Source: a virus
Lineage: Duplodnaviria; Caudoviricetes
Strand: one strand, 5' to 3'
Virus record (IMG/VR): IMGVR_UViG_3300027852_000047
Coordinates: 1-51,829 of that record
Length of the DNA: 51,829 nt
Shown: positions 1-51,829 of the stretch, piece by piece
Layout of the letters: every line of letters begins with the position of its first letter
How positions within the stretch are numbered: the stretch's first letter is position 1
The notes under the pieces: model-generated
The model's input: only the letters and a program-made list of their open reading frames with translations
The model's database searches: none
Told to the model about the DNA's origin: nothing
Translations under genes and position numbers: made by a program

Positions 1-7
1 TTCCGAT

Positions 8-133
8 CTCCACTTGGCTGGACGAGTATTCAAAGCGTGGCAGCCCACGACGCCATACTGGGTCAACCCGCACCCCATCCCGCGAACATGGCCCCGGGTT
101 TGTGTGATTGATCCACACAAGCGCAAGCCCTGT
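8..133. repeat. Terminal direct repeat, copy 1 (126 bp; circular assembly overlap)
   Basis: Identical to 51704-51829. It lies inside the terminase ORF, so it is an assembly overlap rather than a physical terminal repeat. Confidence 0.95.
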
Positions 134-748
134 GCGGTCCTGTGGGCTGCTATCACGCCAGACGATAGGTTGATTGTGTACCGCACGCTGTTTGACAAGA
201 ACCTCCCCACCATCTCTGACGTAGCGGATCGCATGAAAGAGCTGGAAGGTTGGTTCAAGGATTCCAGCGGCAAGTACCATCCAACCCCAGATACAGAACC
301 TGTGATGTTCCGGATCATTGACACCAGCTCCAAGGAGACTGACGCCACATCTGGATCGTCTGTGTATGAGGCGTTTGCCAATGCAGACATCTACTGCGCA
401 CTAGCGCACAAGCGCAACGCACAAGCAGGCTACGATGCAATACACACAGCGCTCAAGGTGGACACGGAGTGGGGTTCTCCTGGGATTGTAGTCCACAACG
501 TCTGCAGCGAACTCAAACATGACTTCATGAATTTCTGTTACGAGGACTGGCAGACCGCCAGAATGCGTGACCTCAAGGGAGAACGGGAAGACTACCGTAA
601 GTACGATGATGACTTCATCGACTGTTTGCGCTACATCTTCCAGATGCGTATTACCTACGTGATGCTTAGGCGCGAAATGGTCCATCAGGCTAGGGATGAG
701 TCTTGGGCTATACAAAATGGGCGCGTGGGCGCTAGGAGCTACCAGTGA
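8..748 (+). CDS. terL: Terminase large subunit, C-terminal nuclease half (continues from 50903 across the junction; ~513 aa in total)
   Basis: In frame with 50903-51829 through the overlap; RNase H-like acidic motifs CVIDPH, IIDTS, DDDFIDCLRY; next to portal. Confidence 0.9.
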   Translation, partial: LHLAGRVFKAWQPTTPYWVNPHPIPRTWPRVCVIDPHKRKPCAVLWAAITPDDRLIVYRTLFDKNLPTISDVADRMKELEGWFKDSSGKYHPTPDTEPVMFRIIDTSSKETDATSGSSVYEAFANADIYCALAHKRNAQAGYDAIHTALKVDTEWGSPGIVVHNVCSELKHDFMNFCYEDWQTARMRDLKGEREDYRKYDDDFIDCLRYIFQMRITYVMLRREMVHQARDESWAIQNGRVGARSYQ

Positions 749-1116
749 CCGATATCCTCAAAGCAAGCATGAACGCTACCTTGCACCTGACCAAAGACGG
801 AGACACGGTACACAAGCTCTCATACTACTCAGGTGAGCAGGACTACCTCAAGAAGTCGGCCCAGCGATTCGTGCTGGAGACTAGTATGGTTACGCCAGTA
901 GAAGTGGATCTGTATGGAATCGGCACTGACACTAGCGCAGCCCAGTTACTGGTAACTACCGATAGCCCAGTCAAGGTGGCCGTAGGCAACATTACGTACC
1001 TGTGGGAAATCAGTGGGGCAGCCATGATGGTGGGTGCCGTTTCTCATGTATACGTACTCAACGAATCGACCACTAACGTGGCTAATGTGGAAGTGGTTGT
1101 ATCTGATGACGGTTAA
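745..1116 (+). CDS. Putative virion protein, homologous to the C-terminal domain of 8113-10026
   Basis: beta-rich 123 aa; VSHVYVLNESTT vs VSHVYVRNNSTS; GTGA overlap with the terL stop. Confidence 0.7.
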   Translation: MTDILKASMNATLHLTKDGDTVHKLSYYSGEQDYLKKSAQRFVLETSMVTPVEVDLYGIGTDTSAAQLLVTTDSPVKVAVGNITYLWEISGAAMMVGAVSHVYVLNESTTNVANVEVVVSDDG

Positions 1117-3421
1117 GCTCTCGGACAAATACCAAGAGGAACGCGGACGTGAGTTAGTCAAACTCATTGAGGATGATATTACCAACCGTATGCCCGCCCT
1201 CAAGCGTGTAGAGATCGCCCGTCGCCTGATTTACGATGATGGGCTGGGCTCAGCTGCTCCGTGGGACGGAGCTAGCGATGTACACTTGCCTTTGATCCTT
1301 GAGAAGATTGAAGCTGGGGTGCCGCGCGTAGTCAACGCGTTCTTTGGGGTGGACCCCATGGTCATCGTGAAGCGTACTGCTAGGGAATTCAATGTTGACG
1401 ACACTGCGCAGTCCGAGGCTTATCTCAACTGGGCGCTAGTGTCAGACATCCCACACATGTTCCTTACGTTTGAGAACTGGACGCGTAACGCATTCAGTGA
1501 CGGAGTGTCCTACGTCAAGGCATTCTGGCGCAGAGAGTGGCGTAATATTGTGGAAGTACGGCGCGTAAAGTTGCTGTACGACATTGGGGATCTTGACCAG
1601 TTTGGTAATGAGATAGAGAACGCCCGCGATAAGTCTGGGGCGGAGATTCTTACTGAGATTTTCGGCATGCCCAGTGCGGTCCATGGGCTGATGGACTACC
1701 GAAACTTGGGTAAAGACGAAGAGAAAATCGACGGGTCTACGTGGCTGGTGGACTTTATCGAGGAACGTAGGCGCCACAGTGCGCGCGTTGAAATTGCCCA
1801 GAGCGAGTTTGTAGACGAGTGGGAAGTGCGCATCTTCCGCAAGGTACTGCGTCACGATCATCCTGAAGTTCAGGTTATGGAATATGAGGATCTCATACTT
1901 CCGTACCGCGCTACAGACATACAAGAGGCTCCCAGAGTCACTCAGCAGTATTGGCTGACGCCTAAAGAGATTGCTGAACGGGTGGAGTCTGGCGAATGGC
2001 AACTTACTGAACAAGATATTACGTCTATCAAGGCACGCAGTACGGGGCAGCACCAAGACGAAGTTACTGACAATCGAGGGCTCAAGAACGAGAAAGACTC
2101 GGCTGTTGGGGATCAGGTGTACAATCGCCCAGAGGCTACTCCGCAGACAGCGGACGGCAATCTGGCGTATGACAATAACAAAGTCTTAGTGTTCGAGATG
2201 TACGCCAAAGAAGACTTGAACGAAGATGGCGACGACGAAGATGTGATATACCAGATCATCTATGGTATACGCAAAGTCGCAGCAGTAACGTATTTGGATG
2301 AAGAGTTCCCCGGCGGGCTACGTCCGTTTGTGGCACAACATTACATGCCTATCAGTTCCAGATGGGCTGGGTTGGGCCTCGGAGCTATTCTGTCAAACCT
2401 GAACATTGAAGCTGATGCTATCCTGAATAGTGTCAACAATGCGCAGGAAGTGATAAACAACCCATACTTCTTCTACCAACCTGCAGCGTTCAATACTAAT
2501 ATGGACGTGTTGCAGGCTGTAGCCCCGGGACAGGGTATTCCGGTCATGGATGTCAAGGGGATCTTCTTCCCATCATTCCAGCAGCAACCGCTTGCCAACT
2601 TGGGACACTTGGACTCTGTACTGCTGTTTGCTGACCGCGTGTCTATCAGCCCAATGCAGGCGGGCTCGTCGCAGGTGCGTAACGCACCGCGCACAGCGCG
2701 TGGGACTATGGCGCTGCTGTCTGAAGGCGGCGTGAAGCTGGAGAATCTCATTACCCGGCTCAAGTTTGAGAGCTGGGCTCCGTTGATGCAATTGATCATG
2801 GAACTGTACGCAGCTAACATGCCTGACCAGCGCTGGTACAATGTTACCGGCGAAATGGAACCAAGGCGTGTGACCCCAGCTGATATACGTGGCGACTTCG
2901 AGTATACGTTCGCTGGCAACACCATGAATACTAACCGGGGGCTCATGCAGCAGGAAGCACAGATCCGCTACCAGACGCTCATGACACACCCGGACAACGC
3001 ACAAGATCCTGCGGCCAGACGTGCTGCGCTTGAGGACTTTCTCAACCACTTCGGGGACAACTGCGACAAGTCCCGCCTCATTCCGGCTATGCCGGGGCAG
3101 GGCTCGTACGCACACGGACCCATGGATCAGCGCTCTGAGATCGAGGCCATGTGCAATCTGATCCATATCGCAGTGCTGCCCACTGACGATGATGCTACTC
3201 ACATCAAGGATCTGCAGACCTTCATCGGTTCCTCCAGATTCCAAGATCTCGACCAATCTGTCGTGGCTCTGATTGGGGCTCACCTCAATGAGCATAACAC
3301 CGCAATGCAGTTTAAAATGTCACAAGCCCAGACGGCACAGCAGCCGGGCACGGCCAATAACATCCCAACGATGGAGACAGCTGGTGCTGAGCTGGGAGGG
3401 CTTGAAGGAGGGATTCAGTGA
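1106..3421 (+). CDS. Portal protein (P22-like)
   Basis: Follows terminase; motifs PWDGASDVHLPL, RPFVAQHYMP..GLG, PRTARG; probable start ATG 1106 (MTVKLSDKY). Confidence 0.85.
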   Translation: MTVKLSDKYQEERGRELVKLIEDDITNRMPALKRVEIARRLIYDDGLGSAAPWDGASDVHLPLILEKIEAGVPRVVNAFFGVDPMVIVKRTAREFNVDDTAQSEAYLNWALVSDIPHMFLTFENWTRNAFSDGVSYVKAFWRREWRNIVEVRRVKLLYDIGDLDQFGNEIENARDKSGAEILTEIFGMPSAVHGLMDYRNLGKDEEKIDGSTWLVDFIEERRRHSARVEIAQSEFVDEWEVRIFRKVLRHDHPEVQVMEYEDLILPYRATDIQEAPRVTQQYWLTPKEIAERVESGEWQLTEQDITSIKARSTGQHQDEVTDNRGLKNEKDSAVGDQVYNRPEATPQTADGNLAYDNNKVLVFEMYAKEDLNEDGDDEDVIYQIIYGIRKVAAVTYLDEEFPGGLRPFVAQHYMPISSRWAGLGLGAILSNLNIEADAILNSVNNAQEVINNPYFFYQPAAFNTNMDVLQAVAPGQGIPVMDVKGIFFPSFQQQPLANLGHLDSVLLFADRVSISPMQAGSSQVRNAPRTARGTMALLSEGGVKLENLITRLKFESWAPLMQLIMELYAANMPDQRWYNVTGEMEPRRVTPADIRGDFEYTFAGNTMNTNRGLMQQEAQIRYQTLMTHPDNAQDPAARRAALEDFLNHFGDNCDKSRLIPAMPGQGSYAHGPMDQRSEIEAMCNLIHIAVLPTDDDATHIKDLQTFIGSSRFQDLDQSVVALIGAHLNEHNTAMQFKMSQAQTAQQPGTANNIPTMETAGAELGGLEGGIQ

Positions 3422-3630
3422 ACGTAAGGAATTGGGACCTATCATCCGCTGCGCAGGAGTTGCTCAACGCTCCAGCTATGTCTGAAGTGTGCCGCGAACT
3501 CAATCGCAACGCACACAACGAGTCAGCACGCATCGGAGTGATGGAGTGGACCACCTTGGAAGACCTGCGGTATGCACAAGGCATCGTTGCAGGCATTAAA
3601 CAAGCTGCAGCCATGTTTGGCCCAGCATAG
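3418..3630 (+). CDS. Small hypothetical head-module protein
   Basis: GTGA overlap with the portal stop; LRYAQGIVAGI motif of the kind seen in small ORFs after podovirus portals. Confidence 0.7.
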   Translation: MNVRNWDLSSAAQELLNAPAMSEVCRELNRNAHNESARIGVMEWTTLEDLRYAQGIVAGIKQAAAMFGPA

Positions 3631-3644
3631 ATCGAAAGTACACT

Positions 3645-3848
3645 ATGCCTCTCAAGGGTTTGTTTCGCACTCCGGGACACCGCAAGACCGAGAACAAAAT
3701 CAAGGTAACTAAGCGGAAGATCACCAACGTAAAGAGCGCTAACAAGTTCTTGCGTGGCGAAAAGATGCTTATGGCTGAGCACTCGCGTGCTACAGCTGGC
3801 CTTGCTGGCGCTAGACTGCGTCAGCAGAAACGCCGCAAAAGCAAGTAA
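3645..3848 (+). CDS. Small, highly basic protein
   Basis: 67 aa, K/R-rich, fills the gap between head genes. Confidence 0.55.
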   Translation: MPLKGLFRTPGHRKTENKIKVTKRKITNVKSANKFLRGEKMLMAEHSRATAGLAGARLRQQKRRKSK

Positions 3849-3859
3849 TAACAACCAAC

Positions 3860-3899
3860 CCTCCGGATTCGCTCACCGATGCGTTATTCGGAACGGAGG
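3860..3899 (+). promoter_or_regulatory. RBS-sequestering stem with internal pseudoknot upstream of the scaffold gene
   Basis: CCTCCG(3860-65) pairs with CGGAGG(3894-99, the RBS); inner CGC/GCG and CCGA/TCGG pairings cross. Confidence 0.5.
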
Positions 3900-3904
3900 A
3901 TCAC

Positions 3905-4711
3905 ATGACCGACCTTTTGGGAACCTTACCCGAACCTTCTGTTACCACAGAACCTGAGCCCACTCCTGATCCCGTCGCAGGTAAAATTGACGGTCAGGGC
4001 GAAGACACTGGTGACGACGGGGATCGGACTATCGACAACGTACGTGGAGAACTGGTACGCAAACTGGACAAGCAGAATGAGTCACTCACGGCAGCACTAG
4101 CTGCCATGCAGACTCAGATCGCCAGTCTAGCTACCCCAGCTCCTGCGGAACCTGCCGCCCAACCTGCTTCAGTTGAGGACGCTACCTCAGACCAGTTAAT
4201 CGCAGTGCGCGATACGTTGGAGGCTGAGGACCCGAGACGAGCCCAATTCGATACGATGATCCAAGAGAAACGTATCGCAGAACTTGTAGACGTAAGAGTG
4301 ACGCAGACCACGGACAGAGAACGTCGTGAGCAGCTGCGTCGAGAATCCAATCAGTTCGCTGTGGATCGCTGGCCGGAGATAACCAAACCCGGTACGTTCC
4401 GCACAGAAGTGAACGCCAGATTGGCTTTGACTGGCACTGAGGCCCCGGACGCAGTACTTGCTGCAGCCAACGAAGTGGGCCTTCAGAAGGGACTCACGCC
4501 AGCTACGGCTGAGCCCGCTATGCGCGGTGGTGGAAATTCCAGTATAGCTGGAGGACATACCACGGCACCTGCCGGTAATGATACAGATACGTCTGTCTCG
4601 GATACTAAACTAGAAGGACTCGCCAAGAGTTTGGCTAACGCCATGCCTGACGGCAAGTTTGACCTCGACAAAGTGCGCAAGAATGCTGAAGCATATGCGC
4701 GAACGAAGTAG
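3905..4711 (+). CDS. Capsid scaffolding protein
   Basis: Acidic, P-rich N-terminus, coiled-coil core, position between portal and capsid, GGAGG RBS. Confidence 0.7.
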   Translation: MTDLLGTLPEPSVTTEPEPTPDPVAGKIDGQGEDTGDDGDRTIDNVRGELVRKLDKQNESLTAALAAMQTQIASLATPAPAEPAAQPASVEDATSDQLIAVRDTLEAEDPRRAQFDTMIQEKRIAELVDVRVTQTTDRERREQLRRESNQFAVDRWPEITKPGTFRTEVNARLALTGTEAPDAVLAAANEVGLQKGLTPATAEPAMRGGGNSSIAGGHTTAPAGNDTDTSVSDTKLEGLAKSLANAMPDGKFDLDKVRKNAEAYARTK

Positions 4712-4719
4712 GAGGGGAC

Positions 4720-5283
4720 ATGCCTAAAGGAACTCCCACTAAGACAACTAAAGCAATAGAACGCCTCGAAGCCCAGAATATTGCGCTTCAGGAACAACTT
4801 GCAGGCATGGCTTTGCAACTCAAAGCTAGGTTCGAGCAAGAAGGTGGCACCGAAAAGGCACTTGAACGTGTGGTGCTGAAAGACGATCCTTTCGACGCAC
4901 AGAACCCCATGCGATTCACGGAACAACCGCCGGGTAAAAGACTTGGGTGGAAGAACGTGGACTTCCGCGATCAGCGGATCGGATGGAAGGGCTGGACGCC
5001 AGTTACGTGGGACAGTGAAATCGGCAAGGCGGTAGCTGAGGGCAAGTACCTTATCAATCCGCCAGCTCGCCTAAAGGTGAGCGAGTCCGATAACAATTAC
5101 GTAATGCGCGGGGCCGATACTGTGTTGGCTTGGATTACTGAGGAACTTTTCGATGCACGGATGCATAATCATACAGAGCGCACCAATGCGCGCACTAAGA
5201 ACGCTGGCCGATTGAATCTCCCCGGACAAGAAGGGGTGCAGGAAATTGGTAGTGTTACTGTGAGCAAAGGAGCGCCAAAATAA
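4720..5283 (+). CDS. Hypothetical head-module protein
   Basis: GGAGG RBS; operon position. Confidence 0.7.
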   Translation: MPKGTPTKTTKAIERLEAQNIALQEQLAGMALQLKARFEQEGGTEKALERVVLKDDPFDAQNPMRFTEQPPGKRLGWKNVDFRDQRIGWKGWTPVTWDSEIGKAVAEGKYLINPPARLKVSESDNNYVMRGADTVLAWITEELFDARMHNHTERTNARTKNAGRLNLPGQEGVQEIGSVTVSKGAPK

Positions 5284-5295
5284 GAGAGGAAATAC

Positions 5296-5880
5296 ATGCC
5301 GAATATTGATTCCCCCATGGGTCTTCGGCCTATCACCAATGCCCATGGTGTGATTCCTATTGAGACTTGGGCGGTGTCCGCTACGGCTAGTGCAGCTGCT
5401 TACGAAGGCTGCATTATGTACCGTACGGCTACTGGCGAAGTTGCCATTTCAAATGGTACTTCGGCCGCCCAGATCAATCACACCGTAGGCGTTGCTACGC
5501 ACTATGTCGCAGCTACCCCCGGCACTGGAGCAACTGTCAAGGTTACTAGTGACCCTAAGCAGAAGTACTGGATTCAGGGTGACGACGGCACCATCAATAC
5601 TGCAGCTGAGAAACTTGCTGCGCGCGGACTGTACGGAGTTCCTGTTAATCCCGCTGCGGGCAATACTACGACTCTGCAGTCCAAAATGGAATTGGACACC
5701 AGTGCGCTGGTGACTACGTGTGACACCAATGCTGACGGCACTATCCTGCAGATTGTGGATTTTGTCGAAGCTGCGGATAACAACTACGTAGGAACCACGA
5801 CCAATACTGCTAATGCGGCTTGGGTTGTGCAGATTCCTGAACGCTTCTTCCTCGGCTTTGCTGGCCGATCTGTACTCTAG
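5296..5880 (+). CDS. Putative capsid decoration/cement protein
   Basis: MPNIDSPMGLRP start, A/T/G-rich, immediately before the major capsid gene. Confidence 0.6.
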   Translation: MPNIDSPMGLRPITNAHGVIPIETWAVSATASAAAYEGCIMYRTATGEVAISNGTSAAQINHTVGVATHYVAATPGTGATVKVTSDPKQKYWIQGDDGTINTAAEKLAARGLYGVPVNPAAGNTTTLQSKMELDTSALVTTCDTNADGTILQIVDFVEAADNNYVGTTTNTANAAWVVQIPERFFLGFAGRSVL

Positions 5881-5893
5881 AAAGGGGTGACAC

Positions 5894-6805
5894 ATGAATT
5901 CAGCTGGATCTATTGCCCTTCGGCAACGATATACTGATCTTTTTGAAGATCGTCTCGCCTTTCTGGACGAGATTCTCGACGCTAACTACGACCATCCGTC
6001 TCTGACTTACCAGCGGTCCTTCAACGTGCGCGACTCTAGCCGTGCCTACGAAGAGATCACTGGGCTGACCGGCTACGGGCAGTACACTCAGAAGGCTGAG
6101 GGCGAAACCCTCGATTACGACACCAAACTGCAGGGCTACGACAAGCGCTTTACGCATGTCACCTTCGCCAAGGGATCCCAGATCTCTTTTGAGGCGATGG
6201 ATGACGACATCGACAATGCTATCTCGAATAGTTTGCCGATGCTTGGTCGCGCTGCACAGGTGTCCATCGAGACGTACATTTACAACGTCATCAACAACGG
6301 CTTTGCCACGGAAACCACTCCGGACGGCTCGTACATCTTCTCCGACTCGCATCCGCTTGTCGGCGGTGGTACGGCTGACAACCTCATCACTGGGGATCTT
6401 TCGATTGCCAACCTTGAGGCCGCGTTGAACCTGTTCAACGCTTCGGTGGATGACCGTAACATGCCTATCGACGTTGTGCCGCAGGCTCTGCTGATCCATC
6501 CGGATCTCCAGTGGCTGGCGGGCGAAATCATCAAGTCCACGCTGCGCTCGGATACTGCTAACAACCCGATCAACATGTTGAACGGAATCCTGCAGATCTA
6601 CACGTCGCGCTACTTGACCTCGACCGAAAACTGGTTCGTCCACAGTGTTCCTAACCAGCACCGTATCTTGGTGTACTGGCGGCAGGAGCCTGAATCGGAT
6701 CATGGTCTTGATTTCGACACCAAAAACATGAAGTCCAGTATGCTCTACCGTCTGTCGGCTGGCGCAGCTGACTGGCGCGGTTGGGTTGGCGGAAACGGAG
6801 CTTAA
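5894..6805 (+). CDS. Major capsid protein (HK97 fold, Mu gpT-like family)
   Basis: 303 aa; motifs SSRAYEE, KAEGE, PDG..IFSDSHP, PQALLIHPDL, DWRGWVG; strong codon bias. Confidence 0.88.
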   Translation: MNSAGSIALRQRYTDLFEDRLAFLDEILDANYDHPSLTYQRSFNVRDSSRAYEEITGLTGYGQYTQKAEGETLDYDTKLQGYDKRFTHVTFAKGSQISFEAMDDDIDNAISNSLPMLGRAAQVSIETYIYNVINNGFATETTPDGSYIFSDSHPLVGGGTADNLITGDLSIANLEAALNLFNASVDDRNMPIDVVPQALLIHPDLQWLAGEIIKSTLRSDTANNPINMLNGILQIYTSRYLTSTENWFVHSVPNQHRILVYWRQEPESDHGLDFDTKNMKSSMLYRLSAGAADWRGWVGGNGA

Positions 6806-6806
6806 T

Positions 6807-7208
6807 ATGGGCCGTTCCAAAGCTGGACCCCCGCTCGCTGGTGCGTATGAGCACTTTGATTTTCTGTTCTCCAATGGCGCGGTAAGCGGCACGTACACAG
6901 CCAAGTCCAGTGTTCCTACTGGTATGGAAGTTGTACTGTATGGTGCTAGCGTAAACGTTGATGGACTTGCAGGAAATCCGCAGGTGGCTGTGTATCAGGA
7001 CGCAGTGTCTACTGCGATTTATACCGCAGACACCACGGTTGCTACCAACCTTGGGTACGTAGCCCTTTCGGCTACTGCTCTGGTTGATACCTCTTTGCAC
7101 GTTACTGTAACCAATGACTCTACTGCGGATGCGTTCGACGCGCTGCATGTGTCTGTGTTCGGTTACGTCAAGGAACATCCGACTGGCGTTGGCGAGGGCC
7201 GACCGTAA
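6807..7208 (+). CDS. Putative minor capsid/decoration protein
   Basis: beta-rich; directly after the capsid gene and before the terminator; ATG at 6807. Confidence 0.6.
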   Translation: MGRSKAGPPLAGAYEHFDFLFSNGAVSGTYTAKSSVPTGMEVVLYGASVNVDGLAGNPQVAVYQDAVSTAIYTADTTVATNLGYVALSATALVDTSLHVTVTNDSTADAFDALHVSVFGYVKEHPTGVGEGRP

Positions 7209-7214
7209 CATAAT

Positions 7215-7245
7215 GTGCCCCCTCTTCGGAGGGGGCGCTCCTTTT
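7215..7245 (+). terminator. Probable intrinsic terminator after the capsid genes
   Basis: GCCCCCTC-TTCG-GAGGGGGC hairpin (cUUCGg loop) followed by a short, offset T-run. Confidence 0.65.
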
Positions 7246-7255
7246 AGGAGGGGAA

Positions 7256-8113
7256 ATGCCTGATAAGAAAAATACTGCGCTTGGCAAAATTGAGGTGGAT
7301 GTTGCGCTTGACGGCAAGCCGGATCTGCACATGATGTCGCGCAGCCCGATGAAGCTGGCGAATGCTCCGCACATTGTGGTGGCCATCCCGATTGGTGGTA
7401 AGCAGTTGTCCAGCGTGCTGAATTGCCCGGAGTGCGACAAGAAGTATAATGTATCATCTGGGTTCGTCACCCCTGCAGTGATCCCCGCTGTGTTCATGCT
7501 GCATCAGATGAACTGGGTGGCCCCGCTTAACGTGGCCATTTCTTACATGTTCAAGACGGGCATGCTCTCAGCCGAAGCCCGACAGGTCATGACCCAAGAG
7601 GCCATACGCACAGGCGCGGAGTTCATTTTCTATGTGGATGATGACACCCTTATCCCGCCTATGGGCCTCTACACGCTATACAATTTCATGCGGCGTAACC
7701 CAGATGCTGGGGCTGTGTCTGGAGTGTATACTACGCGTGAGACTCCTAACGAACCCCTCCTCTACACCGCGCACGGAGTAGGCTGTGACTGGGACATCCC
7801 AATGGGCCCGAACGCTACTCCAGTCCCCATCTTCGGGGCGGGTGCTGGCTGCTTACTGGCGCGCGTATCTGCTATCAAAGAGTGGCAGGACGAACATCCC
7901 GGCGAAGCCATCTGGTCTGATGCCAGAGCAATTGGCGCTGAGGGCGAAGGCTCCGTTATGTGGGGCCACGACATCAAGTTTTGCAGAAACCTGAACTCCT
8001 TGCAGAAACAGGTATTTGCACACGGTGCTGTGTTGTGCGACCATTACGACATGCGCACCAACAAGGTTTTCTCTGTTCCTGAAGATGCTCCCGGGCTGCA
8101 GAAGGGTAAGTAA
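7256..8113 (+). CDS. GT-A fold (family 2-like) glycosyltransferase
   Basis: VVAIP, FIFYVDDDT (DxD), GAGAGCLL, GHDIKFC motifs; CPEC insert. Confidence 0.75.
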   Translation: MPDKKNTALGKIEVDVALDGKPDLHMMSRSPMKLANAPHIVVAIPIGGKQLSSVLNCPECDKKYNVSSGFVTPAVIPAVFMLHQMNWVAPLNVAISYMFKTGMLSAEARQVMTQEAIRTGAEFIFYVDDDTLIPPMGLYTLYNFMRRNPDAGAVSGVYTTRETPNEPLLYTAHGVGCDWDIPMGPNATPVPIFGAGAGCLLARVSAIKEWQDEHPGEAIWSDARAIGAEGEGSVMWGHDIKFCRNLNSLQKQVFAHGAVLCDHYDMRTNKVFSVPEDAPGLQKGK

Positions 8114-10026
8114 TGGCAACGTATTGGCTTAGTGCAACCACAGGCGACGACGGTGACGACGGGTCTACCTATGCCTTAGCGTTTGCCACACTAGGTTACG
8201 CTATCAGCCAAGCCACGTCCAAGGGCGACATCATCAATGTCGTCAATGACGGGGACCATGACCTATACCATACAGCAACGAATCGGTCTGCTCCAGCTGG
8301 CACCAGCTGGGTTGACTACGGCCTACTCATCAGAGGTACAGACACTGACGGCGATCCTGCATTGGCCACGCTTGTGGCCGATGTGGGGGAAGCCATTAAC
8401 GAAGTAGCTCGCATAATTTCAGGTTGCGAATACTGGATCTTACGTGGGCTAGAGTTTGACCTTAGCCCACTACAAGCCGCAGTAGTAACCGGGCAGATCA
8501 TTCGGCAAGATCCGGATGACTCAGGCCCTGTGTGGTTTGATCAGTGCATACTGGATGGCGGCACGGAGGTTGAGCTTACCAACCCGCGCATGCTGCTCAA
8601 CATGGATGGGTCTTACTCTGGCACATTCGCCAGCAAGGGCCCTAAAGTTACCTCGTGTTACATACACAATGCCCCGTCTGCCATCGAGGTGTACGCTGGG
8701 CATAACTTGACCTGCAACTCCAACGTATTCTACAACTACACCACGGCAGCACACAACGCCATCTGCGTCAGTATTGACACAGGGGATCCGGCTGCTTCGG
8801 TGAAGACATTCCACGATAATACGCTGGTGTTCTTAGCCCAGCAAGGCGGGCGCTCGACCGGGCATCTGTGGGTATTCGACCCCACAGCGAACATGTCCAC
8901 GCACACGTTCCGCAATAACCTCATCTACGTGGATGCGGGTACTGCGGGTAATAAAGGTACACTGAGCGGACTGTTCGGCGGAGCCACGGGTGACACCAAC
9001 ACGATAGACGGCACCAGTGGATACAACTACTTCAACGTAGGGGCTGTCTGCACCACAGCAGGATCATGGACATCTGGGGGAATCTACGAGGCACCGTGGA
9101 GCGCCTTGGCTACAGGTACTGGCACTGATGACATCATCACGTCGGATACCTTAGTAACCAATGTTACAGTAGCTGGAGTATTCAGCAGCACAACGTCCTC
9201 GTACTCATGGGTACTGGACGATTACACCTTGCCGATTGTTGACCTGCGGGCATTCGTAGGTACTACAGCGAACTACGTTGGCGCGCAGGTGGGGGCGCTC
9301 CCAGCATTCAACGAGGCCCCTACGGCTGTGGCTGACAGCTACGGCCCCGTGGTAATTGGGCAGGTAATGAACGTTACTGCTGGTGCAGGCGTGCTGGCCA
9401 ATGACACAGATCCAGATGGAGACACTCTCACTGCTTCCCTATCCACTGCTGCGCACGAAGGATCAGTGGTACTGAACTCAGACGGGTCGTTTGCCTACAC
9501 GGCAGACGCTACGTTTGTCGGATCCACATCCTTCACATACAGAGCATACGACGGCTCGTTGTACTCCAACGAAGCCACAGTCACCATCACCACGACGAAC
9601 CCGGATCCTGTAGCCCCAGTGGTTCCAGTGCCAGCGTTTTCCATTACGAACACCATAGACGTGGCCCCTCTGTTTATGCCTACGCGCGAAGTAACTGCGC
9701 GTGCAGCTATGCTCATGGACGTAGACTTGCGGCGGGAGACTGATCTAAGAGCCTACGTGGATACACGCAAGTGGTCTGAGGTCACAGCACGCAGTGCAAG
9801 CATAGCTACCAACACCACTACCGAACTCACTATGGGGGGAATCGCCAGTGCCGAAGAGATCCTGCTGACAGCGGATGGCGCACTGGATGTTGCAATCAAT
9901 TCCACTACCCATTACTGGGGAGTCAGCGAAATGCTGGCGTTACAAACAGCGGACGTGTCACACGTGTACGTGCGCAATAACAGTACATCTACCGAAGTTG
10001 CGGTGGATATCCTGCTAGTCAACTAG
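8113..10026 (+). CDS. Virion spike/fibre: beta-helix, Ig/cadherin-like domain, and C-terminal domain shared with 745-1116
   Basis: ATYWLSATTGDD..G start, parallel beta-helix repeats, NEAPTAVADSY...GVLANDTDPDGD...DGSFAYT Ig-like signature. Confidence 0.7.
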   Translation: MATYWLSATTGDDGDDGSTYALAFATLGYAISQATSKGDIINVVNDGDHDLYHTATNRSAPAGTSWVDYGLLIRGTDTDGDPALATLVADVGEAINEVARIISGCEYWILRGLEFDLSPLQAAVVTGQIIRQDPDDSGPVWFDQCILDGGTEVELTNPRMLLNMDGSYSGTFASKGPKVTSCYIHNAPSAIEVYAGHNLTCNSNVFYNYTTAAHNAICVSIDTGDPAASVKTFHDNTLVFLAQQGGRSTGHLWVFDPTANMSTHTFRNNLIYVDAGTAGNKGTLSGLFGGATGDTNTIDGTSGYNYFNVGAVCTTAGSWTSGGIYEAPWSALATGTGTDDIITSDTLVTNVTVAGVFSSTTSSYSWVLDDYTLPIVDLRAFVGTTANYVGAQVGALPAFNEAPTAVADSYGPVVIGQVMNVTAGAGVLANDTDPDGDTLTASLSTAAHEGSVVLNSDGSFAYTADATFVGSTSFTYRAYDGSLYSNEATVTITTTNPDPVAPVVPVPAFSITNTIDVAPLFMPTREVTARAAMLMDVDLRRETDLRAYVDTRKWSEVTARSASIATNTTTELTMGGIASAEEILLTADGALDVAINSTTHYWGVSEMLALQTADVSHVYVRNNSTSTEVAVDILLVN

Positions 10027-10034
10027 GAGCTAAC

Positions 10035-10505
10035 ATGGCCACTAACAATACAAATGCCGCCATGGTTAAGATGGATAAGGCATCCAATAGGAGTACGCAG
10101 GAAGTGCGCGTGCTAAACATGGTGGATACTGTGTTGGTTACTACACTTTCCACGACTAACAATTTCGCTTTTAATCTCGAACCAGGCATGCACGCTATTA
10201 CCTTGAGTATTGACGGCGATAGTATAGCTACTGCTGCACCTACTGTGAAGTTGCATAAAGTAGTTGGCGATAGTGAAACACTTAAACCTATGTTCCTGCA
10301 CAACATTACAACTAGTGCTGCTGTTACTACAATATCGGTAGCTACCGGAACTAATGCATATTTCGTGAAAGCAGGATTCAAGTCATTGCTGGGCACACTG
10401 CCCTTGGTACCCAATGACGGCAAGTATTCACTACAGATTACCCCCAGTACTGCATCGGCTGGTACAGTCAAAATTGACATGGCCGTTGCAACTGCGTATA
10501 TCTAG
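10035..10505 (+). CDS. Hypothetical virion protein
   Basis: AGGAG RBS; T-rich beta protein in the structural operon. Confidence 0.65.
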   Translation: MATNNTNAAMVKMDKASNRSTQEVRVLNMVDTVLVTTLSTTNNFAFNLEPGMHAITLSIDGDSIATAAPTVKLHKVVGDSETLKPMFLHNITTSAAVTTISVATGTNAYFVKAGFKSLLGTLPLVPNDGKYSLQITPSTASAGTVKIDMAVATAYI

Positions 10506-10513
10506 GAGCGCGT

Positions 10514-11521
10514 ATGCTTACAGGACTCCAGATCATCAACGAAATTGAAGACAGGCTCGGGTGGAAACGCACCAAGTCTCTGGAGGAGTCTTTCCCCACC
10601 AAGGACACACGTAAGCTGCAGAGCCTACTGAACCGCGTACTGAAAACAGTACAGACTTTGGACGATTGGCCTCTGCTGCGTGGCGAAGGGGACATCTTAC
10701 TGGTGCCCACACTCCAGAGCCAAGAGAACCTGACCTTCACTAACGGCAGCACTACTGTGACTAACCGTACTGAGGATGAAGCGTGGGACGCCAGTATGAC
10801 TAATATGGCATTCCAGATATCCAGTTACGATACCGTATACAGAATAGTCAGTGTGGATTCCTCCGCTACGCTTACGTTGGACAGGCCATGGGTACACGAC
10901 ACAGCTGTAGATGAAGACGCTGTCGCAGATGCTGGACAGGAAGTCACATATTACATTGCGCAAGACACCTACGCCATGCCAGAAGACTTTGACCGCATTA
11001 CTGGGGATATGCATTCATATCTGACTAGTGGCGATATAAAGTCAATATCCCCGCGTAGACTAGCTAAGCGCAGAGCCCGCCGCAATAACCGCATACTAGT
11101 AGCCAACCCGGATCGTTGTACTGTGTATGGGATGAATGACGCTCAGCAGTACCAATTGTTGCATGTGGATCCTTGGCCAGAAGATCAGCAGGTGATCACG
11201 TATACGTACCAGAGAGTACATCCGGAGATTGCTACTGACATTGATAAGATACTGTTTCCCGCTGCTCAAGAGTCAATCGTAATTGAAGCTGTCATTTATC
11301 TGGCGGAACGAGATTACGAAGACAGCGTCCAGATGGATACTGTACTACGTGACTACATGACTGCGGTAAGCCAAGGCGTGTCCGCCAGTGGGGCTACTGA
11401 GGACGTGCCTATCCTGCGTCCTGAGAATGTCCACCGCAAGTTGCACAGGCGTAAGTACGGTCACTCGGCACGTGTAGATTCCAATATCATCTTCGATACC
11501 ACGGGAAGGGCTATCAGGTAA
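10514..11521 (+). CDS. Head-tail adaptor (tail tubular A / P22 gp4-like) with beta insert
   Basis: LQIINEIEDRLG..LLNR..W helical start, YAMPEDF, VDPWP motifs; precedes the nozzle gene. Confidence 0.65.
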   Translation: MLTGLQIINEIEDRLGWKRTKSLEESFPTKDTRKLQSLLNRVLKTVQTLDDWPLLRGEGDILLVPTLQSQENLTFTNGSTTVTNRTEDEAWDASMTNMAFQISSYDTVYRIVSVDSSATLTLDRPWVHDTAVDEDAVADAGQEVTYYIAQDTYAMPEDFDRITGDMHSYLTSGDIKSISPRRLAKRRARRNNRILVANPDRCTVYGMNDAQQYQLLHVDPWPEDQQVITYTYQRVHPEIATDIDKILFPAAQESIVIEAVIYLAERDYEDSVQMDTVLRDYMTAVSQGVSASGATEDVPILRPENVHRKLHRRKYGHSARVDSNIIFDTTGRAIR

Positions 11522-13767
11522 TGGCCAAGAACACTACCAGATTGACCATTAACAATATGCCGCTTACTGGCGGACTCGCCACTGCTGGCCAGCAAGGTAC
11601 AGTAGACGAGGGGCAGTTGTGGCGTGCTATCAACATGGTTGGGGGCTACGACGGGCTGCTGAAGAAGAGGCCCGGTATACGCAAGTGGGGGCAGACGCTA
11701 GTACAGCCCGCTCCATTGGGGATAAATGAAGACGACCGTGCCAGTATCTACACTACATTCATTGGCACTGATGACCTGAACATTACTACTACCAACGAAG
11801 AAAAAGCGTACTACAACAACGAGTACGGAAGATTATACCCATTCACATTGGCTGGGGCTGGGGAGTCAGTAACATTTGGCCGAGTGATTTCTCCGTCTGA
11901 GATTCCGATAAGGGAAGTGTGGTCAACTAGGTTGACGTTTCGCGCTTACAACTTGGAAGACCGCAGTGCGGAAGCAAACGGCGATGGTGGGTATGTTGAG
12001 ATTATTGCGCAGGCTGCAGGTACCGATGGGGCCAAAAGTTTTGGGCTATTTATGGACGGCGTATACTATTACGACGGAGCCGCGTGGGTACAGTTGGTTG
12101 AGGCGTTTATCGGAGACGCGCGTTACCACACCGTAGAATTGCGTTGCGACCCAGACGGTGACACGGTAGTGTACATAGATGATAGTACTACTGCTGCTGG
12201 TACTGTAGCATCGTCAAGTATATCTGTGAATACGACTCTTTCAAACAGTGATATACTAGATATCGTGTGCCACTCAGGTACTGGGCAATCGTCATATGAG
12301 TTGATGGATTTGGTTTATAAGGATTGCGATACATGCCCGTTCGTTAATAGTACTGTACGTGCTATTACTGGATTCAGACGCCAGCGTGCTACAGGGACTA
12401 TAGTGCGTACGTTATTGGTTGCTACTAACAGTCACGTGTACGCAGACGTTGGGCTCAATTTGGCATGGTCGCCAATACTCACTCTTACTGGGGACAGCGC
12501 ATCCTTCTGCAATTACCGTGGTACTATTATCATATTTGACTCAGAAGAGCAAGATGCGCGTGTATTGCAATGGGACGGAACCGAATACCCAGATCTGTTG
12601 GACGACGCACCTCCGTGTAAGTTCGGGACTGAGCATCAAACTCGCTTAGTAATGTCTGGAGACGCTAACTTCCCACAGCGAGTATACTATTCTGCTAGCC
12701 GCCAGCCCAATGTCTTCTTTGCTCCAGAAGTAGACCCAGATGAAACCTATAATGAGGTAGTGAACGCTGGTTACGTAGAACTCAATACCAGCCAAGGCAT
12801 AGCATCGTGTACAGCTGTGCAAGGGGAGTTTGACGGCACAGCTATTTTCACCACGGACGACACGTTATGGCAACTTGTAGGCTATGGGCCTCAGTCTTAC
12901 AGGATGATCAAGTTGGAGCGGAATAGCGGAGCCGCAGGTAACAAGTGCATGACCCAAGTTAACCGCACCATGTGGATGCTGGGCCGAGACGGCATAGCTA
13001 GTTTCCCTGATGTAGCGGAAGGTGGCCCGCAGCCCAGCGCTGCAATCGCGGACCTATGGTCTACAACCCCCAGCCTGCCGCATGCTATTGACTTGATCCA
13101 AGTAGGTAAATCAGTATTAGTACACGATTCCGGAAGCAACACAGTCTTAATGGGAGTTCCGGAACTAGGGGAAACAGATGTCTCTGCCATATACGCCTAC
13201 AATACTGGAATCAACATGTGGTACGGGCCGTGGGAGACTGACGCCGTAATGCTGGCGTCAGTAGAGGTGGCGGATCCGGTTATGCGTACAGTTGCGTTAG
13301 GCACGGACGACGGGCGCGTGGGTATACTCATGCCAGCCATTCAGCAGGATTTCGCTGACGATAACTACACAGCTACGTTCGAGTCGCCGTACCTAAGCGG
13401 ACGCAGCCTTGATCCTCGACTTACACAATTCCACAAAACATGGAATAAACTACGTCTGTATATTCAACCACGTGGCGACTGGGACTTAGATGTCACATGG
13501 CAAACAGACGGCGATAACAGTGATTCTGTAACGGTGTCACAGAACGCCCACGATTACCCGTTGCTTGGATACAGTTGGCGACTTGATGATGACCCGTTGG
13601 GGCGCGTACACTCAGAGCAACGTATTGCAGTTATAGATATCACACTGGATTCGCGCGGTAGTTGGCTTAAGTTTTGGGTGTCTACCGCTGACGACCATGA
13701 CGGAGAAATGTTTTCACTGCTGGGATACGAAGTAGACTTTGAAGTCGCCCAGTACACGCAGGAGTAA
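11521..13767 (+). CDS. Tail nozzle (tail tubular B / P22 gp10-like beta-propeller)
   Basis: GGL...N...GLLKKRPG N-terminal motif, HQTRLVM, RVYYS propeller motifs; 748 aa. Confidence 0.7.
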   Translation: MAKNTTRLTINNMPLTGGLATAGQQGTVDEGQLWRAINMVGGYDGLLKKRPGIRKWGQTLVQPAPLGINEDDRASIYTTFIGTDDLNITTTNEEKAYYNNEYGRLYPFTLAGAGESVTFGRVISPSEIPIREVWSTRLTFRAYNLEDRSAEANGDGGYVEIIAQAAGTDGAKSFGLFMDGVYYYDGAAWVQLVEAFIGDARYHTVELRCDPDGDTVVYIDDSTTAAGTVASSSISVNTTLSNSDILDIVCHSGTGQSSYELMDLVYKDCDTCPFVNSTVRAITGFRRQRATGTIVRTLLVATNSHVYADVGLNLAWSPILTLTGDSASFCNYRGTIIIFDSEEQDARVLQWDGTEYPDLLDDAPPCKFGTEHQTRLVMSGDANFPQRVYYSASRQPNVFFAPEVDPDETYNEVVNAGYVELNTSQGIASCTAVQGEFDGTAIFTTDDTLWQLVGYGPQSYRMIKLERNSGAAGNKCMTQVNRTMWMLGRDGIASFPDVAEGGPQPSAAIADLWSTTPSLPHAIDLIQVGKSVLVHDSGSNTVLMGVPELGETDVSAIYAYNTGINMWYGPWETDAVMLASVEVADPVMRTVALGTDDGRVGILMPAIQQDFADDNYTATFESPYLSGRSLDPRLTQFHKTWNKLRLYIQPRGDWDLDVTWQTDGDNSDSVTVSQNAHDYPLLGYSWRLDDDPLGRVHSEQRIAVIDITLDSRGSWLKFWVSTADDHDGEMFSLLGYEVDFEVAQYTQE

Positions 13768-13770
13768 TAA

Positions 13771-15513
13771 ATGTCTACCACAATCACACTGCCTGATTTC
13801 TATGATCTGGAAATCGTAACGTCAGAAAAAATGCAGGCGTTGGTGGACGCACTTAATTCTAAGTTTGCCGCCGGTACCGGATCAGAAGACATTATGTGGC
13901 CACTTACTGCTGGTGGCGATATAGACATGGGTGTTGGGTCTGCAGGCCACTCAATTCTTAACGGTAAGAAAATTTTTGAAGTAGTTAATGCCGCGTCGTA
14001 CACTACGTTCCAAGACGCCATCGACGCCGCTGGTAGCGGTGGAAGCGTGTTCATCCCTCCGGGCACCACCATCGAAGCCAGCGGTGTCACCATTGATAAC
14101 AACAATATCACCATCTTTGGGGCAGGCCCAAGCAGCGTGCTTGAGTTGACTTCTGGTGCGTCGTCAGGTAGTCTGTTGCGCACTACAAGTACTAGCACGC
14201 GCACGTCTGGTGTGCGCATCCTTGACATTACGTTGAGCGGCAATAGCGGCACAGGTACTGGACAGAACGGGCTTCAGCTAGACTACGTAGACGATGTTAT
14301 TATTGAGCGTGTGGTCTTTGATGACTTCTCCGGACAGTGCATCTCTGTACGTAACAACGGTTCAGCAGGACAGTACAGTAAGTCCATCTCCGTAGAGAAG
14401 TGTATCTTCCTTGACGGAGACAGTCAACATATCTGGGCTAATGACGTGGCACTTATTGACATACGCAAGTGCATATTCCAGTCCTGCACCAACATGGCAA
14501 TCTACATGTATCCGGACACAAGCTCCAGCTATATGAACGATATCAATGTATGTAACTGTTTGTTCACAGGCGGAGATAGCACATGCGTATATATAGCTGG
14601 GCACGCAACTGCATCAGATACAGCTGCACGCATTACCGTATGTGACAATAACTGTGTTGGCATTACCGGGTCAGCGGACGTGTTACAGATTGGCGTAACA
14701 GACCACGTGTTGCGAGACATCACAGTATCCGGCAACAAAGTGCGTGTGATTGCATCTACAGCAAATGTACTTGAAGTGTACGCCACCAGTGGACACGTCG
14801 TTGACAACATATTCATCAACTCAGCGGCTATCGGCATAAACTTGGCTGCTGCAGTAGATATTATGATCGCCAACAACTGCTGTACTGAAGGCACCGGTTA
14901 CGGCATAGACGCATCTGAGGCCACTGACTGTGTGATCCACGGCAATGACTTGCGCGGTAACACAGCTGGAGCCTTGAAAATAGACGGCTCGTCAGGATGC
15001 GAATACTACGACAATATTGGCGTAGAGGCCAACCGTCCGCCGTCTAACGGGTGGTACTACGCACACCCTGTGGATGCCGCAAGCGCCACAGTAGTTACTG
15101 GCGGTACCATTACGTTCCTTCCGGGCATGCTGCGTGAAGGTACTAACATTAAGGTGCGCGCCTACTGCACGGATGGCGGCACTGCTGGAGAGAGTGTCAT
15201 TCGGGTCAATTGGGACGGCACCACTTTCATGGACGGCACAATCCAATGCACCACAGGGCTTAGCGCTGAAGCAGAGGGCGGGTTGGTCACAGCAGACATA
15301 ATGGTAACTGGGGCAACGACATTGCAAGGAACCATGTCCGTGATTCAATGCGATGATAGCGAGGTCAATAGTTTGGAAGTATCCAATCTCGGAGGACAAA
15401 ATTTCGTTACGTCCACACATACGTTGACCATTTCTGCAAGCACCCCAGCTAACATGGAAGCCGATGTGCTCAATTACTACGTCACCCTTGACCAATTCGA
15501 GATAGTAGTATAA
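13771..15513 (+). CDS. Tailspike with pectate-lyase-like right-handed beta-helix
   Basis: FQDAIDAA..GGSVFIPPG, ITIFGAG, repeated I.NC.F / I.GN motifs. Confidence 0.8.
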   Translation: MSTTITLPDFYDLEIVTSEKMQALVDALNSKFAAGTGSEDIMWPLTAGGDIDMGVGSAGHSILNGKKIFEVVNAASYTTFQDAIDAAGSGGSVFIPPGTTIEASGVTIDNNNITIFGAGPSSVLELTSGASSGSLLRTTSTSTRTSGVRILDITLSGNSGTGTGQNGLQLDYVDDVIIERVVFDDFSGQCISVRNNGSAGQYSKSISVEKCIFLDGDSQHIWANDVALIDIRKCIFQSCTNMAIYMYPDTSSSYMNDINVCNCLFTGGDSTCVYIAGHATASDTAARITVCDNNCVGITGSADVLQIGVTDHVLRDITVSGNKVRVIASTANVLEVYATSGHVVDNIFINSAAIGINLAAAVDIMIANNCCTEGTGYGIDASEATDCVIHGNDLRGNTAGALKIDGSSGCEYYDNIGVEANRPPSNGWYYAHPVDAASATVVTGGTITFLPGMLREGTNIKVRAYCTDGGTAGESVIRVNWDGTTFMDGTIQCTTGLSAEAEGGLVTADIMVTGATTLQGTMSVIQCDDSEVNSLEVSNLGGQNFVTSTHTLTISASTPANMEADVLNYYVTLDQFEIVV

Positions 15514-16265
15514 TGGTTGACCGCCTACGTGGAGAAATAGAACTTACCGCCGACGCGGATCTGGCTAACCACCACATCCGCAACTGGCCGTTCCTAGAGG
15601 ATCTCCCAGATGGCGGAGCTACTGAGGGCCAGATCCTAGTAGCGCGCTCCAGCGTGTGGACCCCAGAGAACTTGGACGTAGCGCACCTGCCCATAGGGGG
15701 CACACTGGTGCTGTCCAACCTGACAATCAACGGGACATTCCTGCTCACTGGCAGCATGTCCGGAGTGTCATACACTGAGCTGGAAGACATCCCTTCCACG
15801 TTTACTCCCAATACCCATACGCACACGCGCGCGGACATTACCAACTTCACGCACTCTCACATTGTGTCGGAGATCACCGACTTCTCTACAGAGCTGGAGA
15901 ACACCCGTAGACTGACTGCCAACTTCGTAATCTACAGCACCACCACGCTGACCACGGGGACCAAGGCGTATGTGAAGATGCCTGCTGACGGCGAGATAAC
16001 GTCGGTAGAGGCGTATGCCAATGCCACCTGCACGGTGCAGGCAGAGATCTACGCTGGTACGTACGGGGACTTTCCGTTGGACACCGGGGACCAAATATCC
16101 GCATCTACCACAGACCCCGGCATGTCCAGTGCTAACAAGTATCGAGATACGACACTGACAGGCTGGTCCACTACGGTCACTGCAGGGGACATATGGGAGT
16201 TTGTGATTACCACTGCTACCACGGCTACCTTGGCTGGGTTCGCCATTACAATGGATAGAGACTAG
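15513..16265 (+). CDS. Tail fibre-associated protein
   Basis: HTHTRADITNF / HSHIVSEITDF HxH fibre repeats. Confidence 0.6.
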   Translation: MVDRLRGEIELTADADLANHHIRNWPFLEDLPDGGATEGQILVARSSVWTPENLDVAHLPIGGTLVLSNLTINGTFLLTGSMSGVSYTELEDIPSTFTPNTHTHTRADITNFTHSHIVSEITDFSTELENTRRLTANFVIYSTTTLTTGTKAYVKMPADGEITSVEAYANATCTVQAEIYAGTYGDFPLDTGDQISASTTDPGMSSANKYRDTTLTGWSTTVTAGDIWEFVITTATTATLAGFAITMDRD

Positions 16266-16267
16266 GT

Positions 16268-16792
16268 ATGGCGACTACCACATTCTACGTGCCCCAAGGA
16301 AGCTATGATTGGGGATACACGGGGGATGCCAACACCACCATAGTGTCGTACTTTCGTGGGGTAAGCAAGTTGGGCCCAGCTATTGTGTCTCCTGCTGTAG
16401 CGAGATACTCCACTGATTTGCTTGCAGACGACCAAGTAATAACTGGCTGTGTACTACATTATAACAACTATTCGTATTCGGCTTCCGTAGGTACCGCACA
16501 TCTGTACGGGTTATGGTACAACGCTGGCGGTGAATCAGCCCAACAGTTACTTGGCGGTATTACTTATGCATCCGGATGGCAGTCATACACCTTTACGTCA
16601 ACCCAGTGCGGATGGATAGACCCTACCAAAGAGTCCTTTATAACATGGTCACTAGCTGGCCCGGGGAACGGGAAGTTCAGAACATACTCCATATACGCGT
16701 ATGAGTCTGGCGCAACCAAATCGTATTTAGTAATAACTCACGTGGATCCTGCAACTGATGTGGAGCGGGTATCTGTGGTAATGTTGGGGTAA
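16268..16792 (+). CDS. Hypothetical virion protein (beta-sandwich-like)
   Basis: Y/T/S-rich ORF in the tail operon. Confidence 0.6.
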   Translation: MATTTFYVPQGSYDWGYTGDANTTIVSYFRGVSKLGPAIVSPAVARYSTDLLADDQVITGCVLHYNNYSYSASVGTAHLYGLWYNAGGESAQQLLGGITYASGWQSYTFTSTQCGWIDPTKESFITWSLAGPGNGKFRTYSIYAYESGATKSYLVITHVDPATDVERVSVVMLG

Positions 16793-16795
16793 CAA

Positions 16796-17269
16796 TTGGA
16801 ATACATGCACGCCAGCACAGACAGTGACCGAGACTACGCCAAGCGGCTAGCTATCTCTTACGGATACGACGAACTCACTGATGAGTTCAAAGACGGCGAC
16901 ATAATCATTGCTTATGAGGCTGATGACCCGGCCACGTGGCTAGGTGTGCTTTGGTATGTACACAATGGCAAGCACGCGTTCATTGACTACTTAGGAATCA
17001 ACCGTGGGGCGCTGCAGCTGGAGCCTGACCAAACCTCAGTAGCTATTGGGCTGCTAAACGCCTGCTGCTACTACCTTTCCCGTCTTGGGATCAAGTTCTT
17101 TCATGGCAGGGTGTATTGCCCCAACGGTTTATGCTTTGACCCGTCAGCTGGATTCACAGGGGAATACGCCAGAGAAGATGCAGATTTCCTGACATTCGAA
17201 TCCGTAGTCACTACAATATCAGAAGATGGAGGGACCATTGATATATCGGGAAGCGACCGATCAGGATAA
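16796..17269 (+). CDS. GNAT-like protein (paralogue of the next gene)
   Basis: LWYVHNGKHAFIDYLGI aligns with VWAICDGKHAYLDLLSV; the acetyl-CoA loop is degenerate. Confidence 0.55.
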   Translation: MEYMHASTDSDRDYAKRLAISYGYDELTDEFKDGDIIIAYEADDPATWLGVLWYVHNGKHAFIDYLGINRGALQLEPDQTSVAIGLLNACCYYLSRLGIKFFHGRVYCPNGLCFDPSAGFTGEYAREDADFLTFESVVTTISEDGGTIDISGSDRSG

Positions 17270-17624
17270 AATAGCAGCCAATAGTGTAGTATTGGCTACA
17301 GGTTACTTCGGTAATGTGCACCTTGACCAGTTGCAGGGCACACATTACGTGGCTGTAGATGGTGACGAAATAGTCGGGTACGTCTGGGCTATTTGTGATG
17401 GAAAGCACGCGTACTTGGATCTGCTGTCAGTCGCTCCAGCATACGCCAACACTGGGCTAGGCTTGCGGCTGCTACGCCACTTCAGTCGATACCTCAATTC
17501 CAATGGGGTAACAGACGTGCAGTTCAATATACACATTACGAACAACGCAGCACTAAGGGTTGCCAGCAAGTTTGGCAAACTCAGCGGATATTACATCCTA
17601 GGCCACGCCGCGACAGGAGACTAA
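17226..17624 (+). CDS. GNAT family acetyltransferase
   Basis: YREAT..D, VAVDGDEIVGY, LSVAPAYANTGLG (motif A), NNAAL (motif B). Confidence 0.75.
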   Translation: MEGPLIYREATDQDKIAANSVVLATGYFGNVHLDQLQGTHYVAVDGDEIVGYVWAICDGKHAYLDLLSVAPAYANTGLGLRLLRHFSRYLNSNGVTDVQFNIHITNNAALRVASKFGKLSGYYILGHAATGD

Positions 17625-17625
17625 C

Positions 17626-18276
17626 GTGGGCACGAAAAAGACAGAGTCCGAATCCAAGACCACTATTGCCAAGCGCTCAAGAACTGAAAACGACGCACTG
17701 GCAACGCTCCAGCGTATGATGTCAGGCGCTGAGGGTCAGATGGGCGACCTGAGTGGGCTGGCTTCTGGCGAGATCTCTGCGTCCCCAGAAGACCTCCAGT
17801 ACTTGACGCAGATAGTAGCTGCCCAACGTGAAATGGCTGAGCGCTCAGCGCAAGAAGCCTTCGACACAAGCTCCAGTATGGTTGACGAGGACGCTGCAGC
17901 CAGAGGCATCTCTGGCAGCTCAATGGAAGCTGTGCAGAGAGCTATAGGCGGGCGCGCGTATCAACATACCATGGCCAACGCTGCATCTCAAGGGTCACAG
18001 ACATTTGCAGAGGGAGCACTGAACCTGCCATTCCAACGAGTTGGGGCACAGCTCAGTGCCAACGACTTGCTGCTGCGTAGATTGACTGGAGGAGCTGGTG
18101 GGCTGCTGGGACATAACCTTCAGGAACGCTTAGCTCAAGCCAAGACCAAAGGAACGCAGACTCAGTCTGGATTTGGCGTAGGCGACATAATGGGCTTTGG
18201 TCAGCAAGTTGGTGGACTGATTCCCAGTGGTCCCACAGTAACCGCAACTAGCGGTGGCCCAGTGCCACAACGATAG
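17626..18276 (+). CDS. Internal virion/ejection protein
   Basis: G/A/Q-rich, AARGISGSS motif, podovirus ejection-gene position. Confidence 0.6.
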   Translation: MGTKKTESESKTTIAKRSRTENDALATLQRMMSGAEGQMGDLSGLASGEISASPEDLQYLTQIVAAQREMAERSAQEAFDTSSSMVDEDAAARGISGSSMEAVQRAIGGRAYQHTMANAASQGSQTFAEGALNLPFQRVGAQLSANDLLLRRLTGGAGGLLGHNLQERLAQAKTKGTQTQSGFGVGDIMGFGQQVGGLIPSGPTVTATSGGPVPQR

Positions 18277-18292
18277 AAGGTACGGTAACGTA

Positions 18293-19687
18293 ATGGCAGA
18301 CACATTGACTAACTTGGGCGTAGTGGACACTGGCGTATCCGCCAACCAACCGCTGGCGTCCTCCACAGGCGAAGACCTTCTGTCTGGATTGATGGGGCAA
18401 GAGGCCCAGATCGCTGACCTATCCAACCGTAAGGACGCATCCGCACTAGATAAGTTGATGTCCAAACGCGGGCTGCTGGCTGCGCTATTGGCAGGCGGGG
18501 CAGCTGCGGCTGGATCCCCTGAAGCTGGGCTAGGCATCGCATCTGGTGCCATAGGTGGCGCACAGGATTCTGCGGCTGCGGAGAACGCAGCTGTGGATGA
18601 CACGGTGGAAGCATTGCAGTCTAAGCTCGACAAGATGCGCACAAGGCTCGTCCAGATCTACCAGACCGACCCACAGGCACTGCTGACCGCTAGCGGCGAA
18701 GACATAGTGGCCCCCACTACGCTTGGCAGACTGATGACTGGAATGGACCTGCCGGTCAGCCCAGCTGCTGCGCTGCAAAACAGGCGGCGCACCCAGATGG
18801 ACAATGATCGTATTGACTTCTGGTCTACTACCTACGAGCAGGCTGACACGCCAGAAGAAGCCACATTAGCGGCTAGGCACTTGGTAACGGCACTGGATCT
18901 CAACATTACCGATGCTGAGATCGAAACCATGGGCAACATGGATGAGTCCGGAGTAATCACTACACTGCTGGCTAACAACAACTTAGCATCTGAGTCAGTG
19001 CTGGACGCTGCACTGTATGCCAAGACTAACGGGCTCTCAATCCTGCATCCTGATGCCCTTAAGCTCATGGGAGCAGCGCCACCGTCGTCTCACGAGACAG
19101 CGTCGGCAGCCAAGTGGAATACCTTGGTGCGCCTGCGCAAGAAACTGGACAACTATGTGGCTGAGAATCCTGATTCTGCCGGGCAGCCGCTCAGTGAGCA
19201 GGCAGCGGCGGCATTCGAGGACAGCCCCGGGGATCTGGCCCTGTTCCAGCAAGAGTACATCACTACACGTGACGGCGAGTCATTCACTATGGAGATGGGA
19301 ATCGCGCTCACCCAAAACATCAGTGCCAAGCTGGCTGAGATAGCCGGGTATGTTGGTGAAGAGAAGCTCACTGAGATGCTTGGCGGACGCACTATGAACG
19401 AGTTCATCCAGCAGCACGTATCTACTACTATTGACTCAATTGTCCAAACAGCTAACATCCAACAGCAGCATACCTACGCAAAGCAGCGCCAGCGTGTACG
19501 TGCAGCCATTGAAGCGTCACTGGGCACAGAAGCTAATCCGGAGACTGTAACTACGTTCGTGCAGATTGAGTTCCGGCGTCTCCTCAGCGAGACGGGTGCC
19601 ACGCTTGGTGACCCCAGCACGTACGAGTGGGCCAAGATAGCCAAAGCTGTTGACTCTTACAAAGCGCCGACTAGGAAGGCCAAGTAA
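18293..19687 (+). CDS. Internal virion/ejection protein
   Basis: Helical, A-rich, with a hydrophobic G/A segment; probable ATG 18293. Confidence 0.6.
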   Translation: MADTLTNLGVVDTGVSANQPLASSTGEDLLSGLMGQEAQIADLSNRKDASALDKLMSKRGLLAALLAGGAAAAGSPEAGLGIASGAIGGAQDSAAAENAAVDDTVEALQSKLDKMRTRLVQIYQTDPQALLTASGEDIVAPTTLGRLMTGMDLPVSPAAALQNRRRTQMDNDRIDFWSTTYEQADTPEEATLAARHLVTALDLNITDAEIETMGNMDESGVITTLLANNNLASESVLDAALYAKTNGLSILHPDALKLMGAAPPSSHETASAAKWNTLVRLRKKLDNYVAENPDSAGQPLSEQAAAAFEDSPGDLALFQQEYITTRDGESFTMEMGIALTQNISAKLAEIAGYVGEEKLTEMLGGRTMNEFIQQHVSTTIDSIVQTANIQQQHTYAKQRQRVRAAIEASLGTEANPETVTTFVQIEFRRLLSETGATLGDPSTYEWAKIAKAVDSYKAPTRKAK

Positions 19688-22600
19688 TGCCCCAGCTCGA
19701 TGAGCAGACTGAAAGAGAAGCACTGGTACGTGAGCTGTACGGCGCAGGGTACAAGGACGCAGGAGCTACTGTGTTCGGCAAAGAAGCCAAACGCCCTGTG
19801 GTCACCGAGCTGGACGTATCCCCCACTGTTACCGCAGAGAACTCTGAGGTATATGAGGATGCTTACACCTTCCACGCAAACACTGACCACGAGCGCCCAT
19901 TTGAGGACGTAGTCGCAGACACGCTGCGTATGCAGGATGAGAAAGCCAACCATGACAGCGGATTCAGTCCTGCCAAGGTGGACCAGTTCGCGCGCAACCT
20001 CATTCAGCGTTCGGCGGAAACCGCTACCATGGTATCCAAGCGCCAGCGTGACTTCATGTCTGACGTAGGGGTAGCTGTGGCTGCGCTGTCTCCGCTGGCT
20101 GGCGGGCAGCAGGCGTTGTATGGGTTCATGTCAGGTGAGGGATGGGGCGCACTCAACCGCGTGTGGCCAACCGTCGTGATGGAGGACTCTGAGGGTGTTA
20201 AGCAGACCCGTGCGTCTGCAGCTTTGGGCCTAGAAATACTGCGTGATAGATTCACTGGCAAAGCAGAGGAAGCCCGCGAGAAGGCTGCTGCCGTGTTAGA
20301 CGCGTCTCACAGGGACTTCCGCTCCTATGTAGATGTGCTGGAGTCCAACGTAGCGGGCTACGGCCCAGTCAACCTTCTACCAGAAGAGGGCTTGACTGAC
20401 GAGGAGCGGGACGCAGCACGTATCAAGATAGGCACCATGCTCAATGAAGAAGGGCCCACCATTGGCAAGTTCGCTCTTGCTGCTGGCTGCGGAGTCATGG
20501 ATGTGTTCTGTGATCCGTTGCTGCTGGGAGACGGATTGCCAGTACGGATGGTCAATGCTGCGCGCAAAGGTATGCACCCCACGTCCAGAGCAGTAGCCGC
20601 GTCAAAGATAGCCAATCGCGTTGGTAGAGTCTGGGACCACACGGAGAACTTGAAGCATTCCAAGACCGAATTGGAAGCAGCCCAAATAGCGTTTGAGCGT
20701 AGCGGTACGCGAGAAAACGCGCTGCGACTGGGCGCAGCCAACTCTCGGTACGTGGAAGCCAAACATCTTGAGGCTATTGCGGTTATGGACGCAGGCCCCC
20801 ACGAAACTATCATCACCAACTTGAGGGTCAAGCCGGACAAGATCATTCCCAAGAACTACGTGGACGAGGTAGTGTCCTACTCTCCCACGCGCGGTGTCAG
20901 CCCGGAGTCCCGCAAAGCCACTATGTTGGATGACATTCAGTCCCAGATTGACGCTGCCAAGCTCAGTGGCAACGAGGACGCAGAGCGCGCTATGGATGCA
21001 TGGTCAAGGCGCTACAAAGAAGTGTCTGATATGGCACCGGAGGACGTACCTACTGGGCTCACGTCAGGTGGCGCACGTACCAAGTCCAGCATCAACGCAG
21101 AGATCAATGACGCACGCAGAGCTGCCCTTGGGCGCGAATATCAGCCCATTTATGACTGGACTGACCCCTCGATTGACCCGAACCAGCTGGAAATGCGCAC
21201 ATTCTTTGGTCCGGATATGGCTGAAGAGTACTCAGAAGCCTTGCGTATGATCGTAGCTGGAGCCGACCCTGACGACGTGCTGGTCAAGGGGATCGCCACA
21301 CCAGAATACATGGCAGCTATAGAGGCACGCCCGCGCGCGGTTACTCCTGACGGCAAGATCGACATGGCCAAGATCAATGAGTTCAACGACTTGACTCCAG
21401 ACATGGCTGACATGACCCGCAGAGGCATGAAGCTGTCCGCAGGTGACGTGCGCTTTGATATGCGGTGGTTGCCGGATGTACCAAAGAAGAACCCGCTGAC
21501 CGATCCGGATACGTATGATAAGCTCTGGAAGACTATGTCCGACAGGGTAGCTCCTGGCTTGTACCCGTTGTCTACTGTGGTGCGTCCGCCTGCAATGGTT
21601 CGTGCCAGTGCGAATCTGTTGTTTAGAGAGCCATTGCGTGTATTGGACACTGAAGTCCCCGGTGCGTGGAAGCGGGTGCGCAATGCGCTGCGCGAGGTGG
21701 ACTTTGAGAGGGACCGCATGATTGGCCGGTTCCAGCGGTTGCTTAAGGACGCAGGCGCATTGTCGAATAATGGTAAAACTGTTAACGAAAAAATGAATGA
21801 AAAACTTTTTGACATACTCAACACACCTGCTGACGCACCAGAATTCGCAGCACTCATGGAAGCGGCCTCCCCAGAGATGCGTACAGCTGCTAGGCAGATA
21901 CGCGGTACGTTAGAGTTTATGGCCGAAAAGCAGGGGTTGGCAGGCACTGCGGACCATATCACTGGGTACATTCCCCATGTGATATCGCCCAAAATGTTTG
22001 CTGGTGGAGCGTTTCCACCTGATATGCACGGCATATCCCCTAAATCCAAATTGTTTATACAACATTTGATACCAAGATCAGGAGCGGATGTTGTATATCC
22101 TAGAGATGCGGCATCTGCACTTGACATTATGGCTAGAGGTGCATCCCGTAAGCTACACTTAGAACCAGCATTGGACACGTTACTCACAGAAGCAAAAGGT
22201 AAGCCCGGATGGTATCGCTCCTACACTAATATGTTAGTAGCCAATCTCAAGGGCCAGCCGTCCACACTTGGTAAAATGCTGGACCACACCATCGGCACCA
22301 TTGCAGCCGCAGCCACTCCAGCCAAAGTGCCCACTAAAGGGTTGACCGGAATGGATTTATCTCTTGCTGAGGCGCATAATGTGATGCGCAAGCTAAGACC
22401 CAATTACAAACCGGGAGCAGCAGGCCGTGCTAACATGGCGATTGTGTCTGCGGCCTACTCATCCGCCCTCACAGGCAACGCACGTTACCCGTGGATGGCA
22501 ATCGGTACCGGCATAGCCACCACCAGCTCATCTTACGGAGCCCTGCGCACGCAAAGGGCCCTATTCGCCATGGGTACTGCCGAAGGGCAGCTTGCTGCCA

Positions 22601-23757
22601 AGGCTGCAGGCATTGAACGCCAGTGGGCTGAGATTTTGGAGTCTCCGCTGTCGTCCAACTTCGCTACGTGGGCATCCAGAGCCCGCGTGTTTGGGCCCTC
22701 CATTATGGATACGGAGTACATGATTCGGGGACTATCTCACCTTGCGGCTGCAGATGACTTGATGACCCGTATGGGAATCAAAACGTGGGATGAAGCACTC
22801 GAAATGGGAAGCCAACGTACCATTATGGCCGAGGCAGCACGTGTAGCAGAAGAAACTAACCACTTCTTTGGCGTGGCTGGCAAGCCCCCTATTTTCGGAC
22901 GTACATCCAAGTCTGGAGCTGCTGCAGCTACCCAGTTCCTGTCCTTCATACCCAAGCAAACTGAAGAACTGGCTGCCCAAGCCATGCGCAACCCCGGCTA
23001 CATCGGGCGCTATCTGATGATGTCCGGCTGGATCCAACGCGCTTCCGCAGAGCAGCTTGGTATTGACATGGGCCAGTACGTGGGGTTTGGGTACATGCCG
23101 TCTGAGGCTGGCGAAACCACCTCTATTGCAGTGGACGTGGCTGTAGCAGGCATGTCCATGATGAATGAGATGAACAAATCTTTAGTTGGCAAGGGAGATT
23201 TGGTAAAGACTGAAGCGGCTATCGCTGACTGGATTGAAGCGCAGGGCCTGCTAGTCCCAGCCATGCAAGCTGGGCAACAGATATGGCGACGAGCCGTGCA
23301 ATCCGGTACAGGGGAGGTGCGTGATTCACGTGGGCTACGCCGTAACATGGATATTGGCGACTTCGACCCATCAGACCCCAGCACCTATCTCAGTAGCTTC
23401 GGGGATGATCCCGCCAAGCCCACCGAAATGTTCTCTATCATCTCGCAGGTAGAGTCCGTTCAGCACAAGCTGGAACGAGAAAACAACGCCCGCATGCGCC
23501 AAGTCCTCAAGGACGAAGCCTATGCCACCCATCGCCTGTCCATGGCACTAACACGTGCAGTAGACGACGGCAACATGGCTGAGGTACAGACGCGTATACA
23601 GGAGCTGGCTGAGGCAGGCTTTAAGATACCTGATATTGGGTCACTGATGGAAGCCAAGATGGTTGCGGATGCCCTCGAACGAAACCTGCGCATACAGATT
23701 GAAAACCCTGAACTTACAATCCCGTTCGCAGAAGCAATGCGCGAACTGAAGGAGTAG
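19687..23757 (+). CDS. Large internal virion/ejection protein (1356 aa)
   Basis: Largest ORF, last structural gene; YIPH and TQFLSF motifs seen in large podovirus ejection proteins. Confidence 0.65.
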   Translation: MPQLDEQTEREALVRELYGAGYKDAGATVFGKEAKRPVVTELDVSPTVTAENSEVYEDAYTFHANTDHERPFEDVVADTLRMQDEKANHDSGFSPAKVDQFARNLIQRSAETATMVSKRQRDFMSDVGVAVAALSPLAGGQQALYGFMSGEGWGALNRVWPTVVMEDSEGVKQTRASAALGLEILRDRFTGKAEEAREKAAAVLDASHRDFRSYVDVLESNVAGYGPVNLLPEEGLTDEERDAARIKIGTMLNEEGPTIGKFALAAGCGVMDVFCDPLLLGDGLPVRMVNAARKGMHPTSRAVAASKIANRVGRVWDHTENLKHSKTELEAAQIAFERSGTRENALRLGAANSRYVEAKHLEAIAVMDAGPHETIITNLRVKPDKIIPKNYVDEVVSYSPTRGVSPESRKATMLDDIQSQIDAAKLSGNEDAERAMDAWSRRYKEVSDMAPEDVPTGLTSGGARTKSSINAEINDARRAALGREYQPIYDWTDPSIDPNQLEMRTFFGPDMAEEYSEALRMIVAGADPDDVLVKGIATPEYMAAIEARPRAVTPDGKIDMAKINEFNDLTPDMADMTRRGMKLSAGDVRFDMRWLPDVPKKNPLTDPDTYDKLWKTMSDRVAPGLYPLSTVVRPPAMVRASANLLFREPLRVLDTEVPGAWKRVRNALREVDFERDRMIGRFQRLLKDAGALSNNGKTVNEKMNEKLFDILNTPADAPEFAALMEAASPEMRTAARQIRGTLEFMAEKQGLAGTADHITGYIPHVISPKMFAGGAFPPDMHGISPKSKLFIQHLIPRSGADVVYPRDAASALDIMARGASRKLHLEPALDTLLTEAKGKPGWYRSYTNMLVANLKGQPSTLGKMLDHTIGTIAAAATPAKVPTKGLTGMDLSLAEAHNVMRKLRPNYKPGAAGRANMAIVSAAYSSALTGNARYPWMAIGTGIATTSSSYGALRTQRALFAMGTAEGQLAAKAAGIERQWAEILESPLSSNFATWASRARVFGPSIMDTEYMIRGLSHLAAADDLMTRMGIKTWDEALEMGSQRTIMAEAARVAEETNHFFGVAGKPPIFGRTSKSGAAAATQFLSFIPKQTEELAAQAMRNPGYIGRYLMMSGWIQRASAEQLGIDMGQYVGFGYMPSEAGETTSIAVDVAVAGMSMMNEMNKSLVGKGDLVKTEAAIADWIEAQGLLVPAMQAGQQIWRRAVQSGTGEVRDSRGLRRNMDIGDFDPSDPSTYLSSFGDDPAKPTEMFSIISQVESVQHKLERENNARMRQVLKDEAYATHRLSMALTRAVDDGNMAEVQTRIQELAEAGFKIPDIGSLMEAKMVADALERNLRIQIENPELTIPFAEAMRELKE

Positions 23758-23758
23758 C

Positions 23759-23860
23759 ATGTTGAAGAAGCCGCGCCTTACTTTCTGCATCTTAGGGGTT
23801 TTGTTGGGTCTCGTAAAGATAGCCACTGCTGTGGCTGGGGGTCTGGCGTTTGGAGTATAA
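23759..23860 (+). CDS. 33-aa membrane peptide (lysis module)
   Basis: MLKKPRLTFCILGVLLGLVKIATAVAGGLAFGV; AGGAG RBS; below the ORF-track cutoff. Confidence 0.4.
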   Translation: MLKKPRLTFCILGVLLGLVKIATAVAGGLAFGV

Positions 23861-24002
23861 TAACATAGCGGATGGAATACTGGGGCTGGGTATCATTATA
23901 TACAGCTTGGTGCAGTACGTGACCAATAAGAACTTGGGGGAGCGAGTGACTAGGTTGGAAGCCACGCTCAAAACCTACATGGAGTTGAAGAAGGGGGAGT
24001 AA
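23850..24002 (+). CDS. 50-aa single-TM holin-like protein
   Basis: TTG start; GILGLGIIIYSLVQYV followed by ERVTRLEA coiled coil; TAATG overlap with the endolysin. Confidence 0.5.
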   Translation: MEYNNIADGILGLGIIIYSLVQYVTNKNLGERVTRLEATLKTYMELKKGE

Positions 24003-24448
24003 TGCTTAAGCCAGACAAGATAGTCATCCACCACAGTCTAACCAAGGACAGTGGCACGGTATCGTGGATTGCCATCGACTACTATCACACGCACATACGT
24101 GGATGGCGCGACATTGGCTACCACGCTGGCATAGAACAGGTGGGGGAGGCGTTCCTGTGCATGGCTGGACGCCCTATTCACGAGTACGGTGCGCATGTAT
24201 TTAGTCACAACGCACACACACTTGGGTTCTGCTTCGTCGGCAACTTTGACAAACGCAAACCCAGCAATGAACTGTTGCACACAGCAGCACGCAGGGTGCT
24301 GGTGCCTTGGCTACTTCAGTTTGGACTGGAGCCAAAGGATCTAGTGCCGCACAGTGATTACGCAGATAAGACGTGCCCCGGCACGCAGTTCGACATCAAA
24401 GCCCTACGTAGGGCATGTAACTTGGAGCTACTCGACGTTAGGATGTAA
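24002..24448 (+). CDS. Endolysin, N-acetylmuramoyl-L-alanine amidase (Amidase_2/T7 lysozyme type)
   Basis: IVIHHS, GWRDIGYH, GAH, GFCFVGNFD, H...KTCPG Zn motifs. Confidence 0.92.
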   Translation: MLKPDKIVIHHSLTKDSGTVSWIAIDYYHTHIRGWRDIGYHAGIEQVGEAFLCMAGRPIHEYGAHVFSHNAHTLGFCFVGNFDKRKPSNELLHTAARRVLVPWLLQFGLEPKDLVPHSDYADKTCPGTQFDIKALRRACNLELLDVRM

Positions 24449-24449
24449 C

Positions 24450-24641
24450 ATGTGGAATCAGATTTCGGCTAGAATGTTCTCACAAAAGGGCCTGATGCTC
24501 ATTGGGTTCGGCTGTATGATTGTGTTCGCCATGCCCGAAGCCAACAAAGCCGACCTGTTGAAAGCACTCATGGGCTACGGATTCGTGGCCAACGTGGGCG
24601 TCAAGGTTGTGCATGCCATCAACGGGAAGCTGGCCAAATGA
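24450..24641 (+). CDS. Putative holin (2 TM)
   Basis: MWNQISARMFSQKGLMLIGFGCMIVF...; follows the endolysin. Confidence 0.55.
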   Translation: MWNQISARMFSQKGLMLIGFGCMIVFAMPEANKADLLKALMGYGFVANVGVKVVHAINGKLAK

Positions 24642-24925
24642 AGAAATGGGTGCGCCAGATAGGTGCAGCATTGCTGCTGCTGGCCATGGTTGTACTATTC
24701 AATCGACGCCCAGCTACAGAAAAAGAGAGGGAAGTCCGTGAGCAGGAGATACTCAACGACAGGCTCGAAACACTCAAGAAGCAAGAACGCCAGCATGTCA
24801 AAGGGCTACTCACTGCGGAAGCTGCCAAGGTTCTTGCAGCCAAGCACAAGGTGGCTGCCCGCCCTCGTACTGACGATCCTGTTGCTGACCTTCGTGCCCG
24901 CATGGACACAAGAGGCGGAGCCTGA
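24638..24925 (+). CDS. Putative i-spanin-like protein
   Basis: N-terminal TM segment plus coiled coil; overlapped by the next ORF. Confidence 0.5.
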   Translation: MKKWVRQIGAALLLLAMVVLFNRRPATEKEREVREQEILNDRLETLKKQERQHVKGLLTAEAAKVLAAKHKVAARPRTDDPVADLRARMDTRGGA

Positions 24926-25223
24926 GACAGTACTGGTGCCCACAGCCTTGTTGCGCCAAGCCACAGCTGAGCGTGACAGTGTGGACCTACTGGTGATCGC
25001 CCAAGGTGCTAAGCTGGATACGTGGCAGGAACGCTGGGACTCCAGAGAAGCCTATTGGCTAGAGCACGACAGAATCAAGGACGACACGCACAGCTACATA
25101 CTGGGCCTATACAAAGCCAACGACCCCGGCTGGTTCAAACGTAACATCTGGACCCGTGAGGTGGTGTTCGTTGCTGGAGTGGTTGTGGGGGCCTACGCTG
25201 TAGATTATGTTGCAACACAATAA
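24795..25223 (+). CDS. Putative spanin partner (signal-like segment, coiled coil, C-terminal TM); start uncertain
   Basis: WLPALVLTILLLTFVPAWTQ and VVFVAGVVVGAYAV; overlaps the previous ORF in another frame. Confidence 0.5.
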   Translation: MSKGYSLRKLPRFLQPSTRWLPALVLTILLLTFVPAWTQEAEPETVLVPTALLRQATAERDSVDLLVIAQGAKLDTWQERWDSREAYWLEHDRIKDDTHSYILGLYKANDPGWFKRNIWTREVVFVAGVVVGAYAVDYVATQ

Positions 25224-25304
25224 CTGAGAACTAACTGACGCAGCATCAGTCACTTAGTCGAAGTTGTGACACGAAACACTAACAAGCACACAACATAATA
25301 AACT

Positions 25305-25337
25305 AAAAAGGGCCCCGCGCCATAAGGTACGGGGCCC
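25305..25337 (-). terminator. Intrinsic terminator between the convergent arms
   Basis: Minus strand reads GGGCCCCGTACC-TTAT-GGCGCGGGGCCC-TTTTT. Confidence 0.8.
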
Positions 25338-25345
25338 AATTTGTG

Positions 25346-25609
25346 TTATGATTCTATGTACGTGCCCATGTGCGTGCGCAGGTCTACTGCATCGTGCACT
25401 GGTTTCCCGGGTAGACAGCCTGCACGTCGGTGCGCCTCAAGCTCAGCCTCCAAGTATATGTCCCTCTCAATCTCCCAATAAGGGTCACGACCTGTTTTGG
25501 CTGCAACCCTCATCCTCATCGTGGTTAAGTCTATCTCCGCTAGGAAACGCACTAGCCACCTCTCCAGAATATCCCTTACATCATGCCATATCACCAGAAC
25601 CTCCACCAC
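25346..25609 (-). CDS. Hypothetical protein
   Basis: Last ORF of the minus-strand operon, ending at the terminator. Confidence 0.5.
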   Translation of the reverse strand: MVEVLVIWHDVRDILERWLVRFLAEIDLTTMRMRVAAKTGRDPYWEIERDIYLEAELEAHRRAGCLPGKPVHDAVDLRTHMGTYIES

Positions 25610-25797
25610 GGCTTCTTAACCCTAGGCAACACATTCCTACGCGCCATCCGCTGCACTGCAGTGAATGAGTCGATCTGGAGCACGTGCCTAGTGTAGTCCT
25701 TCTTCAGGCGTCTGTACGCCAGCCGCTGCCCCAAGCCCAGCTCCTCAGCGTAGAACACTGAGATGTGGTGGAGTTCTTTGGCTACTATTCTTCGCAC
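25591..25797 (-). CDS. Hypothetical basic protein
   Basis: Ends in the KKPWWRFW motif; operon packing. Confidence 0.55.
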   Translation of the reverse strand: MRRIVAKELHHISVFYAEELGLGQRLAYRRLKKDYTRHVLQIDSFTAVQRMARRNVLPRVKKPWWRFW

Positions 25798-25854
25798 ATC
25801 ACACCTTCCCTACCCACACTGCCAGCACCAGAGTCAGTGCCACCAGCCCTATAT

Positions 25855-26223
25855 TCACTGCGGCCCATCCGAAGTGATGTAGATATCGTCTTCGTGGCAG
25901 ATTTCGATATGACCTGTCTCGCCATCCGGCAACGGCACATCGAATGTAACGCCCCCATATTTGGTGAACCAGATACGGTCGCCCACCTTGACTATAGTTG
26001 TCTTCTCCCCCACAGACACCACTGTGCCTGAGTTGAACTTCGGCTTGGATTCCTCCGGTAGGAGAATGCGGCCTATCTTTTCCGGTGCCGGATCTCGATG
26101 GAATGCGATGCGCTGTCCGCGTATCTGCAGTTTTGCAGCAATCATTGACGCTGCTACATATTGGGCACGTTCGTTGACCCACGTTACTGGCTCCATTGCG
26201 TTCCAATCTTTTAAATATACCAT
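25855..26223 (-). CDS. groES: Co-chaperonin GroES/Cpn10
   Basis: GRILLPEESK, GTVVSVG, VKVGDRIWFTKYGG, HEDDI. Confidence 0.88.
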   Translation of the reverse strand: MVYLKDWNAMEPVTWVNERAQYVAASMIAAKLQIRGQRIAFHRDPAPEKIGRILLPEESKPKFNSGTVVSVGEKTTIVKVGDRIWFTKYGGVTFDVPLPDGETGHIEICHEDDIYITSDGPQ

Positions 26224-26280
26224 AGTTGGGCTCCCACTCTTCCCAGTACTTTCGCATGTACCATGTTGGAAAGGTGGTGT

Positions 26281-26898
26281 CTAGCTTTGTGACCATTTCG
26301 CCTTCCACTCTTTGTGTGGCATCACCACTGGCATGGTCGTGGTGGTCAGGTTAATTGTTTGGGTCTTGGCGCACAGTGAATGCGCCCATGCGTCTGCCAC
26401 AGCTTCCAAGGGCCCATCGGTATCCAGCCCGTCCCAGCTTTTGTCAACTGGGGAAGCCTTCACAATAGCACCCTTGTCAGCACTGCCGTCCCCTGTGGCG
26501 GCTTTTTTCGTGCTGGAAGGTATGGCTTCGGTCAGGTGCATCTCGTCCAGAAACGGTGCCACGATCATGGCTAGCCCAGTCTCTATGGAGTTGTACAGGC
26601 GTATCTGTATCAGGAACGTAGTCACGCTACTGAAGCGGTTATTCCTGTTGAATATAGGTTGCTCGATGCATACCTCAAGCCTAGAGATACCAAAGTAGCT
26701 GCACCATTCATTGACCTTGTCACATACTGCATCCGCCAGAGCCGTGGCACGCACGAACCCGGGCAACTTGGTGCTGTGTTCTTGGAACGTAGCGAACGCC
26801 ATCACCTCGTCTTTGTGGTCACTCCTCCGGAGCACCAGCCCCGTTTCACCGAAGCCCGGGTCCACACCCAGTGACCATAGTGTCTGCGATGGTTTCAT
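26281..26898 (-). CDS. ruvC: RuvC-like Holliday junction resolvase
   Basis: LGVDPG..TG, VCIE, PSSTKKAATGDGSADK, ADA. Confidence 0.85.
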   Translation of the reverse strand: MKPSQTLWSLGVDPGFGETGLVLRRSDHKDEVMAFATFQEHSTKLPGFVRATALADAVCDKVNEWCSYFGISRLEVCIEQPIFNRNNRFSSVTTFLIQIRLYNSIETGLAMIVAPFLDEMHLTEAIPSSTKKAATGDGSADKGAIVKASPVDKSWDGLDTDGPLEAVADAWAHSLCAKTQTINLTTTTMPVVMPHKEWKAKWSQS

Positions 26899-28147
26899 GT
26901 TGTTCCTCAGAATCGTGTATGTACATTCTATCTAGGTCACTATGCACGTACACCATGCCGCGTTCGGTACTCTCGCGCTGCTTGATGTCGGATAGTCTCA
27001 TGATTTTGTTGGCCAGTTCCTCTGGAGATTGGTTGAGGCCGATGGCGATGTCGGTGTGCATGAGTACCTCGAAGCATTCAGCAATGTGGCTGCCCTTGAT
27101 GGTGTGGACCTCACTGCCTGCACGGTTGATTTGCCATGCCGACAGCACCCGCAGGTCCAGCTCATTGGCCAGCTGGCGCATCTCCTTGGCTACTGCGCCC
27201 ATACCGAAGCGTTCTTGGGTGTGGCGCGTCTTGGTACCGGGTGCCATCAACGCCAGATAATCCAGCATCAGGTAGTCAACTGGCATGCCCTGTGAGCGCA
27301 TGCGTAGCACCATGCTGCGTATGTCATGTACAGTAGGGGACCGATGGGACAAGTCTGCTATCCATAGATTCCCGGCCACCTTGGCCCGCTCCTTGAGCAC
27401 AGTGTTGGGATTCTGGAGCCACTCATCGCTGGTGAAGTGCGTCAAACACTGGTCTACGCGCCGCAAACACTTCTCTTTGGATATCTCTAGCGACACAGCT
27501 AGGACGTTGCATCCGTCCTGCGCTGCAGCAATCGTAGACTGCCACAAATAAGAAGTTTTGCCCCTATTATAAGGTGCAAGGTAAAGGCACAACTCCCCAC
27601 TACCAATGCCGCCAGACAGCTTAGTATCCAGCTCAGCTGATATACCAAGAGACTGAACCATTGGACGAACGAAGTCGGCATCAGGCGCTGGGGCGCTAGA
27701 GATGTCGAGTACATCGAGTTCCACCGCAGAGGCGGCTGCCACTGCTCTCTCAAGCAACTCCGCAGGAGCCGTGGGCTCAAACCGATCCGTGTCAACATAT
27801 GTTCCAATGTATTGCCCAGCCTGTAACGCAAGCTGGCGCGATACGAAGGTGCGGATGGAGGGGCGGAGGAGCTTTGGGTCAAGGGCGTCATAGTCTGATA
27901 TCTCCTCCACGATATGAATGAGTTCATCACGCCTGTCGCCATCTCTGTAAGTAGCTGCAATGTCAGCAGCTAACACCGCCACCTCTACATCACCAGACCT
28001 GTACATATCGTGTAAGCGCAGGATGTGGGTGTACAGGACTCTGGCGTTGGTGTTGGTGAATACATCTTCGGTTACGATGTCACGAAATGCTGCCCAGCTG
28101 TCTCGACGCATCAAAGAGCGCAGTACTATGGCAAGTATTTCATCCAT
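26846..28147 (-). CDS. dnaB: DnaB-like (SF4) replicative helicase
   Basis: Walker A APYNRGKT, SLE, LMLDY, WQINR motifs. Confidence 0.88.
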   Translation of the reverse strand: MDEILAIVLRSLMRRDSWAAFRDIVTEDVFTNTNARVLYTHILRLHDMYRSGDVEVAVLAADIAATYRDGDRRDELIHIVEEISDYDALDPKLLRPSIRTFVSRQLALQAGQYIGTYVDTDRFEPTAPAELLERAVAAASAVELDVLDISSAPAPDADFVRPMVQSLGISAELDTKLSGGIGSGELCLYLAPYNRGKTSYLWQSTIAAAQDGCNVLAVSLEISKEKCLRRVDQCLTHFTSDEWLQNPNTVLKERAKVAGNLWIADLSHRSPTVHDIRSMVLRMRSQGMPVDYLMLDYLALMAPGTKTRHTQERFGMGAVAKEMRQLANELDLRVLSAWQINRAGSEVHTIKGSHIAECFEVLMHTDIAIGLNQSPEELANKIMRLSDIKQRESTERGMVYVHSDLDRMYIHDSEEQHETIADTMVTGCGPGLR

Positions 28148-28688
28148 CGACTACGCCAGCTTTCTCCAGTGCCCTACACACGTCGGCGCACATCACCTTC
28201 GCGTACCCATGGGCACCAGCCCACGGTATGTTGAATTCTGCGCTGTCCAAAGCAGTCTCAGATACGTCATCATCATGTGGCGATGGGCCGTTCGGGTCAC
28301 CGAACTTAGCCAACCGCACCGTCACCGCACCATACGCTTCCAACATAGCAAGCTCATTGGGGAATCTTACATCATCTACCACAACCACCGTGTCAGCTCC
28401 AGTGCGTGCATCTGCCCACGATATGTCTTCCAGCTTGCGCTGGACCTTACGTACCCAGTAGTCCGGGTCGTAGTGACGCATGGCTTGGCCGTACACCTGC
28501 ATAAGCTGGCGTACGACAGCAGGCTTAGTAACCTCTACATCCTCACGTGGGATACCCATCGCAATGATGGCGTCCTTGAGCGGGGTGGCGAAGTGAATGA
28601 GGCGGACCCTAGCGTCCTTGCTCTGTATGTGCTTGGCCAGCGTGGTCTTACCGCTGCCCATCTTGCCACTAATAGCAACTATCTTCAC
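28140..28688 (-). CDS. Deoxynucleoside monophosphate kinase
   Basis: ISGKMGSGKTT, FATPLK, RQLMQ.YG, DDVRFPNE, SE. Confidence 0.88.
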   Translation of the reverse strand: MKIVAISGKMGSGKTTLAKHIQSKDARVRLIHFATPLKDAIIAMGIPREDVEVTKPAVVRQLMQVYGQAMRHYDPDYWVRKVQRKLEDISWADARTGADTVVVVDDVRFPNELAMLEAYGAVTVRLAKFGDPNGPSPHDDDVSETALDSAEFNIPWAGAHGYAKVMCADVCRALEKAGVVDG

Positions 28689-29569
28689 AGGATACCTCCT
28701 CCCTCCGGATCGACCTCGACATCAATAGCAGGGTCAGGGTAAAGCACTGTAGGTTCCAGCCCACGCTTGCGCCGGTATTCAGCACCACGACACAGGTACT
28801 TGAACGGGCAATAGCCACACTCGCTGGAGCTGTAGATGTTACCGGGCATGGGTGGTTCACCACTACGTACTCTCTCTGCGATGAACGAACAACGCTGGAG
28901 TACCTTGTCCCAGATAACCGGATCAAAGGCGTACTCGTAGCCACCGTGTGTGACTTGGTCGTCCTTATTGCGGACGCCCATGTAGCAGTTGGACCTATCC
29001 ACAAACACAATGTAGCTGTAGTTCAGGTTCAGCATCTTCATCATGGCTGTGGTCTGGTACAAGAATCCCGGGTGGAACTCGTCAATGATCTTACGTACGC
29101 CAGCTTGCCCCTTGGATGCATGGGCCCAGTTGAGCTTCATGTATTTGTGGTAGCCCAGTGACTTGATCTCAAGGTACGCAGTGGTGTCAATGGCTGGCAA
29201 ATGAATGCGCCCATCTCCACGTCCGGACAGCGAGATCTTGGTGCCTTCGTACTCGTAGTCGTAACCGTAACACTTGTCCAGTTCCTCTACCGTACCCTTG
29301 TCGTCATCGAACTTGAGTCCGGACAGCTGGGCACCGTGGTCCCTCAAGCTGAAGCGCACCACGTCGTGGGCTAAGTCACCAAACACAGCGTAGTCTTCGG
29401 AGTGACCGTATCTGGGCGTGGGCGTGTAGCCGGACAGCCTATACCAGATGCGTCTGGCGCAGTCAGACAACTCACTGCAACGAAAGCGCATAGGAGGCTT
29501 CCGGTACTTGCGCGCCTTGACCCGCCCCACCTCGTCACGGTCTTGATATACTTGTGCCATGGGATCCAA
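28685..29569 (-). CDS. Cas4-like PD-(D/E)XK exonuclease
   Basis: SELSDCAR, GRGDG, LEIKS, YQ, ECGYCPFKYLC (four-Cys Fe-S pattern). Confidence 0.82.
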   Translation of the reverse strand: MDPMAQVYQDRDEVGRVKARKYRKPPMRFRCSELSDCARRIWYRLSGYTPTPRYGHSEDYAVFGDLAHDVVRFSLRDHGAQLSGLKFDDDKGTVEELDKCYGYDYEYEGTKISLSGRGDGRIHLPAIDTTAYLEIKSLGYHKYMKLNWAHASKGQAGVRKIIDEFHPGFLYQTTAMMKMLNLNYSYIVFVDRSNCYMGVRNKDDQVTHGGYEYAFDPVIWDKVLQRCSFIAERVRSGEPPMPGNIYSSSECGYCPFKYLCRGAEYRRKRGLEPTVLYPDPAIDVEVDPEGGGIL

Positions 29570-29759
29570 TAATCTTCTCCTCTATTTCTGCCAACAAGTT
29601 TCCAAGCACACGCATGCCGTATTCAGCGGATTCCAACGTAGCCCGGGCCTTGTCCAAGTGCGCCTCTGCGTCAGAAATCATGCTGTCCACAGTAACCGTT
29701 ATAGTGTGTGGGCAATTGATGTCCCCTGCTACGTGTTGTCCACAGGCGCACCTAGCCAT
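29535..29759 (-). CDS. Hypothetical protein
   Basis: CACG..H...CPH followed by a coiled coil; operon packing. Confidence 0.5.
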   Translation of the reverse strand: MARCACGQHVAGDINCPHTITVTVDSMISDAEAHLDKARATLESAEYGMRVLGNLLAEIEEKIIGSHGTSISRP

Positions 29760-29941
29760 CCTGTCTCCTTCATATAGTTAAAAATGGCCTCGCGCACATC
29801 GCGCACGGCCCCATGTCGGCCAGACTCATGCAGCCGCCAACCTCTGGAGTACGTTGACTCGCGCATGATAGCGGTGCCAGCGTACTCAGCGTCGTCAGTG
29901 AGGGCCTGCAAGAAGTCCAGTAGTTCCTTGTCAGTAGGCAT
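29729..29941 (-). CDS. Hypothetical phage protein
   Basis: TDKELLDFL...VREAI motif; AAGGA RBS before ATG 29941. Confidence 0.65.
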   Translation of the reverse strand: MPTDKELLDFLQALTDDAEYAGTAIMRESTYSRGWRLHESGRHGAVRDVREAIFNYMKETGWLGAPVDNT

Positions 29942-29952
29942 ATGTATTCCTT

Positions 29953-30027
29953 TGGTGGCCCCCGGCAGGATTCTATACCTGCAATACATCCTTGAAAGGG
30001 ACATGTGTTCTATTACACTACGGGGGC
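29953..30027 (-). tRNA. Atypical or pseudo tRNA-Glu (anticodon TTC)
   Basis: GCCCCCG/CGGGGGC acceptor stem, GTGT/ACAC D stem, CT-TTC-AA loop, GCAGG/CCTGC T stem, 3' ACCA; D and T loops non-canonical. Confidence 0.65.
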
Positions 30028-30035
30028 ACCTTATG

Positions 30036-30752
30036 TTAGTCAGCCAGCAGCGCGTCCACATCCAGCTCGTCACCGAACGTAATGCGCAGCAAGTCACGCT
30101 GGCCCGCCTCGTCCAGCACATTCAGCCGGACTTCCTTGGTCGGGTCCACGATCTTCTCATCCCAGTCAGGGAAGATGTCATCCAGCTTGGCCTTCTTGCC
30201 ATTCAAGCTGGGTGTGTAGCGAGTCTTGAGGCCAGACCCCTCACGCATGATGACCAAGTCCTGCCCGTTGTCGGGGTCAGTGAAAAAGTCATCGTTGGTT
30301 TCCTGAGCCTGAGCCAGCAGCCCCACCACAGTGTTAGCCGTCTTGCGCGACAGGCCGATCAGCTTGGGGCCGAAGTACGAGTCTTCCGTACGGTCGTACA
30401 CCAGACCCTGCACATACCAGCGGGTGCTAGCGTTGAGCTTCTTGGCCATGGCAGCAGCGGTCTTGTCGCCAGTGTCGCCCAACGTGTAGAGGGCCTTGGT
30501 GACACGACACAGCAGGCAATCTTCCTCGCCGTCCCCGTGTTCTTTGAGGCAAGCCACCGCACAGCCACGATTCTCCGCGTCCTTGAGATTGAAGTGGTTG
30601 GTCACTGCCGTGAAGATGTTGCCACTCTCGTCCGTAGGCGGGAGCACCCTTATGCGAGTCGAGGTGTCTGGCTTGAGGTCGAAGAAGATGGAGTCACGCT
30701 CCGTGGACTTCTTGGCGGCAGCGATGTTGAGCTTGAAAACTTTCTTGGCCAT
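30036..30752 (-). CDS. T4 gp32-like ssDNA-binding protein
   Basis: IRVLPP, H..C..CLLC Zn ligands, DP.NG.D...REGSGLKTRY, acidic tail. Confidence 0.8.
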   Translation of the reverse strand: MAKKVFKLNIAAAKKSTERDSIFFDLKPDTSTRIRVLPPTDESGNIFTAVTNHFNLKDAENRGCAVACLKEHGDGEEDCLLCRVTKALYTLGDTGDKTAAAMAKKLNASTRWYVQGLVYDRTEDSYFGPKLIGLSRKTANTVVGLLAQAQETNDDFFTDPDNGQDLVIMREGSGLKTRYTPSLNGKKAKLDDIFPDWDEKIVDPTKEVRLNVLDEAGQRDLLRITFGDELDVDALLAD

Positions 30753-30792
30753 GGGTTCTCCTTGGCTTGAAGTGTGTGTCTTTCCCTACTTA

Positions 30793-30821
30793 AGTATACC
30801 ACGGTTACGTGGAGGGGTCAA
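30793..30821 (-). promoter_or_regulatory. sigma70-type promoter for SSB
   Basis: TTGACC-17 bp-TATACT with extended TG. Confidence 0.75.
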
Positions 30822-30996
30822 CCTTATTCTCATCCAATTTGTGGTCGCCGCACCAATCACTTTCAAATACAGCTGGCCATCCGTCCAATGTAGGCGCGTG
30901 CTTGCGGCAACGGCCCAGCGGAGCAATCTTCGGAATGTTGTACATACACGTCCTGCATTGCATGCCCTTTGTCCTGTGCATCCAGTTGTCTGCCAT
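30805..30996 (-). CDS. Small Cys-rich protein
   Basis: CRTC..GRCRKHAP..WP....DWCG motif. Confidence 0.7.
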   Translation of the reverse strand: MADNWMHRTKGMQCRTCMYNIPKIAPLGRCRKHAPTLDGWPAVFESDWCGDHKLDENKVDPST

Positions 30997-30997
30997 G

Positions 30998-32710
30998 TTA
31001 ATCACAATCCCTTCTACCTGTCTCAGTGTCAATGCGGCAAGACGCCGCTTCCTCGTCCGCACTGGTCAACAAAGCAGCACGCTTGCCGTCCTTGTTGTAT
31101 ACCGTCAGCCCCTTGATCCCATTGTGCCATGCATCCATGAACATCTGCTGGAAGTCCTCCCACGCACAGCTGGAGTCCAGATTGAGTGTCTTGGACACGG
31201 CACTATCGGCCCAGTAGGCTGCATTGGTGAGTACTGCCATGTGCTCAGCTATCGACACATCTTGGGTGCGCTTGCCCTCCACGCCCAGATACTTATGCCC
31301 ATAGTCCTCAAGCACATGGGCAGTGACCTCACCATCTCCAGCGTAGGCCCTGTTCATCTTGTACGCAAACACAGGCTCGATGCCAGACGACACATTGTCA
31401 GCACACAACGAAATGGATCCGGTGGGAGCCACAGAAATCAGGTGGCTGTTGCGTATGCCGTGATGCACCATAGCTGTACGTAGTTCTTGAGTGAGAGCAC
31501 GTTGAACGTACTCGCTCTGCACGTAGTCTATACGGAAGAACGGGAAAGACCCCTTCTCCTTGGCCAAGTCGATGCTGGCCTTGTACGATTCATGCACCAG
31601 CAGCGTGAAGATGGCGTCCTGCACCGACACGAACGCACTAGACCCATAGCTGTGCCCCATTGCCTCGATGGCATTGGCCAACCCAGTCACACCCAGCCCA
31701 ATGCGCCGCTTGTTCTTGGTTTCCTTCTCTTGTTCATACAACGGGTACACCGCACGGTCAATGATGTTGTCCATGCCCCTCACCACTGGAGGTATGTCTG
31801 CCGCCAGCCTAGCGAAGTCAAAGGTGTACGTGTCGCTGGGAGACTTCCGGAGGTACTTGACAAGATTGAAGGAGCCCAGCAAACACGACCCATGGGGCGG
31901 GAGCGGCTGCTCTCCGCACGGGTTGGTAGCTGTGATGGTTTCACAGTATTTCAGGTTGTTGGTGCTGTTGATGGTATCTATGAACAAGACTCCCGGTTCC
32001 GCCCAGTCCCACGCAGAACGCAGAAGGGTTTCCCATAGGTTACGTGCTCGTATGGTGCTGTACACGCGGCCCCCGAACCGCAAGTTGAAGTCGGTATCTT
32101 GCTCCACTGCGACCATGAATTCATCTGTAACAGCCACTGAAATGTTGAACCCGTTGAGTTCAGTTTCGTTGCGTTTTGCATGAATGAACTCCTCGATGTC
32201 CGGGTGGTCGATGCGCATCACACCCATCTGGGCCCCTCGCCTGTGACCAGACGACGCAACGCACTTACATACAGCGTCAAAGATCTGCATGAAGGTGACT
32301 GGCCCAGAGCTACTACTGTTGAGCTTGTGAATAGTAGCACCACGTGGGCGCAGGGTACTGAAGTCGTACCCAATGCCGCCACCCATACGCATGGTGGTAG
32401 CTGCTTCGGCAGCACGGTCCATGATACTGCCGTGGCCTTCGGTGAAGCTATCTTCAATGGTCCCAGACACATAGCAGTTGTACGGTGTGACATTGCGGCT
32501 GGAGCCCATGGCCGCTTGGACACGCCCTCCGGGCAGGAACCTCATGTCTTTGAGTATGCTGCGCAACGTGTGGTAGTGCGCGTCGTCGTCTGACAGGGCA
32601 GCAGCCACCCGGTTCATTGCGTCCCTGAATGACTCGCCCTTGGAGCGATACTTGTCTGCGTGTAGAGCTATAGAGAATGGTTCGCGCGGTCCGATGTGTT
32701 CGTCTGTCAT
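30998..32710 (-). CDS. nrdJ: Class II (B12-dependent) ribonucleotide reductase
   Basis: FLPGGR, NC, GGGIG.DFS.LRP, RRGA.M, TNPCGEQ, APTG, C-terminal Cys pair; no beta-subunit gene seen. Confidence 0.88.
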   Translation of the reverse strand: MTDEHIGPREPFSIALHADKYRSKGESFRDAMNRVAAALSDDDAHYHTLRSILKDMRFLPGGRVQAAMGSSRNVTPYNCYVSGTIEDSFTEGHGSIMDRAAEAATTMRMGGGIGYDFSTLRPRGATIHKLNSSSSGPVTFMQIFDAVCKCVASSGHRRGAQMGVMRIDHPDIEEFIHAKRNETELNGFNISVAVTDEFMVAVEQDTDFNLRFGGRVYSTIRARNLWETLLRSAWDWAEPGVLFIDTINSTNNLKYCETITATNPCGEQPLPPHGSCLLGSFNLVKYLRKSPSDTYTFDFARLAADIPPVVRGMDNIIDRAVYPLYEQEKETKNKRRIGLGVTGLANAIEAMGHSYGSSAFVSVQDAIFTLLVHESYKASIDLAKEKGSFPFFRIDYVQSEYVQRALTQELRTAMVHHGIRNSHLISVAPTGSISLCADNVSSGIEPVFAYKMNRAYAGDGEVTAHVLEDYGHKYLGVEGKRTQDVSIAEHMAVLTNAAYWADSAVSKTLNLDSSCAWEDFQQMFMDAWHNGIKGLTVYNKDGKRAALLTSADEEAASCRIDTETGRRDCD

Positions 32711-32892
32711 TAATACAAATCCTTATCACTATACACAGTGAACATTACCAGATGACTGTAGGGATAGCAGATCCAATCGTCGTCTACGGTGACGAACCTC
32801 ACCCACTTAGACTCCTCCTTAATGTGAGAAATGTCGTCGTAACAAAACTCTTCCACCGAACCATCTTGCTCCCAGCTAACCACTACTTTCAC
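32710..32892 (-). CDS. Small beta-rich hypothetical protein
   Basis: Coupled overlaps with neighbouring genes. Confidence 0.6.
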   Translation of the reverse strand: MKVVVSWEQDGSVEEFCYDDISHIKEESKWVRFVTVDDDWICYPYSHLVMFTVYSDKDLY

Positions 32893-33080
32893 GGTTTCTC
32901 CTTGACTACATACGGGGCACTCCTACGTAAGGTTCTAACATTACGTATTGGCAGCACGTACTGTCGTTCGTCAACGAGGTCTAAGACCATGCAATTGCTG
33001 ACGTTAACAATATCGCATACCCCAGCTAACTGAATCTCGTCTCCATTCGCAAACCAAACCCTAACATCGCACACTTCCAT
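32889..33080 (-). CDS. Small beta-rich hypothetical protein
   Basis: TAATG overlap with the polymerase stop; pattern similar to 32710-32892. Confidence 0.6.
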   Translation of the reverse strand: MEVCDVRVWFANGDEIQLAGVCDIVNVSNCMVLDLVDERQYVLPIRNVRTLRRSAPYVVKEKP

Positions 33081-35431
33081 TACACATCCACCTTCTTCTT
33101 CGATCCCCACGACTCGCCTATCTCTACGTCACAGCCCATACCAATGGGCAACTCCACGCCCCAACGCTCAGTGTCGGGGTTCGTCATACAATGGTGCGCC
33201 AGCTTGGCTACTTCATCCTCTTCCCCGTGGTACAGGTCCACTACGATGGAGTCATGTACCTGAAGTACGAGCTTGCTTTTGTAGTTGCCTTCTTCCAACG
33301 CACGTGCAAATTTGATCATAGCACAACACGTAATCCACGCCGCAGTGTTCTGCACCAGCATGTTCCAAGCCTGCCGGTGGATGCGCCAGCCGTCGTAGCA
33401 GTTCCAGTATGCGGGCCTAGTGAAGCGCCTGCGGTACCCGAACGGTGACTGGATCTCCAGCGCAGTCTCCACCCGCACATGCACCCGGTCAATGTAGGTC
33501 TTGAGCTGGGGGAACGCTTGGTAGTACTGGACAATGAGTTCTTTGGCTGCGCCCTTGGATATCTCCAGCTGCTGGGAGAGCGTGTTCGCCCCGCCGCCGT
33601 ATAGAATTAAGAACGTCAGCTTCTTGCATCTTTGTCGCTCGTCGTCTACAATGTCGCTTGGGTCTTTGCGCAACATGGTTGCGGCCATGGCTGTATGCAA
33701 GTCCTCGCCAGATTCGATAGCTGCCTTCATTGCCTTATCGCCGGACAACATAGCAGCCACACGGATCTCAGCCTGCGCCATGTCGGCTTCCATGATGGAG
33801 CCGCCCTTGAATCTTGACACAAACTGGGACTTAATGTTGAGCGCCGGGTCGTCGCCCTCTTCACCGTGTGGCACGTTCTGACCGTTGGGATTGGAGGATG
33901 ACAGTCGATTGGTGCCTACCCTATCAGTATGGTAGCCGGGAAAGATGTAGTTCAGCCCGTCTCTCGACACCAAATACTTGTCACGAACCGACTTAACGAA
34001 CGTACCGTGTAGCTTGGCCTGCTTGCGGTACAGTAATACATCCTTGATGACTGGGTGCTTGTGCGCCTCACGTTGCAACACCCACTTCTTGGTAGTGAAG
34101 TCATCATCCGGCTTGTCACCAGCGTTGGGCCGATTGTTGTCGGACAGCTGGCGCACCAACTCACCCTTGGTCAGGTTGATATTGGGCACCACCTCAATGA
34201 GTGCCTTGGCTACCTGAGCTGGGCTGTTGAGGTTGATGGGCCCCAGCACAGCACAGATCTTCTCACGCAGTGCAGTCAGCCGTACGTCAAAATTAGCGTC
34301 TAGTTCCTCATTGATGGGAAGGGAGATGCAAGCTCCGTTGTGCTCCATCTCTGCGAGGACTGCGTATAGCTCCATGGAGAGCTTGAACGGCTTCCGAAGT
34401 CCTTGCTCATCCAGTAGTCGTCGTTGGGACTTGGCTGCACAGACGCTTGCCTCGCCGTCACCGCCACAATACTCGTACTGCTCATCGTCTCCAACAAACT
34501 CCCAGCCACCGCGTTCCGCAACGAGTTGACGGTGTGCTCTGGAATAGTCTCCAAGCCAATCAGCATACAGGAACGTGAGGGACTTGAGGTCTTTGAGCGG
34601 GTTGCGTTCGTCAAGGATGTGTTCTGCCGTAGAGGTATCGTGCATGCATACCATTCTGGTGCCAAATCGACGCAACCAACGATAGTCGAATTTGATATTC
34701 GAGCCTGCTTTTGTGACACTGGGGTCCACGATAATGTCAGTGAGCCATCCCGGGAACGAAGAATCTGGGCGTGCTTGTACAATAGTAGCTTTGTGGGCTC
34801 TATCCGTGATAACACACATGCGTATTCGGGCATCCGGATGCCACGGGTCAAGGCCCGGGTACGTTTCCAGATCCAAGCCAACAATAGAAGCACCAACCAA
34901 GTAATCAGGAATACTATCCCAAACTGGAGTGCCGGGTGTAAGGACATCATAGTCTCCCCACTTGGTTTCCACTGCACCATGCACAGCCGCTAGCAAGTCC
35001 CGCAGGTGCCACTTGTATAGGCCCGTCTGGGAGGCAGCGTGCTCCAGTGAGTGAGTGTAATGGACAGGGCAATCCACATCTGGCGCAGTATGCGCTTGGC
35101 GTAGCCCCTCCTTCAGCAACCCAGCCTTGCCTGAGCCTTGTATAGCTGATATAGCCGTAGGTCCAAAGCACAGTACGAAGTCCGGGTCGATGTCGCGGAT
35201 GTTGGCCAGCAGCTCTGGCCTATGAGCACGCAACACACGAATGCCGGGCTTCTTACGCGCCCCTTGGAACTTGGGGTCTTCAGTGGCGAACAGGTAGTAC
35301 ACCTCCACGCCTGAAGACTCTTCCAACCAGTCAATGTGCTTGGCATTAGTAAGGCACAACGGTTCCCCACCGCGCTTACCAATGCCATAGTCCACGTTGC
35401 CCAGCAGGAAGACTACCTTTTTAATTCGCAT
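33080..35431 (-). CDS. polA: Family A DNA polymerase with 3'-5' exonuclease and degenerate UDG-like N-terminal domain
   Basis: Exo DLET / NIKFD / YCGGD; T.RLSSSNPN.QN, ADMAQAEIR, RQRCKKLTFLILYG, QVHDS. Confidence 0.93.
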   Translation of the reverse strand: MRIKKVVFLLGNVDYGIGKRGGEPLCLTNAKHIDWLEESSGVEVYYLFATEDPKFQGARKKPGIRVLRAHRPELLANIRDIDPDFVLCFGPTAISAIQGSGKAGLLKEGLRQAHTAPDVDCPVHYTHSLEHAASQTGLYKWHLRDLLAAVHGAVETKWGDYDVLTPGTPVWDSIPDYLVGASIVGLDLETYPGLDPWHPDARIRMCVITDRAHKATIVQARPDSSFPGWLTDIIVDPSVTKAGSNIKFDYRWLRRFGTRMVCMHDTSTAEHILDERNPLKDLKSLTFLYADWLGDYSRAHRQLVAERGGWEFVGDDEQYEYCGGDGEASVCAAKSQRRLLDEQGLRKPFKLSMELYAVLAEMEHNGACISLPINEELDANFDVRLTALREKICAVLGPINLNSPAQVAKALIEVVPNINLTKGELVRQLSDNNRPNAGDKPDDDFTTKKWVLQREAHKHPVIKDVLLYRKQAKLHGTFVKSVRDKYLVSRDGLNYIFPGYHTDRVGTNRLSSSNPNGQNVPHGEEGDDPALNIKSQFVSRFKGGSIMEADMAQAEIRVAAMLSGDKAMKAAIESGEDLHTAMAATMLRKDPSDIVDDERQRCKKLTFLILYGGGANTLSQQLEISKGAAKELIVQYYQAFPQLKTYIDRVHVRVETALEIQSPFGYRRRFTRPAYWNCYDGWRIHRQAWNMLVQNTAAWITCCAMIKFARALEEGNYKSKLVLQVHDSIVVDLYHGEEDEVAKLAHHCMTNPDTERWGVELPIGMGCDVEIGESWGSKKKVDV

Positions 35432-35708
35432 AGGAACGGGCGTGTGTTACTGCTTTCAAGAGCAACTGCGCAACGACTTCCATGTAGTCGGGATTGCGAA
35501 ATGATAGATCCTCCAAATCCGTACCGTCAATAGCTACCATGCCATTGTTGCTCACTACAGTACGAATACGGTCGAACCAACCGTGCTGGCTGCTGAAAGT
35601 AGCTTTAGGGCTCCTGCGTTTGATCACTGTGTGGCCCTTGGCCTCAAGGGCATGAATAGCCTCAGCCTCGTCCACTTCTACACCATTGAGTTCGATCTTG
35701 GTTACCAT
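35421..35708 (-). CDS. Paralogue family, satellite cluster member (KIELNGVEVD)
   Basis: N-terminus shared with the two adjacent ORFs; AGGAGG RBS. Confidence 0.8.
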   Translation of the reverse strand: MVTKIELNGVEVDEAEAIHALEAKGHTVIKRRSPKATFSSQHGWFDRIRTVVSNNGMVAIDGTDLEDLSFRNPDYMEVVAQLLLKAVTHARSYAN

Positions 35709-35722
35709 TGGTTACCTCCTGT

Positions 35723-36004
35723 TTACTGATGCTTCGCAGCGTAGTCAATGGCGTGGCCAAGGGCAGTATGCGCAGCTCGCGCGTACTCCAAGCACCAGCC
35801 ATCCCCACCGTCTGCGGCAATGTCCTTATGGTAAATGTTAGCCCTATCCCCGTTTTTAGGAGATATGCTCACAGTAAAATTCTTGTACGTCCGGCCGCGC
35901 CGTATGGGAAAGGATTTGTCACACCCTGCGTCATGCTTGGCCACAGCAGCGCGCGCCTTTTCCACATCCACTTCCACACCGTCTAGTTTGATCTTGTTTG
36001 GCAT
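35723..36004 (-). CDS. Paralogue family, satellite cluster member (KIKLDGVEVD)
   Basis: Shared N-terminus; GGAGG RBS. Confidence 0.8.
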   Translation of the reverse strand: MPNKIKLDGVEVDVEKARAAVAKHDAGCDKSFPIRRGRTYKNFTVSISPKNGDRANIYHKDIAADGGDGWCLEYARAAHTALGHAIDYAAKHQ

Positions 36005-36288
36005 TAATTATCCTCCGCCCAGTCGCACGCTTTTACCAGTGCGGCTGCAACCTTACGCACGTAATCAACATCCATATGGGCGTTCAATTCGTGGAACTGG
36101 TGCGGAACTTTTGTGAATCTCACGGAACCATGGCCCCTATTGGAGCCTTCCACCCTGAAACTGTCAAACGGGGTGCTAAACACTTTAGCAATGTCTGGGT
36201 CTTGCACCTCATAGCCGAGTTTTCGCAGTGCAGCAGCAGCAGCAGCAGCGTCCGCTTCGACACCATTGAGTTCGATCTTGTCTGCCAT
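36004..36288 (-). CDS. Paralogue family, satellite cluster member (KIELNGVEAD)
   Basis: Shared N-terminus; AAGGAG RBS before ATG 36288. Confidence 0.8.
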   Translation of the reverse strand: MADKIELNGVEADAAAAAAALRKLGYEVQDPDIAKVFSTPFDSFRVEGSNRGHGSVRFTKVPHQFHELNAHMDVDYVRKVAAALVKACDWAEDN

Positions 36289-36337
36289 TTGTCTCTCCTT
36301 TAGTAAATGTAATCGTGACATAAACATCCAGTCATAG

Positions 36338-36916
36338 TCAGCGCGGGTCATATTGGTATCGCCTCAGATCCTCCATCGCACCGAACCTATCCAACCCATC
36401 CTTAGCGCCAAGCACTGCCATGGAATCCACTTGGTCCAGCACGTTGGCGTACTTCTCCACCACATGGTAGTAACCACGTGGCTTGTAATCGTGTACTAGT
36501 ATAGCACACTCATCGTCAAATGTCAACAGGCACGCCAGCACACAGGCCACACGAAAGCGCCCGTCCACCAACACCAAGTCAGCATCGTCCATGGCCCCAG
36601 CCAGTGGGTACAGAGGATAAGCTGGCCACAGGTGCTTGTGGGTGTCCCCAGCTGGGAAGCCCCACTCCTTGGTGGGCCCGAAGCATGGGAAGAACGGAAT
36701 GATACGCCCAGCGGCCATGCCTTCAGCTACGAATTTGTCCGCAGCTACGTTGGCACGGAACCACGCGTAGTCAGATTCCACTGTTACCATTGTAGGTACG
36801 CCCAGCAAAGCGGCCTGAAGGGTACTTTCTCCGGACCCGTACTCAAGGTAACACTCACAATCATCCAATCTCCACTCCAGCTCCGCAACTTCAGCTTCAG
36901 TCATTGTCGGCTGCAT
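36338..36916 (-). CDS. Class I SAM-dependent methyltransferase
   Basis: YLEYGSGEST, VTVESD, DLVLVDGRFR, ILVHDY; probable ATG 36916. Confidence 0.75.
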   Translation of the reverse strand: MQPTMTEAEVAELEWRLDDCECYLEYGSGESTLQAALLGVPTMVTVESDYAWFRANVAADKFVAEGMAAGRIIPFFPCFGPTKEWGFPAGDTHKHLWPAYPLYPLAGAMDDADLVLVDGRFRVACVLACLLTFDDECAILVHDYKPRGYYHVVEKYANVLDQVDSMAVLGAKDGLDRFGAMEDLRRYQYDPR

Positions 36917-37106
36917 ACCTATCCACCTTCTGCTGCAACAGCAGCTCTTGGAAGTACGTCCTGAAGATGCACCTCTTGCAAGTGACGGCATCCAGCACAT
37001 CTGTGTACTGGAAGTTGAAGCCGCGCACAGGGTGACACAGCGGGACACTGGGGTTGTTCGGATCTCGCCAGTGTATGGCTGGGATGCGGTCCAGTGATGA
37101 TGCCAT
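36897..37106 (-). CDS. Small Zn-finger-like protein
   Basis: IH...C...TDV..VTCKRC, as in the N-terminus of 37710-38192. Confidence 0.6.
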   Translation of the reverse strand: MASSLDRIPAIHWRDPNNPSVPLCHPVRGFNFQYTDVLDAVTCKRCIFRTYFQELLLQQKVDRYAADND

Positions 37107-37107
37107 G

Positions 37108-37257
37108 TTACTCCTCATGTTCCATACGTACGCGGTCTAACCTGTCCTGTGCCTCTTTGTAACATGTATCACAATAAGGGCCATCCCCAAGATCGGTGTA
37201 ACAATCCTCATCTTGATCCACGTCAAGTTCCTTGTGACACACTGTACATACAAGCAT
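37108..37257 (-). CDS. 49-aa Zn-ribbon protein
   Basis: MLVCTVC...YCDTCY; read manually; fills the gap. Confidence 0.55.
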   Translation of the reverse strand: MLVCTVCHKELDVDQDEDCYTDLGDGPYCDTCYKEAQDRLDRVRMEHEE

Positions 37258-37266
37258 ACTGTACCC

Positions 37267-37374
37267 CTACGCTGGAGACAGCGGACCGGGTGGCCCGCCA
37301 TCCCCACTGTTGTATACGGCTATGCCTATGCCAAGCATGACAAGCGCAAGCAGCAGCAACGCCAACTCAGCCAT
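37267..37374 (-). CDS. 35-aa membrane peptide
   Basis: MAELALLLLALVMLGIGIAVY; GGAG RBS. Confidence 0.5.
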   Translation of the reverse strand: MAELALLLLALVMLGIGIAVYNSGDGGPPGPLSPA

Positions 37375-37375
37375 G

Positions 37376-37717
37376 TTACAGCTCCACCACGGTCGGCTTA
37401 CCGGGGGCACCGGGGGGACCAAGTAAGAGAAACGAGTCGGACGCTTCGCTGAACGGCCCCTGCCTTTCACTAGCGTCCACGCCTGCAACCCGTATCTGAT
37501 GTGAGTCGCCCACCGTAGCCATCAAGGTGAAGGTGGCCAGCTCTGAGATACCTACGCTCACGAACGGCCCGCCATTCACAGAGTGCTGGATGACGTAGTG
37601 CGCCACGTCAGCACCGGAAGTAGGGGCAGCCCAGATGTAGGTGATGGGCTCAGTGTCCTGCCCAAACGCAGCCGTAGCCGCCAGCAGTACCAGCCCAATG
37701 ATGATAACTCTACGCAT
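37376..37717 (-). CDS. Secreted fibronectin type III domain protein
   Basis: Sec signal MRRVIIIGLVLLAATAAFG; FN3 pattern W.AP..G..V.HY, IRVAGVD..QGPFS. Confidence 0.75.
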   Translation of the reverse strand: MRRVIIIGLVLLAATAAFGQDTEPITYIWAAPTSGADVAHYVIQHSVNGGPFVSVGISELATFTLMATVGDSHQIRVAGVDASERQGPFSEASDSFLLLGPPGAPGKPTVVEL

Positions 37718-38192
37718 TGAGTGCCTCCAACTTATCTCGCACATCCTTAAGATGTCCGATCATTTTGTCGATGTTATTGACATCGAACCAGAAATTGTTC
37801 ATCTTGTACAGCGGGGTGTCGGCCTGCACAAAGTTGAGGATCACAGATTTTGAGGATCTACTATACTCTCCAGCCCTGACAGCGATATTGTTTCCACACC
37901 TGCGCACATCGGTGCTAATGGTGTTATGCTCTTTCACCAACTGAGTCAACGTGCCAGCGCTAACCTTCTTCGGCAATCCACTGATGTCGATCATGTCGGT
38001 ACCCTTAGTGCCTCCGCTCAGTTTGCTCTTGGCATCGCGGTACGCAGCCGTGTTTTTGCAAGACTTGCACGTGACTTCAGTAACGTCCGTAGTCGTTTTG
38101 GTGGCATACCCGTAAGTGTACACACCGCAAGGGGGGTTACTGTACCCAACTCCCGGCGCGTCAAAATGTATCTTAGTCGATCTGCTCTTCAT
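37710..38192 (-). CDS. Zn-finger fused to a domain resembling the paralogue family
   Basis: H..C..VTCKSC, then IDISG... and a C-terminal IDKMIGHLKDV helix. Confidence 0.65.
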   Translation of the reverse strand: MKSRSTKIHFDAPGVGYSNPPCGVYTYGYATKTTTDVTEVTCKSCKNTAAYRDAKSKLSGGTKGTDMIDISGLPKKVSAGTLTQLVKEHNTISTDVRRCGNNIAVRAGEYSRSSKSVILNFVQADTPLYKMNNFWFDVNNIDKMIGHLKDVRDKLEALNA

Positions 38193-39000
38193 CCCAAACC
38201 TCCGTCAACCTAGCCCCCATAGAGCTAGGGTCTTGTCCTCTGGGCAATGACAGAATTGACACTGCCCTCCGATCTGATAGCTGGGCCTTCAGCCGAAATG
38301 CTGCAGCTCCGGCATCCTCATCCAACATCACGTGAATACGATCAGTGGCCAGCTGGAGTAAGTCTCGCCGCAAGTAACGTGGCAAGGACTTCCCGCCCAG
38401 CGCAATGACTGGCACGCCAAGGTGCAAGTGCACAGCAATCGCATCCATCACTCCTTCCACCAAGATCCGCACCGAAGCAGGCTCCCAACGCGGGAGGACG
38501 TATAGCGGGTGCCTGCCCGGTGCGGTGATGTACTTAGGGCCTTCTTCTAGGACAGAATAGGCCCGGGACGACCAGTATATCAGCCGTCCGTAAGGTCCGA
38601 AGTACGGGAATAGTACTCGGAGTTGGCGCTGACTCTCAACAAGCCCCAACCTAACGCACGCCTCCGGCGACACGCCGCGCGAGGCCATGTAGTTGATAGC
38701 CCGACAACACAGAGGTTCAAACTCCGGAAGCACCATCTCCGGCCAGTCCCGTACTTCGTTACGCAGAGCCGGGACAAGTTTCTCCAATACTTGCCTACCG
38801 GGGGACGCGGCCTGTAGGCCAACGTCTACCTTACCTCCGCGCTGGTGCTGAGGCGAGTGACAGTACCACATGCCCGTGAGGGGGTTGAGGTACGTCTTCC
38901 AGTTATTAGCGCCACACTCAGGGCAGCACTTGTAGTTGAGTTGGTCGCCGCTCTGGCGATGGTCGCCTACAAAGTCTGCTACTGTGCTGGGTCGCTGCAT
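38173..39000 (-). CDS. DNA primase (Zn finger + TOPRIM)
   Basis: CPEC..WYCH, PKY, LVEGVMDA, ALGG, MLDEDAG. Confidence 0.88.
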   Translation of the reverse strand: MQRPSTVADFVGDHRQSGDQLNYKCCPECGANNWKTYLNPLTGMWYCHSPQHQRGGKVDVGLQAASPGRQVLEKLVPALRNEVRDWPEMVLPEFEPLCCRAINYMASRGVSPEACVRLGLVESQRQLRVLFPYFGPYGRLIYWSSRAYSVLEEGPKYITAPGRHPLYVLPRWEPASVRILVEGVMDAIAVHLHLGVPVIALGGKSLPRYLRRDLLQLATDRIHVMLDEDAGAAAFRLKAQLSDRRAVSILSLPRGQDPSSMGARLTEVWDEEQID

Positions 39001-39139
39001 ATCTTCGCCTCATATCCATAGCCACTACACACCCTGTCAGCATGCACGATGCGCCTGCCCCTGTCGTTACGGTGCAGCCACCGAAGGCACTCATGGCGCT
39101 CTTTGCAGTCCGCATCGTGGCAGCGGCATGTGTCGTGTG

Positions 39140-39286
39140 CTAATGCAGCCATGCGTATATCCCTACGCTACACACAAAGGACGCCGCTATGCACAACACG
39201 CGGCCCTTTCGTGTTTCCGCCTGAGTACTATAGACTGCCCAAAGGACTGTACCTACAGTACACAGACCAGCCATTGCAATATTCAT
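39140..39286 (-). CDS. 48-aa two-TM protein
   Basis: Read manually; two hydrophobic stretches; ATGA overlap. Confidence 0.45.
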   Translation of the reverse strand: MNIAMAGLCTVGTVLWAVYSTQAETRKGRVLCIAASFVCSVGIYAWLH

Positions 39287-39666
39287 CTCTCCACCTTCCA
39301 CCTATCGTACTTGCTGACGCGAGATGCAGTCAGTGGTATAGACATGGTAGTCACAGGGCACTTGCCCCACGGTATCAGCCACCACCGATTCGTCTCTGCC
39401 CTCCACACCGCCAACGTATCGAAGTCGTCTGGATGGTAGTGAAGGTGCCGCCCCGTGCGGGACCGCAGCTCCACCTCCAGATACCTCTTGCCACGCTTGG
39501 TGCGGACGAACCCTCGCTTAACCTGCACACGCTCCAGCCCGTTGCCTCTGTCGATTACATAATCCACAGCGTGGCTTTGCACTGGGGTGTATACTCTCCA
39601 GTTGCGATACAGTGCAGACAGCACGAACTCCTGCTGTGCTACTGCACCTCTGGCGCTAGCCGTCAT
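39283..39666 (-). CDS. PD-(D/E)XK family endonuclease
   Basis: G..A, VYTP...VDYVID, RVQVK, Y...DFD motifs. Confidence 0.75.
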   Translation of the reverse strand: MTASARGAVAQQEFVLSALYRNWRVYTPVQSHAVDYVIDRGNGLERVQVKRGFVRTKRGKRYLEVELRSRTGRHLHYHPDDFDTLAVWRAETNRWWLIPWGKCPVTTMSIPLTASRVSKYDRWKVER

Positions 39667-40019
39667 CCCCGCACCATAGGGTTGGGAATCACGGGCGCAG
39701 GTTGGGACATCTGCACCATGAAGCGCAGGATCGGGTCGTTCATGATCTGCCCCTTGATCTGGGTCAGGGCGAACTCCATCATACCCAGCATCATCACTGG
39801 GGTAGTCCCTTCGGACTCCTTAATGTGGAACAAGCCACCGGGAGACATGGTGATGCGCACTTCGTGCGTCTGGCCCAGCTCCTCCTCAAGGGCTACCGCT
39901 TCTGCTGGGGCGATTTCTGCTTCCCCGTCCAGCGGGAGTTCCATTTGAGTTGGGTCCTTGAGTTCGACTACCTTTTCGGTGTCCTCGAAGGTGTCAGTGT
40001 TGTCAATGGTGTCTGTCAT
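39663..40019 (-). CDS. Acidic hypothetical protein
   Basis: AAGGA RBS; coupled to the next gene. Confidence 0.7.
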   Translation of the reverse strand: MTDTIDNTDTFEDTEKVVELKDPTQMELPLDGEAEIAPAEAVALEEELGQTHEVRITMSPGGLFHIKESEGTTPVMMLGMMEFALTQIKGQIMNDPILRFMVQMSQPAPVIPNPMVRG

Positions 40020-40039
40020 CGTGTTCCTTTCGCTTTGCG

Positions 40040-40225
40040 CTAGTCAAATATCTCAGTTAAGGTACCTATGAGAGTAATAACTAGTCCCACTACACACATT
40101 AGCCCAGCTGCCGCATAACTGGCACCAACAACTGCACAGTGCATGTTGGACGCACTACACTCCAGTACCTCCAACGCTGCTCCGCCCAAAATGAAAAGCA
40201 GCACCCCAAGGATAATTCGCATCAC
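40040..40225 (-). CDS. Two-TM membrane protein
   Basis: Two hydrophobic helices. Confidence 0.55.
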   Translation of the reverse strand: MMRIILGVLLFILGGAALEVLECSASNMHCAVVGASYAAAGLMCVVGLVITLIGTLTEIFD

Positions 40226-40379
40226 ATACTCCGCTTCAACTTGGCCCTACGCCCAGCCTTCATCATCGCCGGGTGCCCATGGTTGCCAGCGGCAGCAAAG
40301 GCACGGCGGCGTAAGTCATAGGCAGCGCAGGACGCATTGTGCTGGCGGTCAGCCCACCAGCGTCTGATTCTGTTGAACA

Positions 40380-40643
40380 TTAGTCCTCCCTAAACTTGTT
40401 GCATTGCTCGATTCCTCTTTGCAGAGCACGGATAAGCACCATTACGTTAACGGGTTCCCAGCCATAGTCGTCAGGCAACATAACGGCCCTACGTTTTATT
40501 ACTACACCCGTACGCTTGGCCGCTACGTCAACTCCGCAGCCCCCGCCGCAGTCCACAGGTTCCTTCGCCCGCTCGTCATACTCAACCAACGCAGCTCTCA
40601 CTTCGTTAGCGTCAGCTTGGCATGTGATCCTGATCATCGTCAT
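40380..40643 (-). CDS. Paralogue pair member (ITCQADANEVRAALVEYD)
   Basis: N-terminus shared with 40640-40903. Confidence 0.75.
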   Translation of the reverse strand: MTMIRITCQADANEVRAALVEYDERAKEPVDCGGGCGVDVAAKRTGVVIKRRAVMLPDDYGWEPVNVMVLIRALQRGIEQCNKFRED

Positions 40644-40903
40644 CCCTCCATTTTGGAAAGAGCCATAGTCAGCGCATCGCGAAGTCTTTTCACATTGCCA
40701 TACGACCAGCGGTGCTCACAGTGTGCATATAAGACACCTTTGTACGTTTCCCTGATAAGGCAGTACTCTTTGGAAGCACTAACTCTCACGTTGCAATGTC
40801 CACCGAAATTCTCCACGGCGTCCTTGGCCTTGTCATAGTCAACCAACGCAGCCCTCACGGCTTCAGCGTCAGCCTCACAGTTGATGGTGATCTTGTCAGT
40901 CAT
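40640..40903 (-). CDS. Paralogue pair member (INCEADAEAVRAALVDYD)
   Basis: First gene after the 40944-40972 promoter; AAGGA RBS. Confidence 0.75.
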   Translation of the reverse strand: MTDKITINCEADAEAVRAALVDYDKAKDAVENFGGHCNVRVSASKEYCLIRETYKGVLYAHCEHRWSYGNVKRLRDALTMALSKMEG

Positions 40904-40943
40904 CTTGGTCCTTTCTGGCACTGGGTGCCTTTCCAACTACTCA

Positions 40944-40972
40944 AGTATAGCACACCTACCGGGACAAGTCAA
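40944..40972 (-). promoter_or_regulatory. sigma70-type promoter
   Basis: TTGACT-17 bp-TATACT with extended TG. Confidence 0.8.
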
Positions 40973-41166
40973 GAGAATTCTTCACCGTCCATCCACATTT
41001 CCATATCCCGTTCTGGGATAAAGACTTCCGCCGTTACTGTTCGTCCCGGCTCTCCGTCTTCGTCGGTAGCTGACACTACACTCACCTTGTCAGGGATTGA
41101 GATGTCTGTCCAGTACTGTACCTTCAGCTGGGCAGCACGTATGTAGTGCTTACGCACGTACTTCAT
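40969..41166 (-). CDS. Hypothetical protein
   Basis: AGGAG RBS; ATGA overlap. Confidence 0.6.
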   Translation of the reverse strand: MKYVRKHYIRAAQLKVQYWTDISIPDKVSVVSATDEDGEPGRTVTAEVFIPERDMEMWMDGEEFS

Positions 41167-41375
41167 GCGTCTCCTCTAGCGACAAGTACCACAGCGTTAT
41201 GGCCTATACCACAAGTTTCAATGATAGACACAAACGCCTCATCATCGTACGCCATAGAATGTCCTAATGATTCGCGTTGCATATTCAACGCAGTATACCC
41301 TTGTGCAGTACACTGAGCCTCCGCAACTCTAGCCATAATCTTAGCAGCTGCCAGCATCTTGTCTCCTTCAGTCAT
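41163..41375 (-). CDS. Hypothetical phage protein
   Basis: G..ALN.QRE..G.S.AYD..AF motif. Confidence 0.65.
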   Translation of the reverse strand: MTEGDKMLAAAKIMARVAEAQCTAQGYTALNMQRESLGHSMAYDDEAFVSIIETCGIGHNAVVLVARGDA

Positions 41376-41565
41376 CCATCTCCCTCTCTTCCCTGTCGTT
41401 CTTCTCTATCCTATCCAATGTTGCACGTAATCCCATGATACGTCCAGCATCTACAAAGGCATTGAAATAACTCTCGTCATCTTGTCTTTGCTCTGTATCG
41501 TCTACGTACCCTAGGCTATTAAGTCCTATATTGCTTAACACCACAGGTTTAGTTGTATCGCGCAT
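41368..41565 (-). CDS. Hypothetical protein
   Basis: GGGAG RBS; directly after a promoter. Confidence 0.55.
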   Translation of the reverse strand: MRDTTKPVVLSNIGLNSLGYVDDTEQRQDDESYFNAFVDAGRIMGLRATLDRIEKNDREEREMDD

Positions 41566-41598
41566 ATCTATATCTCCCTAGGCCAATGTGTATATTCG

Positions 41599-41627
41599 CG
41601 CGTAGCACATTTTGACCGGGTTGTCAA
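41599..41627 (-). promoter_or_regulatory. sigma70-type promoter (weak -10)
   Basis: AT-rich UP element, TTGACA-17 bp-TACGCG; shares AACACTTGACAA..ATGTGCTAC with the 49725 promoter. Confidence 0.55.
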
Positions 41628-41646
41628 GTGTTATTATTTAAACAAC

Positions 41647-41907
41647 TCACTGGAGCCAACTTCCAGCGTTAGCGGTGGCCAGCCTGCCGATTACTTTCAG
41701 CTGTTCATCTCGATACCGTAGCACCGCGTAATACTTGGAGGCATGTGGCGTACTAGGTGCTGTAACCCGCCAGACCTCCGCCCGACCGGGCGTCTTTCTT
41801 GGGTTGTGAGCGTCCGTTTGTACGCACGTAGCAGCTATGTTTTCTATTGCTGCACGGACTAAAAAGGCTTCGTTTGGTACGACTGGGTGTAGTAATTCGT
41901 TGTTCAT
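41647..41907 (-). CDS. Hypothetical protein
   Basis: GGAG RBS; ATGA overlap. Confidence 0.55.
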   Translation of the reverse strand: MNNELLHPVVPNEAFLVRAAIENIAATCVQTDAHNPRKTPGRAEVWRVTAPSTPHASKYYAVLRYRDEQLKVIGRLATANAGSWLQ

Positions 41908-42113
41908 GTGCGCATCTCCAGTCCAGCACACTTGCTGTGCTTTTTCACACCAAGATCACAATACTCTAGTGACTCGCACCCCATCTCACTACCAAGCTCG
42001 CACACAGGGTGCCCGCCATAGTTGGAGAAGTGGGTACATATTGCATCACCATTACCCAACCAGCAGTACTCCCCGCTGGGCACAGTGATGGGTAACAGTA
42101 CTTCGTGTACCAT
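41904..42113 (-). CDS. Small Cys-rich protein
   Basis: P.G.YCW..CTHF..C...KC pattern; AAGG RBS. Confidence 0.6.
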   Translation of the reverse strand: MVHEVLLPITVPSGEYCWLGNGDAICTHFSNYGGHPVCELGSEMGCESLEYCDLGVKKHSKCAGLEMRT

Positions 42114-42114
42114 G

Positions 42115-42414
42115 TTACACCTTCCTTATTACTTTCATCCGCTGCGCCAGATACCACAGCCAGCCTTGGGCCTTTGGTCTGACGTACTCTTCGTAGTCAT
42201 CTATATCCACCAGTAACCACACCCTGCCCTTTGGAGACAGGTGTGGGGCCACTGGTTGGGCGAGACAGTGCCACCTGGGCCTAACGGCGAAGCCCTTGGT
42301 GGGGTGGCACTCTGCCTTCAGCCATACGCCAAACGGCAGTCGCATTCGCATGTTAATAAACAGAGGCGCGAGGCTACCATCGTGCATGGCTCTTACTAGT
42401 TTATAAGCTAACAT
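42115..42414 (-). CDS. Hypothetical phage protein
   Basis: AYKL..DGSL.PLFIN, HPTKGFAVRP.WHC, APHL, RP..QG..W; probable ATG 42414. Confidence 0.7.
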   Translation of the reverse strand: MLAYKLVRAMHDGSLAPLFINMRMRLPFGVWLKAECHPTKGFAVRPRWHCLAQPVAPHLSPKGRVWLLVDIDDYEEYVRPKAQGWLWYLAQRMKVIRKV

Positions 42415-42520
42415 TACGCTAGAAACCAGCATATTACAAATATAAATGCCAGCGCACACATGCACAGTACAGATTCCCATACTGAAGGGTAAGGATTTGC
42501 GTTGTATTCTCGCATGTCAA

Positions 42521-42967
42521 TCACCTCCATTGGCCATAGTCCGGCTCTTCGTGTGCGTATAGTCGCGTAATGGCTTTCTCATATCGCTTCACCAAAGACA
42601 CAGGTATCTGACGGAAGCGTCCGGGTGCCAAGTGGTCACTCAAGTCCGCTAACTTAACCGTCGTAGCTACCTTATGCAAGGCTACTCTGTCTATATATTG
42701 CCGATACGTCTCGCTCGATAGGCGCGTAAGCACCGTCACTTGGGTAGCGAGGAATGGCGGCACACCTAGACGAAGCAGCTGGGCTTCGGTAATGTACGAG
42801 TCCTCTATGATATCGTGCAACGCACCAACGATGCGTAGTTTGTCACCGTCGAGTGCCAACGCAACCCGCATACTGTGCTCGAAGATCGAGTCACCCGCGT
42901 AGTCTATCTTGTTTGATAGAGCGCGCATTGCTATGCGGTATGCGTCGTGTGCTGTGAACGTGTTCAT
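42521..42967 (-). CDS. HD-domain hydrolase (SpoT/Mesh1-like)
   Basis: H..RVA, ALHDIIED, LTR, VKLAD motifs. Confidence 0.8.
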   Translation of the reverse strand: MNTFTAHDAYRIAMRALSNKIDYAGDSIFEHSMRVALALDGDKLRIVGALHDIIEDSYITEAQLLRLGVPPFLATQVTVLTRLSSETYRQYIDRVALHKVATTVKLADLSDHLAPGRFRQIPVSLVKRYEKAITRLYAHEEPDYGQWR

Positions 42968-43037
42968 GTCCAGATCCTCTTGTGCAAGTCGCGGAGGTAT
43001 ACCCACCACAACTCTAACATGTCACCTAACATGTTAC

Positions 43038-43100
43038 CTACTTCCGCAGCCACCAGAAAATGTCGGCTACGAGAATAGTGAATAGCACTGTGTGAAGCAT
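43038..43100 (-). CDS. 20-aa membrane micro-peptide MLHTVLFTILVADIFWWLRK
   Basis: AAGGAG RBS; last 10 aa identical to the peptide at 50080-50151. Confidence 0.65.
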   Translation of the reverse strand: MLHTVLFTILVADIFWWLRK

Positions 43101-43110
43101 GTTGTCTCCT

Positions 43111-43410
43111 TTAGTAGGCGGGCATGGTATCATGCACACCCTGCAGTTCACTGATGACCCGCGCCAGCTCCCGCTTGTTGGGGTAGGCGTAGTTGTCACC
43201 GAAGTTGGATTCCTTGCGACCCAGATAAATCCGGGGCAGATTATCCGGGCCGGGGCGTTGCACAACGAGGCGCACGCCACACGAAGTAAACCGCGTATTG
43301 ATTCCGTCGTCAAAGGCAGGCTTGATTGCAGCACTGAACCCCTGAGCAGACAGTTGGGCGATGAGGCTGTCAAGATCCACAGTCGCACCGTCGATGGTGA
43401 TGTTGGCCAT
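43111..43410 (-). CDS. Tandem paralogue array member 9 (MANITIDGATV)
   Basis: Conserved I.IDG..V...L..QL..QG N-terminus. Confidence 0.85.
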   Translation of the reverse strand: MANITIDGATVDLDSLIAQLSAQGFSAAIKPAFDDGINTRFTSCGVRLVVQRPGPDNLPRIYLGRKESNFGDNYAYPNKRELARVISELQGVHDTMPAY

Positions 43411-43412
43411 TG

Positions 43413-43724
43413 TTACTCCATTTCCGCGTGAGTCTTCTCCAACTCATCAATAAGGTGGCGCAAGCCAGCCTTGGTATAGTGCTGTCCAGTTCCCCACGAA
43501 ATATCATCAGTGCGTCTGTTGTTGAATATGCTGATGTCCACGGTGTGCATGCAGCTGGGGTCCACGGAGTAGCGCCGCACGCGAGCCTGCGCATTGCCCG
43601 GGGACTTGATGTTCCACTCAGTTATGCATTTGCGCGTGATGGTAGCGTCGTACCCCTGTGCCCGCAGCTGCGTTTGCAGTGCGTCCAGTTCGACAGACGC
43701 CCCGTCGATGTTGATGTTGGCCAT
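43413..43724 (-). CDS. Tandem paralogue array member 8
   Basis: MANINIDGASVELDALQTQLRAQGY. Confidence 0.85.
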   Translation of the reverse strand: MANINIDGASVELDALQTQLRAQGYDATITRKCITEWNIKSPGNAQARVRRYSVDPSCMHTVDISIFNNRRTDDISWGTGQHYTKAGLRHLIDELEKTHAEME

Positions 43725-43726
43725 TG

Positions 43727-44011
43727 TTACCAGTTCCTTTCACTCTTGATGCGCTCCATCTGTGCCATCAGGCGCAGGAAGCGGGTTTTGTCATAAATGC
43801 GCGTGGCTCCCCGATCAAAGTCGGAGATGCGCAGCTCTACGCATTCGGGGTCGGAGGTGCGCTCGTAAGCGGTCAGCCCTGAGTTCATGGCGTTACCACT
43901 GAGAGGCAGGAACGCGGCTTTGATTGTAACGTCAAAGCCCTGCGCCTTGAGCTGGCGCACCAGCTCGTCCTTGTCAACGGCAGCGCCGTCGATGTTGATG
44001 TTGTTGTGCAT
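43727..44011 (-). CDS. Tandem paralogue array member 7
   Basis: MHNNINIDGAAVDKDELVRQLKAQGF. Confidence 0.85.
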   Translation of the reverse strand: MHNNINIDGAAVDKDELVRQLKAQGFDVTIKAAFLPLSGNAMNSGLTAYERTSDPECVELRISDFDRGATRIYDKTRFLRLMAQMERIKSERNW

Positions 44012-44020
44012 GTCGTCCTT

Positions 44021-44326
44021 TTACCAGCCCATTTCGTACTGGATTTTCTGGAGTTCCTTGACCAGTTCGTTGGTGCGTTCCTTGTCCAGTATCGAACAGT
44101 TGTTATCAAACTGCTCGTCCTCGACGTAGTCAGGATCACCGATTGTCATGCGGTATGTGCCGGAGCCGTCTTTTTCAACGGTCATAACGAACGTACTGCG
44201 GTCGATACGTCGCCCTGTTTCCACCAGCCCATAACTGCGCTCGATACTTGCGGTGAAGCCCTGCTCTTTGAGCTGGGCTATGAGCGAATCCCGCTCTACC
44301 GTAGCACCGTCGATGTTGATGCCCAT
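44021..44326 (-). CDS. Tandem paralogue array member 6
   Basis: MGINIDGATVERDSLIAQLKEQGF. Confidence 0.85.
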   Translation of the reverse strand: MGINIDGATVERDSLIAQLKEQGFTASIERSYGLVETGRRIDRSTFVMTVEKDGSGTYRMTIGDPDYVEDEQFDNNCSILDKERTNELVKELQKIQYEMGW

Positions 44327-44335
44327 GTCGTCCTT

Positions 44336-44629
44336 TCACCAGCCCATTTCGGACTGGAACTGCTGAAGTTTCTCGATCAGTGCGGCCATGTCGTGCCTGT
44401 CGGTCAGCACCAGAGCTTCCTCAAGCCCGGCGTCCGGGTCACCGATTGCCATGTAGAACATTTCCTCATTATGACGTTCGGTAAACACACCGATGTCACG
44501 CACGGTGGTCAGCCCGTACTCGGAAAGGTCATGGCGCTTGGCCAGCTCCACTTTGTACCCCTGCTCTTCGAGCTGGCGCACAAGCGAACTCTTCTCGACG
44601 GTCGCGCCGTCGATGTTGATGTTAGCCAT
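44336..44629 (-). CDS. Tandem paralogue array member 5
   Basis: MANINIDGATVEKSSLVRQLEEQGY. Confidence 0.85.
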   Translation of the reverse strand: MANINIDGATVEKSSLVRQLEEQGYKVELAKRHDLSEYGLTTVRDIGVFTERHNEEMFYMAIGDPDAGLEEALVLTDRHDMAALIEKLQQFQSEMGW

Positions 44630-44685
44630 TGTTGGTTATCCTTTCTACTGGGCTACGCGCCAGCTTTGCGTTGGTTGTGCCAACT

Positions 44686-44997
44686 TTACTCGCCCAGTTC
44701 AGTAGCCAGTTCGCCCAGCATGTTCGCCAGTCCGCGCAACTGGTACCCGCTGAAGCACATGTACCCTTCGGGGACAGTGTACCCCATCGCATTGCAGTTG
44801 ATCTGTATGCCTGCCCACTTATGGCTGCACACCGGATCAGAGGAATGAGCCACATTCATTGAGACGCCTTTGTCAGATCGGCGGCCTTCTATGATCTCCG
44901 CTTTCTTTTGAATAGACACCTCGAAGCCCTGCTCCTCCAGCTGAGCCGTGAGCATGTCCAGTTCGACGGTCGCGCCGTCGATGGTGATGTCAGTCAT
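44686..44997 (-). CDS. Tandem paralogue array member 4
   Basis: MTDITIDGATVELDMLTAQLEEQGF. Confidence 0.85.
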   Translation of the reverse strand: MTDITIDGATVELDMLTAQLEEQGFEVSIQKKAEIIEGRRSDKGVSMNVAHSSDPVCSHKWAGIQINCNAMGYTVPEGYMCFSGYQLRGLANMLGELATELGE

Positions 44998-45280
44998 CCC
45001 AGCCCCACTTCTCGTTGTAGGCCGTCTGGAATACGTCGATCATGTTACGGAAATCCTCTTTGTCCAGCTTGGCAATCACACTGAACCCCGCATTTTCGAG
45101 CAGGTGAATGTGTGGGCCGTTACCGCTGAGAACCACCCCGTTGGTGTCATAGTTCTGACTCAACAGGTGATAACGCGGCACCTTCTTATTGATAGTGGCG
45201 TCGTAGCCTTGGGCCTCAAGCTGGCGCATGAGGTTGTCCTTGTCCACGTTGACACCGTCGATGTTGATGCTGTTGTCCAT
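44990..45280 (-). CDS. Tandem paralogue array member 3
   Basis: MDNSINIDGVNVDKDNLMRQLEAQGY. Confidence 0.85.
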   Translation of the reverse strand: MDNSINIDGVNVDKDNLMRQLEAQGYDATINKKVPRYHLLSQNYDTNGVVLSGNGPHIHLLENAGFSVIAKLDKEDFRNMIDVFQTAYNEKWGWDD

Positions 45281-45291
45281 GTGTTCCTTTC

Positions 45292-45588
45292 CTAGGCCAG
45301 TTCGGCCTTGACCTTGTTCAGCTCGCTGATGAGCTGGTCGATGGCGCGGCGGGTCATGGTGTATGTCTTGTCTTTGTTGTTGCCACTGTAAGCCCCAACC
45401 CCAAAATAAATCTGGGCTACTTGCTCACTGTACGGGTGTATCTCCAGATACGAGGCATTGTAAAAGCCCACTACGCGCTTTTCCACGCCCCGTACCTTGT
45501 GGATACTGACATCAAACCCCTGCTCTTCGAGCTGGCGGGTAAGGCTGCCAGTGTCCACGTTGACACCGTCGATGTTGATGTTGGCCAT
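45292..45588 (-). CDS. Tandem paralogue array member 2
   Basis: MANINIDGVNVDTGSLTRQLEEQGF. Confidence 0.85.
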   Translation of the reverse strand: MANINIDGVNVDTGSLTRQLEEQGFDVSIHKVRGVEKRVVGFYNASYLEIHPYSEQVAQIYFGVGAYSGNNKDKTYTMTRRAIDQLISELNKVKAELA

Positions 45589-45603
45589 GTCGTCCTTTCG
45601 GCA

Positions 45604-46227
45604 TCAGATTTCGATGCCCAGTTCGCGCAGCTTCTCCAGAATTTCATCCGTATCGCTGCTGTTCTGGCAGATGACTTCGATTTGCGTCGTCATGTCAGCC
45701 AACTTCTGCAAGTAATCGGTGTGTGCCGACAGCTTGCCCCGGAGTTCCTGTCCCGCATCGGAACAGTACGAAATGTCGAACTGCTGTTCGGGCAGCTCTC
45801 CCTCGCGCACGCAGACGGTGGCCGGATCGACAGCACTGTCTCGCCAAGCGTAGTTGAGATGGAACCCCATCTCGCCCAGCTCATGCTCCACAGCCTTCTT
45901 ACGGTCACGCTTCGGCGCGTTCAGCTCATTGGCTGCCGCGTGCTTATCCAAAATAACCGCCTTGTCAGCTTCGTACTGGTCCCGAAGGGCCTGAAGCTCG
46001 TCACGGTTACTCTTGCGCACAGCCGAAGCGGCATCGTTGATTGCGTACAGCTCGTTGGCCAAGTCGGTAGCGCCATGCTGGCGCGCCAACGCTTTGGTGA
46101 TGTCCGCAGTCGCACGTTCCTTGGTGCGCGTGGCTTCGATCCTCATATTACCCAGCAGGTTGTGTGCGTTGTTGGTCAACGTCTTACGCTGCGTGGCAGT
46201 CGCGTTCTTCTTCTTCTTTTCGCTCAT
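45604..46227 (-). CDS. Coiled-coil hypothetical protein heading the array
   Basis: GGAGGT RBS; 207 aa, helical. Confidence 0.75.
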   Translation of the reverse strand: MSEKKKKNATATQRKTLTNNAHNLLGNMRIEATRTKERATADITKALARQHGATDLANELYAINDAASAVRKSNRDELQALRDQYEADKAVILDKHAAANELNAPKRDRKKAVEHELGEMGFHLNYAWRDSAVDPATVCVREGELPEQQFDISYCSDAGQELRGKLSAHTDYLQKLADMTTQIEVICQNSSDTDEILEKLRELGIEI

Positions 46228-46265
46228 ATTACACCTCCCTTCGAGCCGTTAGGGTTTGGCGCATG

Positions 46266-46523
46266 TTACCAATATTTCGCGGATGCGCGGACAATGTAGC
46301 CGTCTTCGACGTACATATACGCGCTCCAGTACTTGAAGTAACTGGCTTTTGAATTTTCCTGATAGATACGATGCTTGCCGGTAAGCACCACAGAGTTATC
46401 TGTCGCTATCAGTTGGAGCTTCACGCCATTACGCAAGGCTCTTTGTAGCGCCTCCAGTGTCTTGTAAGCCCGTGACAATCTGGGCGCGTCTTTGCCGAAG
46501 TGGTTGGTTTCCATCAGGTCCAC
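46266..46523 (-). CDS. Hypothetical protein
   Basis: Overlaps the upstream stop; operon packing. Confidence 0.6.
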   Translation of the reverse strand: MDLMETNHFGKDAPRLSRAYKTLEALQRALRNGVKLQLIATDNSVVLTGKHRIYQENSKASYFKYWSAYMYVEDGYIVRASAKYW

Positions 46524-46825
46524 GCCATTTCTCGCCGGATCTTCTGCAATTCCGCGATGATACCGGACAGGCGGTCTTTGTTCACGATAGCGTAATCGCT
46601 ATCGTGTCTGACATCGCAGTCGCCCAGCGTCATTCTCACGGTGTCGGTGTTCGCGCTGGCGGATACGCACAACTGGCACGCGCCTCTCGCGCCAAAACGC
46701 TTTCCGACACTCTTCAGGCCCACGCGTCTTGTGATAGTGGCGTCGAACCCCTGCACGTGCAGTTGGTTGATCAGACTGACCGTGTCTACGCCCGCACCGT
46801 TGATATTAATAGTACCCATTTTCAC
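46514..46825 (-). CDS. Tandem paralogue array member 1
   Basis: MGTININGAGVDTVSLINQLHVQGF; GGAGGT RBS (start may be 46819). Confidence 0.85.
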   Translation of the reverse strand: MKMGTININGAGVDTVSLINQLHVQGFDATITRRVGLKSVGKRFGARGACQLCVSASANTDTVRMTLGDCDVRHDSDYAIVNKDRLSGIIAELQKIRREMAWT

Positions 46826-46829
46826 CTCC

Positions 46830-47015
46830 CTATTTGGATTTGATCACTTCGTCCACAAATGCAGCGCCCATTCTGGTCGCCACGCTTACGAGGTGGCTGG
46901 GTGACAGGTCTAACACACTGATTTCAGTTGTGTTACCGGACCCGTCGTCCAGTAATATCTTGTCAGGCAAAGGCACGATGTACGTGCCGCCCGTTGTAGG
47001 GACTTTGTAATCCAT
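46830..47015 (-). CDS. Hypothetical protein
   Basis: Operon packing. Confidence 0.55.
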   Translation of the reverse strand: MDYKVPTTGGTYIVPLPDKILLDDGSGNTTEISVLDLSPSHLVSVATRMGAAFVDEVIKSK

Positions 47016-47285
47016 ACTATTTTCCCGTCGTTGCTTTCTTTGCCGCTATAGTGTACTCTTTTCCACACACAGTACAGCGTACAAAATTACCGGACTCTTT
47101 CGGTTTGCAAGTGTTCATTACACGGTTTCCTTTGCCGTGAATGTCGTCTTGCATAGGGTGTACGCACGTACATTTATGTATCATACGTTACTCCTTCACC
47201 AAGTTTGCTATTACAGTCCAGCCAACCGCAAGGGCCACTGGGCCACCAACTAAGGTGATAAGTAACATCCGAACTACTTCAGACA

Positions 47286-47474
47286 TTACATCTCCTTTCG
47301 ATACCTGTGTGGCGCTAACGTAATGTTACTTCGTAACCAGTTGCGCCACGCAACATGTTCTCCGATGGTGCGCATCGTTTCCACGTCTTGTACCTTATTG
47401 GCTGCGCGGAACATCGCACTTATTTCACGGTAACTACACTGGCGCAACCTGAAGGGAAGCGCTAAGTTAGTCAC
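47286..47474 (-). CDS. Small helical protein, paralogue of 47721-47885
   Basis: FRLR..AA..HVAWRNWL; probable GTG 47474. Confidence 0.6.
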   Translation of the reverse strand: MTNLALPFRLRQCSYREISAMFRAANKVQDVETMRTIGEHVAWRNWLRSNITLAPHRYRKEM

Positions 47475-47632
47475 CAGATAACCTTGCAACCGTGCTTACG
47501 GAAGTACAGTTCAACTTCCCACAATCTTACTTGCTCCGCGAAGTACTCGCGGGTTTCACGGTCATTGATTTTGCGTGCTGTGGCGCTCATCTCAAGCGCA
47601 CGCACCAGCATCTTTTTGGCATGTCCATACAT
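47471..47632 (-). CDS. Small helical hypothetical protein
   Basis: AAGGAGG RBS before ATG 47632. Confidence 0.6.
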   Translation of the reverse strand: MYGHAKKMLVRALEMSATARKINDRETREYFAEQVRLWEVELYFRKHGCKVIW

Positions 47633-47720
47633 GCTAGCCTCCTTCATTATGACAGGATAATAATCATTAACGTAATGCTTATTAGCCAAATGTAGAATAA
47701 CGCAATCAACGCTAATTGTT

Positions 47721-47885
47721 TCATTGCGTACTCCACGGTTTTGCCAGCCAGTCGCGCCACTGTAGGTGCCACTTGATTTCGCTGGCGACTTCCACAAGGC
47801 CACGGCTTGACGCGGCAATGTAGGCTTGTTCCAGAGTGCGCCCCGTATAGGTGCGCAGTCCGAATTGCGCTTGTTCGTTTGGCAC
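47721..47885 (-). CDS. 54-aa protein, paralogue of 47286-47474
   Basis: Read manually: MPNEQAQFGLRTYTGRTLEQAYIAASSRGLVEVASEIKWHLQWRDWLAKPWSTQ. Confidence 0.6.
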   Translation of the reverse strand: MPNEQAQFGLRTYTGRTLEQAYIAASSRGLVEVASEIKWHLQWRDWLAKPWSTQ

Positions 47886-48076
47886 TAGGATTTCTCCAGT
47901 ACTCTTTTCGCTTCGCCAGCCATGTCAGTGTCCAGCAAAGCCGTTGCCGTTGCCACTGTCAACCGAAGCCGTGCAAGCTCCAACTGGAGTGCATTGGTTG
48001 TGGTGACATATTCCGCCACCTTGTCCTGAGCGAGTTTCCGCTCAAGCACAAGTGCCTCGTTTTCGGTCACGGTCAC
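47885..48076 (-). CDS. Small coiled-coil protein
   Basis: GTGA overlap with the upstream gene. Confidence 0.6.
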   Translation of the reverse strand: MTVTENEALVLERKLAQDKVAEYVTTTNALQLELARLRLTVATATALLDTDMAGEAKRVLEKS

Positions 48077-48267
48077 TCGCTTTCGTAATCCCGCAGGTCA
48101 TACCTACCGATCACCAGATGTTCGGAGTCCTTCAACAATGCTCCATCATGGCCTACCCGCAACATCTGTGCCACCTTTTCGGCATACGTCGCAAACATGT
48201 TGCGAGTAGCCTGATTGTGGCGATCCTTTGCGGGCACGCGCAACGTGATTGTCAGATCAACGTCCAC
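48073..48267 (-). CDS. Hypothetical protein (first clear early gene)
   Basis: GGGAGG RBS before GTG. Confidence 0.65.
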   Translation of the reverse strand: MDVDLTITLRVPAKDRHNQATRNMFATYAEKVAQMLRVGHDGALLKDSEHLVIGRYDLRDYESE

Positions 48268-48283
48268 TGTGTGCCTCCCTATT

Positions 48284-49042
48284 CTGCCAAGATGGCAGGG
48301 ACCTTTCCTACTCCATCAAGGGGCGTATTCAGCCCCTACCATGTTGGCGATACCGGCAGGGTGTATTGAGGTGTATACATTACTACCTCGCTCTTACACC
48401 CCTGCTGCGACTTCAATTGCTCCACAAGCCGTCACTTGCTTCTCAGCAGCATTAGTCGCCATTTGTGCCGGGAGTTAGCTGTTTGGCGTGCTACTCCCGG
48501 CGGGCAAGGGCGGGCAGCTTTGCCGTGCTGCATTGCAAGCCCCTGCTCTGTGTCTAGCAAGATACGGTCCGGCAGGAGTCGCACCTGTCCGTATTTTTAG
48601 ACCTTTACGTCAACCGTATCTCTATGGCAGCTTGGTCCACTGCCAATATGTAGGGTAGGCTGTAACTAATCGTTACAATTGTGCTTAAGGGCACCTACCC
48701 TGTGCTACCAAGGTCTTTCAGTCTTGTGCGCCTTGCGTTGCATCAAGTTGCGCGTGCTGGCCCTGATCCGCATGACTTGGTCCTGCGGTTCTCTGTCTTT
48801 CTTTGCCTGTCTGTCTCCGAAGATACAACTAGCATGTGGCCTGTCGTCTCCGGTAATCACGGGGGGAACACTTCCTACCCGTTTGGCCTCTGCTAGCACC
48901 TTGTTGTCCTGCAAGGACTGTGCCACCTTGGCCCTATTGTCGATGTACATTCATACATCCTTTTGTTGTGCCAGAGGTTAGGGCCTTGTGGGCCTCTGCC
49001 CCCGGCGGACATGCCAAGATATGCAGGCTGTGTGCCTGATAT
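48284..49042 (-). ncRNA. Candidate structured non-coding RNA region
   Basis: Successive 6-11 bp stems, several with G-U pairs only on the minus strand; one T-loop-like hairpin. Confidence 0.4.
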
Positions 49043-49555
49043 CGGGATAATGGTGTAAGTTATTACACTGCAACGGGTTACGAGCTTGGTTGCTATTGGT
49101 ATGTATCTTGCTAACCATGCATAATGCAACCCTACTATACATATAGTAATCGCCTAAACCTATGTGATATATGCACTTATGAGGTATTCGCAATGTGCAA
49201 TGTGAGTATGCATTATGCCCTATGCTGCATGTGTGTCTCATTTGAGACATAATGTCTCACTGGTATCTGTGGAGTGAGACATACATGTCCTAAAAACAGG
49301 ACACTAATGCATATTGCATTGGGCATACCGACATGCATGCATACTGCATTGGCCCAGTGGCATGCATGCATAATGCATGGGGCAAGGGAGTATGCCATTG
49401 TGTCATGCGGTATGCTGTCATGTGTCCGGGGGTACACGTACTCTTTTTAGGACACTTACCCCCACACAGGCCCACAGGGGCGTATATCACCCATTTAATG
49501 CAGTCTGGCCAATACTTGCTAAAATAAAAAACACCCCCTATACAAAAAGCATACT

Positions 49556-49597
49556 CACATAGGGCTACCCACATAGGGCTACCCACATGGGGCTAGC
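49556..49597. repeat. 14-bp tandem repeat x3 (CACATAGGGCTACC)
   Basis: Two exact copies and one with two mismatches. Confidence 0.85.
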
Positions 49598-49724
49598 CTC
49601 TCTGGGAAAGTTGGCTAACATATAACACCCACAGCGCCAATTGAGGTATATTGCATAAGTGTATGCAGTATGTAGTATTAAGGTGTTAGGGCATTGGGCT
49701 ATGGGTATATGCATATGGGTAAGA

Positions 49725-49753
49725 AGGGTAGCACATCTGGAAACGTTTGTCAA
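49725..49753 (-). promoter_or_regulatory. Leftward sigma70-type promoter
   Basis: TTGACA-17 bp-TACCCT with extended TG. Confidence 0.65.
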
Positions 49754-49929
49754 GTGTTTTCTTTGCCAAGGGGCAAAATAGTTTGTAAACCCTGCGGGAG
49801 CAGCATATTACTAGCCACCGATGGCGTAACTGGAACTAATAGCTACACTTAGCTTAACACTTAACTCCAGCGTTTACAGGGACTTAGGGCATTGGTGGCC
49901 ACAGTATGCGAAAATAATTCAGAAAACAC

Positions 49930-49958
49930 TTGACAAAGTTTCCGGAAAGTGATAAACT
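49930..49958 (+). promoter_or_regulatory. Rightward sigma70-type promoter (terminase operon)
   Basis: TTGACA-17 bp-TAAACT with extended TG; palindrome TTTCCGGAAA in the spacer. Confidence 0.8.
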
Positions 49959-50079
49959 TGTATAGATCGAAAAGGCACTGTGCTGCAGGGGCGTGGTCCG
50001 GTCCGGGTTCCCCGACTCGTTGACCACCCCGGGGAAAGGGTTGTGGCCGTTCTCCTGCAGACCAATTGAAAGGACCGGA

Positions 50080-50151
50080 ATGACTTACATCACTTATGCG
50101 GCTCTCATGGCTATCGGCGTTGCTGACATCTTTTGGTGGTTGCGCAAGTAG
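50080..50151 (+). CDS. 23-aa membrane micro-peptide MTYITYAALMAIGVADIFWWLRK
   Basis: AAGGA RBS; TAG overlaps the GTG of terS; paralogue of 43038-43100. Confidence 0.65.
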   Translation: MTYITYAALMAIGVADIFWWLRK

Positions 50152-50810
50152 TGGCTCGTAAGCGCAGGAAGGCACAAGTCAACCACCATCGTGGTATGGT
50201 CACGCCACAAGCCGACAAAGAGATGATCGTCCAGCTTCATTCCCTTGGGAAGTCAAAAGCTGCGATCACCAAGGCTACTGGCTATGCGTGGGCCACTATC
50301 ACGAAGGTGCTGACAGAGGCAGAGAGGGATCCGGACCTGAAGGCCGCAAGGGCTTTAGCACTGGACGCCATGGCCAGCCGCGTGACGCTGAAGGCTGATG
50401 AGATAATCACATCCATCGGCCCAGAGGAACTCGAAGCTGGGCTAATCAAGGCTTACGACGACGACGGTAAGTTGAAGTCAGCTAAGCGATACGGCCCCAC
50501 TCTGACTGAAAAAGCCACAGCCGGTGCCATCCTCATTGACAAGAAGAAGATTCTGGCCGACATGAAGGCCGCTCTTCTCGCCAATGGTGTGGATGCAGGA
50601 GGACTGCCGCTCCCTGGCAATGTGGATGATGCCTTGAGGCAGATAGCTGGACGCGTGAAGCAGCTCCAGTTAGTGAATGTGCAGTTTCGAGATGCACACG
50701 AAGACCTGATTACCTCGGTGGAAGAGGTCACAGGGGAAGACTTGCAAGCGCAAGCAGTGGATGCGGACTTCGAGGAGTTGGATCTGGACAACGTTCCTGT
50801 CCAAGAATGA
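50151..50810 (+). CDS. terS: Probable terminase small subunit (N-terminal HTH)
   Basis: IVQLHSLGKSKAAITKATGYAWATITKVL HTH; directly upstream of terL. Confidence 0.65.
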   Translation: MARKRRKAQVNHHRGMVTPQADKEMIVQLHSLGKSKAAITKATGYAWATITKVLTEAERDPDLKAARALALDAMASRVTLKADEIITSIGPEELEAGLIKAYDDDGKLKSAKRYGPTLTEKATAGAILIDKKKILADMKAALLANGVDAGGLPLPGNVDDALRQIAGRVKQLQLVNVQFRDAHEDLITSVEEVTGEDLQAQAVDADFEELDLDNVPVQE

Positions 50811-50811
50811 T

Positions 50812-50889
50812 GGGCGTGAGTGGTCTAATAGGAAAGACGCTGCACATTGTGCGGAGACGAGGGTTCGAGTCCCTCGCTAGCCCCCACCA
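50812..50889 (+). tRNA. tRNA-like element with a shortened anticodon arm
   Basis: D arm GTCT-AATAGGAA-AGAC, T arm GAGGG-TTCGAGT-CCCTC, 3' ACCA; anticodon loop only 5 nt; acceptor stem bulged. Confidence 0.65.
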
Positions 50890-50902
50890 CAGTTAGGATC
50901 CA

Positions 50903-51829
50903 ATGTCCCAACAGAATCTTCCTGAACTACTGGAGCTTCTCTGTGATCTCGACGCGTTGCTCGCAACATACCGAACCAACAAGATCGTGTTCTACAGGCC
51001 CATCGGCCAGCAACCCGCCTTCCACTCCGGAGGACGGGCGTTCGTACGTGTGGTACTTGGAGCAAATCGCTCCGGAAAGTCAGTAGGTGGTGCCTGTGAG
51101 GCAATTGCTCATTCACTCGGCTACCGCCCGTGGTTGCCAGAATCCCATCCGGATCGCACAGTATCACTTCCAGATGGATCACCAATCCCCGTACCTAATG
51201 TTGGACGAGTTCTGGCTCAAAACTATGAACACGCCATTAAACAGACCATCTGGGGCAAGTACGAGGAATGGGCACCCAAGCACCTAATCAAGAAAGTTCA
51301 CTACAACCAACGCCAAGTCCCTACGCAGATTGACTGGGCCAACGGGTCAGTTACATACTTCATGTCCAACGACCAGAAGGACATGGTCTTTGAGGGTACC
51401 AACGGACATTGGTTCTGGGTGGATGAGCCCTGCGACTATTCCAAGTACGTGGGACTCAAACGTGGCCTGACTGACTTTGGCGGACACTGCTGGATGACGC
51501 TCACGCCCCTCACGCAGCCATGGATCTACAACATCTTGGTTTCGCGTGCTGGCGATGACGACGATGACTCAGTGTTGCTGTACAAGTTGTCCATCTGGGA
51601 CAACTGCATCGACAACGGTGGCCACCTGTCCAGAGCAGCCATCAATGAGTTCCTCAAGGATCTACGTGAAGAGGAAATGGAAGCTCGCCTCCATGGCAAC
51701 TTCCTCCACTTGGCTGGACGAGTATTCAAAGCGTGGCAGCCCACGACGCCATACTGGGTCAACCCGCACCCCATCCCGCGAACATGGCCCCGGGTTTGTG
51801 TGATTGATCCACACAAGCGCAAGCCCTGT
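50903..51829 (+). CDS. terL: Terminase large subunit, N-terminal ATPase half (open at the window end)
   Basis: Read manually (absent from the ORF track): Q..FH, Walker A GANRSGKS, Walker B FWVDEP, motif III TLTP. Confidence 0.92.
   Translation, partial: MSQQNLPELLELLCDLDALLATYRTNKIVFYRPIGQQPAFHSGGRAFVRVVLGANRSGKSVGGACEAIAHSLGYRPWLPESHPDRTVSLPDGSPIPVPNVGRVLAQNYEHAIKQTIWGKYEEWAPKHLIKKVHYNQRQVPTQIDWANGSVTYFMSNDQKDMVFEGTNGHWFWVDEPCDYSKYVGLKRGLTDFGGHCWMTLTPLTQPWIYNILVSRAGDDDDDSVLLYKLSIWDNCIDNGGHLSRAAINEFLKDLREEEMEARLHGNFLHLAGRVFKAWQPTTPYWVNPHPIPRTWPRVCVIDPHKRKPC
51704..51829. repeat. Terminal direct repeat, copy 2
   Basis: Identical to 8-133. Confidence 0.95.

Follow-up and report, generated by a model that had tools for sequence, protein, structure and literature searches.

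The leftward arm of a complete marine phage genome (51.7 kb; the window, that is, the whole stretch of 51,829 nucleotides that was analysed) carries an array of nine small paralogous genes, whose products share a constant N-terminal module and a conserved C-terminal helix on either side of a strongly diverged centre. We tentatively propose that they form a diversified group of small binders built on one frame, which would serve host takeover or counter-defence. All nine ORFs listed by an earlier note on this DNA were present on the minus strand, at 43111-45588 and 46514-46819, with lengths of 94-103 aa:

43111-43410, minus strand: A1, 99 aa, pI 5.7, ATG behind GGAG (P0005)
43413-43724, minus strand: A2, 103 aa, pI 6.1 (P0004)
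43727-44011, minus strand: A3, 94 aa, pI 6.6 (P0008)
44021-44326, minus strand: A4, 101 aa, pI 4.5 (P0001), AlphaFold model pLDDT 74.4
44336-44629, minus strand: A5, 97 aa, pI 4.5 (P0002)
44686-44997, minus strand: A6, 103 aa, pI 4.6 (P0007)
44990-45280, minus strand: A7, 96 aa, pI 4.8 (P0009)
45292-45588, minus strand: A8, 98 aa, pI 6.1 (P0006), AlphaFold model pLDDT 69.8
45604-46523, minus strand: two unrelated genes between A8 and A9, 207 aa (45604-46227) and 85 aa (46266-46523)
46514-46819, minus strand: A9, 101 aa from the ATG at 46819, pI 9.0 (P0003, 101-aa form)

The ORF of A9 reaches 46825, the ATG at 46819 behind GGGAGG being the likelier start. A1-A8 are packed 2-56 nt apart or overlapping; from A1 to A9 the intergenic gaps are 2, 2, 9, 9, 56, -8, 11 and 925 nt (the start of A6 and the end of A7 share 8 nt) and the start-to-start spacings 314, 284, 321, 300, 368, 280, 311 and 1231 nt (repeat family D1). 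No family was found for the two interrupting genes, and neither the N-module nor the C-helix profile matches them. A single-member query against the genome returned exactly nine places (E 2.5e-63 to 8.6e-6), and when the profile of the nine was run against the 444 ORFs of the window the members scored at or below 3e-26 and the next ORF at 0.004. The nine paralogues take up about 5% of the 51.7 kb, or about 7% together with the three group B genes described below.

The shared N-terminal motif reported earlier is borne out by nine invariant residues in the nine-member alignment (I4, I6, G8, V11, L16, Q19, L20, Q23 and G24), and the contrast between constant and variable parts is real: pairs of members share on average 54% identity over the N-terminal ~30 aa, 12% over the central ~45 aa and 24% over the C-terminal helix (24 aa). 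Leave-one-out profiles of ten sequences, the nine paralogues and P0010, detected the last 24 aa in nine of ten members, at no more than one of 1000 shuffles, whereas the central ~45 aa did no better than most shuffles in eight of the ten. The stretch that separates the N-terminal module from the C-terminal helix has not a single invariant column. Synonymous differences are near saturation in all regions (pS 0.62-0.71; 0.63 in the N-terminal part), and pN is 0.32 in the N-terminal part against 0.66 in the middle. The dN/dS comparison per domain that had been suggested cannot tell relaxed from positive selection, because synonymous sites are near saturated. Eight of the nine invariant residues are written with two to four different codons; therefore the constraint acts on the protein, and, with synonymous sites saturated and N-terminal pN low, the N-terminal frame is held by long-standing purifying selection at the protein level.

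The claim that the family is undescribed stands: searches of Pfam, PHROGs, NCBIfam and PDB sequences gave no match. In a set of 1.84 billion representative proteins, one protein, borne on a fragment of 567 bp, is the sole real match beyond the nine themselves, and it is the only relative found outside this genome. The capsid protein and the C-terminal domain of the polymerase share about 33% identity with their closest IMG/VR relatives. The phage is without close relatives, and the family has been seen in one metagenomic genome and one fragment only. The genes do not look like targets of a diversity-generating retroelement, which needs a reverse transcriptase and a near-identical template/variable repeat pair: the RVT_1 model found nothing in six frames at E <= 1, and the window holds no near-identical repeats besides the terminal 126 nt.

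At least three genes with the N-terminal module, at 35421-36288, had been missed by the earlier note. These, and two further genes that start in a loosely similar way, are as follows:

35421-35708, 35723-36004 and 36004-36288, minus strand: group B, three adjacent genes of ~94 aa with a related N-terminal module
40380-40643 and 40640-40903, minus strand: group C, two adjacent genes of 87 aa with the start K-I-T-I-N-C-E-A-D followed by a helix

The group B module reads K-I-x-L-[ND]-G-V-E-x-D followed by a helix, and its three genes (DNA repeat family D6) rank 10, 12 and 14 of the 444 ORFs by the profile of the array (group A) before retraining. Alignment of the A and B profiles by hhalign gave E 1.6e-5 with 79% probability over the first 30 columns; a search for group B relatives outside the present genome found none. 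The family has nine members, and probably twelve with group B. Comparison of B with C gave E 7.5e-4 yet a probability of just 25%, A and C did not match in hhalign, and the combined A and B module profile does not pick up the group C genes, which are tentative candidate members.

AlphaFold models of A4 and A8, built on the same 10-row alignment and hence not independent, have one topology: a beta-hairpin and helix, then four strands and a long helix. DSSP places strands at 37-42, 45-51, 58-63 and 77-80 and the helix at 82-99 in A4, and strands at 33-42, 45-52, 60-62 and 76-78 and the helix at 80-97 in A8; pLDDT in the sheet region is just 50-71 in both. Both predicted models contain the beta-beta-beta-beta-alpha repeat topology of the PC4-like superfamily (PMC7549692). 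In an all-against-48,161-chain structure search, for which the tool notes a typical best chance score of Z 7-8, the top rows for both models were PUR repeat III, Pur-alpha and PC4 homologues, at Z 5.0-5.9 over 59-66 residues and so below that noise mark. PUR/PC4 chains occupy ranks 1-8 for A4 and ranks 1-6 and 8 for A8, again with Z below the mark. PURA repeat III scored Z 5.5 (rmsd 2.6, 65 residues) and Z 5.9 (rmsd 3.7, 66 residues), and the phage T5 PC4 homologue (4bg7) Z 5.2 and 3.9. Foldseek against PDB and BFVD gave nothing at E <= 0.001 (best E >= 0.37). The earlier description of the fold as loosely PC4/PUR-like therefore agrees with the top structural neighbours, although the scores are weak (Z <= 5.9; Foldseek E >= 0.37). 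In these models the centre and C-terminal helix are predicted to make up a unit of four strands and a helix that resembles a PUR repeat or PC4 half-domain; solved structures of such units are helix-swapped dimers. A helix-swapped dimer, intra- or intermolecular, is described for every member of the PC4-like fold in PMC7549692.

The array lies at 43-47 kb on the minus strand, in the leftward arm alongside replication genes and among unannotated small genes, and the portal, capsid and terminase genes occupy the plus strand, at 1-7 kb and at 50.9 kb. Three copies of a host-type promoter-like element, TTGACA-N14-GTGCTA, are placed as follows:

49729-49753, minus strand: half of a divergent pair (inverted repeat I1), upstream of the array arm
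36502-36526, minus strand: D16, about 210 nt upstream of group B
40948-40972, minus strand: D16, about 45 nt upstream of group C

The motif has four minus-strand copies against 0.21 expected, and four were reached in none of 100 shuffles. The position of the array in the leftward arm behind such an element may mean early expression, but a terminator-like hairpin (49564-49536) intervenes between the first leftward element and the array, and no strong promoter nearer than 49729-49753 was seen.

From these data we infer a fold, any oligomerisation, an expression timing and a function for the family. The nine array genes and three group B genes would encode small cytoplasmic proteins on one frame, comprising an N-terminal beta-hairpin and helix of ~30 aa under purifying selection, a central ~45 aa of predicted beta strands that have lost all detectable sequence similarity and, in the nine, a conserved amphipathic C-terminal helix. 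The constant parts would serve folding and self-association, or docking on one common partner, and through its diverged sheet each paralogue would bind a ligand of its own, a host protein or a nucleic acid. The array may be an old, lineage-specific expansion of binders made from a leftward, host-promoter-driven arm, and would thus constitute a repertoire for host takeover or counter-defence; the "anti-defence library" of the earlier note is likewise something that we infer. A common frame with centres diverged past recognition is what one would expect of a scaffold that displays differing binding surfaces, and the pI spread of the nine, 4.5 to 9.0, is as expected with differing ligands. Against this reading, no member is related to a protein of known function, and group B lies within the replication operon, a place that suits a role in DNA metabolism no less well. 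A further version, which we regard as improbable, is that the twelve paralogues can replace one another as subunits of helix-swapped PC4/PUR/COMM-like dimers or rings, with the N module and C helix as a universal mixing interface and the diverged sheets as a combinatorial binder repertoire against variable host defence or takeover targets; about ten genes would then yield tens of distinct dimers.

A somewhat unlikely alternative is that the proteins are PC4/PUR-like binders of single-stranded nucleic acid in the phage's own replication, recombination or transcription, perhaps as homo- or heterodimers with differing preferences. Both searches place ssDNA/RNA binders, among them the T5 homologue, as the nearest solved folds, and group B stands immediately upstream of the DNA polymerase gene (33080-35431) and follows a promoter-like element of its own; moreover, type II PC4-like domains are described as dimeric, with nucleic acid bound on the sheet (PMC7549692). 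In the nine paralogues, however, the sheet region has no conserved basic or aromatic residue and no invariant column, and four of the nine have pI 4.5-4.8. A gp32-like SSB is already encoded at 30036-30752, Pfam PC4 (PF02229) and PurA (PF04845) match neither the nine proteins at E <= 1 nor the six-frame genome at E <= 10, and nine to twelve copies are hard to square with housekeeping. It is doubtful, too, that the N-terminal module is a targeting tag delivering variable cargo to one machine, for example the capsid for co-injection. Such a tag would share the design of T-even internal proteins, constant N terminus with diverse bodies (PMC3012670), and one module does occur on twelve proteins of two otherwise unalignable subfamilies; but the genes belong to the replication/early strand, lie about 37 kb away from the capsid gene (5894-6805) and are outside the rightward structural arm, and the module is predicted to be a folded 30-aa unit, accompanied in the nine by the C-terminal helix, rather than a short cleavable peptide. 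No separate prohead protease was found among ten proteins scanned against PHROGs, including five head-module ORFs (3905-8113), and protease-family matches fell on the capsid ORF only.

That the array is a decayed relic of an old gene amplification, its copies now redundant or neutral, is distinctly unlikely. The genes lie in tandem in one orientation, each of unit length, with a junction repeat (D5; 43994-44069 and 44309-44384) 82% identical over 76 nt, and an experiment on counter-defence evolution in T4 reportedly proceeded by tandem amplification. T4 counter-defence has been evolved experimentally through recombination, according to bioRxiv 10.1101/2022.04.14.488369. Nevertheless, open frames with ATG starts and ribosome-binding sites persist in all nine genes despite saturated synonymous divergence, and invariant residues use differing codons; neutral copies would have decayed. 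It is extremely improbable that the real genes are instead the long plus-strand ORFs opposite (44006-44848 and 45421-46299): long open frames do exist there, but the minus frames agree with the periodic conservation, with the starts and their ribosome-binding sites and with the stops, codon differences at invariant residues are silent when read in the minus frame, and the plus frames cross several unit boundaries.

Phage early regions are rich in small proteins of unknown function and have been the source of many counter-defence proteins. Should the favoured reading of a diversified binder set hold, the family would offer a compact natural scaffold and a probe set for host targets in a marine bacterium.

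Among known systems, the type II PC4-like proteins (PUR repeat III, the PC4 C-terminal domain, T5 4bg7 and BPSL1147) resemble the array in a unit of ~65-70 aa ending in a long amphipathic helix, here predicted. The phage paralogues differ in lacking a PC4 or PurA sequence match, in adding a conserved N-terminal hairpin-helix module, in a sheet without conserved nucleic-acid-binding residues, many members being acidic, and in occurring as twelve copies in one phage genome. COMM-domain proteins, such as the COMMD1-10 ring, align with the models over the three-strand-plus-helix part only (residues 42-101), at Z 3.6-4.5, below the PUR/PC4 chains, and the ten COMMD paralogues heterodimerise through the COMM domain. 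Unlike the array proteins, they are cellular proteins of eukaryotes or bacteria, and they have a helical N-terminal domain that is separate; there is no sequence match, the COMM family being absent from the Pfam scan of the nine proteins at E <= 1. AcrIIA22, a PC4-like anti-CRISPR from hypervariable loci, is likewise small, comes from a phage or mobile element, has a PC4-like sheet and sits amid small ORFs of unknown function (PMC8545432); it is, however, a single-gene DNA nickase without the C-terminal helix, and no similarity to the array was found. The T-even internal proteins (IPI, IPII, IPIII and polymorphic alternatives) share with the array a conserved N-terminal segment on diverse small phage proteins; they are described as diverse and defence-countering, with only the conserved N-terminal targeting sequence in common (PMC3012670). 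The constant part of the array proteins is ~30 aa and predicted to be folded, the C-terminal helix is conserved as well, and the genes are in the leftward replication/early arm and not with head genes, a position that does not agree with internal proteins. If the proposed binder set is real, it would be the second phage repertoire of constant handle and variable body after the T-even internal proteins.

All nine minus-strand ORFs that the earlier note had described as an array of paralogues are present, eight of them contiguous at 43111-45588 (A1-A8) and the ninth at 46514-46819 (A9). The eight contiguous genes start 280-368 nt apart, with gaps of 2, 2, 9, 9, 56, -8 and 11 nt between them, and the start-to-start spacing to A9 is 1231 nt. 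All nine open with an ATG preceded by a ribosome-binding site of AAAGGA or GGAG type; in A9 this is more likely the ATG at 46819. The N-terminal motif proposed for the family is matched exactly by nine invariant residues (I4, I6, G8, V11, L16, Q19, L20, Q23 and G24), and one array member used as a query finds nine places in the genome at E 2.5e-63 to 8.6e-6, far beyond chance. The isoelectric points of the encoded proteins span 4.5 to 9.0. At two neighbouring gene junctions (43994-44069 and 44309-44384) a 76-nt stretch is 82% identical, with much lower similarity elsewhere in the units; it takes in the tail of one array gene together with the ribosome-binding site and start of its successor, and may be the trace of an unequal crossing-over duplication or of local homogenisation. 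Antisense open frames at 44006-44848 and 45421-46299 (plus strand; 280 and 292 aa) span several array genes and are judged to be shadow ORFs of the minus-strand genes. A 207-aa gene, one of two unrelated genes splitting the array between A8 and A9, was ruled out as a chimera with the family C terminus, as it is not detected by a profile of the C-terminal helix of the nine.

The contrast between a constant N terminus and a divergent body is real, with a mean pairwise identity among the nine of 54% over the N-terminal ~31 columns, 12% over the middle and 24% over the C terminus. Whole-protein identities are 21-43%, and adjacent genes are not clearly closer than distant ones. Leave-one-out profiles were built for ten proteins, the nine and their sole outside relative P0010, with 1000 shuffles each. 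The left-out middle of ~45 aa was recognised in only two of the ten (A4, P0001, at 3/1000 shuffles and A9, P0003, at 0/1000), whereas the last 24 aa were recognised in nine at ≤1/1000, the exception being A6 (P0007, 24/1000); the array proteins are thus constant-variable-constant in design. Non-synonymous proportions are 0.32, 0.66 and 0.51 in the N-terminal, middle and C-terminal parts, and pS is 0.62-0.71 in all three, near saturation. Since pS is near saturation and the invariant residues are encoded by two to four different codons, bar one isoleucine, conservation of the N-terminal part acts on the protein, and purifying selection on it is supported; with synonymous sites saturated, positive selection on the centre is not separable from merely relaxed selection, so that the term hypervariable, used in the earlier note, exceeds what is shown. 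Recent gene conversion or a nucleotide-level signal as the keeper of the constant region is excluded by a pS of 0.63 and the differing codons. Judged from the sequences, the duplications behind the array are old. A diversity-generating retroelement as the source of the diversity was rejected: the RVT_1 model had no match in six frames at E ≤ 1, and the only near-identical repeat of the window is the 126-nt one at its ends.

The family is hardly found elsewhere. The nine gave only noise in Pfam at E ≤ 1, no match in NCBIfam or PDB sequences, and nothing in PHROGs at E ≤ 0.01 save one marginal match of A8 to phrog_26424 (unknown function, E 0.0054). A family profile run against 1.84 billion representative proteins had 11 matches, namely the nine themselves, P0010 and a spurious 827-aa repeat protein (P0011), and a search of 5.8 billion clusters listed seven proteins, six of the window's own and P0010. 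The latter (102 aa) has an identity of 27-36% with the nine, to none of which it is closer than they are to one another, and is known from a single 567-bp contig, the window's own proteins coming from two contigs; it is a weak hint that another phage may carry a different family member. A tblastn search with P0010 against 50,697 phage records found nothing. Pattern scans of IMG/VR (141 and 6 matches), JGI metagenomes (306) and GTDB genomes (207) yielded no confirmed match, a search of 63 distantly related IMG/VR loci translated in six frames found no match at E < 0.5, and feature scores in the ESM Atlas did not exceed 0.78, with no structural lead that could be used. A full-text literature search turned up no account of such an array, and one may still be in print. 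By these searches the array represents a new sequence family nearly unique to one genome.

The record is rated 100% complete by CheckV, its 51,829 bases being the whole IMG/VR virus record. Bases 8-133 are duplicated exactly at 51704-51829, a 126-nt direct repeat at both record ends, 51,696 nt apart; in IMG/VR the record is nevertheless entered as linear and lacking end repeats. The only public run that holds the phage, a marine metagenome that may be its source, contains it as a contig of 51,726 bases. The unique genome is about 51.7 kb; the end repeat and this contig point to circular assembly or terminal redundancy, and the genome was probably assembled as a circle. No variants or joints were found in 42500-47500 in the contigs of the marine run. 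The two arms carry the following genes.

Annotated genes of the two arms
plus strand, genes for terminase, portal, capsid and a tail spike-like protein
19687-23757, plus strand, 1356-aa ORF in the structural arm, without a Pfam family and with one marginal PHROG match of unknown function (E 0.00055)
minus strand, genes for family-A DNA polymerase, ribonucleotide reductase and a gp32-like SSB
minus strand, genes for DnaB-type helicase, Toprim primase and RuvC
minus strand, HD phosphohydrolase gene and tRNA-Glu
28685-29569, minus strand, Cas4-domain exonuclease-like gene in the replication arm (PHROG E 1.3e-14)
39283-39666, minus strand, PD-(D/E)XK endonuclease gene in the replication arm (Pfam E 6.3e-10)

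The 1356-aa product may be an internal virion or ejection protein. A partial tRNA-like match, the second in the genome, lies at 50821-50875 (plus strand) between a 225-aa ORF and the terminase gene (Rfam 29.6 bits against a gathering threshold of 29, model positions 8-63); ARAGORN made no call there. The polymerase is at most 27% identical to anything among the 50,697 phage records, and its C-terminal domain is mostly 31-36% identical to IMG/VR contigs; the capsid protein reaches at most 33% with any IMG/VR contig, and a search for relatives of the helicase returned none. No DNA relatives were found among the 50,697 phage records by blastn of the array or megablast of 25 kb. As far as these comparisons reach, the phage is without a close relative.

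Related N-terminal modules occur elsewhere in the minus-strand arm, in three adjacent genes of ~94 aa upstream of the DNA polymerase gene (group B) and, tentatively, in two further genes (group C).

Genes of groups B and C
35421-35708, minus strand, group B gene starting K-I-x-L-[ND]-G-V-E-x-D, then a helix
35723-36004, minus strand, group B gene with the same start
36004-36288, minus strand, group B gene with the same start, set at an ATG behind AAAGGAG
40380-40643, minus strand, group C gene starting K-I-T-I-N-C-E-A-D plus a helix
40640-40903, minus strand, group C gene with the same start

Group B ranks 10th, 12th and 14th of 444 window ORFs by a profile of the nine alone (best E 0.004), and in profile-profile comparison the first 30 columns of the two sets align at E 1.6e-5 (probability 79%). 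At their C termini the group B proteins are not matched by the C-helix profile built from the nine, and a search for outside relatives of group B returned only its own three members. Group C aligns with group B at E 7.5e-4 with a probability of only 25%; nothing aligned between it and the nine, and it is undetected by an N-terminal module profile of the twelve (the nine plus group B). On the six-frame genome this profile recovers its own twelve, and every other match has an E of 0.45 or worse; since the twelve are its training set, the result bears only on whether more copies exist, and additional degenerate copies are thereby rejected. The module is likely present in twelve copies, and possibly in fourteen counting group C.

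A motif, TTGAC-N14-GTGCTA, occurs in four copies, all on the minus strand (0.21 expected; 0/100 shuffles reach four).

Copies of the promoter-like motif
49729-49753, minus strand, leftward
41603-41627, minus strand, leftward
40948-40972, minus strand, leftward
36502-36526, minus strand, leftward

Two copies have the form TTGACA/TTGACT-17-TATACT and carry a TG extension. The promoter-like motif is phage-specific, and its copies split the minus-strand arm into transcription units. The element at 49729-49753 diverges from a plus-strand partner at 49930-49958, and at this promoter-like pair the genome switches from one arm to the other. The array, surrounded by unannotated small genes and with the HD phosphohydrolase gene after it, is found 2.9-6.6 kb downstream of the 49729-49753 element; groups C and B directly follow one further copy of the motif each, a placement that fits expression by the host polymerase. 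Between the first element and the array, ~170 nt downstream of the former, a terminator-like hairpin (49564-49536, minus strand) has 11 pairs followed by GGTGTTTTTT; it may delimit a short leader RNA, or serve for attenuation or antitermination before the early genes. From its position the array is probably expressed early; the intervening hairpin, and the fact that no strong promoter nearer to the array was seen, speak against taking this timing as firm, and no RNA run that holds the stretch is listed. Between the divergent pair and the first small genes, ~1.1 kb (48650-49760) lacks a convincing ORF and is rich in ATGCAT-type palindromes and short direct repeats (e.g. 49332-49357 and 49361-49386), so that an origin of replication or a field of operators may lie here.

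Two array proteins, A4 (44021-44326) and A8 (45292-45588), 25% identical to each other, were modelled with the same 10-row alignment under both models (pLDDT 74.4 and pTM 0.48 for A4; 69.8 and 0.36 for A8). Both share the order strand, strand, helix (residues ~2-22), four strands and a long C-terminal helix, with pLDDT 74-93 in the N-terminal module and C-terminal helix and 50-71 in the sheet. In exhaustive alignment against 48,161 chains, the A4 model matched PURA repeat III (Z 5.5, rmsd 2.6, 65 residues), the PC4 homologues of Burkholderia (Z 5.3) and phage T5 (Z 5.2), Drosophila Pur-alpha repeat III (Z 5.0), Borrelia Pur-alpha (Z 4.5) and human PC4 (Z 4.4), and the A8 model PURA repeat III (Z 5.9) and the same chain set (Z 4.5-5.2), all of them (Z 4.4-5.9) below the tool's typical chance best of 7-8, so that by size alone they prove nothing. 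COMM domains come next in both lists (Z 3.6-4.5), and the PUR, PC4 and COMM alignments cover residues ~28-101 only. That one fold class tops both lists carries some weight for these models. For comparison, the AcrIIA22 paper took a Z of 6.2 to the T5 protein as a PC4-like call (PMC8545432), and the PC4-like fold is defined in a review as a four-strand-plus-helix repeat always paired by helix swapping, within one chain or between two (PMC7549692). The loose PC4/PUR likeness suggested earlier holds insofar as such chains top both searches, but Z does not exceed 5.9 and Foldseek against PDB and BFVD found nothing at E ≤ 0.001. The body resembles a PC4/PUR half-domain in predicted topology and differs in sequence, the PC4 and PurA sequence models having no match to the family; it may work like such a half-domain, and we do not assign the family to the PC4-like fold. 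An A4 homodimer prediction (two copies, with alignment) scored 0.30 against a mark of 0.42, a value that speaks neither for binding nor against it. A PepSY-like fold was set aside, with just one Pfam match at E 0.12 and two low Foldseek rows.

The array is a real, clean and unexplained feature of a single uncultured marine phage; its fold assignment is weak, and there is no pointer to any particular target. We tentatively propose that it encodes small binding proteins that have diversified on a shared frame; the frame is under long-term purifying selection with every copy kept intact, and the centre, diverged beyond recognition, is predicted to form the exposed sheet. This proposal draws on the intact frame, the diverged centre, the wide range of isoelectric points, the place among early-arm ORFans and the T-even and AcrIIA22 precedents. 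The main rival, that the proteins are nucleic-acid binders in phage DNA metabolism, accords with their PUR/PC4 structural neighbours and with group B adjoining the polymerase gene; we consider it rather unlikely, given a sheet without any conserved basic or aromatic residue, the acidic members, the copy number and a gp32-like SSB already encoded.

Use of the N-terminal module as a targeting tag is improbable, the genes lying away from the head genes, and a neutral relic is just as hard to credit when all nine genes are intact although their synonymous sites are saturated. Coding on the plus strand instead is so unlikely as to be scarcely credible. The boldest reading compatible with the data, for which we see only a slim chance, is that mix-and-match helix-swapped subunits would form a combinatorial binder repertoire. 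Analogues are known for the design, in which many tandem copies join a conserved handle to a diverged body: the T-even phages give a precedent in their counter-defence proteins with a constant handle and a variable body (PMC3012670). AcrIIA22, a PC4-like anti-CRISPR, is a precedent for PC4-like counter-defence (PMC8545432).
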